Below are positions 1-64,000 of a stretch of 64,000 nt of DNA, one piece after another. This stretch comes from a virus. The position numbers and the translations under genes were made by a program. How positions within the stretch are numbered: position 1 is the first letter of the stretch; each line of letters starts with the position of its first letter. Location: IMG/VR virus record IMGVR_UViG_3300005529_000001, positions 80,882-144,881 of that record; one strand, written 5' to 3'. The notes beneath the pieces were generated by a model. That model had not been told where the DNA came from, made no database searches, and saw only the letters and a program-made list of their open reading frames with translations.

Positions 1-322
1 CCGACCAGTAGTAGATCTTCTTGCGCATCCCTGTCACGTTGAAGCGCTTGCCCAGGTACTGGTCGAGGCGTTGGTAGCCCTCGACGACCGTCTCGGCGTT
101 GCCTCGGTTCATGTCCTGTTCGAGGACGCGGATGTCTTCCTGGATGGACTCGACACTCCGGATGAGGCCGGCGACGACGTCCTTCGGACAAGCGACCTCT
201 CGGAGGAGGTCCTTGATGTCACGCCTGGGGTCGCCGAAGCAGTTTCCGGGATTGGCAGCGTCACCGAGCATCTCTTCGAGCTCGTCGGCTTGGTTGATCG
301 TCAGCGTGGTCTTCTTGGCCAT
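1..322 (-). CDS. hypothetical protein, N-terminal part only (gene continues past window start)
   Basis: minus-strand frame open from ATG at 322 (MAKKTTLTINQADELEEMLGDAANPG...) to the window edge; AGGAGG RBS 8 nt upstream; absent from ORF track because incomplete. Confidence 0.45.
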   Translation of the reverse strand, partial: MAKKTTLTINQADELEEMLGDAANPGNCFGDPRRDIKDLLREVACPKDVVAGLIRSVESIQEDIRVLEQDMNRGNAETVVEGYQRLDQYLGKRFNVTGMRKKIYYWS

Positions 323-371
323 GGGGTGGTGCCTCCTGATAGGGCGACTCTACCACAGTCGCCACGATCTT

Positions 372-695
372 TCACAGCGACCAGGGAGGCGCCGCGGGCA
401 GGCCCACGCGCGCACGCTCTGCGTCCAGCCTGGCTTTGTCCTCCCGCGCCGTCACCTCTTCGATGTCGCAGGGCACCGTGGTGAAGGTGTGATCGAACTC
501 CGGCATGGGCGGGAAGTCCTCGTTGGCAAAGCCGAGGCGACAGATCGCCCGCTCGGTGAGGTCCATGAACCGGTCGTCCTTCGTCGTCATGGCGATGGTC
601 ATCTTGCCCTTCTGCCCACGACGGTAGCGCTCGACAACGTCGAGCTGGACCTGGATGATCGCTGCGGCGACGAACTTGGCGATGATGTTGTCCAT
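372..695 (-). CDS. hypothetical protein (107 aa)
   Basis: ORF-track frame with protein-like composition, whereas the overlapping plus-strand ORFs are Arg/Ser-rich wrong-frame artefacts of GC-rich DNA. Confidence 0.45.
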   Translation of the reverse strand: MDNIIAKFVAAAIIQVQLDVVERYRRGQKGKMTIAMTTKDDRFMDLTERAICRLGFANEDFPPMPEFDHTFTTVPCDIEEVTAREDKARLDAERARVGLPAAPPWSL

Positions 696-730
696 GAGCA
701 GAATGTACCTCAGATCGTGACCGAGTTACA

Positions 731-976
731 CTAGATGCGGAACGAACGGACGCTCTTGACGCCGTTGCGGTCGCCGACCTTCGCCAACACCTGGATGGGT
801 TTGGCAGCGACGGCGATGGCCTCGTACTGCCTGTAACCGTAGCCGAAAGCTGAGTGAGCGGCGTCTTCCCCGAACGTCTGCCGGAGGAAGGTGATGAGGG
901 GCGTGTGGAACCTCGGCTCGGTGACGATGACGACAGCCATGAACCGCTTGTCGTGGAGGTCGGGTCGGGCGCTCAT
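731..976 (-). CDS. hypothetical protein (82 aa)
   Basis: C-terminal, protein-like part of ORF 731..1363 starting at ATG 976 (MSARPDLHDKRFMAVVIVTEPRF...); the ATG overlaps the stop of upstream gene 973..1194 as ATGA; the rest of the track ORF is Arg-rich junk. Confidence 0.45.
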   Translation of the reverse strand: MSARPDLHDKRFMAVVIVTEPRFHTPLITFLRQTFGEDAAHSAFGYGYRQYEAIAVAAKPIQVLAKVGDRNGVKSVRSFRI

Positions 977-1194
977 GCGTAGCTGTAGGGCTTGGCGGTG
1001 ACGACGATGGCCCAGCGATCGCCCTTCTCCCAGTTGACGGTGATGCTGGTCCCGTTCGCGAGCTCGACGGTCACGTCGCCGCTCGTGGTGTCCACCTTGG
1101 TGATGGTGCCAATGTCCCCACGTTTGCAATGGGGACAGAGCTGGAACATGATCCGTTTGCCTTCGAGCGACTTGGAGGGGAGCCTGTTTGCCAT
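973..1194 (-). CDS. small Zn-ribbon-like protein (73 aa, CPHCKRGD motif)
   Basis: ORF track; start lies 6 nt downstream of a -10-like TAGACT; protein-like composition. Confidence 0.55.
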   Translation of the reverse strand: MANRLPSKSLEGKRIMFQLCPHCKRGDIGTITKVDTTSGDVTVELANGTSITVNWEKGDRWAIVVTAKPYSYA

Positions 1195-1200
1195 GGTCCC

Positions 1201-1229
1201 AGTCTACCACGCTCGCGCCGGTTCTGTCA
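1201..1229 (-). promoter_or_regulatory. sigma70-like promoter (TGACAG-17bp-TAGACT) 6 nt upstream of ATG 1194, leaderless
   Basis: read on minus strand as TGACAG AACCGGCGCGAGCGTGG TAGACT GGGACC ATG; same architecture recurs at 1485, 1813, 3259, 6708, 45895 and 54674. Confidence 0.5.
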
Positions 1230-1478
1230 CTCCCAGTGGGAAGCGAGCAGCGCGTCAGTGTTGGGGAACAGGCCCTGCAACTCTTCCGGCACCTGCCCCT
1301 CGTCGCCACCACACACCAGCTCCTCGCACTCTTTCTCGGTCGGGTAGCGCTCCGCGATCTCATAGTCGAGCTGGAGCGCCTCGCTGATGTCAGCGGGCAG
1401 GATGTGGACGAGGCTGTCGCTGAACGCCCAGTGCCGGATCGACTCGGTCGCAGCGTTGATGGTCAGGGGTGTGTCCAT
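1227..1478 (-). CDS. hypothetical acidic protein (83 aa)
   Basis: ORF track; leaderless start behind promoter cassette 1485..1513. Confidence 0.5.
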   Translation of the reverse strand: MDTPLTINAATESIRHWAFSDSLVHILPADISEALQLDYEIAERYPTEKECEELVCGGDEGQVPEELQGLFPNTDALLASHWE

Positions 1479-1484
1479 GTTGCT

Positions 1485-1513
1485 ACACTACCACGATCCC
1501 TCGCGAGCTTGCA
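1485..1513 (-). promoter_or_regulatory. sigma70-like promoter (TGCAAG-17bp-TAGTGT), leaderless start at 1478
   Basis: GCGCGGGTGCAAG CTCGCGAGGGATCGTGG TAGTGT AGCAAC ATG on minus strand. Confidence 0.5.
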
Positions 1514-1530
1514 CCCGCGCCTGCGCTCTC

Positions 1531-1806
1531 TCAGAGCTCTTCGTACGTCAGTGAAGCCGGGCACGGCATCCAACCGTCGTCAATGTCGAAGAAGTACCCG
1601 GGCTGATCGGTGGGCTGAGTGTTGCCGTCGCGGACCAGGCGAGTGATGAGGCACGGCACCCAGCCGCCGGGGGTCTTCACCTCGCCCCACGGCTTGTCGG
1701 GGAACTGCATGCTGCCCAGGTCGATCTCGTCATCCATCGCCTGCGCCTCGTCGGGGTACCGCGCGGTGAACTCGCTCTCGGCCAGGCGCTTATACTTGAC
1801 AGGCAT
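1531..1806 (-). CDS. hypothetical protein (91 aa)
   Basis: ORF track; leaderless start behind promoter 1813..1841. Confidence 0.5.
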   Translation of the reverse strand: MPVKYKRLAESEFTARYPDEAQAMDDEIDLGSMQFPDKPWGEVKTPGGWVPCLITRLVRDGNTQPTDQPGYFFDIDDGWMPCPASLTYEEL

Positions 1807-1812
1807 GACCAG

Positions 1813-1841
1813 ACCTTACCACGGAACGCTAGCGAGTTTCA
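1813..1841 (-). promoter_or_regulatory. sigma70-like promoter (TGAAAC-17bp-TAAGGT), leaderless start at 1806
   Basis: TGAAAC TCGCTAGCGTTCCGTGG TAAGGT CTGGTC ATG on minus strand. Confidence 0.45.
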
Positions 1842-2059
1842 CCGGGTGCCAGGCACAGGATCTCCTCGCGGTTGACACGCGCTTTCTCGCCATCGCTGAC
1901 GAAGTAACCCAGGCACGCGCGGCCGATGCAGCTGGGGACGCAGCCGAAGCCGCCGGTGCACATGAAGGTGCGTTCCTCGTCAGTCCCCTTGTAGTAGCGG
2001 GGGTCGAGGATGACTTTCTTGTTGGTGAGGTCGACGCCGGGGACGCTGGTGTTCGCCAT
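1829..2059 (-). CDS. hypothetical Cys-containing protein (76 aa)
   Basis: ORF track; GGAGGAACCAAG-ATG RBS upstream of start at 2059. Confidence 0.5.
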   Translation of the reverse strand: MANTSVPGVDLTNKKVILDPRYYKGTDEERTFMCTGGFGCVPSCIGRACLGYFVSDGEKARVNREEILCLAPGETR

Positions 2060-2082
2060 CTTGGTTCCTCCAACGCGGAAAG

Positions 2083-2115
2083 CCCGGACCCCCGTCTCAA
2101 GGGATCCGGGCCCTC
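2083..2115 (-). terminator. possible hairpin terminator after gene 2130..2954
   Basis: imperfect GC-rich hairpin GCCCGGATCCC-loop-GGGGGTCCGGGC followed by TTTCC on minus strand, just downstream of stop at 2130. Confidence 0.3.
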
Positions 2116-2129
2116 CGGGTGGGAAGCCG

Positions 2130-2954
2130 TCAGCGACCGATGCCGAGGAGCGAGGCGATGCGCCCGTCCTTGAGCGCCTCCAGCTCCTTGGCCAGGATGG
2201 TGTCCATCTTGGCGCGGTCCATGCCGAGGTCGAGGCCGTGGCGCTTGCACAGGCTGTCGAGGAGGCCGCCGAGCTCGTGAGCCGTCGACTCCGTCGGGGT
2301 CATCTCCCGGTACACCGGGTCGACGATGAAGTGACCGTGCTCGACGTCGGGGTTCGAGTCGAGGAAGGCCGCCAGGCGCCGGAAGCAGTCACCGCGGGGG
2401 ACGGGCTTGGGCGCGACGCTGGTGGTGAAGTTGTTGCCGTTGGCATCGGTGTCGACGAAGTACTCGCCGATCTCATTGATGACGACGTAGCCGGTGATCT
2501 CGTTGGTCTTCATGGGGTGGTTGCCTCCAGTGGAACCAGTATAACCCGGTTCGCTCGTGTCTTGCACCCGCGCTTGCGCTTCCTGGTTCAGGACGCCCTT
2601 GAGGCTGCGCCAGACGCCGCTGTCGTCACCGAAGCAGGAGAACACCATCCAGCTGCCCTCGGCGGTCAGCAGGTAGGCGTAGTCAACAGGACCCGCACCG
2701 ATGTCGTCTTCGTAGTCCTGGACGCAGTCGACGATCACGCTGGGATCAGCGCAACCAGCGAGGGGCTTGGGACTGTAGGGCGGCACCAGGCTGACACAGC
2801 GCATGTCCCCGAAGTCAGCGACCCTCGCCGCCTGCTCGGAACTCATGCAGAGGAGCAGCTTGCCGACAGAGCGGGGGAAACCGTCGCTGTGGCAGTACGA
2901 GTAGGTGACCATGCCGTTGGGCGCTTCGACACCGATGTAACAGTGGGTTGACAT
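2130..2954 (-). CDS. hypothetical protein (274 aa); a promoter/RBS/ATG cassette at 2513 in the same frame may give an independent 127-aa C-terminal product
   Basis: ORF track; internal sequence GCGCGGGTGCAAG..17bp..TATACT..GGAGG..ATG(2513, MKTNEITGY...) fits the recurring promoter cassette but is in frame with no stop. Confidence 0.45.
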   Translation of the reverse strand: MSTHCYIGVEAPNGMVTYSYCHSDGFPRSVGKLLLCMSSEQAARVADFGDMRCVSLVPPYSPKPLAGCADPSVIVDCVQDYEDDIGAGPVDYAYLLTAEGSWMVFSCFGDDSGVWRSLKGVLNQEAQARVQDTSEPGYTGSTGGNHPMKTNEITGYVVINEIGEYFVDTDANGNNFTTSVAPKPVPRGDCFRRLAAFLDSNPDVEHGHFIVDPVYREMTPTESTAHELGGLLDSLCKRHGLDLGMDRAKMDTILAKELEALKDGRIASLLGIGR

Positions 2955-2963
2955 GGTCCTAGT

Positions 2964-3251
2964 CTACCACGAACGTGGCAGTCCTTTCACTCTGGCGCGG
3001 CTGATCCTCGGGTGGTGCCAGGGCCTGTTGTGGTGGGGGACATCGTTCCGGTGCCAGAGCCCATCGGAGCCCTTGAAACAATACGTCTCCAGCAGGCCGA
3101 GGTAGCCCAGGTTGGTGCCCCAGTAGGCCCTGCACCGCATCGGCTCGCCCGGGTGGCTCATCTCCCACAGGGCACGCTGGATGTCGGTGTACCGCATCCC
3201 GCCACGGTCAGCGATCAGGTCGAGGACCCTGACGGACTTTGACTGCAGCAT
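2964..3251 (-). CDS. hypothetical protein (95 aa)
   Basis: ORF track; leaderless start behind promoter 3259..3297. Confidence 0.5.
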   Translation of the reverse strand: MLQSKSVRVLDLIADRGGMRYTDIQRALWEMSHPGEPMRCRAYWGTNLGYLGLLETYCFKGSDGLWHRNDVPHHNRPWHHPRISRARVKGLPRSW

Positions 3252-3258
3252 GGTCCCA

Positions 3259-3297
3259 ACCTACCACAAAAAGGATCGCGGGTGCACACCCGCGCCC
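3259..3297 (-). promoter_or_regulatory. sigma70-like promoter (GTGCAC-17bp-GTAGGT) for gene starting at 3251
   Basis: GCGCGGGTGTGCAC CCGCGATCCTTTTTGTG GTAGGT TGGGACC ATG on minus strand. Confidence 0.45.
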
Positions 3298-3314
3298 GCG
3301 CCCACGCAATGGCT

Positions 3315-3354
3315 CATCGATGAACCCACAGTGCAACCAAGAGTTCATCGATGG
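3315..3354. promoter_or_regulatory. perfect 11-bp inverted repeat CATCGATGAAC-N18-GTTCATCGATG in divergent intergenic region (candidate operator)
   Basis: seen directly; lies between the divergently transcribed gene 2964..3251 and the RecA-like gene; the loop contains GTGCAACC, the -35-like motif of this element. Confidence 0.4.
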
Positions 3355-3481
3355 TACACTGGACCCAATCCGCTTGAAGCTGGCCTGGAGAGCGAGCCCT
3401 GGTCCGGGAGGACGGCGGGGAGCCACGCAGCCTGCCCAACGGTTGGGCTCCCCAGAAAGCGCTGCCCGTCCACACCGTCTG

Positions 3482-3510
3482 TGCAACCCCCGGTGCTTTC
3501 CTGGTAGACT
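3482..3510 (+). promoter_or_regulatory. sigma70-like promoter (TGCAAC-17bp-TAGACT) for RecA-like gene
   Basis: TGCAAC + 17 bp ending in CTGG + TAGACT; here followed by a 37-nt leader with GGAGG RBS before ATG 3548. Confidence 0.45.
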
Positions 3511-3547
3511 GGGACCATCAACGCTCCACCACCCCGGAGGAAACACA

Positions 3548-4369
3548 ATGGCTGGCATGAACCTGAAGGTGGCCCGAGGCTTCGCCCTCGGCACCCGCCG
3601 ATCGACCATCAAGGTCCCACCCGAGCTCCGCGTCAAGCACTCGACCGGCATGGACTGGCTCGACGACGTGCTGGGCAGCGAGGGCGGTGTCACCGCCTCG
3701 TCTGTCATCATGCTGACGGGCGGTCCCGGCTGCGGCAAGAGCACCCTGATCCGGCAGCTGGCCAACTCGATGGCCCGCGACGGCTCGACGCTGCTCCCCA
3801 TCTACAACTGCGGCGAGGAGAGCCTGTTCCAGGCTGAGCTCGCCAACGAGCGGCTGCAGGTCACCAACGACTTCATGGTCGGTGAGGAGACGGAGCTGCC
3901 CAAGCTGCTGACCTTCGCCGACAACGTGAGGAAGGCCAACCCGAAGAAGGTCGTCACCATCCTGCAAGACAGCCTCCAGACCCTGAACGACATGAAGTAC
4001 AAGGACGGCGGCACCACGGGCAACACCCCGGTCCGCTGCGCCGAGGCGCTGGTCAGCTGGTCGCAGGAGAAGGTGGGCAACTTCGGCCACGTCTGGTTCG
4101 TCGGCCAGGTGACGAAGGGCGGCGAGTTCGCCGGCAAGAACGTCATCAAGCACGCGATTGACGTCCACATGCACCTGTTCTACGACGAGGACAAGAAGTC
4201 GGCGACCTACGGCATGCTGCTGGGCGAGGTCCAGAAGAACCGCTGGGGTTGCAACGGCAAGACCTACATCCTCGGCCTGACCAAGACGGGCATCGAGGAG
4301 CGCGGCTCCTTCACCAAGGGCCAGGACTTCGACGTCGACGGCAAGGAAGACGAGGGGGAGGCTGCCTGA
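3548..4369 (+). CDS. RecA/RadA-like ATPase (small Sak4/RadA-type recombinase core, Walker A GGPGCGKST)
   Basis: ATG 3548 preceded by GGAGG; motifs VIMLTGGPGCGKSTLIRQL and the RecA-fold core arrangement; ORF-track start 3239 lies in the promoter region and is rejected. Confidence 0.65.
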   Translation: MAGMNLKVARGFALGTRRSTIKVPPELRVKHSTGMDWLDDVLGSEGGVTASSVIMLTGGPGCGKSTLIRQLANSMARDGSTLLPIYNCGEESLFQAELANERLQVTNDFMVGEETELPKLLTFADNVRKANPKKVVTILQDSLQTLNDMKYKDGGTTGNTPVRCAEALVSWSQEKVGNFGHVWFVGQVTKGGEFAGKNVIKHAIDVHMHLFYDEDKKSATYGMLLGEVQKNRWGCNGKTYILGLTKTGIEERGSFTKGQDFDVDGKEDEGEAA

Positions 4370-4629
4370 TGATCAGCATCGTGCAAGTCCAAGCAGCGAC
4401 TCCTCCCTACGAAGAGGTCCACGTGCGGATGTCCCGCGCCGAGGCCGTCGCCCTGTTCCACGACCTCAACCGGGTCATGGCGATCCTCGACGACGCTCGC
4501 GCGAACGAGGACGACGGCATGGTCGGGGACATGGACGGCGCTGACCAAGCCGCCTACGATCACGCCAACGACTTCCTGGCTCTCATCCAGCGCGAGCTGC
4601 AGATCGACCCGGAAGATCCCAGGGACTGA
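4369..4629 (+). CDS. hypothetical acidic protein (86 aa)
   Basis: ATG overlaps the stop of the RecA-like gene (TGATG coupling); helical, protein-like composition. Confidence 0.5.
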   Translation: MISIVQVQAATPPYEEVHVRMSRAEAVALFHDLNRVMAILDDARANEDDGMVGDMDGADQAAYDHANDFLALIQRELQIDPEDPRD

Positions 4630-4643
4630 GCACAGACCACTGG

Positions 4644-4716
4644 GCGCATGCGTGGGGGGGCTGGACGAGCCAGGGGTGGTGATGACAGCCCCCCCACGCA
4701 TGCGCCGCTTTTTTCG
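4644..4716 (+). terminator. rho-independent terminator (17-bp GC stem, 28-nt loop, T6 tail)
   Basis: GCGCATGCGTGGGGGGG ... CCCCCCCACGCATGCGC followed by CGCTTTTTTCG, immediately after stop of gene 4369..4629. Confidence 0.6.
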
Positions 4717-4727
4717 TCACCCGGCTG

Positions 4728-4756
4728 TGAAAGTCGCTGGTGACTTGTGGTAATTT
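4728..4756 (+). promoter_or_regulatory. sigma70-like promoter (TGAAAG-17bp-TAATTT)
   Basis: TGAAAG TCGCTGGTGACTTGTGG TAATTT, 8 nt before ATG 4765. Confidence 0.45.
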
Positions 4757-4764
4757 GGTGGCCC

Positions 4765-5010
4765 ATGGGGGGGACCGCAGCTGCTGGTCGACATGTCCGG
4801 CCAGACGGCAACGCCTTCCGGCTGATCGCGCGCGTACGTGAGCAGATCAGGGGAGAGGCAGCCAGGGCGCAGTTCGTCAGGCAGGCGCTGTACGGGTGCA
4901 AGACCTATGACGCGGTGCTGCGGCTGTGCCTCGAGCACGTGGAGGTGGTCGACCCGTCGGGCTACCTGGCGCAGCACCTGGAGCGGGCGGCGCGGGGCGA
5001 CGAGCCCTGA
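4765..5010 (+). CDS. hypothetical protein (81 aa)
   Basis: in-frame ATG at 4765 within track ORF 4747..5010 (whose track start is a GTG inside the -10 element); helical, protein-like sequence. Confidence 0.4.
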   Translation: MGGTAAAGRHVRPDGNAFRLIARVREQIRGEAARAQFVRQALYGCKTYDAVLRLCLEHVEVVDPSGYLAQHLERAARGDEP

Positions 5011-5037
5011 ACCGCTGGGCGACCGCCATCGCGCGCC

Positions 5038-5265
5038 GGCGTTCTGTGCCGACAGGGCCCGCGCAGATCGTACGCCACCCGGGCCGCAGTGTTCACCCGG
5101 TGCGTTCTGTGCAGATCGCTGACCTGCATGTGACGCGGGAGGACCGGAGAGGCAGCCAGGGAGGGTGGCGGACCTGCAGCAGCCGGGCGGGCGAGCGGGG
5201 AGGCAGCGTCACCCGACCCGTGCCAGCGCGTGCGTGTTCTGTGGGGATCTATCGCGATCTGCGGG
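5038..5265. repeat. non-coding region with three GTTCTGTG(C/G) iteron-like direct repeats and GCAGATCGC / GCGATCTGC inverted copies
   Basis: GTTCTGTG at 5041, 5104 and 5236; GCAGATCG at 5063 and 5111, inverted GCGATCTGC at 5255; the 5011-5419 stretch has no credible ORF (only Arg-rich wrong-frame ORFs). Confidence 0.45.
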
Positions 5266-5419
5266 TCGCGGACCGGCGGGCGGCGCATGCTCCACCCCTC
5301 GTCCGTTCGCCTTCCCGCGCTCACGTGCCCCTTTTGCTCCCCTGGGCCCTGCGTCCGCGTGCACCCAGGATAGCCTATCCGATCTGTGGCTTGTGGGCCG
5401 CTGCGGGGCTTTTTACCCC

Positions 5420-5671
5420 CTAGGGAACCCGGGCGACGGGCACGCGTGCGCGCGAGACCAGCTCCAGCTCGTCACCCGTGTACCAAACGTACGAAGTCGT
5501 TGGGGTATTGCTGAAGTTCACCGCATAGACACGCTCGTGTGGAGCAACTCCCTCGATGCGTTTGATGCAACCGATTGTCCCGTCCCCGCCTCGCAGGGTG
5601 ACATAATCATCTACTTGGAAGACCGTGTGCAGCACTGCGGTAGGTGCAGAGTCTAGTTTTTCTTTCGTCAT
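5420..5671 (-). CDS. hypothetical protein (83 aa), distant relative of the small-protein family (VDDYVTL...GDGTIG)
   Basis: ORF track; first gene of the minus-strand array. Confidence 0.45.
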   Translation of the reverse strand: MTKEKLDSAPTAVLHTVFQVDDYVTLRGGDGTIGCIKRIEGVAPHERVYAVNFSNTPTTSYVWYTGDELELVSRARVPVARVP

Positions 5672-5865
5672 CTGGGGATTGTAAGCTGTCTCCCGTCACT
5701 GGGTCGCGCGCACGCGTCCGCGCAAGGATCGTAGCCCTCGATCACGCACGTCCATAGCTTGGGTTCCGGAGTCAGGTAAACCAGCACCGTCTTCTTCTCA
5801 TCCTCGGCATACACCGCGATGACCAGGTCCTCGCCCACCATGTCCCCGGGTTTCACCATCGTCAT
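5668..5865 (-). CDS. small protein (65 aa) with VKPGDMV motif; paralog of remnant at 6770-6924
   Basis: ORF track; ATGA coupling with neighbour. Confidence 0.45.
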   Translation of the reverse strand: MTMVKPGDMVGEDLVIAVYAEDEKKTVLVYLTPEPKLWTCVIEGYDPCADACARPSDGRQLTIPR

Positions 5866-6131
5866 CTCAAGAGACGGCCCTCGCCCTCGTCAGCTTGTTC
5901 GACCAGGAACGGGCTGCACCAGCCCAGCTCCATCCGGTGGTTCAGCACCAAGATGCCCCGTTCCCTGCAGACAGCGATAACCAGGGCGACCTCGTCGGCG
6001 GTCAGGTCACCGCAGGCTGGGTTGTCATCGCTCTCGCCCGCACCGTGCCTGCGCCCGCGCCACAGGGTCGGCCTCCAGTACCCGGTCACCAGGTCGCCTG
6101 GGGAGATGGGTTGCGGTCTCCCGTCAGACAC
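5862..6131 (-). CDS. family A small protein (SPGDLV...VALVIAV...ELGW)
   Basis: ORF track plus family motifs shared with more than 30 neighbours. Confidence 0.6.
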   Translation of the reverse strand: MSDGRPQPISPGDLVTGYWRPTLWRGRRHGAGESDDNPACGDLTADEVALVIAVCRERGILVLNHRMELGWCSPFLVEQADEGEGRLLR

Positions 6132-6351
6132 TGTCCACGAACTCGGTGAAGGCCCAGCCCAGCTCTGATCGCGAGTTGAGCAACAACGCCACGCCGATCG
6201 CCTGTTCGTTTGGCTCTGGGGGCACGACCGCGATGACCAGCATCACCTCTCCCGGTGAGAAGCTGCCGCACTGGTTCCTGACAGCGGGCGTCCGGTACAG
6301 GTGGCGCTTCACCATCCTCGCGTTGGTGGTGACCAGGTCCCCGGGCTTCAA
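6124..6351 (-). CDS. family A small protein (MKPGDLV...VMLVIAV...ELGW)
   Basis: ORF track plus family motifs. Confidence 0.6.
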   Translation of the reverse strand: MKPGDLVTTNARMVKRHLYRTPAVRNQCGSFSPGEVMLVIAVVPPEPNEQAIGVALLLNSRSELGWAFTEFVDSV

Positions 6352-6701
6352 TAGTGACGCCTGTACCAGCCCGGCGGGGGACAGAACGGGATGAACCGGT
6401 GCAGCAACGTCGACACCGCTGCCTCGACCTCCTGGTTCTTGGCCAGCTCCCGTTTCATGTCCTGCGTCGCCCGGGTGCAGTCACAGAGCAGCTGTTCGTC
6501 GTTGAGGTCGACCCGGGTGTACTGGTGCTTGTTGTGGTCCCACGCCGAAGCTTGCGACGTCTCGACCCTCAGCAGCGCTGCCAGCTGTTCCAGCTGCTTC
6601 CTCAGCTTGGTCTTCTCCGGCGGGGGCTCGCCCGACTTCATGATGTCCTTGGCGAACGACATGCTGGTGAACGGGTCCCTGGTCGGGGTCTTGTCCTTCA
6701 T
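6348..6701 (-). CDS. hypothetical coiled-coil protein (117 aa), not a family member
   Basis: trimmed to ATG 6701 (MKDKTPTRD...), which sits 6 nt after the TATACT -10 of promoter 6708..6736. Confidence 0.5.
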   Translation of the reverse strand: MKDKTPTRDPFTSMSFAKDIMKSGEPPPEKTKLRKQLEQLAALLRVETSQASAWDHNKHQYTRVDLNDEQLLCDCTRATQDMKRELAKNQEVEAAVSTLLHRFIPFCPPPGWYRRHY

Positions 6702-6707
6702 GGCTCC

Positions 6708-6736
6708 AGTATACGGTCTCCCGCCCCGGGCTTGCA
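6708..6736 (-). promoter_or_regulatory. sigma70-like promoter (TGCAAG-17bp-TATACT), leaderless start at 6701
   Basis: GCGCGGGTGCAAG CCCGGGGCGGGAGACCG TATACT GGAGCC ATG on minus strand. Confidence 0.5.
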
Positions 6737-6769
6737 CCCGCGCGCACGCGCAGCGAGTCGCTCCGGGAT

Positions 6770-6924
6770 CTCAACGAATCGACGGATCCCTCGAGGCCGT
6801 CATCGCAGACCACGTCGTAGGTCCGCAGCCTGGGCCCAGGGGTGAGGCACGTCACCGTCGTCACTTCGCCCCTGGTCACCACGGCCACGACCAAGTCAGC
6901 GCCCATCATCTCTCCCGGTTTCAC
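6770..6924 (-). pseudogene. possible degenerate paralog of gene 5668..5865 (VKPGEMMGADLVVAVV...LTPGPRL...), GTG start overlapping upstream stop
   Basis: GTG at 6924 in a GTGA overlap; first ~45 aa align with 5668..5865, but the frame then runs unbroken through the promoter and start of gene 6348..6701 to a stop at 6481. Confidence 0.25.
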
Positions 6925-7178
6925 GTGCCCGTCTCCCTGAGGTACCAGGCATAGCTCCAGCCGAGCTCGGACCGGGGCGACAGCAACAGGGCTCTCGTGT
7001 CGTCGTTTGGGTCTGTCTCGGGCACCGTCGCGATGACCAGGGCGACCTCTCCCTCCATCAGCCTCCCGCACCTGTGGAACTGAGCAGTGTCCATCGACCG
7101 GTACAACGGGATTGTCAGGATGGGCTCGTTGTTGTGGCCCCCGTCGGGCCTGATCGTCACCAGGTCACCCGGCTTCAT
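6921..7178 (-). CDS. family A small protein (MKPGDLVTIRPDG...VALVIATV...ELGW)
   Basis: trimmed to internal ATG 7178 at the conserved MKPGDLV N-terminus. Confidence 0.6.
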   Translation of the reverse strand: MKPGDLVTIRPDGGHNNEPILTIPLYRSMDTAQFHRCGRLMEGEVALVIATVPETDPNDDTRALLLSPRSELGWSYAWYLRETGT

Positions 7179-7410
7179 CGAAGAGCCCCTCCCTCTGCCA
7201 ACCGAAGGTCGTCCCCACCAGGACCAGCAGCTGCTGCCCAAGCTCGTGGGGGATGTCCGCGGTGGCCAGCACGATCCCGAGGCTGCTGCTGTTGAGCCAT
7301 AGCACCGACCGGCCCGCGCTCGAGCCGATCCGGTTGTCCCACAGGGGTGCGGTGCCTCCGTCCACGTCGGCGCGCCACTTGGCCAGTCTGACCAGGGTCC
7401 CGGGCTTCAT
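7165..7410 (-). CDS. family A small protein (MKPGTLV...FGW)
   Basis: ORF track plus motifs. Confidence 0.55.
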   Translation of the reverse strand: MKPGTLVRLAKWRADVDGGTAPLWDNRIGSSAGRSVLWLNSSSLGIVLATADIPHELGQQLLVLVGTTFGWQREGLFDEAG

Positions 7411-7646
7411 GGGTTGCTGTCACCCGTCGAGACGGTGATCGTCTTTGTGAATGATTCGTAGATCCAGCCGAGCTCCGCCTTCGAGTTCAGGACTAACAAC
7501 ATGTTTGCTCCAACGCCGTCAACGGCAATGACAAGGGCAATGCCATCAGGTGTCAGCTCGCCGCAGTGTTGCCAGGGTGCATGGTTGGTCCTGAAGATGA
7601 GTCGCTTTTGCAGGTCGAACGTAGTGATCAGGTCTCCGGGTCTCAT
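7407..7646 (-). CDS. family A small protein (MRPGDLI...IALVIAV...ELGW)
   Basis: ORF track plus motifs; ATGA coupling. Confidence 0.6.
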   Translation of the reverse strand: MRPGDLITTFDLQKRLIFRTNHAPWQHCGELTPDGIALVIAVDGVGANMLLVLNSKAELGWIYESFTKTITVSTGDSNP

Positions 7647-7876
7647 GTGTCAAACCCGTCGATGAAGGAGATGTAGATCCATCCCAGTTGAGCCCTGTTC
7701 CCAATCACTAGAGCCTTGATCTTGTCCGATGCCACGACCAACGCAACCTCCTTGGGACCCAGCTCACCGCACCTGTTGTCACCGCCCCGGAATGCGTCGA
7801 GATCGAGTTGCTTGTACAACCCACGGGTCACGTTGAAGGAGACAGTGACCAGGTCTCCGGGCATGATCGGTCTCAC
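7643..7876 (-). CDS. family A small protein (MPGDLVTV...VALVVAS...QLGW)
   Basis: ORF track plus motifs; ATGA coupling. Confidence 0.6.
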   Translation of the reverse strand: MRPIMPGDLVTVSFNVTRGLYKQLDLDAFRGGDNRCGELGPKEVALVVASDKIKALVIGNRAQLGWIYISFIDGFDT

Positions 7877-8154
7877 TTGCGGTCTCCCGCTCGGTTCTTG
7901 AGCGTCCTGTTCAGCAGCCAGTCATCCTCGCCGACAGTGACGACGAACCCAGCATAGCACCAGCCCAGCTCACCACGTTCCGTCAGGACCAGCACTGTCA
8001 CGTTCGGCCTGAAAGACGCGATGACCATGCCCAGCTCGCCCGGTTCCAGTGACCCGCATGATGCTGAGAAGCCGGTGTCCCGGTACAGGAACCTGGGCCC
8101 TCTTGGATGGTCACTCGTCACCAGGTCGCCCGGCCGGGAGAACCTCCATTCCAC
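7873..8154 (-). CDS. family A small protein (RPGDLV...GMVIAS...ELGW), probable GTG start
   Basis: family domain within ORF 7873..8289; the N-terminal 45 aa of the track ORF are junk-like and overlap gene 8181..8477; in-frame GTG at 8154. Confidence 0.5.
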   Translation of the reverse strand: MEWRFSRPGDLVTSDHPRGPRFLYRDTGFSASCGSLEPGELGMVIASFRPNVTVLVLTERGELGWCYAGFVVTVGEDDWLLNRTLKNRAGDRK

Positions 8155-8180
8155 GCTCGTGTTGCTCGTTGCCGCCGCGG

Positions 8181-8477
8181 TCACGGTGTCCCTCGCGCGC
8201 ACGCGTGTGGCGACAGCTGTCGCACGTTCATGCAAAAAGTGATGTTGATCCAACCCAGCTCCATCCTGCCGTTTAGCAGCAACAACCACCGTGAATCACC
8301 GACCGTGGCGACGTTGTCAACGGCGTTAGCGATGGAAATGAGCAGGGCAACATCGTCTTTGTCCAAAGAACCGCAACTGCCGCTCCCGAAACTGGCATCA
8401 TTGTAGATGAGGTTGTGCGTGAACAGCCCGCTGTTGACGATGAGGTCGCCGGGCAGCATCGCGTCTTTTATCATCAC
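8181..8477 (-). CDS. family A small protein (LPGDLIV...VALLISI...ELGW)
   Basis: ORF track plus motifs; ATGA coupling. Confidence 0.6.
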   Translation of the reverse strand: MMIKDAMLPGDLIVNSGLFTHNLIYNDASFGSGSCGSLDKDDVALLISIANAVDNVATVGDSRWLLLLNGRMELGWINITFCMNVRQLSPHACARGTP

Positions 8478-8749
8478 ACATCACCCAGCAATTTGGTGAC
8501 GAACCTGGCGACGATCCATCCGAGCTGGGTCCGGTTGTTCAGCAACAGGAACCAGTTTTCTCGTCCGACTGCATCCCCGTCAGCTTGACCGAGACACTGG
8601 ACCTCGTCAGCAGCGACGAGGAGAGCTATGTCACCAACCTTCATCTCTCCACACACGTTGTTGGAGAACTGGATCGCCGTCCTGTATAGGCACCTAATAA
8701 CCAGGGTTGGGTCAAGCTCGACGAGGTCGCCTGGGACGGGACGGTTCAT
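8474..8749 (-). CDS. family A small protein (MNRPVPGDLVEL...IALLVAA...QLGW)
   Basis: trimmed to ATG 8749, which forms ATGA with the upstream stop at 8746. Confidence 0.55.
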   Translation of the reverse strand: MNRPVPGDLVELDPTLVIRCLYRTAIQFSNNVCGEMKVGDIALLVAADEVQCLGQADGDAVGRENWFLLLNNRTQLGWIVARFVTKLLGDV

Positions 8750-9036
8750 CTCTTCCCCCGTGCACGCCTCTTGAGTCGTCGGGTGAACCCAGCATAGACC
8801 CAACCCAGTTCCATCCGCGGTGTCAGCAGCAGCTGGTCCAGCCCATTGGCGGACGTAGCGATGAGCAGGCCCACCTCGTTTGGCCACAGGGTCCCACACC
8901 TGTCACCAGCATATTCTCCCCTGGGTTCTTTGAACAGCCACCTGTCGGTGGTGTCATCGACAGTCTGGATGAGCTCTCCGGGGGCGGGGAAACCGTTCAC
9001 CATGACGCGTGTCTCAGGAAGCCGCCAAAGATCCAA
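8746..9036 (-). CDS. family A small protein (PAPGELI...VGLLIAT...ELGW); alternative start ATG 9003
   Basis: ORF track plus motifs. Confidence 0.55.
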   Translation of the reverse strand: MDLWRLPETRVMVNGFPAPGELIQTVDDTTDRWLFKEPRGEYAGDRCGTLWPNEVGLLIATSANGLDQLLLTPRMELGWVYAGFTRRLKRRARGKR

Positions 9037-9263
9037 CCCAACTCCATTCGTTGGTTCAACACCAGCACGACTTTCTTTTCAAGCACCGCAATGATCATCG
9101 CTAGTTCTTCTGGTTTGAGGCTGCCACAGTACGTTATTGAGTTGGGATCACGGTGTAACATCCGAGATTGTTTGGCACGGTCGATAAAGACCATGTCGCC
9201 AGGAGCGGGTGACCATTCTTGTTTCACTGACGTCTCGTGATCAAGCCAGTTCGATCCAGTCAT
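8997..9263 (-). CDS. family A small protein (PAPGDMVFI...LAMIIAV...ELGW)
   Basis: ORF track plus motifs. Confidence 0.6.
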   Translation of the reverse strand: MTGSNWLDHETSVKQEWSPAPGDMVFIDRAKQSRMLHRDPNSITYCGSLKPEELAMIIAVLEKKVVLVLNQRMELGWIFGGFLRHASW

Positions 9264-9453
9264 CCCAACACCAGCCCAATTGCATCCGGTGGTTCAACAG
9301 CAACGACTTTCCAGAACTCATGGCCAAGACAAGCATCACGTCATCCCAGTCGCAGCCCCCTGTGACTTCACCTCCCGGGGACTCGAATGACCTAAACAGG
9401 GTCAGGTATGTCACCCCGTTGGGACAGACAAGGTCGCCAGGAACGATCATCAC
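9241..9453 (-). CDS. family A small protein (MMIVPGDLV...VMLVLAM...QLGW)
   Basis: ORF track plus motifs. Confidence 0.6.
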   Translation of the reverse strand: MMIVPGDLVCPNGVTYLTLFRSFESPGGEVTGGCDWDDVMLVLAMSSGKSLLLNHRMQLGWCWDDWIELA

Positions 9454-9689
9454 ACGCCCGACGGGGGAACTCGCCGCAACGCCTCTGCTAGCCTCGCTAC
9501 CCGAGCTATCTCGTTGACGTTGAACGTCTGCTGCACCTCCATGTTGTTCACGTAGTACGTGAACACGATCACGTCCGAGTCGATCTGGACCTTGGCGGCT
9601 GTACCCTGGGCATCTTGCGGCCGCGCTCCTGGCATGGTGAGCTGCAACGAGAAGATCGCTTCAGTGACCGTGGTTGTCTTGCGCGGCAT
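9450..9689 (-). CDS. hypothetical protein (79 aa)
   Basis: ORF track; ATGA coupling with 9241..9453. Confidence 0.45.
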   Translation of the reverse strand: MPRKTTTVTEAIFSLQLTMPGARPQDAQGTAAKVQIDSDVIVFTYYVNNMEVQQTFNVNEIARVARLAEALRRVPPSGV

Positions 9690-9960
9690 CGGTTTCCTCG
9701 TTCTCTCGTCTCAGGATGACTTCGGGCGTGATGCAGTAACCCTTCAGGACGTTGATGACCTTCTCGGCGTTGTTGTCAGCCACCATCACCAACCGCATGA
9801 CGGGCTCGCCGTTCTCGTCAGGGTGACACGGGTCCGTCCGCAAGTGACCGACCTTGCGTAGGATGTCAAGCTCGATGCGAGCGTACCTGCTCCAGCTCTC
9901 CTTCCACTTCCGGAACTGGACCTCGAGTACGTGTTCTTTCCTGACAATCGTGACTTGCAT
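9661..9960 (-). CDS. hypothetical protein (99 aa, MQVTIVRKEHVLEVQFRKWK...)
   Basis: C-terminal part of track ORF 9661..10566 from ATG 9960; the remainder of that ORF is the wrong frame of the Zn-ribbon gene. Confidence 0.45.
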   Translation of the reverse strand: MQVTIVRKEHVLEVQFRKWKESWSRYARIELDILRKVGHLRTDPCHPDENGEPVMRLVMVADNNAEKVINVLKGYCITPEVILRRENEETDAAQDNHGH

Positions 9961-9961
9961 G

Positions 9962-11143
9962 TCATTCACTCCGTTGCTCGGGTGTGGTGACCTTGGGAGG
10001 TTGTGCTCCGTGCCGGTGAACGACCCTGATGTAAGCTGTCTCTCCGCTCGTGAGCCGCACCTCAAAAGTTGTCTCAGAGTTGACGTGATTCCACCCCTTT
10101 GGGGGACGGATATCGACCTGAGCGACCAGGGCATGGCCCGTGTCCAACTGGTTCGCAAGGGCTGCCACCCAACCCCTGGCAGCGTTCTCGAGTCTCTCGT
10201 TGTAGGCTTTGGCTCTCGCAAGATTGAGCTTTGCCTCGAGCTCATGGCGCAGTTTGTCTGTCTCGTTCGCCAAGCGTTTGGTCTTCTCGAGCTCCTGCTC
10301 GAGCTGGGCAACCACATCAACGGAGGCGGCGTTCGGGGGTGGCACTGCAACGCTCTTGTCGTGATGGTACACGTTCCAGCAACCACGGTGAGCGAACCGG
10401 TGACCAGAGCCATCGCCCGCACCGACTCGTGTTCCCTGGCCCAGCGGTTCACCGCAATAGCAGCAGTGATCAGGCGAGTCAGTGTACAACCCATGCGATT
10501 TGCACCACTCGTCTCGGCAGCCCTGGTGAGCTCGGTTGGAGACGTTCGACCAGATGTAGAAGTCAACAGTGGGAATGTCCTGTGCTACGCCCAACGCGTG
10601 GCCGCAGATACCACAGTTGTTCGCGTCATGGCGACCGCTGAACGATGGCGACACAAAGCGAGTTGTCTTGTTGTCCCGGAAGCACTGCCGGTGAGCGAAG
10701 TCAGAGTTCCCAACGGGTACGTAAGCCTCCGAAGAGTCTTTCAACGGGTGCTTGCAGTAAACGCAGGGCGTATTGTCGCCCGCCAACGCTGCCGCTCCGC
10801 GATCCGCCTCAGCCGTCTTCCGTCCCGCCCGTGCTTCGAGACATGACCTGTGAATCATCCTGCCTGGGTCATCAGGGTCTTGGAGCGATATCTGCAGCTC
10901 CTTGAGGTCTTCATTGAACAGCTCGAGCCCACACCAAGTGCAGCTCTTGTCGTCAGCATCGCCAAGCATCGGGTTCCCTTTCGGTGACTCGCCACGTTCT
11001 TTGCCCGTCATCCGGGCGGGTGGGTTGTAAGCTTTGTAACAAGCGGTGTGAGCGTACCGAGTCACCGTCTCTCCCGGTTTTACCACGAGCGTTTTCGGCC
11101 CGCGACCCAGCGCTCGGTAGCAGTAAACACAACTATCGTCCAT
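9962..11143 (-). CDS. multi-zinc-ribbon protein: five tandem CxxC...HxxC (C2HC) modules followed by a C-terminal coiled coil (393 aa)
   Basis: repeats CVYC..HTAC, CTWC..HRSC, CVYCKH..HRQC, CGICGH..HQGC and CCYCGE..HRGC at ~55-aa spacing; C-terminus ELEKTKRLANETDKLRHELEAKLNLARAKAYNERLE is coiled-coil-like. Confidence 0.6.
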   Translation of the reverse strand: MDDSCVYCYRALGRGPKTLVVKPGETVTRYAHTACYKAYNPPARMTGKERGESPKGNPMLGDADDKSCTWCGLELFNEDLKELQISLQDPDDPGRMIHRSCLEARAGRKTAEADRGAAALAGDNTPCVYCKHPLKDSSEAYVPVGNSDFAHRQCFRDNKTTRFVSPSFSGRHDANNCGICGHALGVAQDIPTVDFYIWSNVSNRAHQGCRDEWCKSHGLYTDSPDHCCYCGEPLGQGTRVGAGDGSGHRFAHRGCWNVYHHDKSVAVPPPNAASVDVVAQLEQELEKTKRLANETDKLRHELEAKLNLARAKAYNERLENAARGWVAALANQLDTGHALVAQVDIRPPKGWNHVNSETTFEVRLTSGETAYIRVVHRHGAQPPKVTTPEQRSE

Positions 11144-11285
11144 GACGTCTCCTCCAGGACCAGAGCTGGCTCACCATGTCTTTGATCTCGAAAGCCGCAG
11201 CGATGATGACGAAAGCGACGCCAAAAATCATGGCGATGATCCCTATCGACGTGGCGACGACTTCGACAAAACCAAAGAAGGTCAT
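11133..11285 (-). CDS. small membrane protein (50 aa, single TM)
   Basis: ATG 11285 with AGGAG RBS; hydrophobic segment MTFFGFVEVVATSIGIIAMIFGVAFVIIAAAF; promoter-like TGAAAG...TAGTAA upstream. Confidence 0.45.
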   Translation of the reverse strand: MTFFGFVEVVATSIGIIAMIFGVAFVIIAAAFEIKDMVSQLWSWRRRHGR

Positions 11286-11356
11286 GTTTCCGCTCCTAAC
11301 CTTACTACCAACACTGTCACAGCTTTCACAAGCATGCAGCACCGATGAGGAATCGT

Positions 11357-11617
11357 TTAGAGCTCGACCAAACCCGCCGCTGAACACCATCCCAGTCGAT
11401 TGTGGACGAGAACCAGCACCTCGTCCCGGGTCGCACTCAATGATTCTTTGTCGGGGGTGGCAAGCACCAATGCCACGTCGCCCCGGGATATTCTGGTGAC
11501 CTCTGGGTTGCGGTCGTTGGCCATCCCTGGCATGCAGGTCACCGATATCGACGGGCCGGAGACGCGAGGGGCCACCGTTGCGAGCTGTCCCGGCCTAAGC
11601 CTGTCACCCTTCCCCAC
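11357..11617 (-). CDS. family A small protein (LRPGQL...VALVLAT...RLGW)
   Basis: ORF track plus motifs. Confidence 0.55.
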   Translation of the reverse strand: MGKGDRLRPGQLATVAPRVSGPSISVTCMPGMANDRNPEVTRISRGDVALVLATPDKESLSATRDEVLVLVHNRLGWCSAAGLVEL

Positions 11618-11885
11618 CTACAGACTTATCTACGGGAACCAGCGAGCTAGCAAACGCCCAACCCAACAGCTCTCCCGACAGCACCAGGACCTCGGTCATT
11701 GACCCATTACCGTGTGTCGTGATCACGAGCCCGATGCATTTCCACTGCAACTTGCCCACATTCGGGTTGACGTTGTTCATCGACCCGTACATCGCTGTGA
11801 TGCCGCTTGTTCCTCCGGGAGAGAGCGTGACCAGGTCGCCCGGTTTGAATGTCACACTTGTTCGAGCCATGACGTGCTCAACCAC
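11604..11885 (-). CDS. family A small protein (FKPGDLVTL...IGLVITT...LLGW)
   Basis: ORF track plus motifs. Confidence 0.55.
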   Translation of the reverse strand: MVEHVMARTSVTFKPGDLVTLSPGGTSGITAMYGSMNNVNPNVGKLQWKCIGLVITTHGNGSMTEVLVLSGELLGWAFASSLVPVDKSVGGEG

Positions 11886-12142
11886 CCGTACCGTGAGCGG
11901 CAGACCAACAACACGTATGCATTGCCGTCATTGTCCACGTTTGCGACGACCAGTGCGACATCATTGCAATTGATCTTCCCGGTCACCACATCAGGCTCTC
12001 TTTGTGTGTCACCAACGCTGATGAACCCAGGCCTGCGATAGAGCCCGAACGACAGGCCCAACTGCCGGTACTCAGCGCTAAGACTGGCGAGGTCACCGGG
12101 AGCCAGCATCGTCTGCGTTGACACAAGTTTCGTTTTCTTCAT
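11852..12142 (-). CDS. family A small protein (LAPGDLASL...VALVVAN...RYGW)
   Basis: ORF track plus motifs. Confidence 0.55.
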   Translation of the reverse strand: MKKTKLVSTQTMLAPGDLASLSAEYRQLGLSFGLYRRPGFISVGDTQREPDVVTGKINCNDVALVVANVDNDGNAYVLLVCRSRYGWLSTSWLEQV

Positions 12143-12420
12143 GCGTGCTCATCATCGTTCTCCTCGTCTTCTATCCAGAGCGTATTCGCAACAATCCAAC
12201 CAAGACGTTGACCAGCTAATATCAGAGCCTCTTGTCGAGCACGCTCTGGGTGTTGCATCTTAACATCGACCACTGCGATAACAAGCGCTAGTTCATGCCA
12301 CCTAAGCGAGCCGATGAACGGGTTGTTATCGCTGCAGTTGCCTGGGTTAGCGGTCATCACCCCGACAACGTCACTGTTTGCAAGAGTGATCATGTTGCCC
12401 GGTCTAACGCTCATTAACAA
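12139..12420 (-). CDS. family A small protein (VRPGNMITL...LALVIAV...RLGW)
   Basis: ORF track plus motifs; ATGA coupling. Confidence 0.55.
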   Translation of the reverse strand: MLMSVRPGNMITLANSDVVGVMTANPGNCSDNNPFIGSLRWHELALVIAVVDVKMQHPERARQEALILAGQRLGWIVANTLWIEDEENDDEHA

Positions 12421-12706
12421 TCACCGATAACTCATTAGCGATAGCCCAACCCAAATGTCGCTTCGTCAAGAGGAGCGCTTCTCGGCGCGGGTTATGTTTA
12501 GAACCAAAAACTATCTTGTCGGTGATCGCAACAACAAGCGCTACCTCATCGATCTCCAAGCGCCCGGTTTCTACGTTATCGGGTGGCTTCGGGTCTCCAG
12601 GCATTTTCGTCAACATCAACGATGGTTTATCGAGCAATCGCATCGCTGCCTCACGATCAAGACCGATGTAGCCAAGATCAATCTGAACGAGGTCGCCTGG
12701 TTGCAT
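12404..12706 (-). CDS. family A small protein (MQPGDLVQI...VALVVAI...HLGW)
   Basis: trimmed to ATG 12706, two nt after the upstream stop. Confidence 0.55.
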   Translation of the reverse strand: MQPGDLVQIDLGYIGLDREAAMRLLDKPSLMLTKMPGDPKPPDNVETGRLEIDEVALVVAITDKIVFGSKHNPRREALLLTKRHLGWAIANELSVIVNER

Positions 12707-12708
12707 GG

Positions 12709-12948
12709 TCACACCTTCACTAGGTCTTCTTGATAAGCCCAGCCCAAGCATAATCCTGACAGCAACAACACCTCGTCAGTGTAATCATACTTGTCAGATG
12801 TTAACGCAATGACGATCGCAACGTGACCAGAACGGAGCTGGCCCACAAATGGGTTATCTCTGACGTGAAACCTGCCTGGTTGTGCAGTCATCCGTCCCTG
12901 GCCACGAGTGACAAGGCTGGTTGTGACGAGGTCACCGGGAAGCATCAC
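12709..12948 (-). CDS. family A small protein (MMLPGDLVTT...VAIVIAL...CLGW)
   Basis: ORF track plus motifs. Confidence 0.6.
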   Translation of the reverse strand: MMLPGDLVTTSLVTRGQGRMTAQPGRFHVRDNPFVGQLRSGHVAIVIALTSDKYDYTDEVLLLSGLCLGWAYQEDLVKV

Positions 12949-13250
12949 TTGTCATCCTTGGTTCCCGTTGACGATTCGTACTGGCAATACTGCGTGGGCT
13001 CGCTCCCGATGCTGTGCCTAGCGTGGCGGTCTGGACGTGACACATGCAACGAACCCTCACCCACATCGGGTGCATTTTTCAATGAGTCAATGGTCGCCTG
13101 GAGCCGCGAGCACTCCCGCTTCCACCAGCACAATTCGTGACACCAGCCGTCGTCCATGATCGCCGTCTTGTTTTCGTCTGTACCGATCTCTTTGTGGCAG
13201 AACTGGCAACGAGGCCTCAGGGGTCCAACATCTCTCGTCGGCCACATCAC
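12945..13250 (-). CDS. Zn-ribbon (CQFCHK...WCHELC) plus coiled-coil protein (101 aa)
   Basis: ORF track; same CxxC..HExC plus coiled-coil architecture as 17455..17721 and the repeats of 9962..11143. Confidence 0.5.
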   Translation of the reverse strand: MMWPTRDVGPLRPRCQFCHKEIGTDENKTAIMDDGWCHELCWWKRECSRLQATIDSLKNAPDVGEGSLHVSRPDRHARHSIGSEPTQYCQYESSTGTKDDK

Positions 13251-13663
13251 ACAACCTCCAGCTCGTCATCGCCGAGCCACCCGAACTTCTCACCGACGAG
13301 GACAAACCACCACCGCTTGCTGCCCTCTTTCTTCAGGTGTGGGATGTCTTGCGGTCCGCCCAACACTAGGACCGGGCTACCTCCCTTGACCATGACGCCA
13401 TCGCCTGGTATCTTGCCATTCGAATCTTCAGGCATCGCGTCGTTCCACAGGACGGCAACTTCTTTGGTGATCCAACCTCCCGTGACTGCGTAACCCTTGA
13501 CGATGCGGACAAAATCACCTGGAAGCAGGTTTTTGGTGGGAGGCTTTGTTATCTCGGCTGCACGGGCTTCGATAGCATCAGGGCACCTGTCAGCAAGGGT
13601 GTGCCCGCACGTGACCACCATGTTGCCGTCATCGTAATACCCGGTGCACTTCACCCCGGCCAT
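13247..13663 (-). CDS. family A-related protein with N-terminal Cys-rich module (KCTGYY...VTCGH...RCPD) and C-terminal LLPGDFV...FGW
   Basis: ORF track plus motifs. Confidence 0.5.
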   Translation of the reverse strand: MAGVKCTGYYDDGNMVVTCGHTLADRCPDAIEARAAEITKPPTKNLLPGDFVRIVKGYAVTGGWITKEVAVLWNDAMPEDSNGKIPGDGVMVKGGSPVLVLGGPQDIPHLKKEGSKRWWFVLVGEKFGWLGDDELEVV

Positions 13664-13950
13664 CTTCGCGTCTCTTCTCGGTAACGGAGGATTTTGGGTC
13701 TCCGCTTGACATTGACGATGTATTCAGCCATGACATAGAACCTGCCGGGCTGCGACTCGCTCTCAGCCAACAGTTCCACAACGGCTTTCTTGTTCCCATC
13801 ACGATCATCATAATCGGAGACCAACAACTTGACGGGCCGGGGGTTATCGACAGCCTTCCAGCTTGAATCACCCAACCTACGTGATAATTTGTCGTTCCAC
13901 TCACGTCCCATGGAGCCTCCCAATGATGTGAGCTGCAGCACACGCAGCAA
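13651..13950 (-). CDS. hypothetical protein (99 aa)
   Basis: ORF track; protein-like composition. Confidence 0.4.
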   Translation of the reverse strand: MLRVLQLTSLGGSMGREWNDKLSRRLGDSSWKAVDNPRPVKLLVSDYDDRDGNKKAVVELLAESESQPGRFYVMAEYIVNVKRRPKILRYREETRRWPG

Positions 13951-14110
13951 CCAACACGGTCATGATAATGTACATGACTCGCGTCACTTTCTTGTCCATC
14001 TCAGCTTCACGTTGGCTGACCACACGTTTTTCCTCGTCGGTCAATGATGCCCACCACCGAGCTCGACGACGCCTTGCTTCTGAGTTCCGACGTGTCCAGC
14101 CAACCATCAC
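13901..14110 (-). CDS. hypothetical protein with C-terminal TM helix (69 aa)
   Basis: ORF track; hydrophobic VMYIIMTVLVAACAAAHIIG. Confidence 0.4.
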   Translation of the reverse strand: MMVGWTRRNSEARRRRARWWASLTDEEKRVVSQREAEMDKKVTRVMYIIMTVLVAACAAAHIIGRLHGT

Positions 14111-14478
14111 TTCTTCCCCTTGTTACCCGAGCCCTTTTCCCACCCGGGTTCGTTCTCGTCCCACTCAACAGTGACAGTGCCCGTGTAACGACGGCCCTTT
14201 TTCTCGAGACCAAAGTCAGCGGTGACACAATCGCTGGTGTCTGTGAAGTCATCGAGCGGTTCTGTTGATGAATCACGTCGGGTCAGCGGGTCATCTCCGT
14301 TTGATTGGTCCCACAAGGCATTCATCTGCAAGCTGTCAGCCAACGATTCCACCGCTTGTTCGAGGGTGTCACCCTGGCTGACGATGTTGAACGTGGTCGT
14401 CCCCGCGACCCACGCAATCTCGGACCAAAACGCAACGTACTCAAGCGTCTTTGATCGCATCACCCGCTTGTGCGCCAT
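14107..14478 (-). CDS. HicB-like / UPF0150-like domain protein (123 aa), no HicA partner seen
   Basis: segment YVAFWSEIAWVAGTTTFNIVSQGDTLEQAVESLADSLQ matches the HicB-family core YxVxFPD..GxxAxGDTxEEAxxxAxEAL. Confidence 0.45.
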   Translation of the reverse strand: MAHKRVMRSKTLEYVAFWSEIAWVAGTTTFNIVSQGDTLEQAVESLADSLQMNALWDQSNGDDPLTRRDSSTEPLDDFTDTSDCVTADFGLEKKGRRYTGTVTVEWDENEPGWEKGSGNKGKK

Positions 14479-14752
14479 GCGGTGATTTTACGTGGTCCCG
14501 ACCGTCTTGGATCTTTTTAAACCAATGAGCAGTGTTCCACCCAATCCTACCAGACACTAGCAACATCACGTGGTCGGTGTCAGTGCCGGGAATCCCCATC
14601 AAACTTGGGTAACGAGCTAGGACCAAGACGATGTCGTTGGTGTGAATGGCACCACGGTTTTCTGTTCCCTCTTCGGGGTCTTTCCAGAGCGTGAGCGGGA
14701 CCTTGTTTCTATTCTTATCGATGTTTATCCTGACTAGGTCTCCCGGTCTCAT
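14441..14752 (-). CDS. family A small protein (MRPGDLVRI...IVLVLAR...RIGW)
   Basis: trimmed to ATG 14752 (ATGA with upstream stop). Confidence 0.55.
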   Translation of the reverse strand: MRPGDLVRINIDKNRNKVPLTLWKDPEEGTENRGAIHTNDIVLVLARYPSLMGIPGTDTDHVMLLVSGRIGWNTAHWFKKIQDGRDHVKSPHGAQAGDAIKDA

Positions 14753-15033
14753 CACAGCACCCTGAACTGGTCGGTCTCCCGCCAACCCAACAACGTCGCT
14801 CCTTCTGGCATCGGCACCATGATCAGGCACTCTTCCCAAGCGACATCAGCTTTGGTGAGTTCCTCAACGTAGTTGATAACGGCGATGACCAAGCCAACAG
14901 ACTCGGGTGTCATCCGCACGACTTCCCTGACTTGGGTGCCGCCACCGACAGTGATGCCAACTGGACCAGGCTTCTCAAACAACGTAACAAAACCTTGCGA
15001 CTGGCGGATCTGGACAGTGTCACCGGGCTTCAT
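14752..15033 (-). CDS. family A small protein (MKPGDTVQI...VGLVIAV...LLGW)
   Basis: trimmed to ATG 15033 at the conserved MKPGD N-terminus. Confidence 0.55.
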   Translation of the reverse strand: MKPGDTVQIRQSQGFVTLFEKPGPVGITVGGGTQVREVVRMTPESVGLVIAVINYVEELTKADVAWEECLIMVPMPEGATLLGWRETDQFRVL

Positions 15034-15253
15034 TGATGACCCTAAAGAGCTCTTGTTCACGCCAACCAAAGCAGACGTTCCCGTCGTTCGTGGGCACCAT
15101 CACCATGGCTTGGTTACGGTACAATCCGATGACGATAACAGGCTGGTCCCACCGGAGGTTTATCACGGTGTTACTGTAAAACTCGTCTGGGTAATCGTTC
15201 AACTGTAGGAAGCCCCACCAGGCCTTGGTACAGACGAGGTCACCCGGTTTCAT
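15020..15253 (-). CDS. family A small protein (MKPGDLVCT...PVIVIGL...CFGW)
   Basis: trimmed to ATG 15253. Confidence 0.55.
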   Translation of the reverse strand: MKPGDLVCTKAWWGFLQLNDYPDEFYSNTVINLRWDQPVIVIGLYRNQAMVMVPTNDGNVCFGWREQELFRVINEAR

Positions 15254-15476
15254 TGTCAATGACCTTAAACTGACGTGCTGACCGCCAACCAATGCGTTGC
15301 TCACATAGAATTAGAAGTCTTATGTCATCGTCGCACCACCTAACTGCCGCAAGCACCAATGCGATGTGGGCAGGATACGCTATGTGAACGACAACATCAT
15401 CGCTCCTTGCATCATAGTCCCACTTGCGAAAGATCCGCGTGGGATACGTTACCCTTATGAGGTCGCCTGGTTTCAC
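15240..15476 (-). CDS. family A small protein (MKPGDLIRV...IALVLAA...RIGW)
   Basis: ORF track plus motifs; ATGA coupling. Confidence 0.6.
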   Translation of the reverse strand: MKPGDLIRVTYPTRIFRKWDYDARSDDVVVHIAYPAHIALVLAAVRWCDDDIRLLILCEQRIGWRSARQFKVIDNETG

Positions 15477-15715
15477 AGCAACGTCTCAAAGAACGATATG
15501 CTCTGCCAACCGAGCTTCATCCCGCAGAGGATCAACGCTTGCTTTGATTTCCACATCACTGGTTCAGTGAGTGCTAGCACGATACAGTGATTGTTGGGTT
15601 TGACCCAACCGACAACTTTCGCTCCGCTGCCATCAAGCTGCCACTCACGGATGTTCCACAGCGCAACGGAAGCACCGCCAGTCGCTTTTATCTTGATCAT
15701 GTCGCCAGGCTTCAT
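15473..15715 (-). CDS. family A small protein (MKPGDMIKI...CIVLAL...KLGW)
   Basis: ORF track plus motifs; ATGA coupling. Confidence 0.6.
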   Translation of the reverse strand: MKPGDMIKIKATGGASVALWNIREWQLDGSGAKVVGWVKPNNHCIVLALTEPVMWKSKQALILCGMKLGWQSISFFETLL

Positions 15716-15957
15716 CGGATCAGCTCAACATGTCGAAAACGGATCGCAGCCGCCCAACCTAGCTTTATGCCAAATAGGACTAGCACTTCCGGGAACCTAT
15801 TGTCAGCCTCAGCATCACAAGCAAGCTCACGAGCGATGATAAGTCCTACTTCGGTGCACTTGGCGATACCCGCGGGTTCACGACGAACATCAATGGGTTG
15901 CTTTGACAACACGACGTGCGAAGCACCCTTTGTCATGACAAGGTCACCCGGACGCAT
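15712..15957 (-). CDS. family A small protein (MRPGDLVMT...VGLIIAR...KLGW)
   Basis: ORF track plus motifs. Confidence 0.6.
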   Translation of the reverse strand: MRPGDLVMTKGASHVVLSKQPIDVRREPAGIAKCTEVGLIIARELACDAEADNRFPEVLVLFGIKLGWAAAIRFRHVELIR

Positions 15958-16204
15958 GTGACCTCAAGACACTGTGATCAGTTATCCATCGGATTTGATC
16001 ATCAACGATGATGCCATACATGTCATTGTTGTTCCAGAAATCATCTGGAGATTGGGATTTCACGCATGCAAAAACAAGGACCAGCTTGTTGCCACGAGCA
16101 AATGACCATGCTGGACCGTTCATGGTTGACGGGTTTGGGTTTGGTCCGTGCCACAATGTCGCCGTGTCCTGTATCTCAAGCATGTCACCGGGTTTTCTTC
16201 TCAT
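15944..16204 (-). CDS. family A-like small protein (MRRKPGDMLEI...LVLVFAC...IRW)
   Basis: trimmed to ATG 16204 (ATGA with upstream stop). Confidence 0.5.
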   Translation of the reverse strand: MRRKPGDMLEIQDTATLWHGPNPNPSTMNGPAWSFARGNKLVLVFACVKSQSPDDFWNNNDMYGIIVDDQIRWITDHSVLRSHASG

Positions 16205-16452
16205 GTTTCGAACGCCCTTAGCATGGTCCAACCAAAAGTTGTCCCGCACATGACCATGCACTCGTCACCGACCAAGGCAATGCAAAGAGCGACGTCTGTC
16301 CGTCTGACCTTACCAACGATCCGATCATTGAGGTGCATGTCACCCGCAGAGTTTGCTTTAGAATTTTGCCATGGCATCAACCACAGGTCAACGCCATCTC
16401 GATCAACGACCGTGAGAAGGTCGCCGGGTTTCAAGTTATCCTCCTCAACCAA
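16201..16452 (-). CDS. family A small protein (LKPGDLLTV...VALCIAL...TFGW)
   Basis: ORF track plus motifs. Confidence 0.55.
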   Translation of the reverse strand: MVEEDNLKPGDLLTVVDRDGVDLWLMPWQNSKANSAGDMHLNDRIVGKVRRTDVALCIALVGDECMVMCGTTFGWTMLRAFET

Positions 16453-16709
16453 CTACTGGGTATCCAACACAGGGTGGGTCCAATTGTCAATAGCAAACAC
16501 CAAGTCCAATTGGATCCCTTCTTGGGTTGAAACTCTTGTGTTGTTGCAATGATCAGTGCTAACTGATCGTACTCCAACACAACAGTCCCATTAATGGTGT
16601 GGTTGGTGGAATCGAGCTGACATTCAGAGGGATGGGTCCATGCGTACTTGTAAAGGGTCCTACACAAGTCACCAGGCCAATCTCCCCACATGTCAAGACG
16701 TGCTGTCAT
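16431..16709 (-). CDS. family A-like small protein, degenerate (WPGDLCRT...LALIIAT...TLCW)
   Basis: ORF track; motifs partly degraded. Confidence 0.45.
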   Translation of the reverse strand: MTARLDMWGDWPGDLCRTLYKYAWTHPSECQLDSTNHTINGTVVLEYDQLALIIATTQEFQPKKGSNWTWCLLLTIGPTLCWIPSSWLRRIT

Positions 16710-16990
16710 GCGTATTCCTGTTCGGGCTTCTCTACGCCCGCAGGCTGCCAGAACAGCCGGTGTGTCCAGCCCAACCTGCAGTTGGGACCCAACACCAGCA
16801 TGACGCTGTCATCGCCAGCCGCGAAGCAGATCATCAAGCATGACATCTGGAACGGGACCTCACCGACGATGTCATTGGCGTTGTCAGCCTCACCCGCATC
16901 TTCGGTCTTGTAGAGCTTGACGCCCGGGTGCAGCATGGGCCAGACAAGGTCGCCTGGCCTGATCTTTGCCCATACCAGCCGCGGGCACAT
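16706..16990 (-). CDS. family A small protein (IRPGDLVWP...RLGW)
   Basis: ORF track plus motifs; ATGA coupling. Confidence 0.55.
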   Translation of the reverse strand: MCPRLVWAKIRPGDLVWPMLHPGVKLYKTEDAGEADNANDIVGEVPFQMSCLMICFAAGDDSVMLVLGPNCRLGWTHRLFWQPAGVEKPEQEYA

Positions 16991-17229
16991 CAGCGTGCCC
17001 TCGGTTCTTCAAGCCGATCTACGTAAGTCCAACCCAGCATGTTGGGACCCAGGACCAGGCACTCTGTTTTCATGCTGTGGCCCACGATAGCACAGATGAG
17101 AACGATTGCATCTTCTGGGACAATGCCTGCGTCGATCGTGTCAAGCGTCAGGTTCTCCGGCGTCGCATTGATCTTCGTCAACATGCGGGGCTTGCCGAGC
17201 TTGACCACGGCCAGGTCACCAGGCTTCAT
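16990..17229 (-). CDS. family A small protein (MKPGDLAVV...IVLICAI...MLGW)
   Basis: ORF track plus motifs; last member of the tandem array. Confidence 0.6.
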   Translation of the reverse strand: MKPGDLAVVKLGKPRMLTKINATPENLTLDTIDAGIVPEDAIVLICAIVGHSMKTECLVLGPNMLGWTYVDRLEEPRAR

Positions 17230-17453
17230 TCGTCAAACTCCACATTGAAGACATCTTGACAGTTGTTGCATCGCCGCATCCAGCCCGTCGGACGGTTTTT
17301 CACGTCGAACATCCTGACTCGTTTGATATGCTTGCTACCACAGCATGGGCACGCTGACAACACGGGGACGTCCTTCTTGGTCCCTCGTTCCCGCCCACGG
17401 TGAGCCCACCAGAGCGCCCACACGGTGATGGCCATGGCAACCGCAGCCCGCAT
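17226..17453 (-). CDS. small membrane protein with C-terminal Zn ribbon (CPCCGS...CNNC), 75 aa
   Basis: trimmed to ATG 17453; hydrophobic AVAMAITVWALWWA followed by a 4-Cys ribbon. Confidence 0.45.
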   Translation of the reverse strand: MRAAVAMAITVWALWWAHRGRERGTKKDVPVLSACPCCGSKHIKRVRMFDVKNRPTGWMRRCNNCQDVFNVEFDE

Positions 17454-17454
17454 G

Positions 17455-17721
17455 TCAGCATTCCCAGAGGAGCCAGTGCCAGGCTCGACCGACCAAACCT
17501 CGAGGCCAGTGACGGCGCTCGTAGTGACCGTTAAGTTCGTCTTCAAGCTGCTGGACCTGGTTGCGCAGGCCCTCGATGATGTTGAGCCTGACAGAAGCCA
17601 CGTGACGAAGCTGACACACCTCGTGAGCCCAACCCTCTTTCAGGTTCCCGCCTGTCCGCACAGCGATGCTGGAGACTGTGTCGACCGGGTTACCGCAAAG
17701 GGTGCATGCTTCGTACTTCAT
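17455..17721 (-). CDS. Zn-ribbon (CTLCGN...WAHEVC) plus coiled-coil protein (88 aa)
   Basis: trimmed to ATG 17721; architecture shared with 12945..13250. Confidence 0.45.
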   Translation of the reverse strand: MKYEACTLCGNPVDTVSSIAVRTGGNLKEGWAHEVCQLRHVASVRLNIIEGLRNQVQQLEDELNGHYERRHWPRGLVGRAWHWLLWEC

Positions 17722-17728
17722 CGTTTGC

Positions 17729-18256
17729 TCACTCGTATACATCGCACAAGAAAGCAAAGAGAGATTGGGCATCTCTTGCTCTCAAGGCTGGAACCCAGAT
17801 GTAGTTGCCCTTATTCTCACCCACGTTTGGATTACGGGCTTCCTTGCCCGTTGTCCAACCCAGGAAGTAACAGGTCTGTGTTGCTTCGTCAGTGACCGTC
17901 TGGGTAGTGATGACGTTGTCTGGTGACTTCACCGAGACCTGGATACCAAGCTTGTTACAAGCATCGGCTGCGGTCCCGTACGATGGATCATTGACTTTAT
18001 CCTTGTGATCGATACACAAGAAGTCAATGGACGCAAACCGATCGCGCATGGACCACATCCGTTCGACGCAATCACGAAACGCCTGGCCCCGAGCCTTGAA
18101 AACGTTGTCGTCGATCCAACGAGCCATCGCCAGCTGCGCGCGGCCACCCGTCAACGCGTTACGCATCTCTTCGGGAGTACGTTGTCCCCTAAACGATTTT
18201 GCCCAGGCTTCGGCGTGGTGCTCATCGCTAGGGAGGTACCTGAACTGACAGACCAT
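17729..18256 (-). CDS. hypothetical protein (175 aa)
   Basis: ORF track; protein-like composition; no motif recognised. Confidence 0.45.
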   Translation of the reverse strand: MVCQFRYLPSDEHHAEAWAKSFRGQRTPEEMRNALTGGRAQLAMARWIDDNVFKARGQAFRDCVERMWSMRDRFASIDFLCIDHKDKVNDPSYGTAADACNKLGIQVSVKSPDNVITTQTVTDEATQTCYFLGWTTGKEARNPNVGENKGNYIWVPALRARDAQSLFAFLCDVYE

Positions 18257-18299
18257 GCCCTAACACTATTCCACGTCATGGGCTAGTTCACCTGAGTTT

Positions 18300-18566
18300 T
18301 CAGGAACGTGTGCCCCCACGTCGCTCCATGACTCGGTTGTAAGCCATGAGCCCATGGATGTTGTTTCGGAACGCTATCGTGTTGACGATCAGGGTGAAGA
18401 CGACCACCGGCACGAAGATAAGGCCATACGCTAGGTGGTGTGCGAACCAGTTGACGATGCCGAGAAAGCAGAACAAGAAACTCATGCAGTTGACAGCGAT
18501 CAACAGCTTGTATTGCTTGTCACGCGTCATGGCGGTGACCCCTGCCCCTGCCTTCAGAGAACCCAT
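18300..18566 (-). CDS. membrane protein (2 predicted TM helices)
   Basis: trimmed to ATG 18566; hydrophobic LLIAVNCMSFLFCFLGIV and LIFVPVVVFTLIV. Confidence 0.4.
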   Translation of the reverse strand: MGSLKAGAGVTAMTRDKQYKLLIAVNCMSFLFCFLGIVNWFAHHLAYGLIFVPVVVFTLIVNTIAFRNNIHGLMAYNRVMERRGGTRS

Positions 18567-18690
18567 AGCTGAATCCTTTCCTAGTACCTTCGTTGTGGCC
18601 TCGCTCGTAGCCACGAGCGTAGGCAATGAGTCCCGTCACCGCGGAACACACGAATGCCGTCAGCAACAACACGATGTACGGGTGTCCCAT
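18520..18690 (-). CDS. small membrane protein (56 aa)
   Basis: ATG 18690 forms ATGA with the SET-gene stop; TM segment IVLLLTAFVCSAVTGLIAYA. Confidence 0.35.
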   Translation of the reverse strand: MGHPYIVLLLTAFVCSAVTGLIAYARGYERGHNEGTRKGFSYGFSEGRGRGHRHDA

Positions 18691-19052
18691 CAGCCGCCCC
18701 GAGCTTTGCGAGCTTTCTCGCCTTTCAGGAAATCTGGGTTGTCGCTGTAGCTGATGAACAGCTCGTCGCCAGACAGGACCAGCTGGTTGGTTGTGAACAT
18801 GATGCACCGACGTTTCTTGTCAAGCCACCAGTCAACATTGGGGGTGTCGCTGTGGTTGAAGAACAACGAAACGCCGCTAGCGATAGCACAGTTCCGCTTG
18901 TCCCATTCGTAACAGTAGTGGCACATGATGCCCTTGATATCACGGTTAGGGATCACGATGACGTGAGCCCACTCCACCAGCGCGCCTGGACCGATAGTCC
19001 GGCCAGCGAAAACGCCTCGTCCCCTGCCTGGAGCTTTATCGATGTAGACCAT
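18690..19052 (-). CDS. SET-domain protein-lysine methyltransferase (minimal viral-type SET, 120 aa)
   Basis: GRGVFA Gly-rich motif, FFNHSDTPNV (NHSC-type motif) and ELFISYS (ELxxxY) in the canonical order; trimmed to ATG 19052 (ATGA overlap with upstream gene). Confidence 0.65.
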   Translation of the reverse strand: MVYIDKAPGRGRGVFAGRTIGPGALVEWAHVIVIPNRDIKGIMCHYCYEWDKRNCAIASGVSLFFNHSDTPNVDWWLDKKRRCIMFTTNQLVLSGDELFISYSDNPDFLKGEKARKARGG

Positions 19053-19333
19053 TAACGTCCCTTGTCTAGCTTCTCGTAGGCCGCCCAACCTGCCTTAAAA
19101 CCAACCACGATGCCCTGCACTTCTCGCATCTTTGCATCGTAGGACATTCTCGGCCCGGGCTGGAGCTCGCTGACGCAATCAGTGACGGCGTAGATCTTGA
19201 CAGTGTCACCGACCATCTTCAGCTCGATCGAGACAAACGAGCCCTGCTTAGATCGGAGAGTATCGTAGAGTGCAAATGCGATGTCCCTGTCGCTGGAAAC
19301 AGCCTCGACTAGCAGGATTTCCTTGTCACTCAT
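19052..19333 (-). CDS. hypothetical protein (93 aa)
   Basis: ORF track. Confidence 0.45.
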   Translation of the reverse strand: MSDKEILLVEAVSSDRDIAFALYDTLRSKQGSFVSIELKMVGDTVKIYAVTDCVSELQPGPRMSYDAKMREVQGIVVGFKAGWAAYEKLDKGR

Positions 19334-19334
19334 G

Positions 19335-19363
19335 TGTCCACCTTATCACCGGGACGGTACGGT
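19335..19363 (+). promoter_or_regulatory. sigma70-like promoter (TGTCCA-17bp-TACGGT), leaderless start at 19370
   Basis: TGTCCA CCTTATCACCGGGACGG TACGGT TTGCAC ATG. Confidence 0.4.
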
Positions 19364-19369
19364 TTGCAC

Positions 19370-19654
19370 ATGACATTGTTGCCAGGCGACCTGGTGATTC
19401 GTAGCGTGTCACCCAGGCTTGACACTCCGCCACGAGTTCACCTGGAGCCCGTGCCCGACAACATGACACGTAAACATGTCATCGAGTTCAAACGCGATGA
19501 ACCCGCGCTGGTCATCGCGGTGAGCTGGGTCCAGCTAGCTGAACAATTCGGTGGTGAATATTCGTTGTTACTCTACAAGCACCGCATCGGCTGGTGCTTG
19601 AGTGGGGAGTGTGAGCTGCTCAGCGATGACCCTGCAACTCGTCGAGACGATTGA
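19370..19654 (+). CDS. family A small protein on plus strand (MTLLPGDLVIRS...PALVIAV...RIGW)
   Basis: in-frame ATG 19370 inside track ORF 19334..19654; family motifs. Confidence 0.55.
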   Translation: MTLLPGDLVIRSVSPRLDTPPRVHLEPVPDNMTRKHVIEFKRDEPALVIAVSWVQLAEQFGGEYSLLLYKHRIGWCLSGECELLSDDPATRRDD

Positions 19655-19877
19655 CAAGGGTGCGTTCTAACGCTTCGAGCGCAAGCACCTCATTGCGAGT
19701 CTTGTCAAGGAGTTGCTGCACTTCACCGAGGCGGTGGCGGTAATGCTCAACATCAGCGTTCGCTCGCTTGGATTTCTTGGCTGGTTTCTTCAGGATCTCG
19801 GCACGTGCCTTGGGTTTCCGACCCAGGTCGGGTCCATCAGTGATGCGGATCGGGTGATTTTTCTTCTTGGTAGCCAT
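19620..19877 (-). CDS. basic Lys-rich protein with C-terminal coiled coil (85 aa), possible DNA-binding protein
   Basis: ORF track; KKKNHPIRITDGPDLGRKPKARAEILKKPAKKSKR. Confidence 0.45.
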   Translation of the reverse strand: MATKKKNHPIRITDGPDLGRKPKARAEILKKPAKKSKRANADVEHYRHRLGEVQQLLDKTRNEVLALEALERTLVNRLDELQGHR

Positions 19878-19886
19878 CTCTGAACT

Positions 19887-20765
19887 CTACTTCTTCTTGG
19901 GTCGGTTGGGATTCTTGTAGTCGTACCCGGCGGCAAAGTACACGTTACGGGCACCCACGTTGCTTAGCGCTTTGCGGAGATTGACGAAGGTGAAACCAGT
20001 GTCAACGTTGTCATCAATGACCAACACGTTCTTGCCACGAAGCGAACCAGCTTCGTCGGTAGTGTCATGGAGGTGAAGGAACTTGCGCCATGAGTGCGGC
20101 ACGCCTTTCATCTCAGGCTCTACGTTTGGATTCTTTTTCCAGATAGCAAGCTGTTTGTCGAGAAGCTTTTGTGTCTTGATGACCTCAGCAGGATTCGTTT
20201 CAGCGACGTAAGCATCCCATGCCTCTGGGTCGACCTCCATGTCTCCCGCGCTTCTCTTACGAGTCGCACCGAGCAGGACCTGTGCAAGCGGCTCGCCATG
20301 TTCGGCATGCAGGAGATCAGCAACATGTTCTGATAACTCCCACGCCATGGTGCTGTTCGACGAGACAGGGATGATAACATCGATGTCATCGTCATTGAAA
20401 CGTCGAGCAATGCGGGCGGCGATCCTCCTGTACGCAATGGCCTGGTCTTGCGGCCTTGTCTTCAGGACAACGTCGCCTGCTTGGACAGACGTCTGCTTGA
20501 GCAGCTTCATCACGTCACGCGGAGTGAACTTGTGTTTCTGTGCCAGGTCGGCGAGAGAAGACTCGTAACCAGGACCCGACCCAAAAGCTTTCCTGGGCAT
20601 GAAGGCAACGAAATAGTCAGTGCCCTTCACTTCCCTATTACTGCTTCCCTGGGGCAGCTCGCTGGGAGACACCATGCTCAAGGTCAATGCATCAGATGGC
20701 AACGTCAGAGAGCCATCGAACGCCTCGAGCAGGATCAGTCGCAGGTCACCCAGAGTCAGCTGCAC
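19887..20765 (-). CDS. phosphoribosyltransferase-domain protein (292 aa)
   Basis: C-terminal NVLVIDDNVDTGFTF matches the type-I PRTase PRPP-binding loop (hydrophobic x4, DD, xxTG); long N-terminal region with no recognised homology. Confidence 0.5.
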   Translation of the reverse strand: MQLTLGDLRLILLEAFDGSLTLPSDALTLSMVSPSELPQGSSNREVKGTDYFVAFMPRKAFGSGPGYESSLADLAQKHKFTPRDVMKLLKQTSVQAGDVVLKTRPQDQAIAYRRIAARIARRFNDDDIDVIIPVSSNSTMAWELSEHVADLLHAEHGEPLAQVLLGATRKRSAGDMEVDPEAWDAYVAETNPAEVIKTQKLLDKQLAIWKKNPNVEPEMKGVPHSWRKFLHLHDTTDEAGSLRGKNVLVIDDNVDTGFTFVNLRKALSNVGARNVYFAAGYDYKNPNRPKKK

Positions 20766-20790
20766 CAGTTAAATACCGCTCTTTTGTCTG

Positions 20791-21543
20791 TTACACGTAC
20801 CCGAGCGCTGCATCACAGGCTCTGTAAAAATCGTCAGAGAACGATGTACGACGGAACTCATGCTTACGACTCTTTCCCTGGTGCACGACAAAGACCTCGT
20901 CGTAGTACCACCACTCTTCGTATGACCGCCCGACCAGCTTGGGCACGTTAACGTTGGGCAACGCCATCGACGACAAGCCATGCTCGTAAAGGAACAACGG
21001 GAAGTTCCAGCAGGTGTCCGTCAGCAGCTGGTAATCTGTGGGAAGGCCAAACGTGTCTGATTGTTCTGGGGAGGTGATGGTGAAGTTGTCAACGAGTTGC
21101 TTGTTCCCAACCGAGTACTGAGACCAGGGGATGCCTGGTTTCAAAGCTAGCCACTGGACGTTTGGCTTCCCCTTGTACGTCTGCAGCTTCTGTGACCGAG
21201 AGAAGCGACAGCCTATGTCTTGGTACGCTGTCCCAAAACAGTCAATCTCGTCAAGGATTCGAGACACCAGCTCGTCCCACCCCTGTTTGACGACAACCGT
21301 GTCTGAATCACAGATGACATGCACTGCATCAGGACGGTGTTCAGTCGCTTTGAATGCCAGCTCGCACGCCAAACTGTGGCGTCTTGCAGCGTTAGCAGTG
21401 CCCTGGTAGAACGAGTCGGGCTGCACTCGCACCCGCTCAAATTCAAGCTGGTCGGGCTGGGATGCCAGCTTTGTCATCGCCGCCTGGGCGTAGTCAGCGT
21501 ACCTGAACGTCGCTGGGTCCTGCATGATGTGAACGTAGATCAC
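20791..21543 (-). CDS. hypothetical protein (250 aa), possibly nucleotide-sugar transferase-like (DSD motif)
   Basis: ORF track; protein-like composition; weak resemblance only. Confidence 0.4.
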   Translation of the reverse strand: MIYVHIMQDPATFRYADYAQAAMTKLASQPDQLEFERVRVQPDSFYQGTANAARRHSLACELAFKATEHRPDAVHVICDSDTVVVKQGWDELVSRILDEIDCFGTAYQDIGCRFSRSQKLQTYKGKPNVQWLALKPGIPWSQYSVGNKQLVDNFTITSPEQSDTFGLPTDYQLLTDTCWNFPLFLYEHGLSSMALPNVNVPKLVGRSYEEWWYYDEVFVVHQGKSRKHEFRRTSFSDDFYRACDAALGYV

Positions 21544-21782
21544 GGCACCCTGCCCCTGAGCGTGATCATTACTCCACCCGCGCCGAGGTAGTCACCCTGG
21601 AGGGGTTCGATACAGACGACCAGCTTCCCGTTGTCGTCCCAAGGCCAACAACAACGTGTCCCCTTGCATGACAGGGTGTGCCCGCCGACCTGGGATTGGA
21701 CGACTGGGAAGCCGTCAACTGCTGGGACAGCCGAGCACGCAACGACCAGCAACAACGCTAACGCTACGAACCACTTCCACAC
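21540..21782 (-). CDS. putative lipoprotein (80 aa; signal peptide plus lipobox LVVAC)
   Basis: MWKWFVALALLLVVAC|S, typical of bacterial lipoprotein signal peptides. Confidence 0.45.
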   Translation of the reverse strand: MWKWFVALALLLVVACSAVPAVDGFPVVQSQVGGHTLSCKGTRCCWPWDDNGKLVVCIEPLQGDYLGAGGVMITLRGRVP

Positions 21783-22007
21783 TCATGTACGTATCATCAC
21801 CTTGGTGTCGCCGTAGGCAAACGCGAGCCCGTGGTCACGTGTCTTGAGTGCCCACCTGTCACGTTTGGGGTCATAGACGTGGGGCTTGCCCGCGACGATG
21901 TGCCAGATCCCGATGTCGGGCCGCAGCGAGAACACGTCACCCCATTTCAACTCAGAGAATTTCACGATTGTTTCAACGAAAGGGCGGTCCTGTGCTTGAG
22001 CTGTCAT
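21783..22007 (-). CDS. hypothetical protein (74 aa)
   Basis: ORF track. Confidence 0.4.
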   Translation of the reverse strand: MTAQAQDRPFVETIVKFSELKWGDVFSLRPDIGIWHIVAGKPHVYDPKRDRWALKTRDHGLAFAYGDTKVMIRT

Positions 22008-22057
22008 TTGACGGGTATATCATAGCCCGATTCGGTCGGGAACCAAATTTGCACCAC

Positions 22058-22120
22058 GGTGACCCGAGGGCTTTTGTGACCCGGGTAAGGGGTGACACTG
22101 TCCCCGGTCGCCGGTCGCTT
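22058..22120. repeat. three GTGAC(C/A)C direct repeats at about 17-bp spacing in a 280-bp divergent intergenic region
   Basis: GGTGACCCGAGGGCTTTTGTGACCCGGGTAAGGGGTGACACTG seen directly; the region separates minus gene 21783..22007 from plus gene 22291..22746. Confidence 0.3.
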
Positions 22121-22290
22121 CGTGGGCCCACGTGGGGGCTTGGGTAACCGGTCACGGGCCGCAAGGACCGAGACAGTTTCGGGGACGTCAGACTGACACT
22201 GGTTGAGTTGATTCGATCTCGAAATAACCAAAGCGTTTGGCCTGGCGCGATGATGAACCTATCGCCGTCAGCATTTTATGGTGTCTTGAC

Positions 22291-22746
22291 ATGCTCAAGG
22301 TCGGGAAGCAATACAAGGCAGATCTTTCGTTGCCTGTGTTCAACAGCAACACGTCGGTACCGCCAAATACCGAGCTCACTGTCATTGCCAAAGACACAGT
22401 CATCGACAAGTCGGGAACGACCTACTGTCTGCAAATGCTCCAGCTCAACAGACCTGAGTGGTTCATGACCGAAACCGGGGGTTTTAATCCACCACCCAGG
22501 ATCATCCCCACTCTCGCTGAGCTCGTTTTCGAGTCCGTCCGTGCATATCCGGACCTGATGCGTGAGGAGTTGTACGACCGCATCATGGAGTGCAACCCTC
22601 GTGCCAAACGCTTTACCATCGACACGATGTCAGGCATGCTCGCAGATGACACTCGCGTCGAGATGTTCAAAGACGGTGTCAAGGTCGACAAGATCGGGCA
22701 CAACGCTCGTTACTGCACTTTCCGTCCCAAGGGTTGGCAACCGTAG
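22291..22746 (+). CDS. hypothetical protein (151 aa)
   Basis: first in-frame ATG of track ORF 22237..22746, whose annotated start is TTG. Confidence 0.45.
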   Translation: MLKVGKQYKADLSLPVFNSNTSVPPNTELTVIAKDTVIDKSGTTYCLQMLQLNRPEWFMTETGGFNPPPRIIPTLAELVFESVRAYPDLMREELYDRIMECNPRAKRFTIDTMSGMLADDTRVEMFKDGVKVDKIGHNARYCTFRPKGWQP

Positions 22747-22887
22747 AGGAAGTGACTATGAACACCAACGAAGCCAAGAAGGAACGTAGCAAGGAACGAG
22801 CGCAGCGCGAGAAGCGCATCGACCACTACGTCAAGAATTACAGCGTCCGTACGCTGGCCGAGATGATCGTCTCGTTGGAGGACCAGC

Positions 22888-23322
22888 ATGGTGTCCCGTC
22901 GGCGATTGACTGAGCTGGGTCGAGCTCTCCGGAAGGAGATGAAGCCCTTCATCAAGAAGCACGAGTCAGACTTCTACGGCAACTTCGGTGGCGCTTGCGG
23001 CGTGATGTCTTACGCCATGTACCAGGTACTGAAACGTCTGGGCCTGAAGCCCGTGTTAGCACTGGCGGGTCCTCAGACCCAGACGTTTCAGCACTGCTGG
23101 GTAGAAGTGGACGGGTTGATCGTGGACCTGACCGCGACCCAATTCGGCTACGACAAAACGGTCCAGGTCACTTCACGGCCCAGCGAATGGCACAAACCCC
23201 TGAAGTACAGGGGTCACCGTGTCATCAACGAGCTCAAGACTTGGCATGACGGGCAGAGCCCGATGAACAACCGCCGTGCAGTCAACGCCGCAGTGAACCG
23301 CGTACTGGAGAGCCATGGCTAG
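22888..23322 (+). CDS. transglutaminase-like Cys-His-Asp peptidase-fold protein (144 aa)
   Basis: GGACGVMSYAMYQVL (catalytic Cys context) followed by HCWVEVDGLIVDLTATQ (His/Asp context), the order typical of the transglutaminase-like core. Confidence 0.45.
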   Translation: MVSRRRLTELGRALRKEMKPFIKKHESDFYGNFGGACGVMSYAMYQVLKRLGLKPVLALAGPQTQTFQHCWVEVDGLIVDLTATQFGYDKTVQVTSRPSEWHKPLKYRGHRVINELKTWHDGQSPMNNRRAVNAAVNRVLESHG

Positions 23323-23575
23323 GAAAGACCTGCGTCAGCGAGCGCTTGACACCAAAGACGGCATTAAACAAGCGAAAGCTGCGGCAACGGCTGCATTGAA
23401 AACCGTTGACGATTCTCAGGCACGAACATTGTTACGTCGTGTCATCGATGACCTGACCATTGCCGCGACGTGCATCGTTATCCCGCTTAAACCGAGAGCG
23501 CCCAAGAAGGAGCCCTATCGTGGTGGCGGCACCTGGCACCCGCCGGGCATGATGCCGGGCGGTCGGTATTGGTGA
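23315..23575 (+). CDS. hypothetical protein (86 aa)
   Basis: ORF track; overlaps upstream stop. Confidence 0.4.
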   Translation: MARKDLRQRALDTKDGIKQAKAAATAALKTVDDSQARTLLRRVIDDLTIAATCIVIPLKPRAPKKEPYRGGGTWHPPGMMPGGRYW

Positions 23576-23781
23576 TGAGACCCGGACCACCCAGGGATCC
23601 CAGTAACGCGAAACAGCCGCTGCCCAACACCTGCAAGATGATGGCGCAGCTAGTCAAGACGGCACGCGGCCGCGGGTGCAGCCTGGAGTACTTACAATCA
23701 CTCCTGAAAGAGGAGTGGGACAGAGCGGTGAAGCCTCGACCTATTCCCGTCGCGGTGGTCTCGAAGTCTGACGCTGGTTGA
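23569..23781 (+). CDS. hypothetical protein (70 aa)
   Basis: ORF track. Confidence 0.35.
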   Translation: MVMRPGPPRDPSNAKQPLPNTCKMMAQLVKTARGRGCSLEYLQSLLKEEWDRAVKPRPIPVAVVSKSDAG

Positions 23782-41752: not shown

Positions 41753-42532
41753 TCAGTCAAACCGCAGGCCACGCCTGTAAGCAGCTCCGCCGCCATCAAC
41801 CACGAGGCTCTTGGCGTTTCCTGGTGATGGGTTATGGGGCGTGAAGGGAGGCTGCTTGTCTGGGCTGGGATACGGGCTGTCTTTCTTGAACTCCTGCCTC
41901 AGGCGTTCGAGAGTTTCAGCATCGAGCGGCGAGTGGATGTTGACGGTCTTGTTCTCGTCCTGGGTCCACCCCAACACTTTCAGCAGCACATCAACTGCTT
42001 TGATCCCATTCGCTTGGGCAAACTGTAAGATCGTCATGTGTTCCGAGGGTTCAAGCACCGGGCGTGAACCGTCAAGGATGACATCATCGTCAGCGGGACC
42101 GAGCGGCGCCAGCGAGGGAGGTGGGCCCGGTCTTTCTGGGACAGGGACCGCTGCATCAAGCTGTGGGATCGGGTCAGTGGGCTCTCGCTTCTTCACCCAT
42201 GCTTTGGGCGCAGCTTTTTCCTTGCGCGGTCGGGTGACATCGGGCTTCGGGATCGTCGTGATGGCCCGGGGCATCTCACCCAACCTCGTCAGCAGGTGAT
42301 TGGCCTCCATGAGCCAAGCGTCCTTGGCGATGCTCTTCTTCAGGTACTGGAGCTGGTTGGTTGCAACGGCGCTGTTCGGAGAAGCGTTGATGATGCCGTG
42401 CTCGGGATGTAATGTCAGGACGAGCCCGACATGCTTCTTCAGCTCAGCAACGTGCTTCTTCGCCCAACGGTTGACCCAGTGGTTGTCCAGGACATCAGTA
42501 ACCTTGTTCTTTTTCGATTTCTTTGCCATCAC
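41753..42532 (-). CDS. protein with IF2_N-like domain (HMTILQFAQANGIKAVDVLLKVLGW) and basic N-terminus (259 aa)
   Basis: ORF track; the motif resembles the N-terminal domain of translation initiation factor IF-2. Confidence 0.45.
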   Translation of the reverse strand: MMAKKSKKNKVTDVLDNHWVNRWAKKHVAELKKHVGLVLTLHPEHGIINASPNSAVATNQLQYLKKSIAKDAWLMEANHLLTRLGEMPRAITTIPKPDVTRPRKEKAAPKAWVKKREPTDPIPQLDAAVPVPERPGPPPSLAPLGPADDDVILDGSRPVLEPSEHMTILQFAQANGIKAVDVLLKVLGWTQDENKTVNIHSPLDAETLERLRQEFKKDSPYPSPDKQPPFTPHNPSPGNAKSLVVDGGGAAYRRGLRFD

Positions 42533-42537
42533 GTCCC

Positions 42538-42798
42538 TCAGCTCACGATGTCTTCGTCATTGACCTTCATGACCCCGAGCTCGAGTGGCTCGCCGTCATC
42601 GGGCTCCTGTTCCCAACCGTGCGGGTCAAGCAGCTCAGCCCACCGTGATTTCATGTCAGCGATGTGGCGCCTCAGCTTCCTGTTCTCGTTAAGCAGCACA
42701 GTGCACCTGTTCTGCGTTGCGACAAGGTTAGCGTCCAGAGCAGCATTCTCTTCGAGGAGAGCTCGGTCCCGCTGGCGGAGCTCATCGAGTTCAGACAT
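42538..42798 (-). CDS. coiled-coil protein (86 aa)
   Basis: ORF track; heptad-like ELRQRDRALLEENAALDANL. Confidence 0.45.
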   Translation of the reverse strand: MSELDELRQRDRALLEENAALDANLVATQNRCTVLLNENRKLRRHIADMKSRWAELLDPHGWEQEPDDGEPLELGVMKVNDEDIVS

Positions 42799-42830
42799 GA
42801 GCTAACTGTAACGCGTGATCGCTCGGCTGT

Positions 42831-43079
42831 TCAGGGCGCGGGCGTCACAGGAGTGATGATGACTTTGGAACAACCACCGTCAGCTTGCAATGTCCCACCA
42901 GCTTGTTCGCAGTGTTCACGCTTGAGAGCATGTTCCTCGGCGCCGCAGCTGCCCATGCAGATGCCACCCAAGAATGTTGCAAACATTCCTATCACACACA
43001 TGACGATGATTTGCCTATAGTCGTTGCGAATCTGCTCTTCACGAAACAGCTGTTCGAGCCTCGTGGGTTTGGTCTCCAT
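42831..43079 (-). CDS. small membrane protein (82 aa)
   Basis: ORF track; TM helix IIVMCVIGMFATFLGGICMG. Confidence 0.4.
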   Translation of the reverse strand: METKPTRLEQLFREEQIRNDYRQIIVMCVIGMFATFLGGICMGSCGAEEHALKREHCEQAGGTLQADGGCSKVIITPVTPAP

Positions 43080-43410
43080 CGTCAGTCTCCGTAGTTGCGA
43101 TCATTGCGTTCCACTCTTCGTCCTTGCCTTCTACGATGCGGATGGCTTCTTCGTGTCGCCGTCGTCGTTCTTCGCGTGCGTCTCTCCGACGTTGCAAGAT
43201 GCCCTTTCGCCATTTGGAGAAATTCTCTTGGACCCAAATGATCGGAAGCACGATAGCTGCAACAACCATAAAGAGAGGCCAGGCTATCGCGATCAACGGG
43301 TAAGGAAGTCGATCGCTGTCATTTGTGTCGTCAAAGAACGCTGCCACAGCGCAGGCAGGATAGCCTAGCACGTAGACAATCAGGAACAACCACCAATACC
43401 AGTGCATCAC
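43039..43410 (-). CDS. membrane protein (123 aa, 2 TM) with basic/acidic tail
   Basis: ORF track; WYWWLFLIVYVLGY and PLFMVVAAIVLPIIWV. Confidence 0.45.
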   Translation of the reverse strand: MMHWYWWLFLIVYVLGYPACAVAAFFDDTNDSDRLPYPLIAIAWPLFMVVAAIVLPIIWVQENFSKWRKGILQRRRDAREERRRRHEEAIRIVEGKDEEWNAMIATTETDDGDQTHEARTAVS

Positions 43411-43653
43411 CTACTCCTGTTGTGTTCTTGAGATGTCAACCGACTGAGCATAAAACGACTTAGCGTTTCGTAGTTTTGCCACCACCAAATCATGACGGAT
43501 GACTGGGATAGCACACCTGAAAAATGACTCACGCCATGCCGCAGCCTCCTCAAAGAAAGCTCGCCAGTCGCCTCGCTCGATCGCGAGGCTCATTGACCCC
43601 GAGTAACGGGAAGCGTTCTCAAGCTCTTCGAGCATCCGTTCACTTGTATGCAT
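43411..43653 (-). CDS. hypothetical protein (80 aa)
   Basis: trimmed to ATG 43653; the long track version overlaps 43640..43948 by 175 nt. Confidence 0.4.
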   Translation of the reverse strand: MHTSERMLEELENASRYSGSMSLAIERGDWRAFFEEAAAWRESFFRCAIPVIRHDLVVAKLRNAKSFYAQSVDISRTQQE

Positions 43654-43948
43654 CGGGGTCAGCACGCATGTCTTGTTTGCACGACTCACACGGGTAACCG
43701 CCGGGCGTCGGGGTGCCGCACCCGTACCCGCCACCCTTGCACGGCTTGAGAGGTAGCTTGGCACGTCGTTCCCGCTCCTCAGCTTCTCGGATGGGTCGCA
43801 AACGCTGGTTCTCAAGGTCCTGCATGCGGTACCGTACGAGTTGAAGTTCCTTTGGGTTATCGGTTAGGAACTTGACAACTTCTTGGGGAAGACCACGTGC
43901 CATGCAAGCAGTGTACCCTTTTACGTGAGTAGCGTACACTGTGGTCAC
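43640..43948 (-). CDS. hypothetical protein with C-terminal Cys-rich module (CKGGGYGCGTPTPGGYPCESC)
   Basis: ORF track. Confidence 0.45.
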   Translation of the reverse strand: MTTVYATHVKGYTACMARGLPQEVVKFLTDNPKELQLVRYRMQDLENQRLRPIREAEERERRAKLPLKPCKGGGYGCGTPTPGGYPCESCKQDMRADPDAYK

Positions 43949-43959
43949 GGGGTCCTGGA

Positions 43960-44271
43960 ATGAAAAAGTGGTTCGACCGTGTCCAAATCTGGCTGTACCT
44001 TGCGGGCCTTCCCACGATCGCTTCGTGGGTTGGACGTTTTGGGTCTCCTCCCGTGCTCATCGAGCATGATGATGTTCATGAGCGTATCACGCTCCCAGAG
44101 ATTGGCATTCCCACGGGCCGTGAGCACCTAGAGGGTGTTGGCTGGCGTTTGGACGAGTTCCCGCCCGAGCCTTTGCGAATTATTGACTTTGACAACACGT
44201 TCAACGACAACAGGCTCATTGACATGGGCCGGGACGTTGCGCTGCCTCACTCGAAGCTCGACGTCAACTGA
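43960..44271 (+). CDS. hypothetical protein (103 aa)
   Basis: ORF track. Confidence 0.4.
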   Translation: MKKWFDRVQIWLYLAGLPTIASWVGRFGSPPVLIEHDDVHERITLPEIGIPTGREHLEGVGWRLDEFPPEPLRIIDFDNTFNDNRLIDMGRDVALPHSKLDVN

Positions 44272-44304
44272 ACTACGGACAGCGCGTGGGTTACAATACC
44301 CACC

Positions 44305-45078
44305 ATGAGTCGTCTGATTGTCATTGGTGATTTGCACGGGTGTCTGGCAGAAGCAGAGGAGCTGCTCCAGAAGTGTGACGCCCGTCCCGAGGACCACGTC
44401 CTCTTTTTGGGTGACCTCGTTGACCGTGGGCCCGACAGCGCTGGTTGCGTTGACCTCGCCATGCGCATCGAAGCGCGGCAAAACAAGCGTGCATGCATCC
44501 TCGGCAATCACGAAGAAAAACACCTTTTCTATGACGACATCGAGCTACGCAAGGGCCACGTGCGTGTTGATGTCGAGACACATATCGAGACCCGCAAGCA
44601 GCTGAAGCGTCACCATTACGACTACTTCAGGGCGATCCCGAAGTTCTTGCGTTTCCCAGAACACAACCTCGTCGCGGTCCATGCTGGTGTCTACCCTGGT
44701 CGCCCGATCGAGAAACAGACCGATAGGCACCTGCTCCACATCCAGAGCATCAGGCCGCCCGAGGAGAAATCGATGTGGCCCAGCCGCATCCCACCCAACG
44801 AGACGGACTGGCGGTTCTGGCACCGCTACTGGGACGGGCCCGAACGCATCATCTTCGGTCACAGCGTCCTCAACAAGCCGCTGGTCACCGACAAGGTCAT
44901 CGGCATCGATGGCGGCGCTTGTTTCGGCTTGGAGCTGTGGGCGTACGTTTTCCCTGATAATCAGCTCGTCAGCGTCAAGGGCCGTGGCTCACACGATCAC
45001 AAGGACCTTGACAGGCGCGGCAACTCAAACAAGAAGCTCTACATCATTGATGAGGACCACGGCGTGGGCACGTACTGA
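44305..45078 (+). CDS. Ser/Thr protein phosphatase (PPP/calcineurin-like metallophosphoesterase, lambda-PPase-like)
   Basis: IVIGDLHGC, GDLVDRGPDS and LGNHE motifs in order, followed by the later His motifs. Confidence 0.7.
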   Translation: MSRLIVIGDLHGCLAEAEELLQKCDARPEDHVLFLGDLVDRGPDSAGCVDLAMRIEARQNKRACILGNHEEKHLFYDDIELRKGHVRVDVETHIETRKQLKRHHYDYFRAIPKFLRFPEHNLVAVHAGVYPGRPIEKQTDRHLLHIQSIRPPEEKSMWPSRIPPNETDWRFWHRYWDGPERIIFGHSVLNKPLVTDKVIGIDGGACFGLELWAYVFPDNQLVSVKGRGSHDHKDLDRRGNSNKKLYIIDEDHGVGTY

Positions 45079-45231
45079 TGAGCCAGTCCGACCGTGCCAA
45101 GAAGAAGGCGAAGGCGACGACTAGCGATGGGTGGAACCGCGACCGGATGAATGAGACGCACCGGAAGGGCAAGCGCAAGGCAAAGAAACAAGTCAGTCGG
45201 GCTCGCCGACGCATCCCCATTGAGGAGAGCG

Positions 45232-45465
45232 ATGTCTCACAAGGTCCTGTTTAAAGTCCCCAACCCGTTTCGCAAGACTTACCCGGGCCAAGCTAGCAAG
45301 CCGTGCTTCGTCTGGTTGACACGTGAAGACCAGTATTGCGACGGCCGGAACGAAAACGCTCCGATCGGTTCTCACTACCTGTTGATGCTATATGGGCTTG
45401 ACGGCCGTGTCAAGCTTCACTATGAGCTCAACGTTTTGAACAGGATGCACGGACAACGAGGCTGA
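45232..45465 (+). CDS. hypothetical protein (77 aa)
   Basis: ATG 45232 within track ORF 45151..45465; an alternative 57-aa Lys/Arg-rich ORF (45078..45251) overlaps in another frame. Confidence 0.3.
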   Translation: MSHKVLFKVPNPFRKTYPGQASKPCFVWLTREDQYCDGRNENAPIGSHYLLMLYGLDGRVKLHYELNVLNRMHGQRG

Positions 45466-45888
45466 TCAGGTGCCCTCACGGCTGGTGTCGATGTTCTTTG
45501 ACATCCACTCGTTCTCACGCTGCCAGGCATCCTTTGCGTTCTGGATGTCTTCTTCGTCTGCCATTCCGACGAAGTCCTCAGCCTTCCACACGTCGAAGCG
45601 ACGTTGGCTTGAGTGACCACCAAAACCGACGCTGATTGTCACATAGGGTTCCTGGTCCTTGTTATGAACGACGGTGAATTCCTTGATCTCACCAGCATGG
45701 GGCTTGCCTCGTCCTGAACCGCGAAACCGTTCAGCGGGAGCAACCATGACCCAATCGCCCACCTTCAGCCCGTCATGCTCTGAGAGCTTCTCGTAGTGAG
45801 GCAGGCCCCGAGCGAAAGCTGCTTGCTTTGGATCTGTCGGAGCTGCTTCGCGAAGAGCGAGCCGGATCTTGCCTAATGTCGTTTTCAT
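45466..45888 (-). CDS. hypothetical protein (140 aa)
   Basis: ORF track; leaderless start behind promoter 45895..45923. Confidence 0.5.
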   Translation of the reverse strand: MKTTLGKIRLALREAAPTDPKQAAFARGLPHYEKLSEHDGLKVGDWVMVAPAERFRGSGRGKPHAGEIKEFTVVHNKDQEPYVTISVGFGGHSSQRRFDVWKAEDFVGMADEEDIQNAKDAWQRENEWMSKNIDTSREGT

Positions 45889-45894
45889 GTGTCC

Positions 45895-45923
45895 ATCCTA
45901 CCACGAATCAATGTTTTTGTGAA
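45895..45923 (-). promoter_or_regulatory. sigma70-like promoter (TTCACA-17bp-TAGGAT), leaderless start at 45888
   Basis: TTCACA AAAACATTGATTCGTGG TAGGAT GGACAC ATG on minus strand. Confidence 0.45.
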
Positions 45924-46117
45924 CTGGTAAGCAACGGCAACCAGACTGACTTGATGTCACGTGCAACCATCACGCCCGTGATGACAGCGATAGCACCTGA
46001 GGCTACGGGAACCAGCAGTGGTAGCTTGGTGAAGAAAAAGGTGAACAGACACGTTGCTGTCATGCTCACAAACACGATCCAACTGAACGTAGGACCAATG
46101 AGTTTTGTGGCGATCAT
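45908..46117 (-). CDS. small membrane protein (69 aa)
   Basis: ATG 46117 with GGAGG RBS; two hydrophobic helices. Confidence 0.4.
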   Translation of the reverse strand: MIATKLIGPTFSWIVFVSMTATCLFTFFFTKLPLLVPVASGAIAVITGVMVARDIKSVWLPLLTSSQKH

Positions 46118-46127
46118 CGTTACCTCC

Positions 46128-46307
46128 TCAGTAGGGCATGCACTGTGGTCGGGTGTCAACACCCGGGAAGCGGCAGACGTAACCGGAAGGACAATCAGCC
46201 GGGCTGCTGCACGCCTTCGCACCAGGTGCCAGGGGCTTGACGTTCGTGGTCGAGAAACATGCCGTTAGGATGACTGCGGTCACCAACGCGGTGAGGAATT
46301 TCTTCAT
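46128..46307 (-). CDS. small Cys-rich putative lipoprotein (59 aa; MKKFLTALVTAVILTAC lipobox)
   Basis: below the ORF-track size cut-off; ATG 46307 overlaps the upstream stop as ATGA; signal peptide plus LTAC lipobox; 6 further Cys. Confidence 0.35.
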   Translation of the reverse strand: MKKFLTALVTAVILTACFSTTNVKPLAPGAKACSSPADCPSGYVCRFPGVDTRPQCMPY

Positions 46308-46477
46308 GTCGAGTAACTATCGACCTCATGGTCTCGGTGGAGAAACCAAAAGACCGCACAGAACATCGAGATGAGGACTATGGCACCGGGGACGTTTTGT
46401 TGTCCGATCAGGCCATGACAGCACATGCCGACAACAACGGCGATGACCCACAACGAGTAGGCTGCGGTTTTTGCCAT
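46304..46477 (-). CDS. small membrane protein (57 aa, 2 TM)
   Basis: below the ORF-track size cut-off; hydrophobic LWVIAVVVGMCC and IVLISMFCAVFWFL. Confidence 0.3.
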   Translation of the reverse strand: MAKTAAYSLWVIAVVVGMCCHGLIGQQNVPGAIVLISMFCAVFWFLHRDHEVDSYST

Positions 46478-46513
46478 GATCGTACATTATCAAGCACGAT
46501 CACATCGTTTCAC

Positions 46514-46783
46514 TCAGCGACGCCAGGTGACTCGACCCTTGGTCAAATCGTAGGGAGAGACTTCGATGGTGACATTGTCACCGGGTAACAGACGGATGCG
46601 ATTGATCCGCAGCTTGCCCGACAACGTGCACACGACCGTGTTGCCCGCCTCACACTTCACCCTGAAGAGCGTTCCCGGTAGGGCTTCCTCAACCCGTCCT
46701 TGAAGTTCCAGTCGGTCCTGCCGTTCCTCCGGCTCGGTCTGAAACTCTTGCTCCTGCCTGCCCCTTCTCTTGTTCTTGCTCAT
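46514..46783 (-). CDS. infA: translation initiation factor IF-1 homolog (S1-like OB fold) with a 25-aa basic N-terminal extension
   Basis: LELQGRVEEALPGTLFRVKCEAGNTVVCTLSGKLRINRIRLLPGDNVTIEVSPYDLTKGRVTWRR aligns along its whole length with bacterial IF-1; GAGGA RBS 5 nt before ATG 46783. Confidence 0.65.
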   Translation of the reverse strand: MSKNKRRGRQEQEFQTEPEERQDRLELQGRVEEALPGTLFRVKCEAGNTVVCTLSGKLRINRIRLLPGDNVTIEVSPYDLTKGRVTWRR

Positions 46784-46983
46784 TGTCCTCGTCTTCGTTG
46801 TCAGCCGGACCACCAAGGCCCGGTGGTGGGCTCATCAAGCTGTTGCTACGTTCAAGGCTGGAGCCACCGCTCCCGCCCCCGTCCATGAAAAAACCAGCGC
46901 TGTACCTGAGGTCATCATCAACGCCAAACTCCAACAGCTGGCGGATCTTTGCTCGTAGCTCGTGCAACCTGATTCTCATCCAT

Positions 46984-47382
46984 TTACGTATCTTGTTCGG
47001 ACAGCTTCTGGGTCTCATGACCAAAGAACAACAATGACCGTGAGTGTTCAAGGGCCCAACCCACGCCTATCTCACATGATCGCATCGTCGCGTAACATTT
47101 GATCGTTCGCCCGTGGTTTTCAGGGGCGACAAGAGCGTAGAAATCAATGCACTCGCTCGATTGCGTTTCAACATTGATTTCTCGAAGATCGCCGACACCT
47201 GTGATGAAAACGATGTCACCGTTCGGGTGCCGCCCCGCCGCCACCACAATCCTCGCCCTGTCTGGATCAACACGCACCAGTTCCAATTCTTTCGTGGGCA
47301 ACAGCTTCATGTAAGCGGGCACTTCAACGGTGACTGGCCCCTTGACGTGAATGTCAGAGTTGGGTGCGATCGTCAACTCCAT
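46984..47382 (-). CDS. hypothetical protein (132 aa)
   Basis: ORF track. Confidence 0.45.
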   Translation of the reverse strand: MELTIAPNSDIHVKGPVTVEVPAYMKLLPTKELELVRVDPDRARIVVAAGRHPNGDIVFITGVGDLREINVETQSSECIDFYALVAPENHGRTIKCYATMRSCEIGVGWALEHSRSLLFFGHETQKLSEQDT

Positions 47383-47434
47383 TTCAGAACAAGGTACAAC
47401 GTCTGGGGATAAGGTACATGCCTAGGTACCTACA

Positions 47435-48542
47435 GATGCTCCCGTATGACTATCTGATCGTAGGTGCAGGTCTGTTCGGATCGACTTTCGCGTGGCACGC
47501 TAGACAACGTGGCAAGCGTGTCTTGGTCATAGACAAACGAAACCACGTGGGCGGGAACTGCTACACCCACCAGGTTGAAGGGATCCACGTCCATGCTTAT
47601 GGCCCGCACATCTTCCACACGAGCGATCAACAGGTCTGGTCATTCGTCAACAGGTTCGCTAGCTTTCACAAGTACGTGCACCGGGTCAAGGCTCGGCACG
47701 GTGACAAGCTGCTATCTTTGCCCGTCAACCTGATGACGTTCAACAAGCTATGGGACGTAAAGACGCCAGAAGAAGCCGAGGCAAGGCTCCAACAAGCCAG
47801 GACAGTTTGCCCGCATCCCAAGAACATGGAAGAGTGGGCCCTGTCGCAGGTCGGACCCGAGATCTACGAATTGCTCTTCAAACACTACACCACCAAACAA
47901 TGGGGCCGAGACCCAAACCAGATGCCCGCCGCTGTGTTGAAGCGTCTGCCGATCAGGCTCACCTGGGATGACAACTACTATGATGACAAGTGGCAAGGGA
48001 TCCCAACTGGCGGCTACACCCGGATATTTGACGGGCTGTTAGAGGGCTGCGATGTCCGTCTGGGAATCGACTATCTGGCACACCGTGAAGAGCTTGACAA
48101 GCTAGCACGGGTTGTGGTGTACACAGGCCAAGTAGATGCGTATTACGATTACGCGTTGGGCAGGTTAGAATACCGCACGCTTGACTTTGAAACAAAGGTA
48201 ATCCCCCACAGCAACTACCAAGGTTGCGCACAGCTGAACTGGACGGGCCCAGAAGTTCCCTGGACTCGGACAATCGAACACAAGCATTTCGAACTCACCG
48301 ATGTGCCTGCTACCGTTGTCACGTGGGAGACACCTGCAGCGTACAAACCGGGTGATGAGCCCTACTACCCGATCAACGATACTAGGAACAACGATCTCTA
48401 CATGAGGTATAAAGACCTAGCCGATCACGAACCCGGGGTCTTGTTTGGCGGACGGCTGGGAACCTATCGCTATTTTGACATGCACCAGGTGATTGCACAA
48501 GCAATGCACCTGGCGAAACAAGAAGGGTTGATTGATGTCTGA
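47435..48542 (+). CDS. glf: UDP-galactopyranose mutase
   Basis: near-colinear match to Glf: YDYLIVGAGLFGSTFAW, KRNHVGGNCYT, IHVHAYGPHIFHT, RTIEHKHFE, GDEPYYPIND and FGGRLGTYRYFDMHQVI; start set at ATG 47435 rather than track GTG 47364. Confidence 0.8.
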
Positions 48543-49236
48543 CGTTCTTGCTTCTTTCTTGCTGCCATCTCGTGGACGAATCGATCGTTTGGTCCAGAGC
48601 ATGCAATCAGTTCACCGTCGCAACGGCAACGTCTCACGTTGGGGTGAGATTCCCAACTATGAGTTCCTGATCCGTGCCGATGACGATGATGTCGCAACAG
48701 TCAACGTGCTTAAGAAGCACTACGTTGGTGATCCGTACACTCGGGTCACGTTTGGTCCACGTGGACGTGGTTACCTGGACCTGCACTTGATGGTCAACGA
48801 GCTCGCCGCGCAAGCACGGGGTGAGTTCTTGGTCCTCTGGAACGACGATGCATTCATGGTCACTCCAGACTGGGATGACGTGCTGTTAAAGCACCTCAAT
48901 GATCCACCCCTGATTTACCATCCGACTTCTGCGGGCACCACTCGTAACATCTTTCCGATCGTCCGCCGTAGCATCTACCAAGCCATGGGCCGGTTTAGCG
49001 AGAGCGCCCTTAACGATTTTTACGTCTGGACGCTTGCAAAAAGGCTTGGTATCAACACGCAGATCAACATTGATGTCCGCCATGACCATCCGCAAGTTGG
49101 TGGGACAACGATCGATCAGACGTACGTCGATGCAATGAAAGCGTGCACCGTTGTCAAAAATGACGACAAAGACCCACGGATCTTAGCGTGCTTGGACGAA
49201 GACGAAGCAAAGATCCGAGCGCTTCTCAGTAAGTGA
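48532..49236 (+). CDS. probable glycosyltransferase (GT2-like: LLPSRGR...DDDD)
   Basis: N-terminal LPS/T-R-G-R-style motif and acidic DxD-like motif at GT2-typical spacing; weaker than glf. Confidence 0.45.
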   Translation: MMSDVLASFLLPSRGRIDRLVQSMQSVHRRNGNVSRWGEIPNYEFLIRADDDDVATVNVLKKHYVGDPYTRVTFGPRGRGYLDLHLMVNELAAQARGEFLVLWNDDAFMVTPDWDDVLLKHLNDPPLIYHPTSAGTTRNIFPIVRRSIYQAMGRFSESALNDFYVWTLAKRLGINTQINIDVRHDHPQVGGTTIDQTYVDAMKACTVVKNDDKDPRILACLDEDEAKIRALLSK

Positions 49237-50005
49237 GAAGTTGTCGCCAGTGTTCAGGCATGAGCTGAACCTCGCCCACCGCATATGGATCCCCGAATTG
49301 GTTTGACTGTTTATCGATATTAGCGAACACATCAATAACAGACTGACGATCAGCGATGTTTAACCGGGCTGAATGACGACGGAAATACTCGTCAACATCG
49401 AGACACCAACCGTGAAGTAACGACAGTGTTGGGTCAATTGGCTCATTGACTTGTTTGATACCATTCAAGTAAAAGTTATGGAAGCCCCTCTGGTACGTCA
49501 TTGGCACTTTTGTCACCAGTGTCTTGTCATACATGGGTAGCCTCCACATCGACCGTCTGTCAACAAGGAGTTGAGCGCCTGGCGTCCGTGACAGCATCGC
49601 TTCACCCGGTTGTTGTACCACATTCCACCCAACTGCACGTCTCCACTGGTCTTTTGACTTCAGGAAACGCTCACAATAGTCTCGCAAGTTAACGTACTTG
49701 GCATTGGGGATCAGGAACTCGTCGGTCTCGGCAAAGACAACGACGGGGTAGCGTTGGAGCAACTCACGTTGCATTTGCTCAACAACCTGTTTCAAAAACA
49801 GACTGACGTGAGTTCCACGTGACGGCACACACACAAAATTGACCCGAGGGTGAAGCAATCGTGCTTCTTCCACGCTCCCATCATCAGTTGAGTTATCGAT
49901 CACATAGACGTCTTCAGGCGGAAAATTGCTGGTGTAGTAATTCAGCCACGTCCGGAGAAACAACGGCTCGTTTCGTGTGATGGTAAAAGCAGCGAAGTCT
50001 CCCAT
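49226..50005 (-). CDS. glycosyltransferase family 2-like protein
   Basis: AAFTITRNEPLFLRTWL...VYVIDNSTDDGS matches the GT2 N-terminal signature (IIPTYNE...IIVVDDGSTD). Confidence 0.55.
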   Translation of the reverse strand: MGDFAAFTITRNEPLFLRTWLNYYTSNFPPEDVYVIDNSTDDGSVEEARLLHPRVNFVCVPSRGTHVSLFLKQVVEQMQRELLQRYPVVVFAETDEFLIPNAKYVNLRDYCERFLKSKDQWRRAVGWNVVQQPGEAMLSRTPGAQLLVDRRSMWRLPMYDKTLVTKVPMTYQRGFHNFYLNGIKQVNEPIDPTLSLLHGWCLDVDEYFRRHSARLNIADRQSVIDVFANIDKQSNQFGDPYAVGEVQLMPEHWRQLLTY

Positions 50006-50042
50006 GTGTAGATTCTACTCTTCCATGATTTAAAGTGTTGCT

Positions 50043-50387
50043 ATGTGGACTGACCGCCCCCGGATGTGGACTGATGGGCTTGTCATGGCGACCCTAGTGG
50101 GTCTCCTCCTGATCATGATAGTTAGCATCGGGTTTGAAACTAGTTCAGTTCCCATTTCAATCCCACAGTGCCAGGAAGTCGTCGTGACAATTCACCAAGG
50201 TGAGGAAACACTGGCAACATGCCCCGCAGGGACATGGCTGGATATCATGGATGACAATGTCGTTTGCAGGTGCTCTCCCCAAGACCGTCACCAGCCCGTA
50301 CCCAAGTTCATCACCCCTCCCTCGACCACACAAATACCGAAGGCAACTCCCCCGCAAAGAGACGACAAGGGCGGGATCGAGATCTGA
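50043..50387 (+). CDS. membrane-anchored Cys-containing protein (114 aa)
   Basis: ORF track; TM helix LVMATLVGLLLIMIVSIGF. Confidence 0.4.
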   Translation: MWTDRPRMWTDGLVMATLVGLLLIMIVSIGFETSSVPISIPQCQEVVVTIHQGEETLATCPAGTWLDIMDDNVVCRCSPQDRHQPVPKFITPPSTTQIPKATPPQRDDKGGIEI

Positions 50388-50394
50388 TGCTTAG

Positions 50395-50637
50395 ATGCTG
50401 CTCATACTCACGGCACTGCTCACGTTCGTTTTGATTGTGGTCTTGTCGCGAGTTGGCATGCTTCACAAACGTGAAGCACAGGACTCACCTTTCATCGCTG
50501 ACATTGCACACGGAATTTGCCCGCGGTGCGGGGCCCTACGCCCGGCTGTCAAATTGCCAGATCCCCCAAGCTTTTGGAAGAGCTTTAGCTGCACGTGTGG
50601 GTTCACGGTGAAGGCTCACCTACGAGATCGAACGTAA
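50395..50637 (+). CDS. small membrane protein with C-terminal Zn ribbon (CPRCG...CTCG)
   Basis: ORF track; same TM plus ribbon architecture as 17226..17453. Confidence 0.45.
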   Translation: MLLILTALLTFVLIVVLSRVGMLHKREAQDSPFIADIAHGICPRCGALRPAVKLPDPPSFWKSFSCTCGFTVKAHLRDRT

Positions 50638-50696
50638 CTCTAACGGTGAAACGACGTGCAACCATGGTGTAGGTTGTGATCAAGAGGTTACACACC

Positions 50697-51362
50697 ATGA
50701 GATCATTCGCAGCCGTCGCACTGACGTTCGCCCTTGCTGCGTGCGGTTCGCACGCTGCGCCGCCCGCCCACACACCGCCGGGACCCGCGATCGTTGCTCT
50801 GGTTCGCCCACCGGCTGAATCCGCTCCGAAGTCAACCGAAGCGACCACGAAGGTGCTCGATCACAAGTACTGGTCGATCGTGGTGCCCACCACGGCAGGC
50901 TGGGAGGTCAAGGACGACAGCGAGGAAGGTGTTGACCTGAACCGGATGGATCCGAAAACGGGCAAGCAGACGGCTTCGATCCAGATCGTCGCTCAGGATA
51001 TCGGTCAGATGTCTCCGGAGGTGTTCATCCAGGTGGCTCCGGGCATGGTGAAGGAGAACATCCTTCCAGCCGGTGTTGAGATCACCGGTGTCAAGGGCCA
51101 GCACGGTCACTGGAAGGACCACACGTCAAGCGTGGTCCAGATGCTGACAGACGCTCATGTCTTCGTCGGTGTCCTGACGACCGTCGACGAGGTCAACCAC
51201 ACGGGCTACATGGTCATCGCCATCGGTCCGATGACCCAGGCGGATGCAGACCTGCTCAGCAGCATCTCTCGCACCTTTGAGCTGAAGACGCCTCCTCCGC
51301 CCGCTGATGACTCAGTCATCACGCCGCCCGAGTTCGAGAAGACGCCGTCTCCCAAGAAGTGA
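50697..51362 (+). CDS. putative lipoprotein (MRSFAAVALTFALAAC lipobox; 221 aa)
   Basis: ATG 50697 with GAGG RBS; signal peptide plus LAAC lipobox. Confidence 0.5.
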   Translation: MRSFAAVALTFALAACGSHAAPPAHTPPGPAIVALVRPPAESAPKSTEATTKVLDHKYWSIVVPTTAGWEVKDDSEEGVDLNRMDPKTGKQTASIQIVAQDIGQMSPEVFIQVAPGMVKENILPAGVEITGVKGQHGHWKDHTSSVVQMLTDAHVFVGVLTTVDEVNHTGYMVIAIGPMTQADADLLSSISRTFELKTPPPPADDSVITPPEFEKTPSPKK

Positions 51363-51583
51363 CAACAGCAGAATCCTGGGTCAAGCGCCTAGCCCCCGGT
51401 ACGTTGCTCTATAACAAGAACCACCAGGGGTTCTACCTGGTGGTTCATGCGTCTGCACGTGACTTCCCAGAGAAGTGGCTGGAGCTGTCGATATTGCTCG
51501 TCACGCCACAGTGCACATTGAAGAGACTCCAGGTAGAATCTGGCATCTTCACTGGCAACTGGGTGATCGTCGATGTCAGCTGA
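51359..51583 (+). CDS. hypothetical protein (74 aa)
   Basis: ORF track; ATGA coupling. Confidence 0.4.
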   Translation: MTTAESWVKRLAPGTLLYNKNHQGFYLVVHASARDFPEKWLELSILLVTPQCTLKRLQVESGIFTGNWVIVDVS

Positions 51584-51845
51584 GAAGCTTTGCCCTGGTG
51601 ACATGGTGTGCGCCGTCCACCGGATGCGCGCCTGGCAAGACGATTGGGAACGTGGCAACGAGGGAGTCTGGGTCGAGCCCGGTGACCTGGCGGTGATCCT
51701 TCAAGTCTGGCGTGTTGGACGCAGCCGCACTCGCCTACGGGTCCTGGTCAAGGAACGTATCGCGATGTTCTCGTGTTACACCCGAGACCTTGACAGGAAT
51801 TGGCAAGTCAAGAGCAGGGAGTTGCACCTGTCCGGGAGCGCCTGA
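51573..51845 (+). CDS. family-like small protein (CPGDMVCAV...EPGDLAVIL)
   Basis: ORF track. Confidence 0.45.
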   Translation: MSAEKLCPGDMVCAVHRMRAWQDDWERGNEGVWVEPGDLAVILQVWRVGRSRTRLRVLVKERIAMFSCYTRDLDRNWQVKSRELHLSGSA

Positions 51846-52175
51846 TTATTCTTGCAGCCTCTGGCTGCCGAACAACCGGGCAGGGTTGCTGGCCTCGTCT
51901 GGGTGGATGATCCTGTTGCCTGGCACCCGGTAAAACCCGGGTGACATGACATCGTCATCGAGCCCGGGCGGCGTCCCAGCAATGCTCGCGAAGAAGATAA
52001 CGTAGTACATGTGCGACTCCTCTTGGAGCGCGTTGGGCTCGACCCACTGGTGAGACCGCTGGATGACCAGGCCCAGTTGCAACCCACGGGTGAACAGCTG
52101 GGCCTCGCTCCCGCACCGATCGACGAGACTCGATGCTAGGACGACGACCAGGTCTCCCGGAGCCCAGTCACGCAC
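51846..52175 (-). CDS. family-like protein (WAPGDLVVVL...LGLVIQ)
   Basis: ORF track. Confidence 0.45.
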   Translation of the reverse strand: MRDWAPGDLVVVLASSLVDRCGSEAQLFTRGLQLGLVIQRSHQWVEPNALQEESHMYYVIFFASIAGTPPGLDDDVMSPGFYRVPGNRIIHPDEASNPARLFGSQRLQE

Positions 52176-52383
52176 CTGCCGCCTCCAGGTCCCACGCGCC
52201 GAAGGGCCCCAGGAACCGGGGATGGGTCCCGCCGGTGACGACCCAGAACGACCAGGGCTGGCACTCGCTCAGGCCACGTTCATGGACATCGGGGATCCCG
52301 TTGGCTTGGGTCACGCTGATCACGAGCGCCGGGGTCTCCCGGGCAACGGTCACCATGTCACCGGGCAGGAACGCGGGCATCAT
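52168..52383 (-). CDS. family-like small protein (FLPGDMVTV...PALVISV)
   Basis: ORF track. Confidence 0.45.
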   Translation of the reverse strand: MMPAFLPGDMVTVARETPALVISVTQANGIPDVHERGLSECQPWSFWVVTGGTHPRFLGPFGAWDLEAAGA

Positions 52384-52610
52384 GGATGCAACGCCTGACG
52401 CCCAGATATGTTGGGAACGTTGCTGAGATCAACGACCTGCAACGCGTCAGGCAGGTGCCACTTGAACTCGCTGCTGCGGTCACCTGTCGTCCACAGGACG
52501 AGCCAACTGCCGTTTTCCTCGCCGATGACCAGCCCCATCAGGTTGGCATCTACGTGCCACCTGACCCTTCTGACGACTAGCTCACCCGGCTTCAGGGAAA
52601 GGGCTGCCAC
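52380..52610 (-). CDS. family B-like small protein (LKPGELVV...MGLVIG...LVLWT)
   Basis: ORF track plus motifs. Confidence 0.5.
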   Translation of the reverse strand: MAALSLKPGELVVRRVRWHVDANLMGLVIGEENGSWLVLWTTGDRSSEFKWHLPDALQVVDLSNVPNISGRQALHP

Positions 52611-53055
52611 TATCGTACGTATCTGGCCCCTTCGCTGGGTGAGCCGCCGCTAGTTCCCTAGCGACTGCAACGGCTTGTGATTCCATCACCCTGACATCTT
52701 GTGCGGCTTGGAAGGCCTTCCAGTAGAGCCATGAGGCTCTCAGCCCCTGGGTCACTGCGACCAAACCAAGGGCAAACCAGGGGCTGCGGTGAGCAACGAG
52801 ACAAGCCAGTGTCAGCGCAACCATGCTGATGACTGAGCCTGCCGCTGTCCCCCACGCGATCCGACGCTCCCGGTGAGCGTGGGCCGTGTCACGGTAGAAC
52901 GACAACGCTAGGCCGAAGCCCACCGCTTCATCCTCAGAGACCTGGTTCCAGTCGACCCTTGAGACCTCATCAGTCATCAGGGCATCGATCTGGATGTCGA
53001 CGGCTGGGATCTTGACCTCACTGCTCACTTGCATGCTCCTTGCTGGGCTCATCAA
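52582..53055 (-). CDS. membrane protein (157 aa, 2 TM)
   Basis: ORF track; hydrophobic AAGSVISMVALTLACLVA and WFALGLVAVTQGL. Confidence 0.45.
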   Translation of the reverse strand: MMSPARSMQVSSEVKIPAVDIQIDALMTDEVSRVDWNQVSEDEAVGFGLALSFYRDTAHAHRERRIAWGTAAGSVISMVALTLACLVAHRSPWFALGLVAVTQGLRASWLYWKAFQAAQDVRVMESQAVAVARELAAAHPAKGPDTYDSGSPFPEAG

Positions 53056-54667
53056 AGATGACAGCGTCCAGCGACAGGAACGTCGTTGCCACGCTGGCGG
53101 CGTGCTTCAAAGCTGACCGGGTCACCTTCACGGGATCGATCACGCCCGCCTTGACGAGGTCCTCGTACTCTCCTGTCGCTGCGTTGTAGCCCAGCTCGTC
53201 ACCCGCCGCGAGCTCGTGCTTCTTGTGTTCGAGCTCAGTGAGAATGACGCCGGGAGTTGCACCTGAGTTGCTGACGATCTTGTGCAGCGGGCCGAGGCAG
53301 GCCCGGAAGACCGCGTTGGCTGCCTGGACCTCTTCGGGGTCAACACCCTCAGCCTTGCCAACCTGGCCCTTGACGGCATTGACAGTGTTGAACAGGGCCA
53401 TGCCGCCGCCGGGGACGATCCCCTCTTCCGCGGCCGCTTTGGTCGCATTGAGAGCGTCTTCGATCCTGAACTTCCGCTCTTGCATCTCGATCTCGGTCGC
53501 GCCGCCGACGCGGATCACCGCGACTCCGTTGGCAAGCTTCGCTGCTCTGACACGAAGCTTCGTCAGCTCGTCTTGGGACAACGAGATGTCAGCCATCTGC
53601 GTCCGGATCTCTTCGACCCGAGCCTTGACAGCGTCCTTGGTCTTGCCGGGTCCCACCAACGTTGTCACCTTGGCGTCGGACACCACCTTTGACAGGCTGC
53701 CCAGATATTTGCTCTCGAACTTGTCAAGCGATGCACCCGTTGCGCTGGAGATCAGCGTGGCCCCCGTCAACACGCAGATGTCTGCTAACAGGTCCTGACG
53801 GTGCTGGCCGTAACCGGGAGCCTTGACGCAAACAACCGGGAGCTTGTTCTGGACACGGTTGATGACGAGACCCGTCATCGCGTCTCCCTCGAAATCCTCC
53901 GCAATGAGGAGCAGAGGAGACCGGACTTTCATGACCAGCTCTAGGATTGGCATGATGTCCTTGAAGCTTGAGATCTTCTTGTCGGTGATGAGGACCGTCG
54001 CGTTCTCATAGACCGCACGCATCCTCTCGGGATCGGTAACGAAGTACGGAGACACGTACCCGCGGTCAAGCTGCATGCCCTCGACCACCTCCATCGTTGT
54101 CTGCATGCCCTTGGCATCTTCGACAGTGATGACACCGTCACGTCCGACCTGTGCCATCGCATCAGCGATCTGCCTGCCGATGGTCTTGTCACCGTTAGCG
54201 CTGATGGTCCCGACCTGAGCGATCTCGTCGTCAGTCGTCACGGGCTTGGCGTGAGCTCTCAACCCCTCCAAGATCAGGTCAACGGTAGCATTGATGCCTC
54301 GGCAAACCGCCAATGGCGATGCGCCAGCCTCGACAAGCTTCATCCCTTCCTTGACAAGGGCTTGTGTCAGGACGCTCGCTGTCGTCGTCCCATCACCAGC
54401 CACGTCGTTGGTCTGGCTTGCAGCTTCCCTGACAAGGTCAGCGCCCATCCGAGCGACGGGATCGCTGAGCTTGATCGATTTCGATACCGTCACCCCATCC
54501 TTCGTGACAAGGGGTGCCATGCCCTGGCGCTGGATGAGGACCGTCTTGCCCCTGGGGCCCAGGGTGCAGCCGATTGCGTCAGCGGCCTTGTTGAGGCCCT
54601 CCATCAGCTTTTTACGAGCTTCGCTACTGAAGATGATCTGCGTTGTTGATTCGCCGGGTAGGTTCAT
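53018..54667 (-). CDS. groEL: chaperonin GroEL (Cpn60), divergent; no GroES gene nearby
   Basis: canonical blocks AAD..LGPRGKTV, DGVTV, VAGDGTTTA, GGG..L and equatorial/apical/intermediate order over 549 aa; lacks the C-terminal GGM tail. Confidence 0.85.
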   Translation of the reverse strand: MNLPGESTTQIIFSSEARKKLMEGLNKAADAIGCTLGPRGKTVLIQRQGMAPLVTKDGVTVSKSIKLSDPVARMGADLVREAASQTNDVAGDGTTTASVLTQALVKEGMKLVEAGASPLAVCRGINATVDLILEGLRAHAKPVTTDDEIAQVGTISANGDKTIGRQIADAMAQVGRDGVITVEDAKGMQTTMEVVEGMQLDRGYVSPYFVTDPERMRAVYENATVLITDKKISSFKDIMPILELVMKVRSPLLLIAEDFEGDAMTGLVINRVQNKLPVVCVKAPGYGQHRQDLLADICVLTGATLISSATGASLDKFESKYLGSLSKVVSDAKVTTLVGPGKTKDAVKARVEEIRTQMADISLSQDELTKLRVRAAKLANGVAVIRVGGATEIEMQERKFRIEDALNATKAAAEEGIVPGGGMALFNTVNAVKGQVGKAEGVDPEEVQAANAVFRACLGPLHKIVSNSGATPGVILTELEHKKHELAAGDELGYNAATGEYEDLVKAGVIDPVKVTRSALKHAASVATTFLSLDAVIFDEPSKEHASEQ

Positions 54668-54673
54668 GCCCAG

Positions 54674-54702
54674 ATTCTATACCTGGGCAGATCACCTGTT
54701 CA
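54674..54702 (-). promoter_or_regulatory. sigma70-like promoter for groEL (TGAACA-17bp-TAGAAT), leaderless
   Basis: TGAACA GGTGATCTGCCCAGGTA TAGAAT CTGGGC ATG on minus strand; a TTGACA also lies 6 nt further upstream. Confidence 0.5.
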
Positions 54703-54942
54703 GGTGTCAAACAAGATGCCCAACGTCTGGTTGACTTCTTCCTGCTCCGCAGCAGTGAGGGACTCCGATAGCTTGATGATCTCTTCGTGAATCTTGGCGA
54801 ATTTGACAGCCCTCGGCGTTCCCGGGAAAGCTGGACACAGCTCTGTCAGCTCCTTGGTCAGCTTCACCAGCTTCTGAGCGTTTGGGCTCACGCCTCGTAT
54901 TCCTTGGTGACCTTGACGTAAACGGGTTGGCCCTTGCGCCAC
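54700..54942 (-). CDS. hypothetical protein (80 aa)
   Basis: ORF track. Confidence 0.4.
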   Translation of the reverse strand: MAQGPTRLRQGHQGIRGVSPNAQKLVKLTKELTELCPAFPGTPRAVKFAKIHEEIIKLSESLTAAEQEEVNQTLGILFDT

Positions 54943-55178
54943 GCTACAGCGATGTTTCCCTTCAGGTAATCATCGATCATCGCCATCAAGACCAGCTTCT
55001 GTTGCGGGTCATTGGCTTTGTTAGCGTAGCGGAGCAGCTTGCGTTCCGTGAAGTCGACGACATTACGAAACGAAGACCCGCCGTGTAACTGAAATTCAGT
55101 GCAGCGTTCCTTCCTCTCGGGTAGGTTGGCAGCGTTGCGTGTAGCCATTGCTGGTCTAAGTAGGCCGTCAGCGCTCAT
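54888..55178 (-). CDS. hypothetical protein (96 aa)
   Basis: ORF track; does not resemble GroES. Confidence 0.4.
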   Translation of the reverse strand: MSADGLLRPAMATRNAANLPERKERCTEFQLHGGSSFRNVVDFTERKLLRYANKANDPQQKLVLMAMIDDYLKGNIAVAWRKGQPVYVKVTKEYEA

Positions 55179-55466
55179 GTCATCACTCCGGGTTCAAATG
55201 ACAACACGCCGGCTTTCCCGGCGCGTGTCAAGGAATCATGAGCGTTGGTCAACGTTAGGCTAGGTGATGATGTCTCCGAGCGATCCATGACATTACCATT
55301 GTAACTCTAAGTAGGGGTGACCACCATCACTTTCTTTTTTCTTTGAGTTGCTTCTTGAGCTGTTCTTTGACGCTCTTCTGAGCTTTTTTCATCGCTCGTT
55401 TGAGGCTTCCCGCTTTTTTGATGTCATCCCACTTGAGAAGATCAGCAACGGTAGTATATTGTGTGT

Positions 55467-57023
55467 CTACTCGTCTGCATCCTCGTCGTCCGGGTCTAAA
55501 GGGTCACAATCATCCTCACCCCCACCTTGCATGGCAACGATAGCATCTTTTAGCTGGTCCGGCGTGATCTCATTAACTTCACCAACATCTCCAAGACTAA
55601 CTGGTTCGCTTGACGTCGTCTTAGCTACTGTTGCAGGTCTAGTCGCTATCGCAGCTTTCACGACGGAGATCATCCGTTGTATGCCGTCATCATCTTCATC
55701 GCGGTATTTCTCGAGCTTCTTGACCCGCGTTGCTAGCTCCCTGACGCTATCTGCGGCATCTTCTTTGTTCAGGTACGTACGCCTGACAACATACTCGTTG
55801 ACAAACGCGATGGGCCAGTCCTTGACCAGGTCAAAGCCATCAGCGTAATCCCCAAGCACGTGCTGGACGACTTCTTCATCCATCTTGTCAATCAAAACCA
55901 GCTCATCGATGCGTCCAGGACGGAGCAAAGCATCATCGAGCTTTTTCTTGTTGTTGACAGTGACGATGACCAGCTTCACCTTTTCTTGGAAGTACTCGAG
56001 CGTCTCGAGCAGCTGCGCTTGGTGATGTGTCCGATCAAAATCATCCAAGATGACAGCGTCAGGTTGGAAGATATTGAGGGCCTCGAACAGGGTCGAGTTG
56101 TCGAGCTGGCCCAGGTCTGCGATGCGGATCCGGAACGACCTCAGCCCCATCAGTTCTACGATCGTGCGGGCAAGCGTGGACTTGCCGGTCCCGGGCGGGC
56201 CGTAAAACATCACGCTCCTGGGCACCCCCGCCGCGAGAGGTTTCTTCAGGTACGTTGCGTAATCAACAGCACGCTTGGATTGCTTGGACTCGAACGCGTC
56301 ATCTTCTTCAAAGACGACACGTGCTTCGTTGTCCTTCAAAACGAGCCGGTTGTTCTTCCGCATCACCAAGCTCTTCCCCTCGAACTGTTCCCACAACAGC
56401 TTCTTGATGAAAGTCTTTGCTTCATCTACCCGTTCGGTCTCGACGTAGATGCTGTCAACCAGATGCAGCCGGCCCGTGTATTGCCAACCGATCTTGATGC
56501 CATTGGGCAATGCCAACAACCTAATGAACGTGTTTTCTTCTGACGTCTTGATCTTCTCGTATGGGAACTTCTGGAGCACGTGGAGCAATGTCTGGGTGAA
56601 GTCCTGGCTGTAGGGCTCGGTCCACTCATCACCAGCGAAGTAATCTTCATTGTACGTCTCAACGTCTTCGACCATCAGCTTGCCCATGCTGAACGTGGCC
56701 TTACCTGCCGTCCACCATGATGGCTTGTCAAGGAATGGCGTTGCGGCCTCAAACAGCTGGGTTCCCAACGCAAACGCTCGCTTGACCTTGTGCATGCTGA
56801 GGAAACGCCTGACCTCTTCGACCAGGGGCATCTCTTTCACTACCTTGAGCAGGTCTTCTTCTTCGTTTGGCATCAAACCACCGCTGTTTTTCGTTTCGCT
56901 GGGCGTAGCATACTTTTCGTTTTCAAGCTTGTCTTTCATTCGTTCGATTAACCGATCAGCTTCAATTTCAGCCTCAGCCTGATCGAGCAACTCCTTTCGA
57001 AACTTCTCCCAGTCAGTTCCCAT
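55467..57023 (-). CDS. AAA+ ATPase (classic AAA clade) with N-terminal coiled-coil region (518 aa)
   Basis: Walker A GPPGTGKST, Walker B VILDDFD, second region of homology with Arg finger ALLRPGRID. Confidence 0.75.
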   Translation of the reverse strand: MGTDWEKFRKELLDQAEAEIEADRLIERMKDKLENEKYATPSETKNSGGLMPNEEEDLLKVVKEMPLVEEVRRFLSMHKVKRAFALGTQLFEAATPFLDKPSWWTAGKATFSMGKLMVEDVETYNEDYFAGDEWTEPYSQDFTQTLLHVLQKFPYEKIKTSEENTFIRLLALPNGIKIGWQYTGRLHLVDSIYVETERVDEAKTFIKKLLWEQFEGKSLVMRKNNRLVLKDNEARVVFEEDDAFESKQSKRAVDYATYLKKPLAAGVPRSVMFYGPPGTGKSTLARTIVELMGLRSFRIRIADLGQLDNSTLFEALNIFQPDAVILDDFDRTHHQAQLLETLEYFQEKVKLVIVTVNNKKKLDDALLRPGRIDELVLIDKMDEEVVQHVLGDYADGFDLVKDWPIAFVNEYVVRRTYLNKEDAADSVRELATRVKKLEKYRDEDDDGIQRMISVVKAAIATRPATVAKTTSSEPVSLGDVGEVNEITPDQLKDAIVAMQGGGEDDCDPLDPDDEDADE

Positions 57024-57214
57024 GTTGGCCCTCGGTTAGTCTCCGTTTCGGTGCGTGAGTAGCCACGGTCACCGTGATGATAGCGTCAGGTCCCACGAGC
57101 TCGAAGCCACGACGAATCGCGTCAACGACCCGCTGGATCGTGACCCGAGCATCAGCACCGCCGACCTTTAGGGTCAGGGTGCTGACGGCATCATACTGTT
57201 CGACGTGCGGCGCC

Positions 57215-57988
57215 TCACTCATTGGTTCCAAGCAAACGACCAGCAAGCGTCAGACTGGTTTGCTGACAAGCAGGTCCTTCCTTGTACCAGTACTCCGCAA
57301 CCCCTTGATTGGACACGGTGATGAGGGAGGAGCTGACGGTGCCAAAGCTGTGTTCGTCAGCATGGACGCAAATAGCCTGGAACGGATCGTCTTTTGCTTG
57401 CCTGTGCGAGAAGTGAGAGGCGAGCGTGATGCACAGGCGCGTGCAGACCGTCTGGATGTCACCCACATATGGGTCCATCGTCAGGCTCCATGCCATTCGC
57501 TTTGTCCACTCTGTCTTCTCAGCGTACCGGTCTCCCCAGCAGTCATTGCTGATGACATTGAAGCCCGTTGGCATGGGCTGCATCTCGACGGATTGACCTT
57601 CTAACACTCGCGTCAGGAACATCGCACCCGGCCTGCCAAAGACCAAGTTGAATGGGTTAAACCACTTTGGGTTAAGCTCTGACAGGATCCTCGCGGCTGC
57701 GGTGTGGTTTCCACACTCCAATAGCTGGCGAACCACCTGGCCTCGCGACAGCTTATTGTCGTCATGGTGACCATCATCCTGGTTGGTGATGCCAACGAAC
57801 CACCCGCCATCCCCCACCCCGATCCACGTGCCTCCCCTGACCTCATCAATCGGTGCGATGTAGTTGCGACCCGGGATCGTCAGCAGTTGGGGTGCTAACG
57901 ATCTCCTTCCGTACAGCTCGTCACGGTTGGCCGCGACGATCAGCGGGTAACCAGGAACAACTTCGTCAAGGACGATGAGCGTACACAT
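57215..57988 (-). CDS. NRDE-family (TANGO2-like, DUF833) protein
   Basis: N-terminal MCTLIVL (Cys2 nucleophile context) and the eponymous ANRDE motif, VGxxxxW and downstream blocks in family order. Confidence 0.65.
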   Translation of the reverse strand: MCTLIVLDEVVPGYPLIVAANRDELYGRRSLAPQLLTIPGRNYIAPIDEVRGGTWIGVGDGGWFVGITNQDDGHHDDNKLSRGQVVRQLLECGNHTAAARILSELNPKWFNPFNLVFGRPGAMFLTRVLEGQSVEMQPMPTGFNVISNDCWGDRYAEKTEWTKRMAWSLTMDPYVGDIQTVCTRLCITLASHFSHRQAKDDPFQAICVHADEHSFGTVSSSLITVSNQGVAEYWYKEGPACQQTSLTLAGRLLGTNE

Positions 57989-57991
57989 GGC

Positions 57992-58549
57992 TCAGTCTTC
58001 GTCGTCACTGTTATCATCACTCTCGTGGAGATCGTCGGCGGTGAAGACGGGGGCCTCGGCGGTGGGCTTCAGCACGATTTCACACCAAGTCAGCGTGCCC
58101 TCATTGATGAAGAAGTGAGCAGTCTGAAGCACAATGTCCTCGCCATCATTGTTGTCATCACCGAAGGTGATGCTGCACTCGGCAGTGCCCTGAAGGCATG
58201 GGACGACCTTCTCGATAAAGATCGGAAAGAAGGTGTTCGCCGCGATCGCATCGTAATCGTCATCTGACCAATCGATGGTGTTGAGCTCGAGGCGAGTCGC
58301 GGCTTTCTTCCCGAGCTTGGAACCGCACTCACGGCAAAACTTAGCGTTGCCGTAGCTCTGGGTGCCGCAGTGACACTTGATCTTTTCCTTCGTGTTCTGG
58401 TCAGCCTCGTCTTCCAGGTCCGCGAGGAAGCAGTTCTGGGGGAGCTCGTGAGAGTACTTCTTGAGCAAGCGTTTCACATCGTTCGGGTCGATGGTGAGGT
58501 TAGCTTGTTCGGGGTTTAACCAGGTGACGTTATCGATCCTTGTGGTCAT
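57992..58549 (-). CDS. Zn-ribbon protein (CHCG...KFCRECGSKL), paralog of 26120..26584
   Basis: shares the CxCGxxxxxxxKFCxECGSKLxK ribbon, the preceding PxxCFLxxL block and acidic flanks with the plus-strand gene at 26 kb. Confidence 0.5.
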   Translation of the reverse strand: MTTRIDNVTWLNPEQANLTIDPNDVKRLLKKYSHELPQNCFLADLEDEADQNTKEKIKCHCGTQSYGNAKFCRECGSKLGKKAATRLELNTIDWSDDDYDAIAANTFFPIFIEKVVPCLQGTAECSITFGDDNNDGEDIVLQTAHFFINEGTLTWCEIVLKPTAEAPVFTADDLHESDDNSDDED

Positions 58550-59499
58550 GTCGGTGTCTCCTTGCGGACGTCATAAGCGTTCATCAGTCGTTTGCCAAGG
58601 TCACGCAAGAACGCGGGACCGTACCTCAGGTTTCCTGTCGCTTCGAGGTCACGTTCCAAGAACTCGGGCAGGACCTCATCTTGGTGACGAGCGGACGCGA
58701 TTCCCCAAGCGATTGATGCAACGCTGTCAGTGTCACCTCCCCAATCGATGACCTGGCGCATGATCCCCATCAGGCTGTCCTGCGTTGTCAGGAGGGTGTG
58801 GACCGCCCAAGCAGTGTTCATGCCCACATCATAGGGAGAAGCCTTCACATTGCCAGCGACTGGGCCCACCCAAGGCTCACGGAAACGCTCGAAGACTGGC
58901 AGCTGGGTTACCAACCAGCTCGACAAGCTGGTGAAGTCTCGACGGTCATAGAGGGCATAGTGAGACATCAAGGCGACAGCAACAGCTGATGTCACGCCCT
59001 CGTACGTTGCATGTGTGGTGCCGGCTTGACGCATCGCCATTGTTTTGACCCACTCAGGGTCTGGGATGACCCCGAGGGGCACGCTTCGCATTGCCGCGCC
59101 GTTTTTAGTCGAGTCAGGCTTGAGCGTCAACCGGAGCTCATCACTCGTTTCCACCGACTCAAGGATCGCCTGGAACTTGCGGCTGTACCCGTCACGAGGG
59201 TCACGTTTGAACGCGTAAAACCATGCTTCGACAAAGTCTTCGTGTTTCGCGGTCCGACCTTTGGTGAGCAGGAGCTCCGCCAGAGCGGCTGACATCTGGG
59301 TGTCATCAGTGTACATGCCCGGTCGTAGCTTGGTGTGGGTCGGGTGCTGCAGGTACCGTTCGAATTTACGTGCTTCAACATACAGCTCGGGCTTCTCTTT
59401 CTCCTTGACGTACTCGACGCAAGCAGCGTATGCATCTGCTTGCGCGATCCGGAGCAGCATGTTGTCGTTACGGTACCTCACTTGCCCTCTCGATGCCAT
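58546..59499 (-). CDS. ADP-ribosylglycohydrolase (ARH/DraG family)
   Basis: N-terminal AQADAYAA and YTDDTQMSAALAE (DD/T metal-site block) plus C-terminal DWGGDTDSVASIAWGI (GGDTDT block). Confidence 0.7.
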   Translation of the reverse strand: MASRGQVRYRNDNMLLRIAQADAYAACVEYVKEKEKPELYVEARKFERYLQHPTHTKLRPGMYTDDTQMSAALAELLLTKGRTAKHEDFVEAWFYAFKRDPRDGYSRKFQAILESVETSDELRLTLKPDSTKNGAAMRSVPLGVIPDPEWVKTMAMRQAGTTHATYEGVTSAVAVALMSHYALYDRRDFTSLSSWLVTQLPVFERFREPWVGPVAGNVKASPYDVGMNTAWAVHTLLTTQDSLMGIMRQVIDWGGDTDSVASIAWGIASARHQDEVLPEFLERDLEATGNLRYGPAFLRDLGKRLMNAYDVRKETPT

Positions 59500-59801
59500 T
59501 TCTCAAAGAGCTGGAACTTTTGGCTTGTCCTGAACCAAATCTCTTTTCGCTCTTCGAGAGTCATGTTACATTCTTGGAAGAAAGCAAGCGCCGCTTGTAA
59601 ATCGCCTATCTCTTCGACGAGCTTCTTTCGCAGGTTGCTACCGTCGTAGTGGTTCGGGTCACCGTGGCTGCCGATCAGCTTGCCCAAGACCTGGCCCAGC
59701 TCGTCTTTCTCTTCGACGAGCTTGCCAAGCCCAGTCCAGATCTGGCTACCGATCGAGAAGTCGCCGTTTCCCTTCACGTCGTTCATGGCGCGATCCGACA
59801 A
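59478..59801 (-). CDS. MazG-like nucleoside triphosphate pyrophosphohydrolase (small all-alpha NTP-PPase)
   Basis: EExxELxxxL-type helices IWTGLGKLVEEKDELGQVLGKL and KKLVEEIGDLQAALAFF; alternative start ATG 59786. Confidence 0.45.
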   Translation of the reverse strand: MSDRAMNDVKGNGDFSIGSQIWTGLGKLVEEKDELGQVLGKLIGSHGDPNHYDGSNLRKKLVEEIGDLQAALAFFQECNMTLEERKEIWFRTSQKFQLFEKWHREGK

Positions 59802-59880
59802 GCGATGGCGATCGCAATGATGACAATGCAGACCATCGTCCAGCCCGGGTACGTCCTGATAACGTCAACTAACGCGTTTT

Positions 59881-60324
59881 TCATCCCCACCTCCTGTGGC
59901 CCCTACGATTCTTTTCTACGTTGCCCTCAAGTACATCATTGAGGCACTCAGCGGCAGTGTCCCAGATGTCATAGGTGCGGCTGAGGCGGTTGTACTTCCA
60001 TTCCTGTGTCCGACGATCGTCTTCGTCAGGACAAATGCGTGAGAGCTCCTCGTTGAGCCAGTAACCCAATGCAACAAGGGACTTCATGTCAGGGCTGGGC
60101 GAGTAGGTCTCGGGCCGGCCGACCATCCACGGCGCGAACAAACGATCGACGTCAGCTTCGACTGTTTGGCGGATCTTCGCTGCTGTGTACTGCTTCTCTT
60201 CGAGAAGCTTCTTCCAACAAGCGCATTTCACAGTCGCCAGCATGCTACACTGGCCACACGTGTGTTGGATCCCTTTTTTGTTGTGGATGCACTCGGGATC
60301 AGTGCACCATGTCTGTTCAGGCAT
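59881..60324 (-). CDS. Cys-rich protein (147 aa; CTDPEC...CGQC...CAC)
   Basis: trimmed to ATG 60324; the N-terminal 52 aa of the track ORF are Ser/Arg-rich and overlap 60317..60538. Confidence 0.4.
   Translation of the reverse strand: MPEQTWCTDPECIHNKKGIQHTCGQCSMLATVKCACWKKLLEEKQYTAAKIRQTVEADVDRLFAPWMVGRPETYSPSPDMKSLVALGYWLNEELSRICPDEDDRRTQEWKYNRLSRTYDIWDTAAECLNDVLEGNVEKNRRGHRRWG

Positions 60325-64000: not shown

Follow-up and report, generated by a model that had tools for sequence, protein, structure and literature searches.

The DNA analysed here, hereafter the window, is a 64-kb part of a 369.5-kb soil contig. Because of the size of this contig, the source of the window is an uncultured soil jumbo phage. 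Compared with its closest relative, the region from 8 to 64 kb is syntenic, while the first 8 kb has only 4 of about 21 genes in common; the ATPase of that relative is 81% identical. Small accessory genes, probably early ones, make up the fast-turnover block at 1-7 kb, where single small genes are each headed by the same promoter-like cassette. A conserved operon encoding a RadA-like ATPase adjoins this block, and the window also encodes an IF-1 homolog. The cassette has the consensus CR-GTGHAAS-N14-TGG-TAGANT-N5-C-ATG, in which GTGHAAS occupies the position of a -35 box, TGG that of an extended -10 (TGn) and TAGANT (most commonly TAGGAT) that of the -10 hexamer. Cassettes and related sites in the window are listed below, with their score against a position weight matrix (PWM) in bits where relevant.

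693..731, minus strand: cassette p695; GTGTAA box, 18-bp spacer, AGG-TACATT, N6, ATG 695 of a 107-aa gene; 15.6 bits
1192..1230, minus strand: cassette p1194; GTGACA, TGG-TAGACT (-10 at 1201-1206), gggacc, ATG 1194 of a 73-aa gene; the TGA stop of the upstream gene falls within the -35 box; 24.3 bits
1476..1527, minus strand: cassette p1478; GCGCAGGCGCGG extension, GTGCAAG, TGG-TAGTGT (-10 at 1485-1490), ATG 1478, 83 aa; 25.7 bits
1804..1842, minus strand: cassette p1806; GTGAAAC, TGG-TAAGGT (-10 at 1813-1818), ATG 1806, 91 aa, start independently called; 19.6 bits
2511..2580, minus strand: leadered cassette p2531; GCGCAAGCGCGG extension, GTGCAAG, GGT-TATACT, predicted start at about 2531, leader of about 18 nt with GGAGG, ATG 2513 in frame inside ORF 2130-2954; 22.1 bits
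2952..2990, minus strand: cassette p2954; GTGAAAG, TGG-TAGACT, aggacc, ATG 2954; 31.7 bits, the best match of the window
3249..3300, minus strand: cassette p3251; GTGCAC within the palindrome GCGGGTGTGCACCCGC, TGG-TAGGTT (-10 at 3258-3263), ATG 3251, 95 aa; 19.1 bits
3331..3367, plus strand: orphan cassette; GTGCAAC, TGG-TACACT, predicted start 3367, no ORF at +1, where relatives have a small leaderless gene; 26.9 bits
3481..3550, plus strand: leadered cassette of the RadA-like ATPase operon; GTGCAAC, TGG-TAGACT (site 3481-3510), predicted start 3517, 31-nt leader with GGAGG, ATG 3548, 37 nt past the -10; 30.7 bits
4727..4767, plus strand: cassette p4765; GTGAAAG, TGG-TAATTT (site 4727-4756), ATG 8 nt past the -10 and independently called, predicted leader 0-2 nt; 21.4 bits
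5669..5683, minus strand: -10-only, predicted leaderless site; TACAAT-N6-ATG 5671 of an independently called 83-aa gene
6699..6750, minus strand: cassette p6701; GCGCGTGCGCGCGG extension, GTGCAAG, CCG-TATACT (-10 at 6708-6713), ATG 6701, 117 aa; 10.6 bits
14476..14490, minus strand: weaker -10-only, predicted leaderless site; TAAAAT-N6-ATG
19331..19372, both strands: compact divergent pair of predicted leaderless promoters; ATGs 19333 (minus) and 19370 (plus) 37 bp apart, each start codon abutting the -35 box of the opposite promoter; minus-strand -10 TAAGGT at 19340-19345, 14.7 bits
45886..45924, minus strand: cassette p45888; GTTCAC, TGG-TAGGAT (-10 at 45895-45900), ATG 45888, 140 aa; 15.1 bits
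50003..50045, both strands: second divergent pair of predicted leaderless promoters; ATG 50005 (minus) with TAGAAT, ATG 50043 (plus) with TAAAGT
54665..54703, minus strand: groEL promoter, weak variant; CTGAAC, GTA-TAGAAT (-10 at 54674-54679), ctgggc, ATG 54667; conserved in the related contigs L008 and L009
ATGs 18256 (minus), 19877 (minus), 28275 (plus), 35322 (plus), 42798 (minus), 43903 (minus) and 46477 (minus): other weaker -10-only sites

All sites named in the original prediction exist, eight leaderless ones on the minus strand and two on the plus strand. The fixed distance to the start codon that it proposed is found at the eight minus-strand sites, where the -10 hexamer is followed by exactly 6 nt and ATG (1201, 1485, 1813, 3258, 6708, 19340, 45895 and 54674), but not at plus-strand site 4727-4756, where it is 8 nt. 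The variant at 3482 is indeed predicted to be leadered, but the 37 nt assigned to its leader is the distance from the -10 to the ATG, and the predicted leader is about 31 nt. The -35 box, originally given as TGMAAG or GTGCAA at 17 bp, is present and is best described as GTGHAA at 18 bp, equivalent to TGHAAS at 17 bp. The strong form is concentrated in 1-7 kb, and sites beyond, such as that of groEL, are weaker variants with CTGAAC and without TGG.

The repeated cassette is real and greatly exceeds chance expectation. The window has 31 occurrences of TANNNT-N6-ATG, versus 7.8-8.1 in shuffled sequences (sd about 3), and the related contigs have 88, versus about 21. The excess is seen at N6 only (10 occurrences at spacing 5 and 9 at spacing 7) and with ATG only (8 versus 12.8 for GTG, 10 versus 9.0 for TTG). 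TGGTANNNT-N6-ATG was observed 6 times versus 0.13, and GCGCGGGTGCAAG was found three times without mismatch, always on the minus strand (1508, 2561 and 6731). A PWM trained on the related contigs only gave 13 matches in the window at a threshold of at least 14 bits, versus 0.38 expected from shuffles, 11 of them in the first 7 kb. All 13 are sense-oriented and lie at gene starts or between genes, with one exception inside a long ORF (predicted start 2531), where two gene units join; none is antisense within a gene. Frequent matches inside genes or on the wrong strand, the outcome that would have counted against the original motif, were thus not seen.

Logos anchored on part of the motif recovered the rest of it. 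Anchoring on the -35 box and ATG only returned the -10 hexamer (T 50/53, A 50/53, T 47/53), TGG (32, 44 and 40 of 53) and C at -1 (51/53), with C at -1 together with A at +1 in 51 of 53 sites. Anchoring on NGGTANNNT-N6-ATG only returned the box (G116 T115 G118 N A114 A105, of 125 sites). Five positions of the box are more than 90% conserved, and TTG was found in just 4 of 213 sites. The spacer between box and -10 is rigid (18 bp, n=120; 17 bp, n=3; 19 bp, n=1), while its 14 internal nucleotides are free, conservation being confined to functional promoter positions. No terminators were found between most cassettes, so that read-through transcripts with internal, non-5' ATGs must also exist, a point against the leaderless reading preferred below. 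Such transcripts would suit a reading in which the TANNNT adjoining the ATG arises from base composition or serves as another kind of signal, for instance in translation or RNA processing, and expression comes from long polycistronic transcripts. We consider this very improbable: the shuffles exclude a compositional cause, the second box at a fixed 18 bp with TGn directly upstream matches the exact footprint geometry of a sigma70 holoenzyme, and the same cassette also precedes SD-bearing leaders of 18-31 nt, which indicates that it acts independently of the start codon.

Nearly every small gene of the fast-turnover region is cassette-flanked, and one junction has joined two gene units in frame. 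Upstream extensions specific to a lineage are shared within subfamilies (GCGCRNGCGCGG in the window, gtataattc..ggaca in L004), suggesting that cassettes propagate by copying. The cassettes could therefore mainly provide short stretches of homology at which recombination shuffles single-gene units, with a secondary promoter role. They would then resemble the PeSL cassettes of T4-type hyperplastic regions, in which copies of an early-promoter motif lie on either side of single variable ORFs (PMC2839356, PMC4122927). As a main function this seems unlikely, since the free 14-nt spacer between conserved promoter positions reflects selection for protein recognition and not for homology tracts, and the exact distance to the ATG plays no part in recombination. 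Moreover, the stem-loop/terminator half of PeSL is missing from the present cassettes. The two roles are not mutually exclusive.

Several observations point to promoters of leaderless genes. Each of the 18 predicted genes that have a -10 at N6 uses ATG as its start codon, compared with 56 of 102 other genes, and the ATGs of cassette genes were also chosen by independent gene callers. Orthologs of cassette genes align from residue 1 in protein alignments; the ortholog of the p1194 gene in L003, for example, is likewise leaderless. Upstream of both ATPase and groEL orthologs, promoters are conserved and spacers have diverged. The promoter and SD leader of the RadA-like ATPase are kept in five lineages, and the divergent arrangement at 19331..19372 recurs in L001 at 1582/1619. 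Operon-internal and leadered genes carry GGAGG. The leaderless geometry of the original prediction is thus borne out in silico.

The cassettes are probably sigma70-type promoters (-35/TGn/-10) at which transcription begins with the A of the ATG and yields leaderless mRNAs, and which are read, at least early, by the host primary sigma. The analysis directly shows the motif with its statistics, where it lies and how it is oriented with respect to genes, and that it is conserved across the clade; initiation at the A, leaderless translation and reading by either sigma are inferred. Since the -10 ends exactly 6 nt ahead of the ATG, RNA polymerase would initiate at its A (C at -1, A at +1), producing mRNAs without a 5' leader. 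Translation initiation on these would depend on the 5' end and on the AUG, and would dispense with a Shine-Dalgarno sequence. Because such initiation works only at the transcript 5' end, each leaderless gene would need its own promoter, which would account for the layout of one cassette per small gene; genes without a cassette are located downstream of a cassette gene and have a ribosome site of the GGAGG type.

We then considered the distribution of the cassette. Within IMG/VR it occurs only in about a dozen viral contigs, mostly large, and it is specific to the phage clade of the window's jumbo phage. A pattern search of 596 Gb of bacterial genomes matched 13 DNA stretches, none actinobacterial, the exact cassette being essentially absent. 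The actinobacterial host originally proposed is not supported by these results. In addition, no DNA or protein relatives were found among GenBank phages, actinophages included, and the best named cellular GLF matches are from Bacillales, Pasteurellaceae and Planctomycetes. A -10 adjoining the ORF is also no less typical of Deinococcota (PMC12340547, PMC3160421) and of the Thermus phage phiYS40 (PMC3594737).

The near-absence from bacterial genomes, the restriction within IMG/VR and a phage-encoded sigma70-family factor (P0129) argue against reading by the host sigma. The gene for this factor lies on the same contig as the window, and four other cassette-bearing contigs carry it too; its family spans at least 120 clusters, while the cassette is confined to the clade. 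It is possible, though we would not call it probable, that the cassette is the cognate promoter of this factor, alone or with a putative phage partner reading GTGHAAS. The cassette would then define a phage-specific middle or early-delayed class instead of a host sigma-A class, with unchanged leaderless geometry. GTGHAAS and the rigid spacer fit a dedicated phage promoter class better than a population of host sigma-A promoters. Region 2.3/2.4 of the factor is almost identical to that of primary sigmas and should thus read TANNNT; in region 3.0, H455 is kept but E458 is replaced by T. No region 4 was found with Pfam, and of 40 aligned homologs, 39 stop at the turn of the 4.2 helix-turn-helix and one has an unrelated C-terminal extension. 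Lacking the -35 recognition helix, the factor is expected to depend on TGn, which is strongly conserved in the cassette, but it is a poor candidate reader of the -35-like box, and no partner protein has been identified. Furthermore, in four lineages the sigma gene has, 700-1350 nt upstream, a cassette-type promoter with GTGHAAS and without TGn. This argues that the box can be read by something already available ahead of phage sigma synthesis, and for the phage-sigma reading it poses a bootstrapping problem, which disappears if the host enzyme reads the box too. In the preferred reading, the host primary-sigma holoenzyme would read the cassette when infection begins, if not longer, and the phage sigma may later use its TGn/-10 part. 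The single sigma-A class of the original prediction is only partly supported: the -10 and TGn are canonical, but the box, the rigid spacer and the presence of a phage sigma make sigma-A uncertain.

The Thermus phage phiYS40 has a genome of 152 kb, and its middle and late promoters are not known to have a -35 element, whereas the present cassette has a strong -35-like box. According to a summary of Sevostyanova et al. 2007 (PMC3594737), this large phage similarly makes mostly leaderless middle and late mRNAs from host-type -10 promoters, and shifts the balance of initiation factors (IF2 up, IF3 down) in favour of leaderless mRNAs. Unlike phiYS40, which in that account alters host factor levels, the present family encodes its own IF-1 and sigma. 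A rigid, putatively leaderless cassette in a phage family with a truncated sigma and IF-1 is previously undescribed; the design principle is known. TANNNT 6-7 bp ahead of an ORF is a mark of leaderless genes that was experimentally tested in Deinococcus (PMC12340547), mapped genome-wide in Streptomyces and Corynebacterium (PMC4895711, PMC3890552) and inferred across bacteria (PMC3160421). As in the present cassette, these 'TA-led' genes of Actinobacteria and Deinococcota have no SD and strongly prefer AUG (PMC3160421, PMC4895711, PMC3890552, PMC12340547), and a -35 at about 17 bp boosts output. In contrast, the phage box is far more conserved and is GTGHAAS rather than TTGNCN/NTGACC, the spacer is fixed, TGn is strongly conserved and the carrier is a phage, not a cell. 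GTG starts, which make up about 21% in C. glutamicum and also occur as GUG in S. coelicolor, are missing from the phage cassette.

Among other phages, the jumbo phages phiKZ (PMC8244752) and AR9 (PMC5312081) also combine a large genome with conserved early motifs before many small genes, but transcription in both relies on phage-encoded multisubunit RNA polymerases and on AT-rich single-block promoters. The 5' UTRs measure 26-491 nt in AR9 (PMC5312081) and mostly 31-40 nt in phiKZ, in whose mapped transcriptome no leaderless transcript was found (PMC8244752). The early 'uber' promoters of T4 (UP/-35/TGn/-10; PMC2988021) are likewise very strong, over-specified sigma70-type promoters, present in many copies before small non-essential early genes. 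T4 transcripts, however, have leaders and SDs, and T4 early promoters have A/T-rich UP elements. In T4 middle promoters (MotA box and -10), a phage factor replaces the reading of the -35 while the -10 is kept.

The recurring promoter architecture claimed in the original prediction was confirmed at every position listed when the sequence was read again. In the region 1100-6900, the minus-strand ATGs at 1194, 1478, 1806, 2954, 3251 and 6701 are preceded by one layout, consisting of a -35-like box (GTGHAAS), 14 nt, TGG, a -10 hexamer (TANNNT), 6 nt and the ATG. Three other copies depart from this layout downstream of the -10:

predicted start ~2531, ATG 2513, minus strand: leadered copy with GGAGG in the leader
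predicted start 3517, ATG 3548, plus strand: leadered copy with GGAGG in a 31-nt leader
4727-4767, plus strand: offset copy with the ATG 8 nt after the -10

Motif counts in the window were compared with dinucleotide-preserving shuffles. TANNNT-N6-ATG was found 31 times, against 7.8-8.1 (sd ~3) in the shuffles, and among spacings from 0 to 15 an excess was seen at 6 only (10 occurrences at spacing 5 and 9 at spacing 7). The more specific TGGTANNNT-N6-ATG is present six times for 0.13 expected, and GCGCGGGTGCAAG occurs in three exact copies. The enrichment at N6 concerns ATG (31 versus 8.0) and neither GTG (8 versus 12.8) nor TTG (10 versus 9.0). All 18 genes with a -10 at N6 start with ATG. The self-trained gene map, in which starts are unreliable outside cassette genes and Shine-Dalgarno (SD) counts are noisy, was used for the ATG/GTG contrast only.

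A first logo was anchored on GTG[ACT]AA and ATG alone, so that the -10 was not presupposed. The gap between the two anchors peaks at 30 nt, with 53 sites versus about 4 at other gaps. In these 53 sites, the -10 hexamer shows T in 50, A in 50 and T in 47; the extended -10 (TGn) has T in 32 and G in 44, followed by G in 40. Position -1 is a C in 51/53, the A at +1 being imposed by the ATG anchor. A second logo, anchored on NGGTANNNT-N6-ATG only, comprised 125 unique sites across the family and returned the -35-like box at a fixed distance (G116 T115 G118 N A114 A105, n=125). Among 213 unique TANNNT-N6-ATG sites, the spacer between box and hexamer measures 18 bp in 120, 17 bp in three and 19 bp in one, and a TTG-type -35 is found in only four. 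Compared with TTGACA, the GTGHAA box at the fixed 18 bp agrees at 3-5 of six positions. A stop codon within the -35 box was considered as a general rule and rejected, since TGA within GTGACA occurs only in the cassette with its ATG at 1194. Directly upstream of the box, four minus-strand cassettes have in common a GC-rich extension:

1515-1527, minus strand: GCGCRNGCGCGG extension adjoining the box
2568-2580, minus strand: the same
6738-6750, minus strand: the same
3288-3300, minus strand: the same

Cassettes of L004, a locus on a related contig, carry another, lineage-specific extension (gtataattc..ggaca). Such extensions could be a regulator site or a trace of cassette copying.

We built a position weight matrix from related contigs only and ran it on the window. 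At a threshold of at least 14 bits it gave 13 matches versus 0.38 in shuffles; matches below 12 bits behaved like background. Ten of the 13 lie at, or no more than 2 nt from, the ATG of a gene, two head leaders with an SD and one (3331-3366) precedes no ORF; antisense matches within genes are absent. Eleven fall within 1-7 kb. A scan of this kind had been put forward with the original prediction as its own refuting test, and the pattern stands. The gene calls of public assemblies, made independently, share the cassette ATGs. The match without an ORF is the following:

3331-3481, plus strand: orphan cassette of 26.9 bits, with no ORF at +1

At its position, relatives carry a small, predicted leaderless gene. 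The 115 nt downstream (3367-3481) fold no better than shuffles (z = +0.98), and the orphan cassette may represent a gene in decay or an RNA without structure.

The succession of the -35-like box, 17-18 bp, TGn and -10 would correspond to the geometry of a sigma70-family holoenzyme. With 6 nt between the -10 and the ATG, +1 is predicted to fall on the A of the ATG, where leaderless mRNAs would start. A C at -1 combined with an A at +1 is commonly preferred at transcription start sites. So close to the ATG, the -10 leaves no room for an SD; neighbouring genes without a cassette carry GGAGG. A fixed -10-like signal 6-7 bp before the start, by which leaderless genes are recognised, is found here at N6. 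In Deinococcus, experiments identified TANNNT 6-7 bp before ORFs as the -10 in the promoters of leaderless genes (PMC12340547), and the same signal was mapped in Streptomyces and Corynebacterium (PMC4895711, PMC3890552). A 5'-terminal AUG is a prerequisite of leaderless initiation (discussed in PMC3890552), and this dependence fits the ATG-only enrichment and would account for one promoter per leaderless gene. It is already known that a -10 adjoining an ORF leads to a leaderless mRNA, and the placing of many copies of one strong promoter ahead of small early genes has also been described in a phage (PMC2988021). The nearest parallel among phages is phiYS40 of Thermus, for which mostly leaderless middle and late mRNAs are reported (PMC3594737). 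Among jumbo phages, no leaderless transcript was found in phiKZ (PMC8244752) and UTRs of AR9 measure at least 26 nt (PMC5312081), unlike the predicted leaderless mRNAs of the cassette-bearing clade.

The G+C content of the first 8 kb is 63-65%, compared with about 55% for 8001-64000, and the homologous regions of the related loci L003 and L007 have 64-66%. In the closest relative (L003), whose RadA-like ATPase is 81% identical, homologs of only 4 of about 21 genes of the first 8 kb were found, whereas 8-64 kb is syntenic with another contig from the metagenome of L003. This difference indicates that the cassettes head single, rapidly exchanged small genes. In T4-type phages, promoter/stem-loop elements (PeSL) likewise flank variable ORFs in hyperplastic regions. 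However, these elements combine an early promoter with a stem-loop terminator, and no such stem-loop half was found with the cassettes of the window. Most cassettes abut the preceding gene directly, without a terminator; terminator-like hairpins in 1-8 kb are few and do not accompany the cassettes in any regular way. The terminator of the ATPase operon lies just upstream of a non-coding stretch, and one ORF of the region contains a cassette:

4643-4715: ATPase operon terminator, made of a perfect hairpin of 21 bp and a T-run after it
5011-5420: non-coding stretch of ~400 bp containing GCGTTCTGTG three times, GGAGAGGCAGCCAGGG in duplicate and a number of GC-rich inverted repeats
2130-2954, minus strand: ORF made of two gene units joined in frame, with no stop between them

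Inside this ORF, the leadered copy with its ATG at 2513 forms a complete cassette with an SD, an arrangement that would give two nested products, of 274 aa and 147 aa. The C-terminal unit is SD-led in the window and is a stand-alone, predicted leaderless gene of 130 aa in L003; as read from these sequences, the expression mode can switch between orthologs.

The cassette occurs in every related lineage, with 16 copies in 12 kb in L003. The related loci display the same peak at N6 (88 versus ~21). Five lineages have kept the box, the TGn/-10 and an SD leader of ~30 nt ahead of the ATPase ortholog, with spacers that differ; the groEL promoter (CTGAAC ... GGTRTAGRAT ... ATG) is common to three lineages. 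A degenerate cassette pattern matched 25 stretches on 12 contigs in IMG/VR, mostly of 50-216 kb and several with multiple matches. This pattern and the homolog search for the sigma described below brought up many members of the clade with 65-86% identity. In 596 Gb of bacterial genomes, the same pattern matched 13 stretches only, about chance level. The only contig of bacterial genomes with multiple matches is CAZPXK010000001.1 (57 kb; loci L012, L014 and L022), which belongs to a Bdellovibrionales MAG bin and has several cassettes of the same type. It also carries phage-like genes for an ATP-dependent DNA ligase, a DUF2201/VWA protein, an AlkB-like oxygenase and an L7/L12-like domain. No protein similarity was detected between this contig and the window. 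It is probably a distant member of the clade mis-binned into a bacterial genome and was not retained as evidence for a host.

Proteins identical to the ATPase and to the UDP-galactopyranose mutase (GLF) of the window were found on metagenome contigs, the largest of which is ena:ERZ27279688:k141_1055159 (369,506 bp); by calculation, the window spans about 13.4-77.4 kb of this contig in reverse orientation. A further copy of the ATPase gene comes from the Centralia coal-fire soil metagenome (PMC11237453), and relatives of the window in IMG/VR reach 340 kb. The window is part of an uncultured soil jumbo phage. It contains no tRNAs and no Rfam families, and megablast of 8 kb gave no near match among GenBank phages. 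Its products include GroEL, the AAA ATPase, GLF, a major vault protein (MVP)-like protein and an SPFH protein:

29403-34554, plus strand: MVP-like protein of 1050 aa (shoulder and repeat domains), then SPFH/Band-7 protein of 638 aa

The MVP-like protein has 42% identity to proteins of the uncultured huge phages LR756500-3 (462-735 kb); its gene is SD-led in the window and predicted to be leaderless in L001, a related locus. Several genes are cell-like, encoding methionine aminopeptidase, GLF with two glycosyltransferases, GroEL, TANGO2, an ADP-ribosylglycohydrolase and an Fpg/Nei glycosylase:

36875-37741, 47418-48542, 53018-54667, 57215-57988, 58546-59481, 63047-63859: cell-like gene cluster

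The actinobacterial host proposed in the original prediction was not borne out, as nothing independent points to Actinobacteria. No actinophage relatives were found by megablast, nor by tblastn with the MVP-like protein, GroEL and the ATPase; the latter searches returned only uncultured huge phages and bacterial-type genes. None of the 13 bacterial stretches matching the cassette pattern is actinobacterial. The G at position 3 of TAGGAT, the most frequent -10 hexamer, resembles the classical Streptomyces consensus, which is weak evidence. Individual proteins were discarded as host markers: GroEL has at most 48% identity to anything in GenBank phages, the top rows being bacterial contaminants in "phage" records; the ATPase aligns through its RadA-like domain at ~30% identity; and the best named matches of GLF (Bacillales, Pasteurellaceae, Planctomycetes) are scattered across phyla. 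Searches with IF-1 and sigma yielded phage-clade proteins only, and against PDB the sigma matched RpoD, SigA and HrdB equally well whatever the phylum. Actinobacteria and Deinococcus-Thermus are rich in leaderless genes, which are also found in Acidobacteria, Chloroflexi and some Proteobacteria (PMC3160421).

We then considered which sigma factor reads the cassette. With an approximate RpoD sequence as query, a sigma70-family gene was detected in four relatives that carry the cassette (E ~1e-42), and a homolog lies on the contig of the window:

L050 6001-6807, outside the window but on its 369.5-kb contig: phage sigma70-family gene (also in L027, L046, L025 and L040)

These proteins have 262-314 aa, and one of them, P0129, is encoded on ena:ERZ27279688:k141_1055159, the contig that also carries the GLF gene of the window. 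Their homologs form at least 120 clusters, on contigs of up to 369 kb. Pfam recognised Sigma70_r2 and Sigma70_r3 only. Of 40 aligned homologs, 39 end at ...LRLRFGLVEDxTDSxxYPITEEExxxVMxGKGLT, the exception (P0207) having an unrelated C-terminal extension. The protein retains regions 2, 3 and 4.1 but breaks off at the turn within the helix-turn-helix of region 4.2 and thus lacks the -35 recognition helix; in the AlphaFold model, region 4.1 is followed by one short helix, with low confidence there. Region 2.3/2.4 is nearly identical to that of primary sigmas. The phage sigma could therefore read the TGn/-10, but recognition of the box by it is unlikely. Four lineages have, 700-1350 nt ahead of the sigma gene, a promoter that includes the box and lacks TGn, suggesting that it is the host enzyme that recognises the box. 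From these sequence features, we favour, with some reservation, a host sigma reading the cassette, at least at the onset of infection. A phage-dedicated promoter class read by the phage sigma would agree with the presence of P0129 on the contig of the window, the rigid spacer, the non-TTG box and the confinement of the cassette to one clade, but the missing recognition helix and the box-bearing promoter ahead of the sigma gene itself make this alternative rather doubtful. Intergenic k-mer enrichment gave nothing convincing for a second, sigma-specific promoter class, on a crude gene map with many false "intergenic" gaps. A split sigma was also rejected, the weak tblastn match of region 4.2 being noise in a protein with no HTH or Pfam match:

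37728-37967: 79-aa protein with the spurious region 4.2 match (also in L001)

The phage also encodes a homolog of a translation initiation factor:

46514-46816, minus strand: IF-1 homolog (PF01176, E 4.8e-23)

It has a basic N-terminal extension, is kept throughout the clade and may have a bearing on the translation of leaderless mRNAs. The cassette, the truncated sigma and the phage IF-1 might together constitute a self-contained expression module, although we consider this improbable. The phage would then mark its own genes with the over-specified GTGHAAS/TGn/-10 promoter, giving leaderless mRNAs, and would re-tool both RNA polymerase and the initiating ribosome; leaderless phage messages would be expressed and canonical -35-dependent, SD-dependent host expression would be shut down. 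Recognition of the GTGHAAS box would then call for a novel mechanism, candidates being the conserved YPITEEE..GKGLT tail of the sigma or a partner protein. If the rigid non-TTG -35-like box, the sigma without a -35 recognition helix and the phage IF-1, three features connected here, did act together, they would represent a natural system in which a virus privatises transcription and translation initiation, and, if true, the first jumbo-phage lineage running largely on leaderless mRNAs. If the favoured host enzyme reads the cassette, these would be ordinary, unusually clean strong early promoters, in a host translating leaderless mRNAs well.

What is new is the jumbo-phage clade as carrier of the predicted leaderless cassette, the over-specified and rigid cassette with its GTGHAAS box, and its co-occurrence with a sigma without a -35 reader and a phage IF-1. 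The motif alone allows start codons and promoters to be annotated to the single base across a whole clade of uncultured 300-370-kb soil phages, which is useful because most genes of the clade are small ORFans. It also provides a compact, predicted strong promoter of ~39 bp (estimated at about 25 bits), for which no 5' UTR is required. Predicted leaderless promoters are also found in compact divergent pairs:

19331-19372, both strands: divergent pair of predicted leaderless promoters
50003-50045, both strands: the same
L001 1582/1619, both strands: the same

The distance from ATG to ATG in these pairs is 37-38 bp. For 19333/19370, the -35 box of either promoter directly adjoins the start codon on the other strand (CAT-GTGCAA), an arrangement kept in a relative.

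What the first reader, a model, noticed from the sequence alone, without database searches (positions are those of the whole stretch)
9962..11143. Protein built from five tandem CxxC...HxxC zinc-ribbon modules plus a coiled coil, related to single-module proteins in the array
Five repeats of roughly 55 aa each contain Cx2C followed about 20-25 aa later by Hx2C: CVYC..HTAC, CTWC..HRSC, CVYCKH..HRQC, CGICGH..HQGC and CCYCGE..HRGC. A roughly 100-aa coiled coil follows. Genes 12945..13250 (CQFCHK..WCHELC plus coiled coil) and 17455..17721 (CTLCGN..WAHEVC plus coiled coil) carry one copy of the same module. These may be nucleic-acid- or protein-binding adaptors co-evolving with the small-protein array in which they are embedded.
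Basis: seen in the sequence. Interest (0 to 1): 0.6.

Follow-up and report, generated by a model that had tools for sequence, protein, structure and literature searches.

The report
Phage protein with five zinc modules
A gene in what looks like a very large soil phage encodes a protein built from five copies of a small zinc-binding module (distantly like the one in ribosomal protein eL24), a long helix and a conserved tail domain; it is a real, undescribed protein family whose function is still unknown.

Summary
The ORF at 9962..11143 (-) is a real gene of 393 aa with five CxxC...HxxC modules. The modules still align once Cys and His are masked (z = 7.5 and 4.2). A profile built only from non-window relatives finds four of the five, plus the small protein at 17455..17772. 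The one at 12945..13250 is marginal (E = 0.013).

An exhaustive search found five orthologs in soil metagenomes. They carry 2-4 modules and share a conserved C-terminal half. A second group of phage proteins, mostly small (62-98 aa), shares only the module-5 type.

AlphaFold (pLDDT 86.5) gives each module a knuckle, a beta-hairpin and a helix. That is treble-clef topology, not a zinc ribbon. A 63-residue helix and a three-stranded sheet follow. The helix has weak heptads, so a coiled coil is not shown.

The only significant link to anything known is archaeal eL24 (E = 2.9e-6). No Pfam, NCBIfam or PHROG family matches.

The proteins are neutral to acidic. I therefore favour a multivalent protein-binding scaffold over nucleic-acid binding, at low confidence. 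A link to the surrounding small-protein array is conserved synteny only.

Verdict: a new variant of a known kind, of moderate interest.

The parts
9962..11143 (-). Whole gene, 393 aa: five zinc modules, a long helix and a C-terminal beta domain
   Evidence: ORF. Called as a gene on both public contigs that carry it. Orthologs at E = 1e-18 to 1e-3.
11149..11155 (-). Shine-Dalgarno sequence GGAGGAG, 5 nt before the ATG at 11143. The start overlaps the stop of the upstream gene (11133..11390) by 11 nt.
   Evidence: Read directly from the sequence.
11039..11131 (-). Module 1 (residues 5-35): CVYC...YAHTAC. Closest to module 5, so probably a lineage-specific duplicate.
   Evidence: Non-circular HMM i-E = 1.3e-4.
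10841..10942 (-). Module 2 (residues 68-101): CTWC...MIHRSC. Positional ortholog of the first module of P0003 and P0013.
   Evidence: Non-circular HMM i-E = 3.7e-7.
10682..10765 (-). Module 3 (residues 127-154): CVYC...FAHRQC. Closest to module 5.
   Evidence: Non-circular HMM i-E = 5.6e-6.
10517..10615 (-). Module 4 (residues 177-209): CGIC...RAHQGC, with a long loop. Its C-terminal flank HQGCRDEWCKSHG matches the 'HxQCxDEHDQxHGICRD' module of the orthologs.
   Evidence: Not recognised as a whole by the non-circular HMM.
10379..10465 (-). Module 5 (residues 227-255): CCYCGEPLGQGTRVGAGDGSGHRFAHRGC. This is the canonical form. It is 36-47% identical to the modules of the other phage proteins in alignment A5, and similar to the stand-alone proteins of 62-98 aa.
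   Evidence: Non-circular HMM i-E = 1.3e-14. Modelled as knuckle, hairpin and helix at pLDDT 82-91.
10142..10330 (-). Long alpha-helix (residues 272-334). A weak coiled coil or a single-helix spacer.
   Evidence: AlphaFold helix 58-120 of the 215-393 construct, pLDDT 92-98. Helix 273-336 in the single-sequence model. Heptad analysis.
10016..10132 (-). Conserved C-terminal three-stranded beta-sheet domain (residues 338-376). Together with the end of the helix (ENARGW..AL) it is the signature of the orthologous family.
   Evidence: Alignments A3 and A4. AlphaFold strands 124-132, 142-150 and 155-162. C-terminal HMM hits in L007, L008 and L011; those ortholog sequences were in the A4 seed, so the hits are by construction.
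12945..13250 (-). Small paralog A (101 aa) with one CQFC...WCHELC module (13128..13208). It has orthologs P0002 and L008:7309-7602. In L008 the residue before His is Ser, so His rather than that Cys is the conserved position.
   Evidence: Its relation to the module family is marginal.
17455..17772 (-). Small paralog B (105 aa) with one CTLC...WAHEVC module (17614..17706) followed by a helix. Its ortholog in L007 lies directly upstream of the multi-module gene.

Best explanation
The gene encodes a non-enzymatic, modular zinc protein of a large (probably huge) soil phage. It is expressed from a long run of same-strand small genes.

Shown or predicted:
- Each of the five N-terminal modules is a single-metal Cys2-His-Cys treble-clef finger: a CxxC knuckle, a beta-hairpin, then a helix that starts at HxxC.
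- The module is distantly related to the eL24/TRASH type of zinc domain. The third ligand is His, one position after the Cys that eL24 uses.
- The array changes over evolution. Orthologs have 2-4 modules. Here modules 2 and 4 are the ancestral ones, and modules 1 and 3 look like old duplicates of the module-5 type.
- A 63-residue helix links the array to a small conserved beta-sheet domain. That domain is the constant part of the family.

Inferred:
- The conserved C-terminal half anchors or oligomerises the protein.
- The variable zinc modules act as several separate protein-binding surfaces. The protein would then be a scaffold or adaptor that gathers or sequesters host or phage proteins during infection.
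- Zinc binding itself is inferred, not measured.
For: The gene is real.
- It has a strong Shine-Dalgarno sequence and overlaps its upstream neighbour.
- It has orthologs P0003-6 and P0013, with conserved gene order in L007, L008 and L011.

The repeats are homologous.

The module is a treble clef.
- AlphaFold with a 20-sequence alignment gives pLDDT 86.5.
- C13 and C16 sit in a knuckle, strands run 25-27 and 36-38, and the helix runs 39-50, starting at H38/C41.

The ligand role of His is supported.
- C, C, H and C are the only invariant columns across 33 modules.
- A viral relative has Cys at the His position, RFRCEAC.
- The Cys that precedes His in paralog A is Ser in an ortholog.

The eL24 link is significant.
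- The module-5-type profile hits eL24 chain 9e6q_AW at E = 2.9e-6 over the whole module.
- Cys-fixed shuffles of that eL24 sequence score 0.7 +/- 2.7 bits (maximum 16.8) against 30.9 for the real sequence.
- Weaker hits point the same way: Arc_trans_TRASH, Ribosomal_L24e, zf-FLZ and a MYM finger.

The array is plastic: module counts are and module-to-module similarities.

Protein binding is favoured over nucleic-acid binding.
- The focal zinc region has net charge -1 and pI 6.9.
- The orthologs have pI 5.5-7.1, and most single-module relatives are neutral to acidic.

The phage setting is typical for small proteins of unknown function. A stand-alone module gene sits among small genes next to primase-helicase, ligase and DNA polymerase genes.
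Against: - No binding partner, oligomeric state or metal content has been measured or predicted.
- The charge argument is indirect.
- eL24 and FCS fingers, the nearest relatives, bind RNA.
- The fold searches gave no significant match for the module or the C-terminal domain, because the long helix dominated them.
- Module 4 and small paralog A are only weakly tied to the family by sequence.
- The AlphaFold alignment is shallow, with only six sequences covering the C-terminal half.
Confidence: 0.45

Rival explanations
1. It is a multi-finger nucleic-acid-binding protein, either a phage transcription or translation regulator or a structural DNA- or RNA-binding protein. Each module would contact a stretch of RNA or DNA, as eL24 contacts rRNA and FCS fingers contact RNA.
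For: - The nearest significant relative is eL24, a ribosomal RNA-binding protein.
- Tandem zinc fingers are the classic way to read nucleic acids.
- A review of jumbo phages suggests that the ~35-copy zinc-ribbon expansion in Bacillus phage G may be transcription factors or structural DNA-binding proteins (PMC7824862).
- The window also carries an IF1/eIF-1a-like gene.
Against: - The zinc region has net charge -1. Orthologs have net charge -11 to 0, and most single-module relatives are neutral to acidic.
- The conserved hairpin tip is GDGDG, which is acidic.
- Linkers and module number vary freely, unlike arrays that read a fixed site.
Confidence: 0.25
2. It is a metal-handling protein. The modules would bind and release Zn or Cu reversibly, for buffering, sequestration or delivery, as proposed for TRASH and YHS domains (my knowledge of that family).
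For: - There is a distant link to the TRASH/eL24 type of domain.
- The chain has five sites and is His-rich, with 18 His.
Against: - The ligand set and the predicted burial next to a hairpin and a helix are those of a structural zinc site.
- No metal transporter or metal regulator is found among the neighbours.
- No TRASH family model reaches its threshold.
Confidence: 0.07
3. It is a virion or assembly component, for example a fibre, an inner-body protein or a scaffold. The helix would form an oligomeric stalk and the zinc modules would decorate it.
For: - The architecture is a long helix plus a small beta domain.
- There are weak, non-significant local matches to gp25/IraD-like baseplate proteins.
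Against: - The gene lies among dozens of small same-strand genes with no structural hallmark gene nearby.
- The heptad pattern is poor.
- No PHROG structural family matches.
Confidence: 0.08
4. The repeat is a chance pattern of Cys and His, or the ORF is not a gene.
For: None beyond the lack of database annotation.
Against: - Shuffle tests.
- The non-circular HMM.
- Orthologs and conserved gene order.
- A strong ribosome-binding site.
Confidence: 0.01

Closest known systems
N-terminal zinc domain of ribosomal protein eL24 (TRASH / FCS / MYM type of treble-clef finger)
   Same: - A single metal site with a CxxC knuckle followed by G.
- A Gly-rich beta-hairpin with a DG turn.
- An 'RF' just before the last ligand pair, at a helix start.
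- The profile match covers the whole module: E = 2.9e-6, 30 bits, and it survives the Cys-fixed shuffle control.
   Different: - The third ligand is His, one residue after the eL24 Cys: RF-A-H-x-x-C against RF-C-S-x-x-C.
- The proteins are neutral to acidic, not basic.
- The modules come in tandem (2-5) or as mini-proteins in phage contigs, not as a ribosomal protein.
- The Pfam models Ribosomal_L24e, Arc_trans_TRASH and zf-FLZ all stay far below threshold.
LIM-domain proteins (eukaryotic protein-binding scaffolds)
   Same: - The first LIM finger has the same ligand pattern and spacing, C-x2-C-x16-23-H-x2-C (my knowledge of the family).
- There are borderline profile hits to LIM domains: 1wig at 0.006, CRP2 at 0.012 and MLP at 0.019.
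- The concept is the same: several fingers in a row used as docking sites.
   Different: - There is no second finger two residues after HxxC. The next CxxC is 22-32 residues away.
- Each unit has one metal, not two.
- No LIM model appears among the Pfam hits.
Zinc-ribbon expansion in Bacillus phage G (about 35 copies)
   Same: A very large phage has amplified a small zinc-binding unit of unknown role (PMC7824862).
   Different: - There the units are separate genes and zinc ribbons.
- Here the amplification is mainly within one polypeptide, the fold is a treble clef, and the family has its own conserved C-terminal domain.
Tandem MYM-type / FCS fingers of animal ZMYM proteins (from my own knowledge)
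   Same: Repeated single-metal fingers of the TRASH type in one chain, thought to mediate protein interactions. There is a weak hit to ZMYM5 (2das, E = 0.54).
   Different: Those have four Cys ligands and sit in eukaryotic nuclear proteins. No significant similarity was found here.

Membership tests
Treble-clef zinc fingers (fold group) | The first two ligands come from a CxxC zinc knuckle | tested here: met
   CxxC is invariant in all 33 aligned modules. It is modelled as a knuckle at residues 13-16 of the construct.
Treble-clef zinc fingers (fold group) | A beta-hairpin follows the knuckle, and the last two ligands lie at the N-terminus of a helix | tested here: met
   In the AlphaFold model the strands run 25-27 and 36-38 and the helix runs 39-50, with H38 and C41 at its start. 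pLDDT is 82-91. This is a prediction, not a solved structure.
Treble-clef zinc fingers (fold group) | One zinc ion bound by the four ligands | not testable with these tools
   Needs metal analysis. The model coordinates could not be inspected.
TRASH / eL24 / FCS superfamily | Ligand pattern C-x2-C-x19-22-C-x3-C (from my knowledge of the family) | tested here: not met
   The pattern here is C-x2-C-x20-26-H-x2-C. His aligns one residue after the eL24 Cys. One viral relative has C-x2-C at that place.
TRASH / eL24 / FCS superfamily | Significant sequence similarity to an established member | tested here: met
   Profile A10 against eL24 chain 9e6q_AW gives E = 2.9e-6, with a shuffle control. Other eL24 chains reach only E = 0.15-0.48. 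The profile of all modules (A9) gives 1.3e-3.
TRASH / eL24 / FCS superfamily | Reaches the curated threshold of a Pfam family of that kind | tested here: not met
   Best E-values are Arc_trans_TRASH 0.003, Ribosomal_L24e 0.055 and zf-FLZ 0.047, each in 1-2 of 33 modules and all below the cut-off.
LIM domain | Two contiguous fingers (C2HC, two residues, then C2C plus C/H/D) binding two zinc ions | tested here: not met
   There are only four ligands per unit, and the gap to the next CxxC is 22-32 residues.
Zinc ribbon | Both ligand pairs come from knuckles on beta-hairpins, with no helix supplying ligands | tested here: not met
   The second pair, HxxC, starts a helix in the model. Hits to zinc-ribbon families are isolated and cover the knuckle only.
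PHD / RING (two-metal cross-brace fingers) | Eight ligands binding two zinc ions in a cross-brace | tested here: not met
   There are four invariant ligands per module. The Pygopus PHD match (E = 0.03) covers only the first site.
Coiled coil | Heptad repeat with hydrophobic a and d positions over the helix | tested here: inconclusive
   Strong hydrophobic residues fill 5-7 of 19 a/d positions. Orthologs P0005 and P0006 have runs of 21-22 residues without one and 11-12 i/i+4 salt pairs, which resembles an ER/K single helix. The oligomeric state was not tested.

The most novel reading that the evidence does not exclude
Huge soil phages may have taken an eL24/TRASH-type zinc module, swapped its third ligand to His and amplified it in tandem. 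The result would be a prokaryotic-virus counterpart of eukaryotic LIM or MYM scaffolds. Each module would dock a different member of the 34-copy family A array, or a different host protein. The protein would then assemble a combinatorial complex on a conserved helix-plus-sheet anchor. A second, less likely version is that the modules occupy the bacterial ribosome in the manner of eL24.
Probability: 0.1. Interest if true: 0.65.

Novelty: new variant of a known kind. Interest (0 to 1): 0.4.

Why it matters
- It defines a protein family that is not in Pfam, PHROGs, NCBIfam, PDB sequences or the GenBank phage collection searched. The family has a clear signature, CxxC-x2-P-x3-G-x3-GxGDGxGxRFAHxxC, and a conserved C-terminal domain.
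- It gives an annotation handle for a set of 'hypothetical' small proteins in phage contigs.
- It shows that a zinc module of the eL24/TRASH type, mostly known from archaea and eukaryotes, has been reused and tandemly amplified in phages.
- If the scaffold idea holds, it would be an entry point into the biology of the large paralog arrays that fill this genome.
- It does not by itself open a long-standing question.

Tried and rejected
Searches that found nothing significant:
- Pfam, PHROGs and NCBIfam scans of the whole protein, of single modules and of relatives. The DUF2685 hits cover the knuckle only.
- The word-index homolog search with the whole protein found only itself. With the seven window modules it found one homolog of paralog A.
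- Megablast and tblastn against 50,697 GenBank phage records.
- IMG/VR scans with the whole protein and with the C-terminal profile.
- A PDB profile search with the C-terminal half and with family A.
- Literature searches for the sample accessions and for treble-clef or TRASH domains in phages.

Structure work that did not help:
- Single-sequence AlphaFold of the full protein was poor, pLDDT 40.6.
- The afdb50 library was not available.

Other checks:
- There are no DNA-level repeats between modules, so recent duplication is rejected.
- Promoter- and terminator-like sites are not above chance around the gene.
- An exact back-translated pattern found nothing in 185,579 genomes. A looser one found a single contig binned with a Planctomycetia MAG, which is not enough to name a host.
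- P0011 (1571 aa) from the exhaustive search is judged a spurious hit.

Readings rejected: zinc ribbon, LIM, PHD/RING and B-box-like. See the membership tests.

Full report
**Observation.**
- The ORF at 9962..11143 on the minus strand encodes 393 aa.
- It holds exactly five CxxC and five HxxC motifs, which pair up in order: C5/C8-H32/C35, C68/C71-H98/C101, C127/C130-H151/C154, C177/C180-H206/C209 and C227/C230-H252/C255.
- Fifteen of the 17 cysteines belong to these motifs, and none lies after residue 255.
- I anchored the five units on their ligands, masked the four ligand columns and scored the rest. The block around CxxC scores z = 7.5 above residue shuffles (0 of 20,000 reach it). The block around HxxC scores z = 4.2 (p = 2e-4).
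- The shared residues are an acidic or polar residue three to four positions before the first Cys, an aromatic between the two Cys, L/I/V four residues after the knuckle, and [FYW]-A-H-R before the last Cys.
- There is no repeat at the DNA level, so the duplications are old.

**Specificity.**
Module 2 (MIHRSC) fails that stricter pattern.
- To avoid circularity I built an HMM from 23 modules taken only from non-window proteins and searched all 967 window ORFs.
- The focal ORF scores E = 4.6e-31. Modules 1, 2, 3 and 5 are individually significant. Module 4, which has a long loop, is not.
- The ORF at 17458-17781 scores 1.1e-5 and the one at 12948-13265 scores 0.013. The next best ORF is at 0.2.
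- Profile-profile comparison agrees: E = 2.6e-4 for the 17455 protein and 0.028 for the 12945 protein.
- So one small protein clearly carries the module. The other does so only on pattern, context and a marginal score.

**It is a real gene in a phage-like genome.**
- A GGAGGAG Shine-Dalgarno sequence lies 5 nt before the ATG. The start overlaps the stop of the upstream gene by 11 nt. The next gene starts 2 nt after the stop.
- The window is part of a 369,506-bp metagenome contig.
- The gene lies in a run of same-strand small genes covering roughly 4.6-19 kb of the window.
- The window carries phage-type markers: the T4_Y16D family, a T4 gp23-like stretch, and phrog_7371 at 2e-56.
- It also carries accessory genes that are unusual for a phage.
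- I read it as a huge phage. That is an inference.

**Relatives.**
- The word-index search found only the protein itself.
- The exhaustive phmmer search of 1.84 billion representatives found 12 relatives.
- Five share the whole architecture: P0003, P0004, P0005, P0006 and P0013, at 27-32% identity over the full-length alignment.
- Their conserved part is the C-terminal half: a long helix, a motif E-E-N-A-R-G-W-x-x-A-L, and a beta region G-W-N-H...S-E-Y-E-F-x-L-F-S-G-E-T-V-x-x-K-V-K-H.
- Their N-terminal halves carry 2-4 CxxC...HxxC modules, against five here.
- Pairwise module scores show that focal module 2 corresponds to the first module of the orthologs, and module 4 to their 'HxQCxDEHDQxHGICRD' module.
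- Modules 1 and 3 are closest to module 5. The extra modules therefore look like old duplicates of the module-5 type.
- A second group shares only the module-5 type, with the signature CxxC-x2-P-x3-G-x3-GxGDGxGxRFAHxxC. It comprises six proteins of 89-344 aa and eight stand-alone proteins of 65-79 aa.
- Further members are two IMG/VR contigs and one contig binned with a Planctomycetia MAG.
- One stand-alone gene sits among small genes next to primase-helicase, ligase and DNA polymerase genes on a 49-kb contig that looks like a phage.
- In one viral relative the His is replaced by Cys (RFRCEAC). In an ortholog of paralog A the Cys just before His is Ser. Both observations fit His being the metal ligand.

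**Gene order.**
- In soil contig L007 the ortholog of the 17455 protein lies directly upstream of the multi-module gene. A RecA/KaiC-like ATPase converges from downstream.
- In L008 the order is a family A gene, the ortholog of the 12945 protein, one more gene, the multi-module gene, and then the converging ATPase. L011 is similar.
- In the window the same genes are present, but they are spread apart by many family A genes. The ATPase is at 3239..4369.
- The zinc-module genes are thus a conserved set in this lineage, and family A has expanded around them.
- This is synteny. It does not show that the two families interact. The stand-alone module occurs on a phage-like contig (L010) with no family A hit.

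**Structure.**
- Single-sequence AlphaFold failed, at pLDDT 40.6.
- With a 20-row alignment of residues 215-393 plus relatives, the model reached pLDDT 86.5.
- Module 5 forms a knuckle at C13/C16 (construct numbering), a hairpin (strands 25-27 and 36-38) and a helix (39-50) that begins at H38 and C41.
- That is the treble-clef arrangement. It is not a zinc ribbon, in which both ligand pairs sit on hairpins.
- A helix follows at 58-120 (residues 272-334 of the protein), then a three-stranded sheet at 124-162 (residues 338-376).
- The helix is 63 residues long, not about 100.
- Its heptad pattern is weak. In P0005 and P0006 it has runs of 21-22 residues with no strong hydrophobic residue and 11-12 i/i+4 salt pairs. 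That looks more like a single stable helix than a coiled coil. I leave this open.

**Comparison with known families.**
- No Pfam, PHROG or NCBIfam model reaches threshold for the protein, for any module or for any relative.
- A profile of 17 module-5-type sequences matches an archaeal eL24 chain (9e6q_AW) over the whole module at E = 2.9e-6 and 30 bits.
- When the non-Cys residues of that eL24 segment are shuffled with Cys held fixed, scores fall to 0.7 +/- 2.7 bits (maximum 16.8 in 2,000 shuffles) against 30.9 for the real sequence. The match therefore does not rest on cysteines alone.
- The alignment pairs RF-A-H-x-x-C with RF-C-S-x-x-C, so the third ligand has moved by one residue.
- Other eL24 chains score only 0.15-0.48.
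- The profile of all 33 modules gives eL24 at 1.3e-3 and LIM domains at 0.006-0.02.
- Scattered sub-threshold hits to Arc_trans_TRASH, Ribosomal_L24e, zf-FLZ and a MYM finger point the same way.
- I therefore place the module as a distant C2HC variant of the eL24/TRASH kind of treble-clef finger. It is not a member of any curated family.
- It resembles the first finger of a LIM domain in pattern, but it lacks the second finger.

**Mechanism.**
- Nothing here measures function.
- The protein has no enzyme-like region.
- Its constant part is the helix plus sheet, and its variable part is the module array.
- The family is neutral to acidic. The focal zinc region has net charge -1. Orthologs have pI 5.5-7.1. 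The conserved hairpin tip is GDGDG.
- On this basis I favour a multivalent protein-binding scaffold that is anchored or oligomerised through the C-terminal half (confidence 0.45 for the whole statement).
- Nucleic-acid binding comes second (0.25).
- Metal handling (0.07) and a virion role (0.08) are less likely.

**Verdict.**
- It is wrong on the fold label and overstated on the coiled coil.
- It is untested on co-evolution with the array.
- The family is undescribed, but it belongs to a well-known class of small zinc domains. I call it a new variant of a known kind, of moderate interest.

Noticed in passing
window 5862-17223 (mostly minus strand), plus 19382-19654, 24112-24387, 28837-29073 and 35926-36129: There is a very large paralog family of ~80-aa proteins with the pattern PGDLV ... 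LVIA ... LLL ... LGW. An HMM finds 34 ORFs in the window, 8 in related contig L005 and 4 in L008. A profile search of PDB sequences gives no match. The fold and function are unknown.
   Followed up: partly
window 29403-32555 (+) and 32638-34554 (+): A 1050-aa homolog of the eukaryotic major vault protein (MVP shoulder domain E = 6.8e-29, plus vault repeats) is followed directly by a 638-aa SPFH/Band 7 protein. None of the top-listed papers in a literature search pairing 'major vault protein' with huge/jumbo phage terms mentioned the protein.
   Followed up: partly
window 53018-54667 (-), 46514-46816 (-), 18690-19052 (-), 58546-59499 (-), 57215-57988 (-), 47364-48542 (+), 63047-63859 (-): The window carries an unusual set of accessory genes for a phage-like contig. 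In the order of the coordinates given they are: a Cpn60/TCP-1 chaperonin, an IF1/eIF-1a-like protein, a SET-domain protein, an ADP-ribosylglycohydrolase, a TANGO2-family protein, a UDP-galactopyranose mutase and an Fpg/Nei DNA glycosylase.
   Followed up: no
window 39828-40436 (+): A 202-aa protein matches only a short N-terminal stretch of the T4 gp23 major head protein (phrog_138, E = 2.6e-7, residues 75-118). This is far too short to be a capsid protein itself.
   Followed up: no
window 17226-17546 (-): A 106-aa protein has a hydrophobic segment and a four-Cys zinc ribbon (CPCC...CNNC; Zn_ribbon_PaaD, E = 0.002). It lies immediately after small paralog B, and a zinc-ribbon gene sits in a similar place in L007.
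   Followed up: no
window 13247-13663 (-): A 138-aa protein joins a Cys-rich N-terminal stretch (CTGYYDDGNMVVTCGHTLADRC) to a family A-like C-terminal part. It lies directly upstream of small paralog A.
   Followed up: no
window 14107-14478 (-) and L008 6096-6470: A 123-aa protein starting MAHKRVMRS... is well conserved between the window and soil contig L008, inside the small-gene array. It has no Pfam match.
   Followed up: no
window 3239-4369 (+); L007 2561-3463 (-); L008 9650-10453 (-): A RecA/KaiC-like P-loop ATPase (phrog_26214, E = 1.7e-16) converges on the end of the zinc-module gene run in all three genomes. In the window, eleven family A genes are inserted between them.
   Followed up: partly

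Follow-up and report, generated by a model that had tools for sequence, protein, structure and literature searches.

The window, which is the whole 64,000-nucleotide stretch of DNA analysed here, belongs to a 369,506-bp metagenomic contig, k141_1055159 of ENA ERZ27279688, and carries about 130 ORFs, mostly small and of unknown function, at a coding density of 90%. Its minus strand codes for a protein of the translation initiation factor IF-1 (infA) type composed of a short N-terminal tail and an OB-fold core. The gene is preceded by two small conserved genes, the nearer of which overlaps its start, and is followed by a gene for a small hydrophobic protein (Table 1).

Table 1. Features of the IF-1 locus and of its surroundings (positions are those of the window).
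Feature	Positions	Strand	Description
Type-I methionine aminopeptidase, 288 aa	36875..37741	plus	TIGR00500, 276.2 bits (cutoff 171.35); Peptidase_M24, 163.9 bits
57-aa hydrophobic small protein downstream of IF-1	46304..46477	minus	own leaderless-type promoter; conserved in locus L009
Leaderless-type promoter of the next gene	46475..46513	minus	promoter scan and pattern match
IF-1 (infA-type) CDS	46514..46783	minus	ATG at 46783; TGA stop at 46514-46516; 89 aa
IF-1 OB-fold core, residues 21-89	46517..46723	minus	collinear alignment with bacterial IF-1
Conserved unannotated ORF, 96 aa plus stop	46689..46979	minus	other frame; last 95 nt overlap the IF-1 start
Clade-specific IF-1 tail, residues 1-20	46724..46783	minus	MSKNKRRGRQEQEFQTEPEE; basic then acidic patch; predicted disordered
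SD-like GAGGA	46786..46790	minus	2 nt upstream of the IF-1 ATG, within the acidic-tail codons of the upstream ORF
Conserved 132-aa gene	46984..47382	minus	stop 4 nt before the ATG of the 96-aa ORF; first gene of the three-gene module
GroEL-type chaperonin	53018..54667	minus	TIGR02348, 626.9 bits; syntenic with IF-1 across the phage clade

The product of the IF-1 gene matches the Pfam profile PF01176 (eIF-1a/IF-1) with 81.3 bits (E 3.8e-23, cutoff 30.2) and the NCBIfam infA equivalog TIGR00008 with 87.7 bits (curated cutoff 61.15), its residues 21–88 covering profile positions 1–68 of 69. A sequence search of the PDB returned solved bacterial IF-1 chains (E 3e-24; residues 21–89 against 6–74 of 6c00_A) with 45–58% identity over 67–69 residues. 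Profiles of eIF1A/aIF1A stayed far under their cutoffs (TIGR00523, 22.9 versus 102.9 bits; NF0030xx models, 15–25 bits versus 91–202), which excludes membership of that family; the predicted model agrees, the protein stopping right after the last OB strand. Neither S1 (PF00575) nor the cold-shock domain CSD (PF00313) was listed by Pfam at E ≤ 1, and a generic S1 or cold-shock protein is thereby ruled out. Beyond PF01176, Pfam gave only weak matches that stay under the cutoffs, all of them to OB families (RsgA_N, the proteasomal ATPase OB domain and TOBE_2). The original prediction of an IF-1 homologue, as opposed to a generic domain of this kind, is upheld by these profiles and by the PDB and Foldseek matches.

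The AlphaFold2 (AF2) model features a single five-stranded S1-like OB fold in which a short helix joins strands 3 and 4 (strands 25–34, 39–44, 49–54, 70–75 and 82–88; helix 56–60), with pLDDT above 90 across residues 25–88. With this predicted model as query, the top 14 Foldseek matches are all bacterial IF-1, the best being E. coli IF1 on the 30S subunit (9fco_I; rmsd 0.8 Å over 67 residues, TM 0.92). The model has the same fold as bacterial IF-1s (9fco_I; T. thermophilus 1hr0 chain W) at rmsd 0.8–1.1 Å, and their G-K-x-R, I-R, PYD and GR..R positions are kept. At 89 aa the protein is longer than ordinary IF-1 (about 70–75 aa, no extra domains), a size that its core alone fits.

Invariant core residues in the alignment are P36, F40, G56, R59, I63, D69, P77, Y78, D79, G83, R84 and R88. 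Across 62 family members there is little or no variation at the equivalents of E. coli K39, R41, N43, R46, D51, P59, Y60, D61, G65, R66 and R70; in these sequences K57, R59, R64, Y78, R84 and R88 each show either full invariance or a conservation of at least 90%. In the 30S–IF1 structure, the surface turned toward the rRNA has E. coli K39, R41, R46, Y60, R66 and R70 as its conserved basic and aromatic residues. The clade departs from many bacterial IF-1s at positions that are conserved in the latter: LPNxMF is replaced by LPGTLF, AHISGK by CTLSGK and NYIR by NRIR. Contacts with IF2, IF3 or the ribosome could change as a consequence. Selection on the core has been purifying, with synonymous sites saturated (pN 0.09–0.27 versus pS 0.45–0.88; median dN/dS 0.16 in 23 locus pairs). 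As judged from profiles, alignment and predicted fold, residues 21–89 are a bona fide bacterial-type IF-1.

The public record begins the gene at TTG 46816 (100 aa, P0001). The N-termini of homologues and the nearby GAGGA favour ATG 46783 as its likely start, and related loci carry a purine-rich AGGA or GGAG-type sequence at the matching position. The apparent 200-bp "intergenic" gap before infA is, from the pattern of its substitutions, coding: pN/pS is 0.37–0.66 in the frame of the 96-aa ORF versus about 0.9–1.8 when the same DNA is read in its two other frames. The frames of this ORF and of IF-1 were compared in 11 loci, and an HMM search found the ORF directly upstream of IF-1 in every locus from L001 to L017. 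Its product is laid out as an N-terminal helix, SAGFF, PPPGLG, an acidic run and QAGARVxDRAGG; AF2 predicts a helix at residues 5–19 and is of low confidence elsewhere. The family comprises nine clusters, all unannotated, and the protein has no Pfam, NCBIfam or PHROG match and no annotated homologue. The 132-aa gene, whose product likewise has no Pfam or PHROG match and no annotated homologue, has homologues that directly precede the small ORF in L002, L007, L009, L011, L012 and L017. Both genes appear to be new here. Translation of IF-1 is probably coupled to the overlapping ORF via the GAGGA placed in the codons of its acidic tail.

Locus L007 is informative on this overlap. There, 14 nt separate the end of the upstream ORF from the IF-1 ATG, which undoes the overlap; the ORF still codes for the acidic run and the QPGARVYDRAGG motif, and IF-1 keeps its KKRR patch. 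Since both features are kept without overlap, the IF-1 tail is not a by-product of overlapping frames. L007 also rules out that frameshifting fuses the upstream ORF to IF-1, as do the ATG and GAGGA that IF-1 has for itself. An RNA hairpin as the conserved element of the upstream region is likewise ruled out, the fold z-score being -0.59 and the substitutions frame-specific.

The tail of IF-1 carries five K/R in residues 3–9 followed by five E in residues 11–20, with a roughly neutral net charge, and its AF2 pLDDT is about 49. The extension had been foreseen as basic and 25 aa long; it is present, though about 20 aa in length, bipartite and close to neutral. Because no other in-frame ATG, GTG or TTG lies ahead of codon 42, the tail must be translated. 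About 100 related clusters have IF-1s of 55–83% identity, and a tail of at least 10 aa is found in 85 of 102, its length being 17–20 aa. Its composition is shared: the first 10 aa hold a median of four K/R and no D/E, and the following part no K/R and three D/E. A cellular IF-1 from Myxococcaceae, its gene adjacent to rpsM, likewise carries a basic N-terminal extension, so that the tail is not an invention of phages only.

In a single BLASTP comparison residues 2–88 align without gaps to human eIF1A 9–94 (E 2e-4), with KNKRRGR opposite KNRRRGK; both basic motifs are equally far from strand 1. When residues 1–45 were searched against the PDB, eIF1A did not come up. The match of the tail is low-complexity and compositional, not significant alone, and serves as an analogy only. 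Note that eIF1A/aIF1A have an OB domain homologous to that of IF-1 and with the same binding site on the ribosome (Foldseek rmsd to the predicted model 1.2–1.5 Å), but that the phage IF-1 described here has neither their C-terminal helical domain nor the acidic C-terminal tail of eIF1A.

That the gene is phage-encoded, as originally predicted, is likely and well supported, although indirectly: the assignment rests on relatives and gene content, no virion hallmark gene being present in the window. Relatives are found on contigs of 309–345 kb and in IMG/VR viral genomes of 278–394 kb; a relative is present in 19 IMG/VR viral loci. The gene order AAA - Cpn60 - ... - IF-1 - ... - Metallophos is kept at 60–68% IF-1 identity in contigs from many samples. 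PHROG matches in the window include a gp23-like fragment, and homologues of its vault-like protein were found only in the published huge phages LR756500 and LR756501. Megablast of window positions 36000–60000 found no near-identical DNA among GenBank phages and, as far as this search shows, the lineage is absent from that collection; the best GenBank phage IF-1 is 57% identical, in the core only. In a neighbour-joining tree of 71 columns the phage IF-1 clade is nearly recovered (25/26), at a low bootstrap support of 49/200. The closest cellular IF-1s are 52–63% identical and belong to several phyla. A set of 80 loci from many phyla, at 49–63% identity, is mostly Gemmatimonadaceae, a dominance probably due to the peptide patterns used, and the closest cellular IF-1 is uninformative for host assignment.

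Phage-encoded IF-1 has been known from huge phages since 2020, and the gene described here appears, by its sequence, to join that group. IF1 and IF3 were reported in huge phages (Al-Shayeb et al. 2020, PMC7162821) and in soil huge phages (PMC11748809). Huge-phage IF1s, including those of Lak megaphages, are found in genomes above 200 kb, and interception or redirection of host translation is their published hypothetical role (PMC7162821). The original suggestion that the element tunes initiation toward its own transcripts would amount to this hypothesis. The passages on IF1 in PMC7162821 and PMC11748809 mention no tail, partner ORF or leaderless promoters. Relative to bacterial IF-1, the phage protein is distinguished by its 20-aa tail and its LPGTLF and CTLSGKLRxNRIRLLPGD signatures, and its gene by the overlap with an upstream ORF and by not lying next to rpsM.

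Among cultured phages, Bacteroides phage DAC19 and its DAC/SJC relatives code for an IF-1 homologue with a long, basic, Q-rich N-terminal extension (DAC19 gp4, MT074139.1, 627-932, annotated "hypothetical protein"). With the linear DAC19 record taken as a circle, about 1 kb separates its GroEL gene from the IF-1-like gene. The DAC19 protein is 33–35% identical to the phage IF-1 of the window, its extension is about 35 aa long and of other sequence, and its genome is of about 179 kb in a Bacteroides phage. Inspection by eye of one translated upstream gene of DAC19 recognised no homologue of the 96-aa ORF. Another parallel is phage bS21 with a basic N-terminal extension, also a small host-type protein related to initiation that was copied and extended (PMC7162821; Mizuno et al. 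2019, PMC6375957). The bS21 extension was proposed to aid competitive ribosome binding (PMC7162821). Protein bS21 is a ribosome component with another binding site, whereas IF-1 is a transient factor.

Other genes linked to translation had been anticipated near IF-1. The methionine aminopeptidase, 9 kb away, is the only such enzyme found in the window: TIGR00500 covers its residues 5–243, and a tail of 45 aa (244–288) with CHVC...CKQC extends past the profile end. The enzyme had been predicted to be of type I with an added C-terminal Zn-ribbon; its type is confirmed, and so is a Cys4 tail, the putative ribbon. The IF2_N-like motif attributed to 41753-42532 was not recovered, as no Pfam family at E ≤ 1 (IF2_N PF04760 included), NCBIfam model or PHROG matched. 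Pfam found no further translation family in 110 other window ORFs, and the window contains no tRNA and no Rfam family; the methionine aminopeptidase thus stands without a cluster.

The expected leaderless transcripts find a clear sequence signature. TANNNT-N6-ATG occurs 31 times in the window against 7.8 ± 3.4 expected, a count reached in none of 100 shuffles, and 25 ORFs of at least 60 aa are opened at spacing 6 versus 0–6 at other spacings. The promoter consensus is GTGnAA ... TGGTAnnnT-N5-C-ATG. Many promoters of the window should be placed such that the predicted transcripts begin at the A of the ATG, and the early transcripts of the genome are predicted to be mostly leaderless. The gene following IF-1 is an example: its GTGAAA -35 (46513-46508) abuts the IF-1 stop and its TAATGT -10 (46489-46484) lies 6 nt before ATG 46477. 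The IF-1 gene itself does not have a promoter of this type, being preceded by GAGGA and the overlapping ORF.

The most credible reading, and a probable one, is that the protein is a functional orthologue of bacterial IF-1 that is stably inherited in a lineage of huge phages of about 280–390 kb. It would bind host 30S subunits around the A site during infection, as cellular IF1 does, and would supply or replace the activity of IF1, so that initiation goes on, or is biased, once host gene expression is shut down. The disordered basic-then-acidic tail is the likeliest source of any behaviour specific to the phage. Speculatively, extra contacts of the tail with mRNA, tRNA or rRNA may assist initiation driven by the start codon on the many leaderless early mRNAs devoid of SD. 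Note that a search of the accessible literature yielded no functional study of a phage IF1.

A link from IF-1 to translation of leaderless mRNAs is plausible, IF1 having been reported to stimulate their translation, at any concentration, and 70S scanning in vitro (review, PMC9031893). The original idea in its strong version, in which the phage protein is specialised for such messages, its eIF1A-like tail reaching toward the P-site codon–anticodon duplex to give them priority over those of the host, is unlikely. The enrichment of the TANNNT-N6-ATG pattern with its promoter consensus, the effect reported for IF1, the gapless alignment to human eIF1A and the tail composition kept in 85 of 102 clusters are in its favour. 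However, the tail match is of low complexity, the search with residues 1–45 missed eIF1A and the eIF1A models scored below cutoff. Moreover, internal genes commonly have GGAG-type SDs and IF-1 is itself led by an SD, so host ribosomes use SDs normally. The AT-richer relatives L013-L017 keep the same IF-1 module with no clear spacing-6 peak, showing that a link between IF-1 and leaderless genes is not general.

It is quite improbable that the whole module (132-aa protein, acidic 96-aa protein and tailed IF-1) reprogrammes initiation, the eIF1A-like tail stabilising the pairing of initiator tRNA with 5'-terminal AUGs and the co-translated acidic partner modulating or chaperoning the tail or competing with host IF1. 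Were this so, a bacterial-type IF-1 would have been convergently remodelled toward eIF1A-like, SD-independent initiation, and host ribosomes would prefer the leaderless early mRNAs of the phage.

Even more doubtful is an inhibitor or decoy that sits in the 30S A site and, owing to its tail and altered surface, prevents productive cooperation with host IF2 and IF3, serving host shutdown or a ribosome reserve, maybe together with the acidic ORF product. The clade-specific substitutions at otherwise conserved positions, the extra tail and the tight genetic coupling to an acidic, disordered 96-aa protein suit such a role, but the fold and the rRNA-facing basic residues are kept just as they are in working IF-1s, phage translation would itself suffer from a pure blocker, and no homology to known translation inhibitors was found.

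E. coli IF1 is described as an RNA chaperone and single-strand-RNA-binding OB protein. A comparable non-ribosomal, cold-shock-like role of the phage protein as a general binder of single-stranded phage transcripts, in place of one in initiation, would suit its OB fold with a basic surface and its basic tail, which would raise RNA affinity. This role is very improbable for a protein that matches IF-1 specifically, above the equivalog cutoff and with CSD and S1 absent at E ≤ 1, and whose conservation spans the whole IF-1 surface and not a generic RNA-binding patch.

The least probable view is of a non-viral gene, either an infA from a cell or plasmid on a contig that was wrongly assembled or classified, or a recent host-derived passenger without a role: capsid, portal and terminase genes are indeed absent from the window (Pfam, 110 further ORFs) and from 10 kb beyond its start, some relatives are binned into bacterial MAGs and the huge-phage papers, in the parts consulted, mention similar gene sets on large plasmids, but IF-1 here is not beside rpsM, unlike the cellular infA of L028 and L029, its synteny extends across many samples and its relatives to 19 IMG/VR viral loci, no cellular IF-1 found exceeds 63% identity, and long-term purifying selection within the lineage speaks against a recent passenger.

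Overlapping genes such as the 96-aa ORF, which current gene callers mostly miss, get lost in automatic annotation. The functional orthologue of bacterial IF-1 favoured here offers a tractable case, with a small conserved protein, a well-predicted core, a family-wide tail that can be deleted and a genetically coupled partner ORF. If it is simply a spare IF1, it provides another example of huge phages carrying spare host translation genes. If its tail or partner biases IF-1 toward leaderless or phage mRNAs, the interception of translation that was proposed for huge phages would gain a concrete mechanism, and this would also inform how IF1/eIF1A tails act in start-site selection.

The identification of the 89-aa product as IF-1 is solid. 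Its residues 26–88 match the Pfam family PF01176 (eIF-1a/IF-1; 81.3 bits, E 3.8e-23), no S1 or cold-shock family being found in Pfam even at E ≤ 1. The NCBIfam IF-1 equivalog TIGR00008 is matched at 87.7 bits, above its curated cutoff of 61.15, and the eIF1A/aIF1A models reach 15–25 bits, under their cutoffs of 91–202. Bacterial IF-1 chains of the PDB (E 3e-24 to 1e-17) always align in their entirety with residues 21–88/89. An AlphaFold2 model computed from 62 family members displays the IF-1 OB topology at residues 25–88 (pLDDT >90) and disorder at residues 1–20. The top 14 Foldseek hits in the PDB are all bacterial IF-1, led by 30S-bound E. coli IF1 (9fco_I; TM 0.92, rmsd 0.8 Å over 67 residues); aIF1A and eIF1A rank below with lower scores. 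These profile and structure matches are specific to IF-1 and thus answer, in favour of the original prediction, whether the similarity is that of a generic S1 or cold-shock domain.

The core (residues 21–89) compared across 11 loci has pN of 0.09–0.27, pS of 0.45–0.88, which is saturating, and a median dN/dS of 0.16. Sites matching E. coli K39, R41, N43, R46, D51, P59, Y60, D61, G65, R66 and R70 are either invariant or conserved to 90% or more; they include the basic residues that face 16S rRNA in the 30S-IF1 structure. The phage clade differs from typical bacterial IF-1 by LPGTLF, CTLSGK and NRIR in place of LPNxMF, AHISGK and NYIR, respectively. The closest cellular IF-1s found, in GTDB genomes, are 49–63% identical over residues 21–89 only. 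A neighbour-joining tree nearly recovers the phage clade (25/26; bootstrap 49/200, 71 columns). The cellular matches come from many phyla.

The public record has a 100-aa product starting at TTG 46816. ATG 46783 is the better start, since nearly all homologues begin with M-[SAK]-K-[KN].. at this position, the protein sequence of the in-frame stretch upstream is not conserved, and GAGGA lies 2 nt 5' of the ATG. No in-frame ATG, GTG or TTG is found between codons 1 and 42 and the tail (residues 1–20) must therefore be translated. The extension, originally described as basic and 25 aa long, is present but measures about 20 aa and is bipartite, with five K/R in residues 3–9 followed by five E in residues 11–20. 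Median composition in related clusters is 4 K/R and 0 D/E in the first ten residues, then 0 K/R and 3 D/E in the remainder. The bipartite tail is a family trait: 85 of the 102 related clusters are extended by 10 aa or more (median 17). Human eIF1A (sequence checked against the PDB) aligns ungapped in BLASTP through its residues 9–94 with residues 2–88, placing KNKRRGR opposite eIF1A KNRRRGK (E 2e-4, a single comparison). With its N-terminal tail, eIF1A makes contact with the codon-anticodon region of the P site. The tail match is of low complexity and a PDB search with residues 1–45 retrieves bacterial IF-1 only.

N-terminal IF-1 tails recur, as a Myxococcaceae cellular IF-1 and a homologue from the cultured Bacteroides phage DAC19 are also extended. 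The DAC19 protein (MT074139.1, locus L108 627–932) is gp4, annotated 'hypothetical protein', and has a 35-aa basic N-terminal extension; GroEL is at the opposite end of this linear record; with the record taken as a circle, the distance is about 1 kb. The Myxococcaceae gene (MAG CAYUSB010000024.1, locus L029 6001–6410), with an apparent basic N-terminal extension (MARKRHARSEPREPK...), is followed after ~150 nt by an rpsM-like start. A homologue of one window protein (39% identity) occurs in Myxococcus phage Mx1 and, together with this tailed IF-1, may be a host hint, weak at best.

The 200-bp 'gap' 5' of IF-1 is, judging from its sequence evolution, coding. It carries a 96-aa ORF, not among the public gene calls, whose final 95 nt overlap the IF-1 start. 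The DNA of the IF-1 basic patch read in the ORF frame codes for an acidic run (..EDEDNEQEQEKG..) and includes the GAGGA. An HMM built from ten copies locates the ORF directly 5' of IF-1 in each of the loci L001–L017, and nine unannotated clusters of it are found in the protein database. The pN/pS of its non-overlapping part is 0.37–0.66 in its own frame versus ~0.9–1.8 when the same stretch is read in the other two frames, so that the ORF evolves as a protein. Its product has a predicted N-terminal helix, the rest of the model being of low confidence, and no family match in Pfam, NCBIfam or PHROG. An unusually stable RNA fold of the upstream region was considered and rejected (z = -0.59). In two relatives, L007 (5678–6252) and L008, the overlap is undone, with 14 nt separating the end of the small ORF from the IF-1 ATG. 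The ORF retains there its acidic run and the QPGARVYDRAGG motif and IF-1 its KKRR patch, implying that the features of the two proteins are selected independently. The overlap was apparently resolved via duplication of the shared segment. Synonymous divergence is lower in the IF-1 overlap than in the core in some pairs (e.g., 0.40 vs 0.74), which would fit a dual-coding constraint. The 132-aa gene preceding the ORF keeps its position in six distinct relatives and the conserved unit is thus a three-gene module. The public opposite-strand 86-aa call (46328–46588, +) is probably spurious.

Features of the window around the IF-1 module
Feature	Position	Strand	Remarks
IF-1 CDS	ATG 46783 to TGA 46514-46516	minus	89 aa: MSKNKRRGRQEQEFQTEPEERQDRLELQGRVEEALPGTLFRVKCEAGNTVVCTLSGKLRINRIRLLPGDNVTIEVSPYDLTKGRVTWRR
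Upstream ORF	ATG 46979 to TGA 46689	minus	frame other than IF-1; 96 aa: MRIRLHELRAKIRQLLEFGVDDDLRYSAGFFMDGGGSGGSSLERSNSLMSPPPGLGGPADNEDEDNEQEQEKGQAGARVSDRAGGTAGPTGTSRTG
132-aa gene	46984-47382	minus	stop 4 nt before 96-aa ORF ATG
UDP-galactopyranose mutase, then two family-2 glycosyltransferases	47364-50005		TIGR00031, 391 bits
Calcineurin-like phosphoesterase	44305-45078	+	adjoins IF-1 in all relatives
gp23-like fragment protein	39828-40436	+	202 aa; Pfam Gp23 1.6e-6; phrog_138 residues 75-118
Type-I methionine aminopeptidase	36875-37741		TIGR00500, 276 bits vs 171
SPFH/Band-7 protein	32638-34554	+	638 aa; after vault-like gene
Vault-like protein	29403-32555	+	1050 aa; major-vault-protein shoulder and repeat domains, N-terminal Cys-rich motif
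AAA ATPase, TANGO2-family, zinc-ribbon protein, ADP-ribosylglycohydrolase, Fpg/Nei-type DNA glycosylase	55467-59499 and 63047-63859	minus	accessory genes
Leaderless-type promoters (examples)	693-707, 1192-1209, 2952-2969, 45886-45903, 50003-50017, 50031-50045, 54665-54679

The leaderless mRNAs invoked in the original prediction have a promoter signature in the window, but the IF-1 gene is without this promoter type and comes after the overlapping ORF. There are 31 instances of the motif TANNNT-N6-ATG, where dinucleotide shuffles give 7.8 ± 3.4 (0/100 reach 31), and 6 of TGGTANNNT-N6-ATG, where 0.13 are expected. Spacing 6 accounts for 25 ATGs opening ORFs of at least 60 aa, versus 0–6 at each other spacing from 0 to 15. 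The consensus of these 25 sites has GTGnAA at -36 to -31, a gap of about 18 nt, an extended -10 TGGTAnnnT ending at -7, and C at -1 followed by the ATG. It is a sigma-70-like promoter whose transcript is predicted to have the A of the start codon as its first nucleotide; at least 25 genes of the window are promoter-proximal in this way. For each of these starts, the TAG/TAA of the -10 element is in frame and forms the stop codon four codons ahead of it. Genes with this promoter type include GroEL, a glycosyltransferase and the 57-aa gene just downstream of IF-1, whose -35 hexamer abuts the IF-1 stop codon. Region 1–8000, of elevated GC (63–65%, GC3 ~0.87), is packed with small minus-strand genes, several of them behind nearly identical promoter-start cassettes (cGTGGTAGACTgGGACCATG). 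GGAG-type SDs are frequent at internal genes. Spacings 6 and 7 are enriched as well in the GC-rich relatives summed; no clear spacing peak is seen in L013–L017, AT-richer relatives that have retained the module with the tailed IF-1. In phiKZ, the model jumbo phage, leaderless transcripts are absent (PMC8244752).

The proposal of further translation-related genes holds for the methionine aminopeptidase, with GroEL also present, but not for a translation-gene cluster: Pfam searches of 110 further ORFs yielded only SET, PRTase, gp23 fragment, NTPase and zinc-ribbon matches, leaving IF-1, MetAP and GroEL. The aminopeptidase exceeds its profile cutoff and has the expected additional C-terminal Cys tail (CHVC...CKQC in 45 aa). 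The putative IF2_N-like protein (41753–42532) is without support, having no match in Pfam (E ≤ 1), NCBIfam or PHROGs. The SET-domain protein and the phosphoribosyltransferase are encoded elsewhere in the window. In the relative L005 (8439–8939; 60% IF-1 identity) a peptide deformylase gene is found 2 kb downstream of IF-1, whose stop is overlapped by an endonuclease VII gene; the N-terminal processing enzyme near IF-1 thus varies between lineages. The similarity of the 202-aa protein to the T4 gp23 major capsid protein is confined to a short N-terminal stretch of gp23 and is kept in relatives; the 202-aa protein may be an internal protein targeted to the capsid, not a capsid protein itself. 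The best sub-threshold matches of the phosphoesterase are ApaH/PrpE-type bis(5'-nucleosyl)-tetraphosphatases, Pnkp phosphatase and NinI-like phosphatase; a tie to the 5'-end chemistry of the predicted leaderless mRNAs is speculation only. The genes at 47364–50005, directly upstream of the IF-1 module and divergently transcribed, form a putative galactofuranose-type glycan-modification cassette of the phage.

The assignment to a huge phage is well supported but indirect, as no capsid, portal or terminase gene is seen in the window or in the 10 kb beyond its start. The window, part of a 369,506-bp metagenomic contig (ENA ERZ27279688 k141_1055159), has ~130 mostly small ORFs (coding density 90%), no tRNAs or Rfam families and, for positions 36000–60000 (24 kb), no near-identical DNA in GenBank phages. 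IF-1 relatives of 55–83% identity are on contigs of 309–345 kb and in 19 IMG/VR viral loci on contigs reaching 278–394 kb. At 60–68% IF-1 identity the neighbourhood keeps the AAA ATPase, GroEL, small ORFs, IF-1, phosphoesterase, gp23-like fragment and vault-like protein. Phage homologues of the latter (42% identity) are found only in LR756500 and LR756501, published huge phages of 462 kb and 735 kb; its block with the SPFH/Band-7 gene has 62% GC, above its surroundings. Several window proteins match PHROG families. The remaining alternative to a huge phage would be a giant plasmid-like element.

The IF-1 core of the protein is canonical and kept by selection, the disordered, charged tail preceding it is shared across the family, and the gene belongs to a conserved module in a lineage of huge phages. 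The protein would bind the host 30S A site as cellular IF1 does, supplying or replacing IF1 activity in infection; translational coupling with the overlapping ORF is probable and, more speculatively, the tail might bias initiation. According to a review (PMC9031893), leaderless translation is stimulated in vitro by IF1 and IF2, and IF1 has a strong stimulatory effect on 70S scanning; these statements lend the leaderless-initiation idea a rationale, not proof. A 2020 publication reports IF1 and IF3 of huge phages along with an 'intercept and redirect translation' model (PMC7162821), and one on soil huge phages reports the two factors again (PMC11748809); IF-1 is also found in Lak megaphages and other phages. 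No functional study of a phage IF1 was found in the literature searched. Details that appear to be new are the bipartite tail shared across the family, the partner ORF that overlaps IF-1 as part of a three-gene module and, in the same genome, the densely placed early promoters of leaderless type. A phage IF-1 as such will not surprise a specialist, and it provides a good experimental handle.
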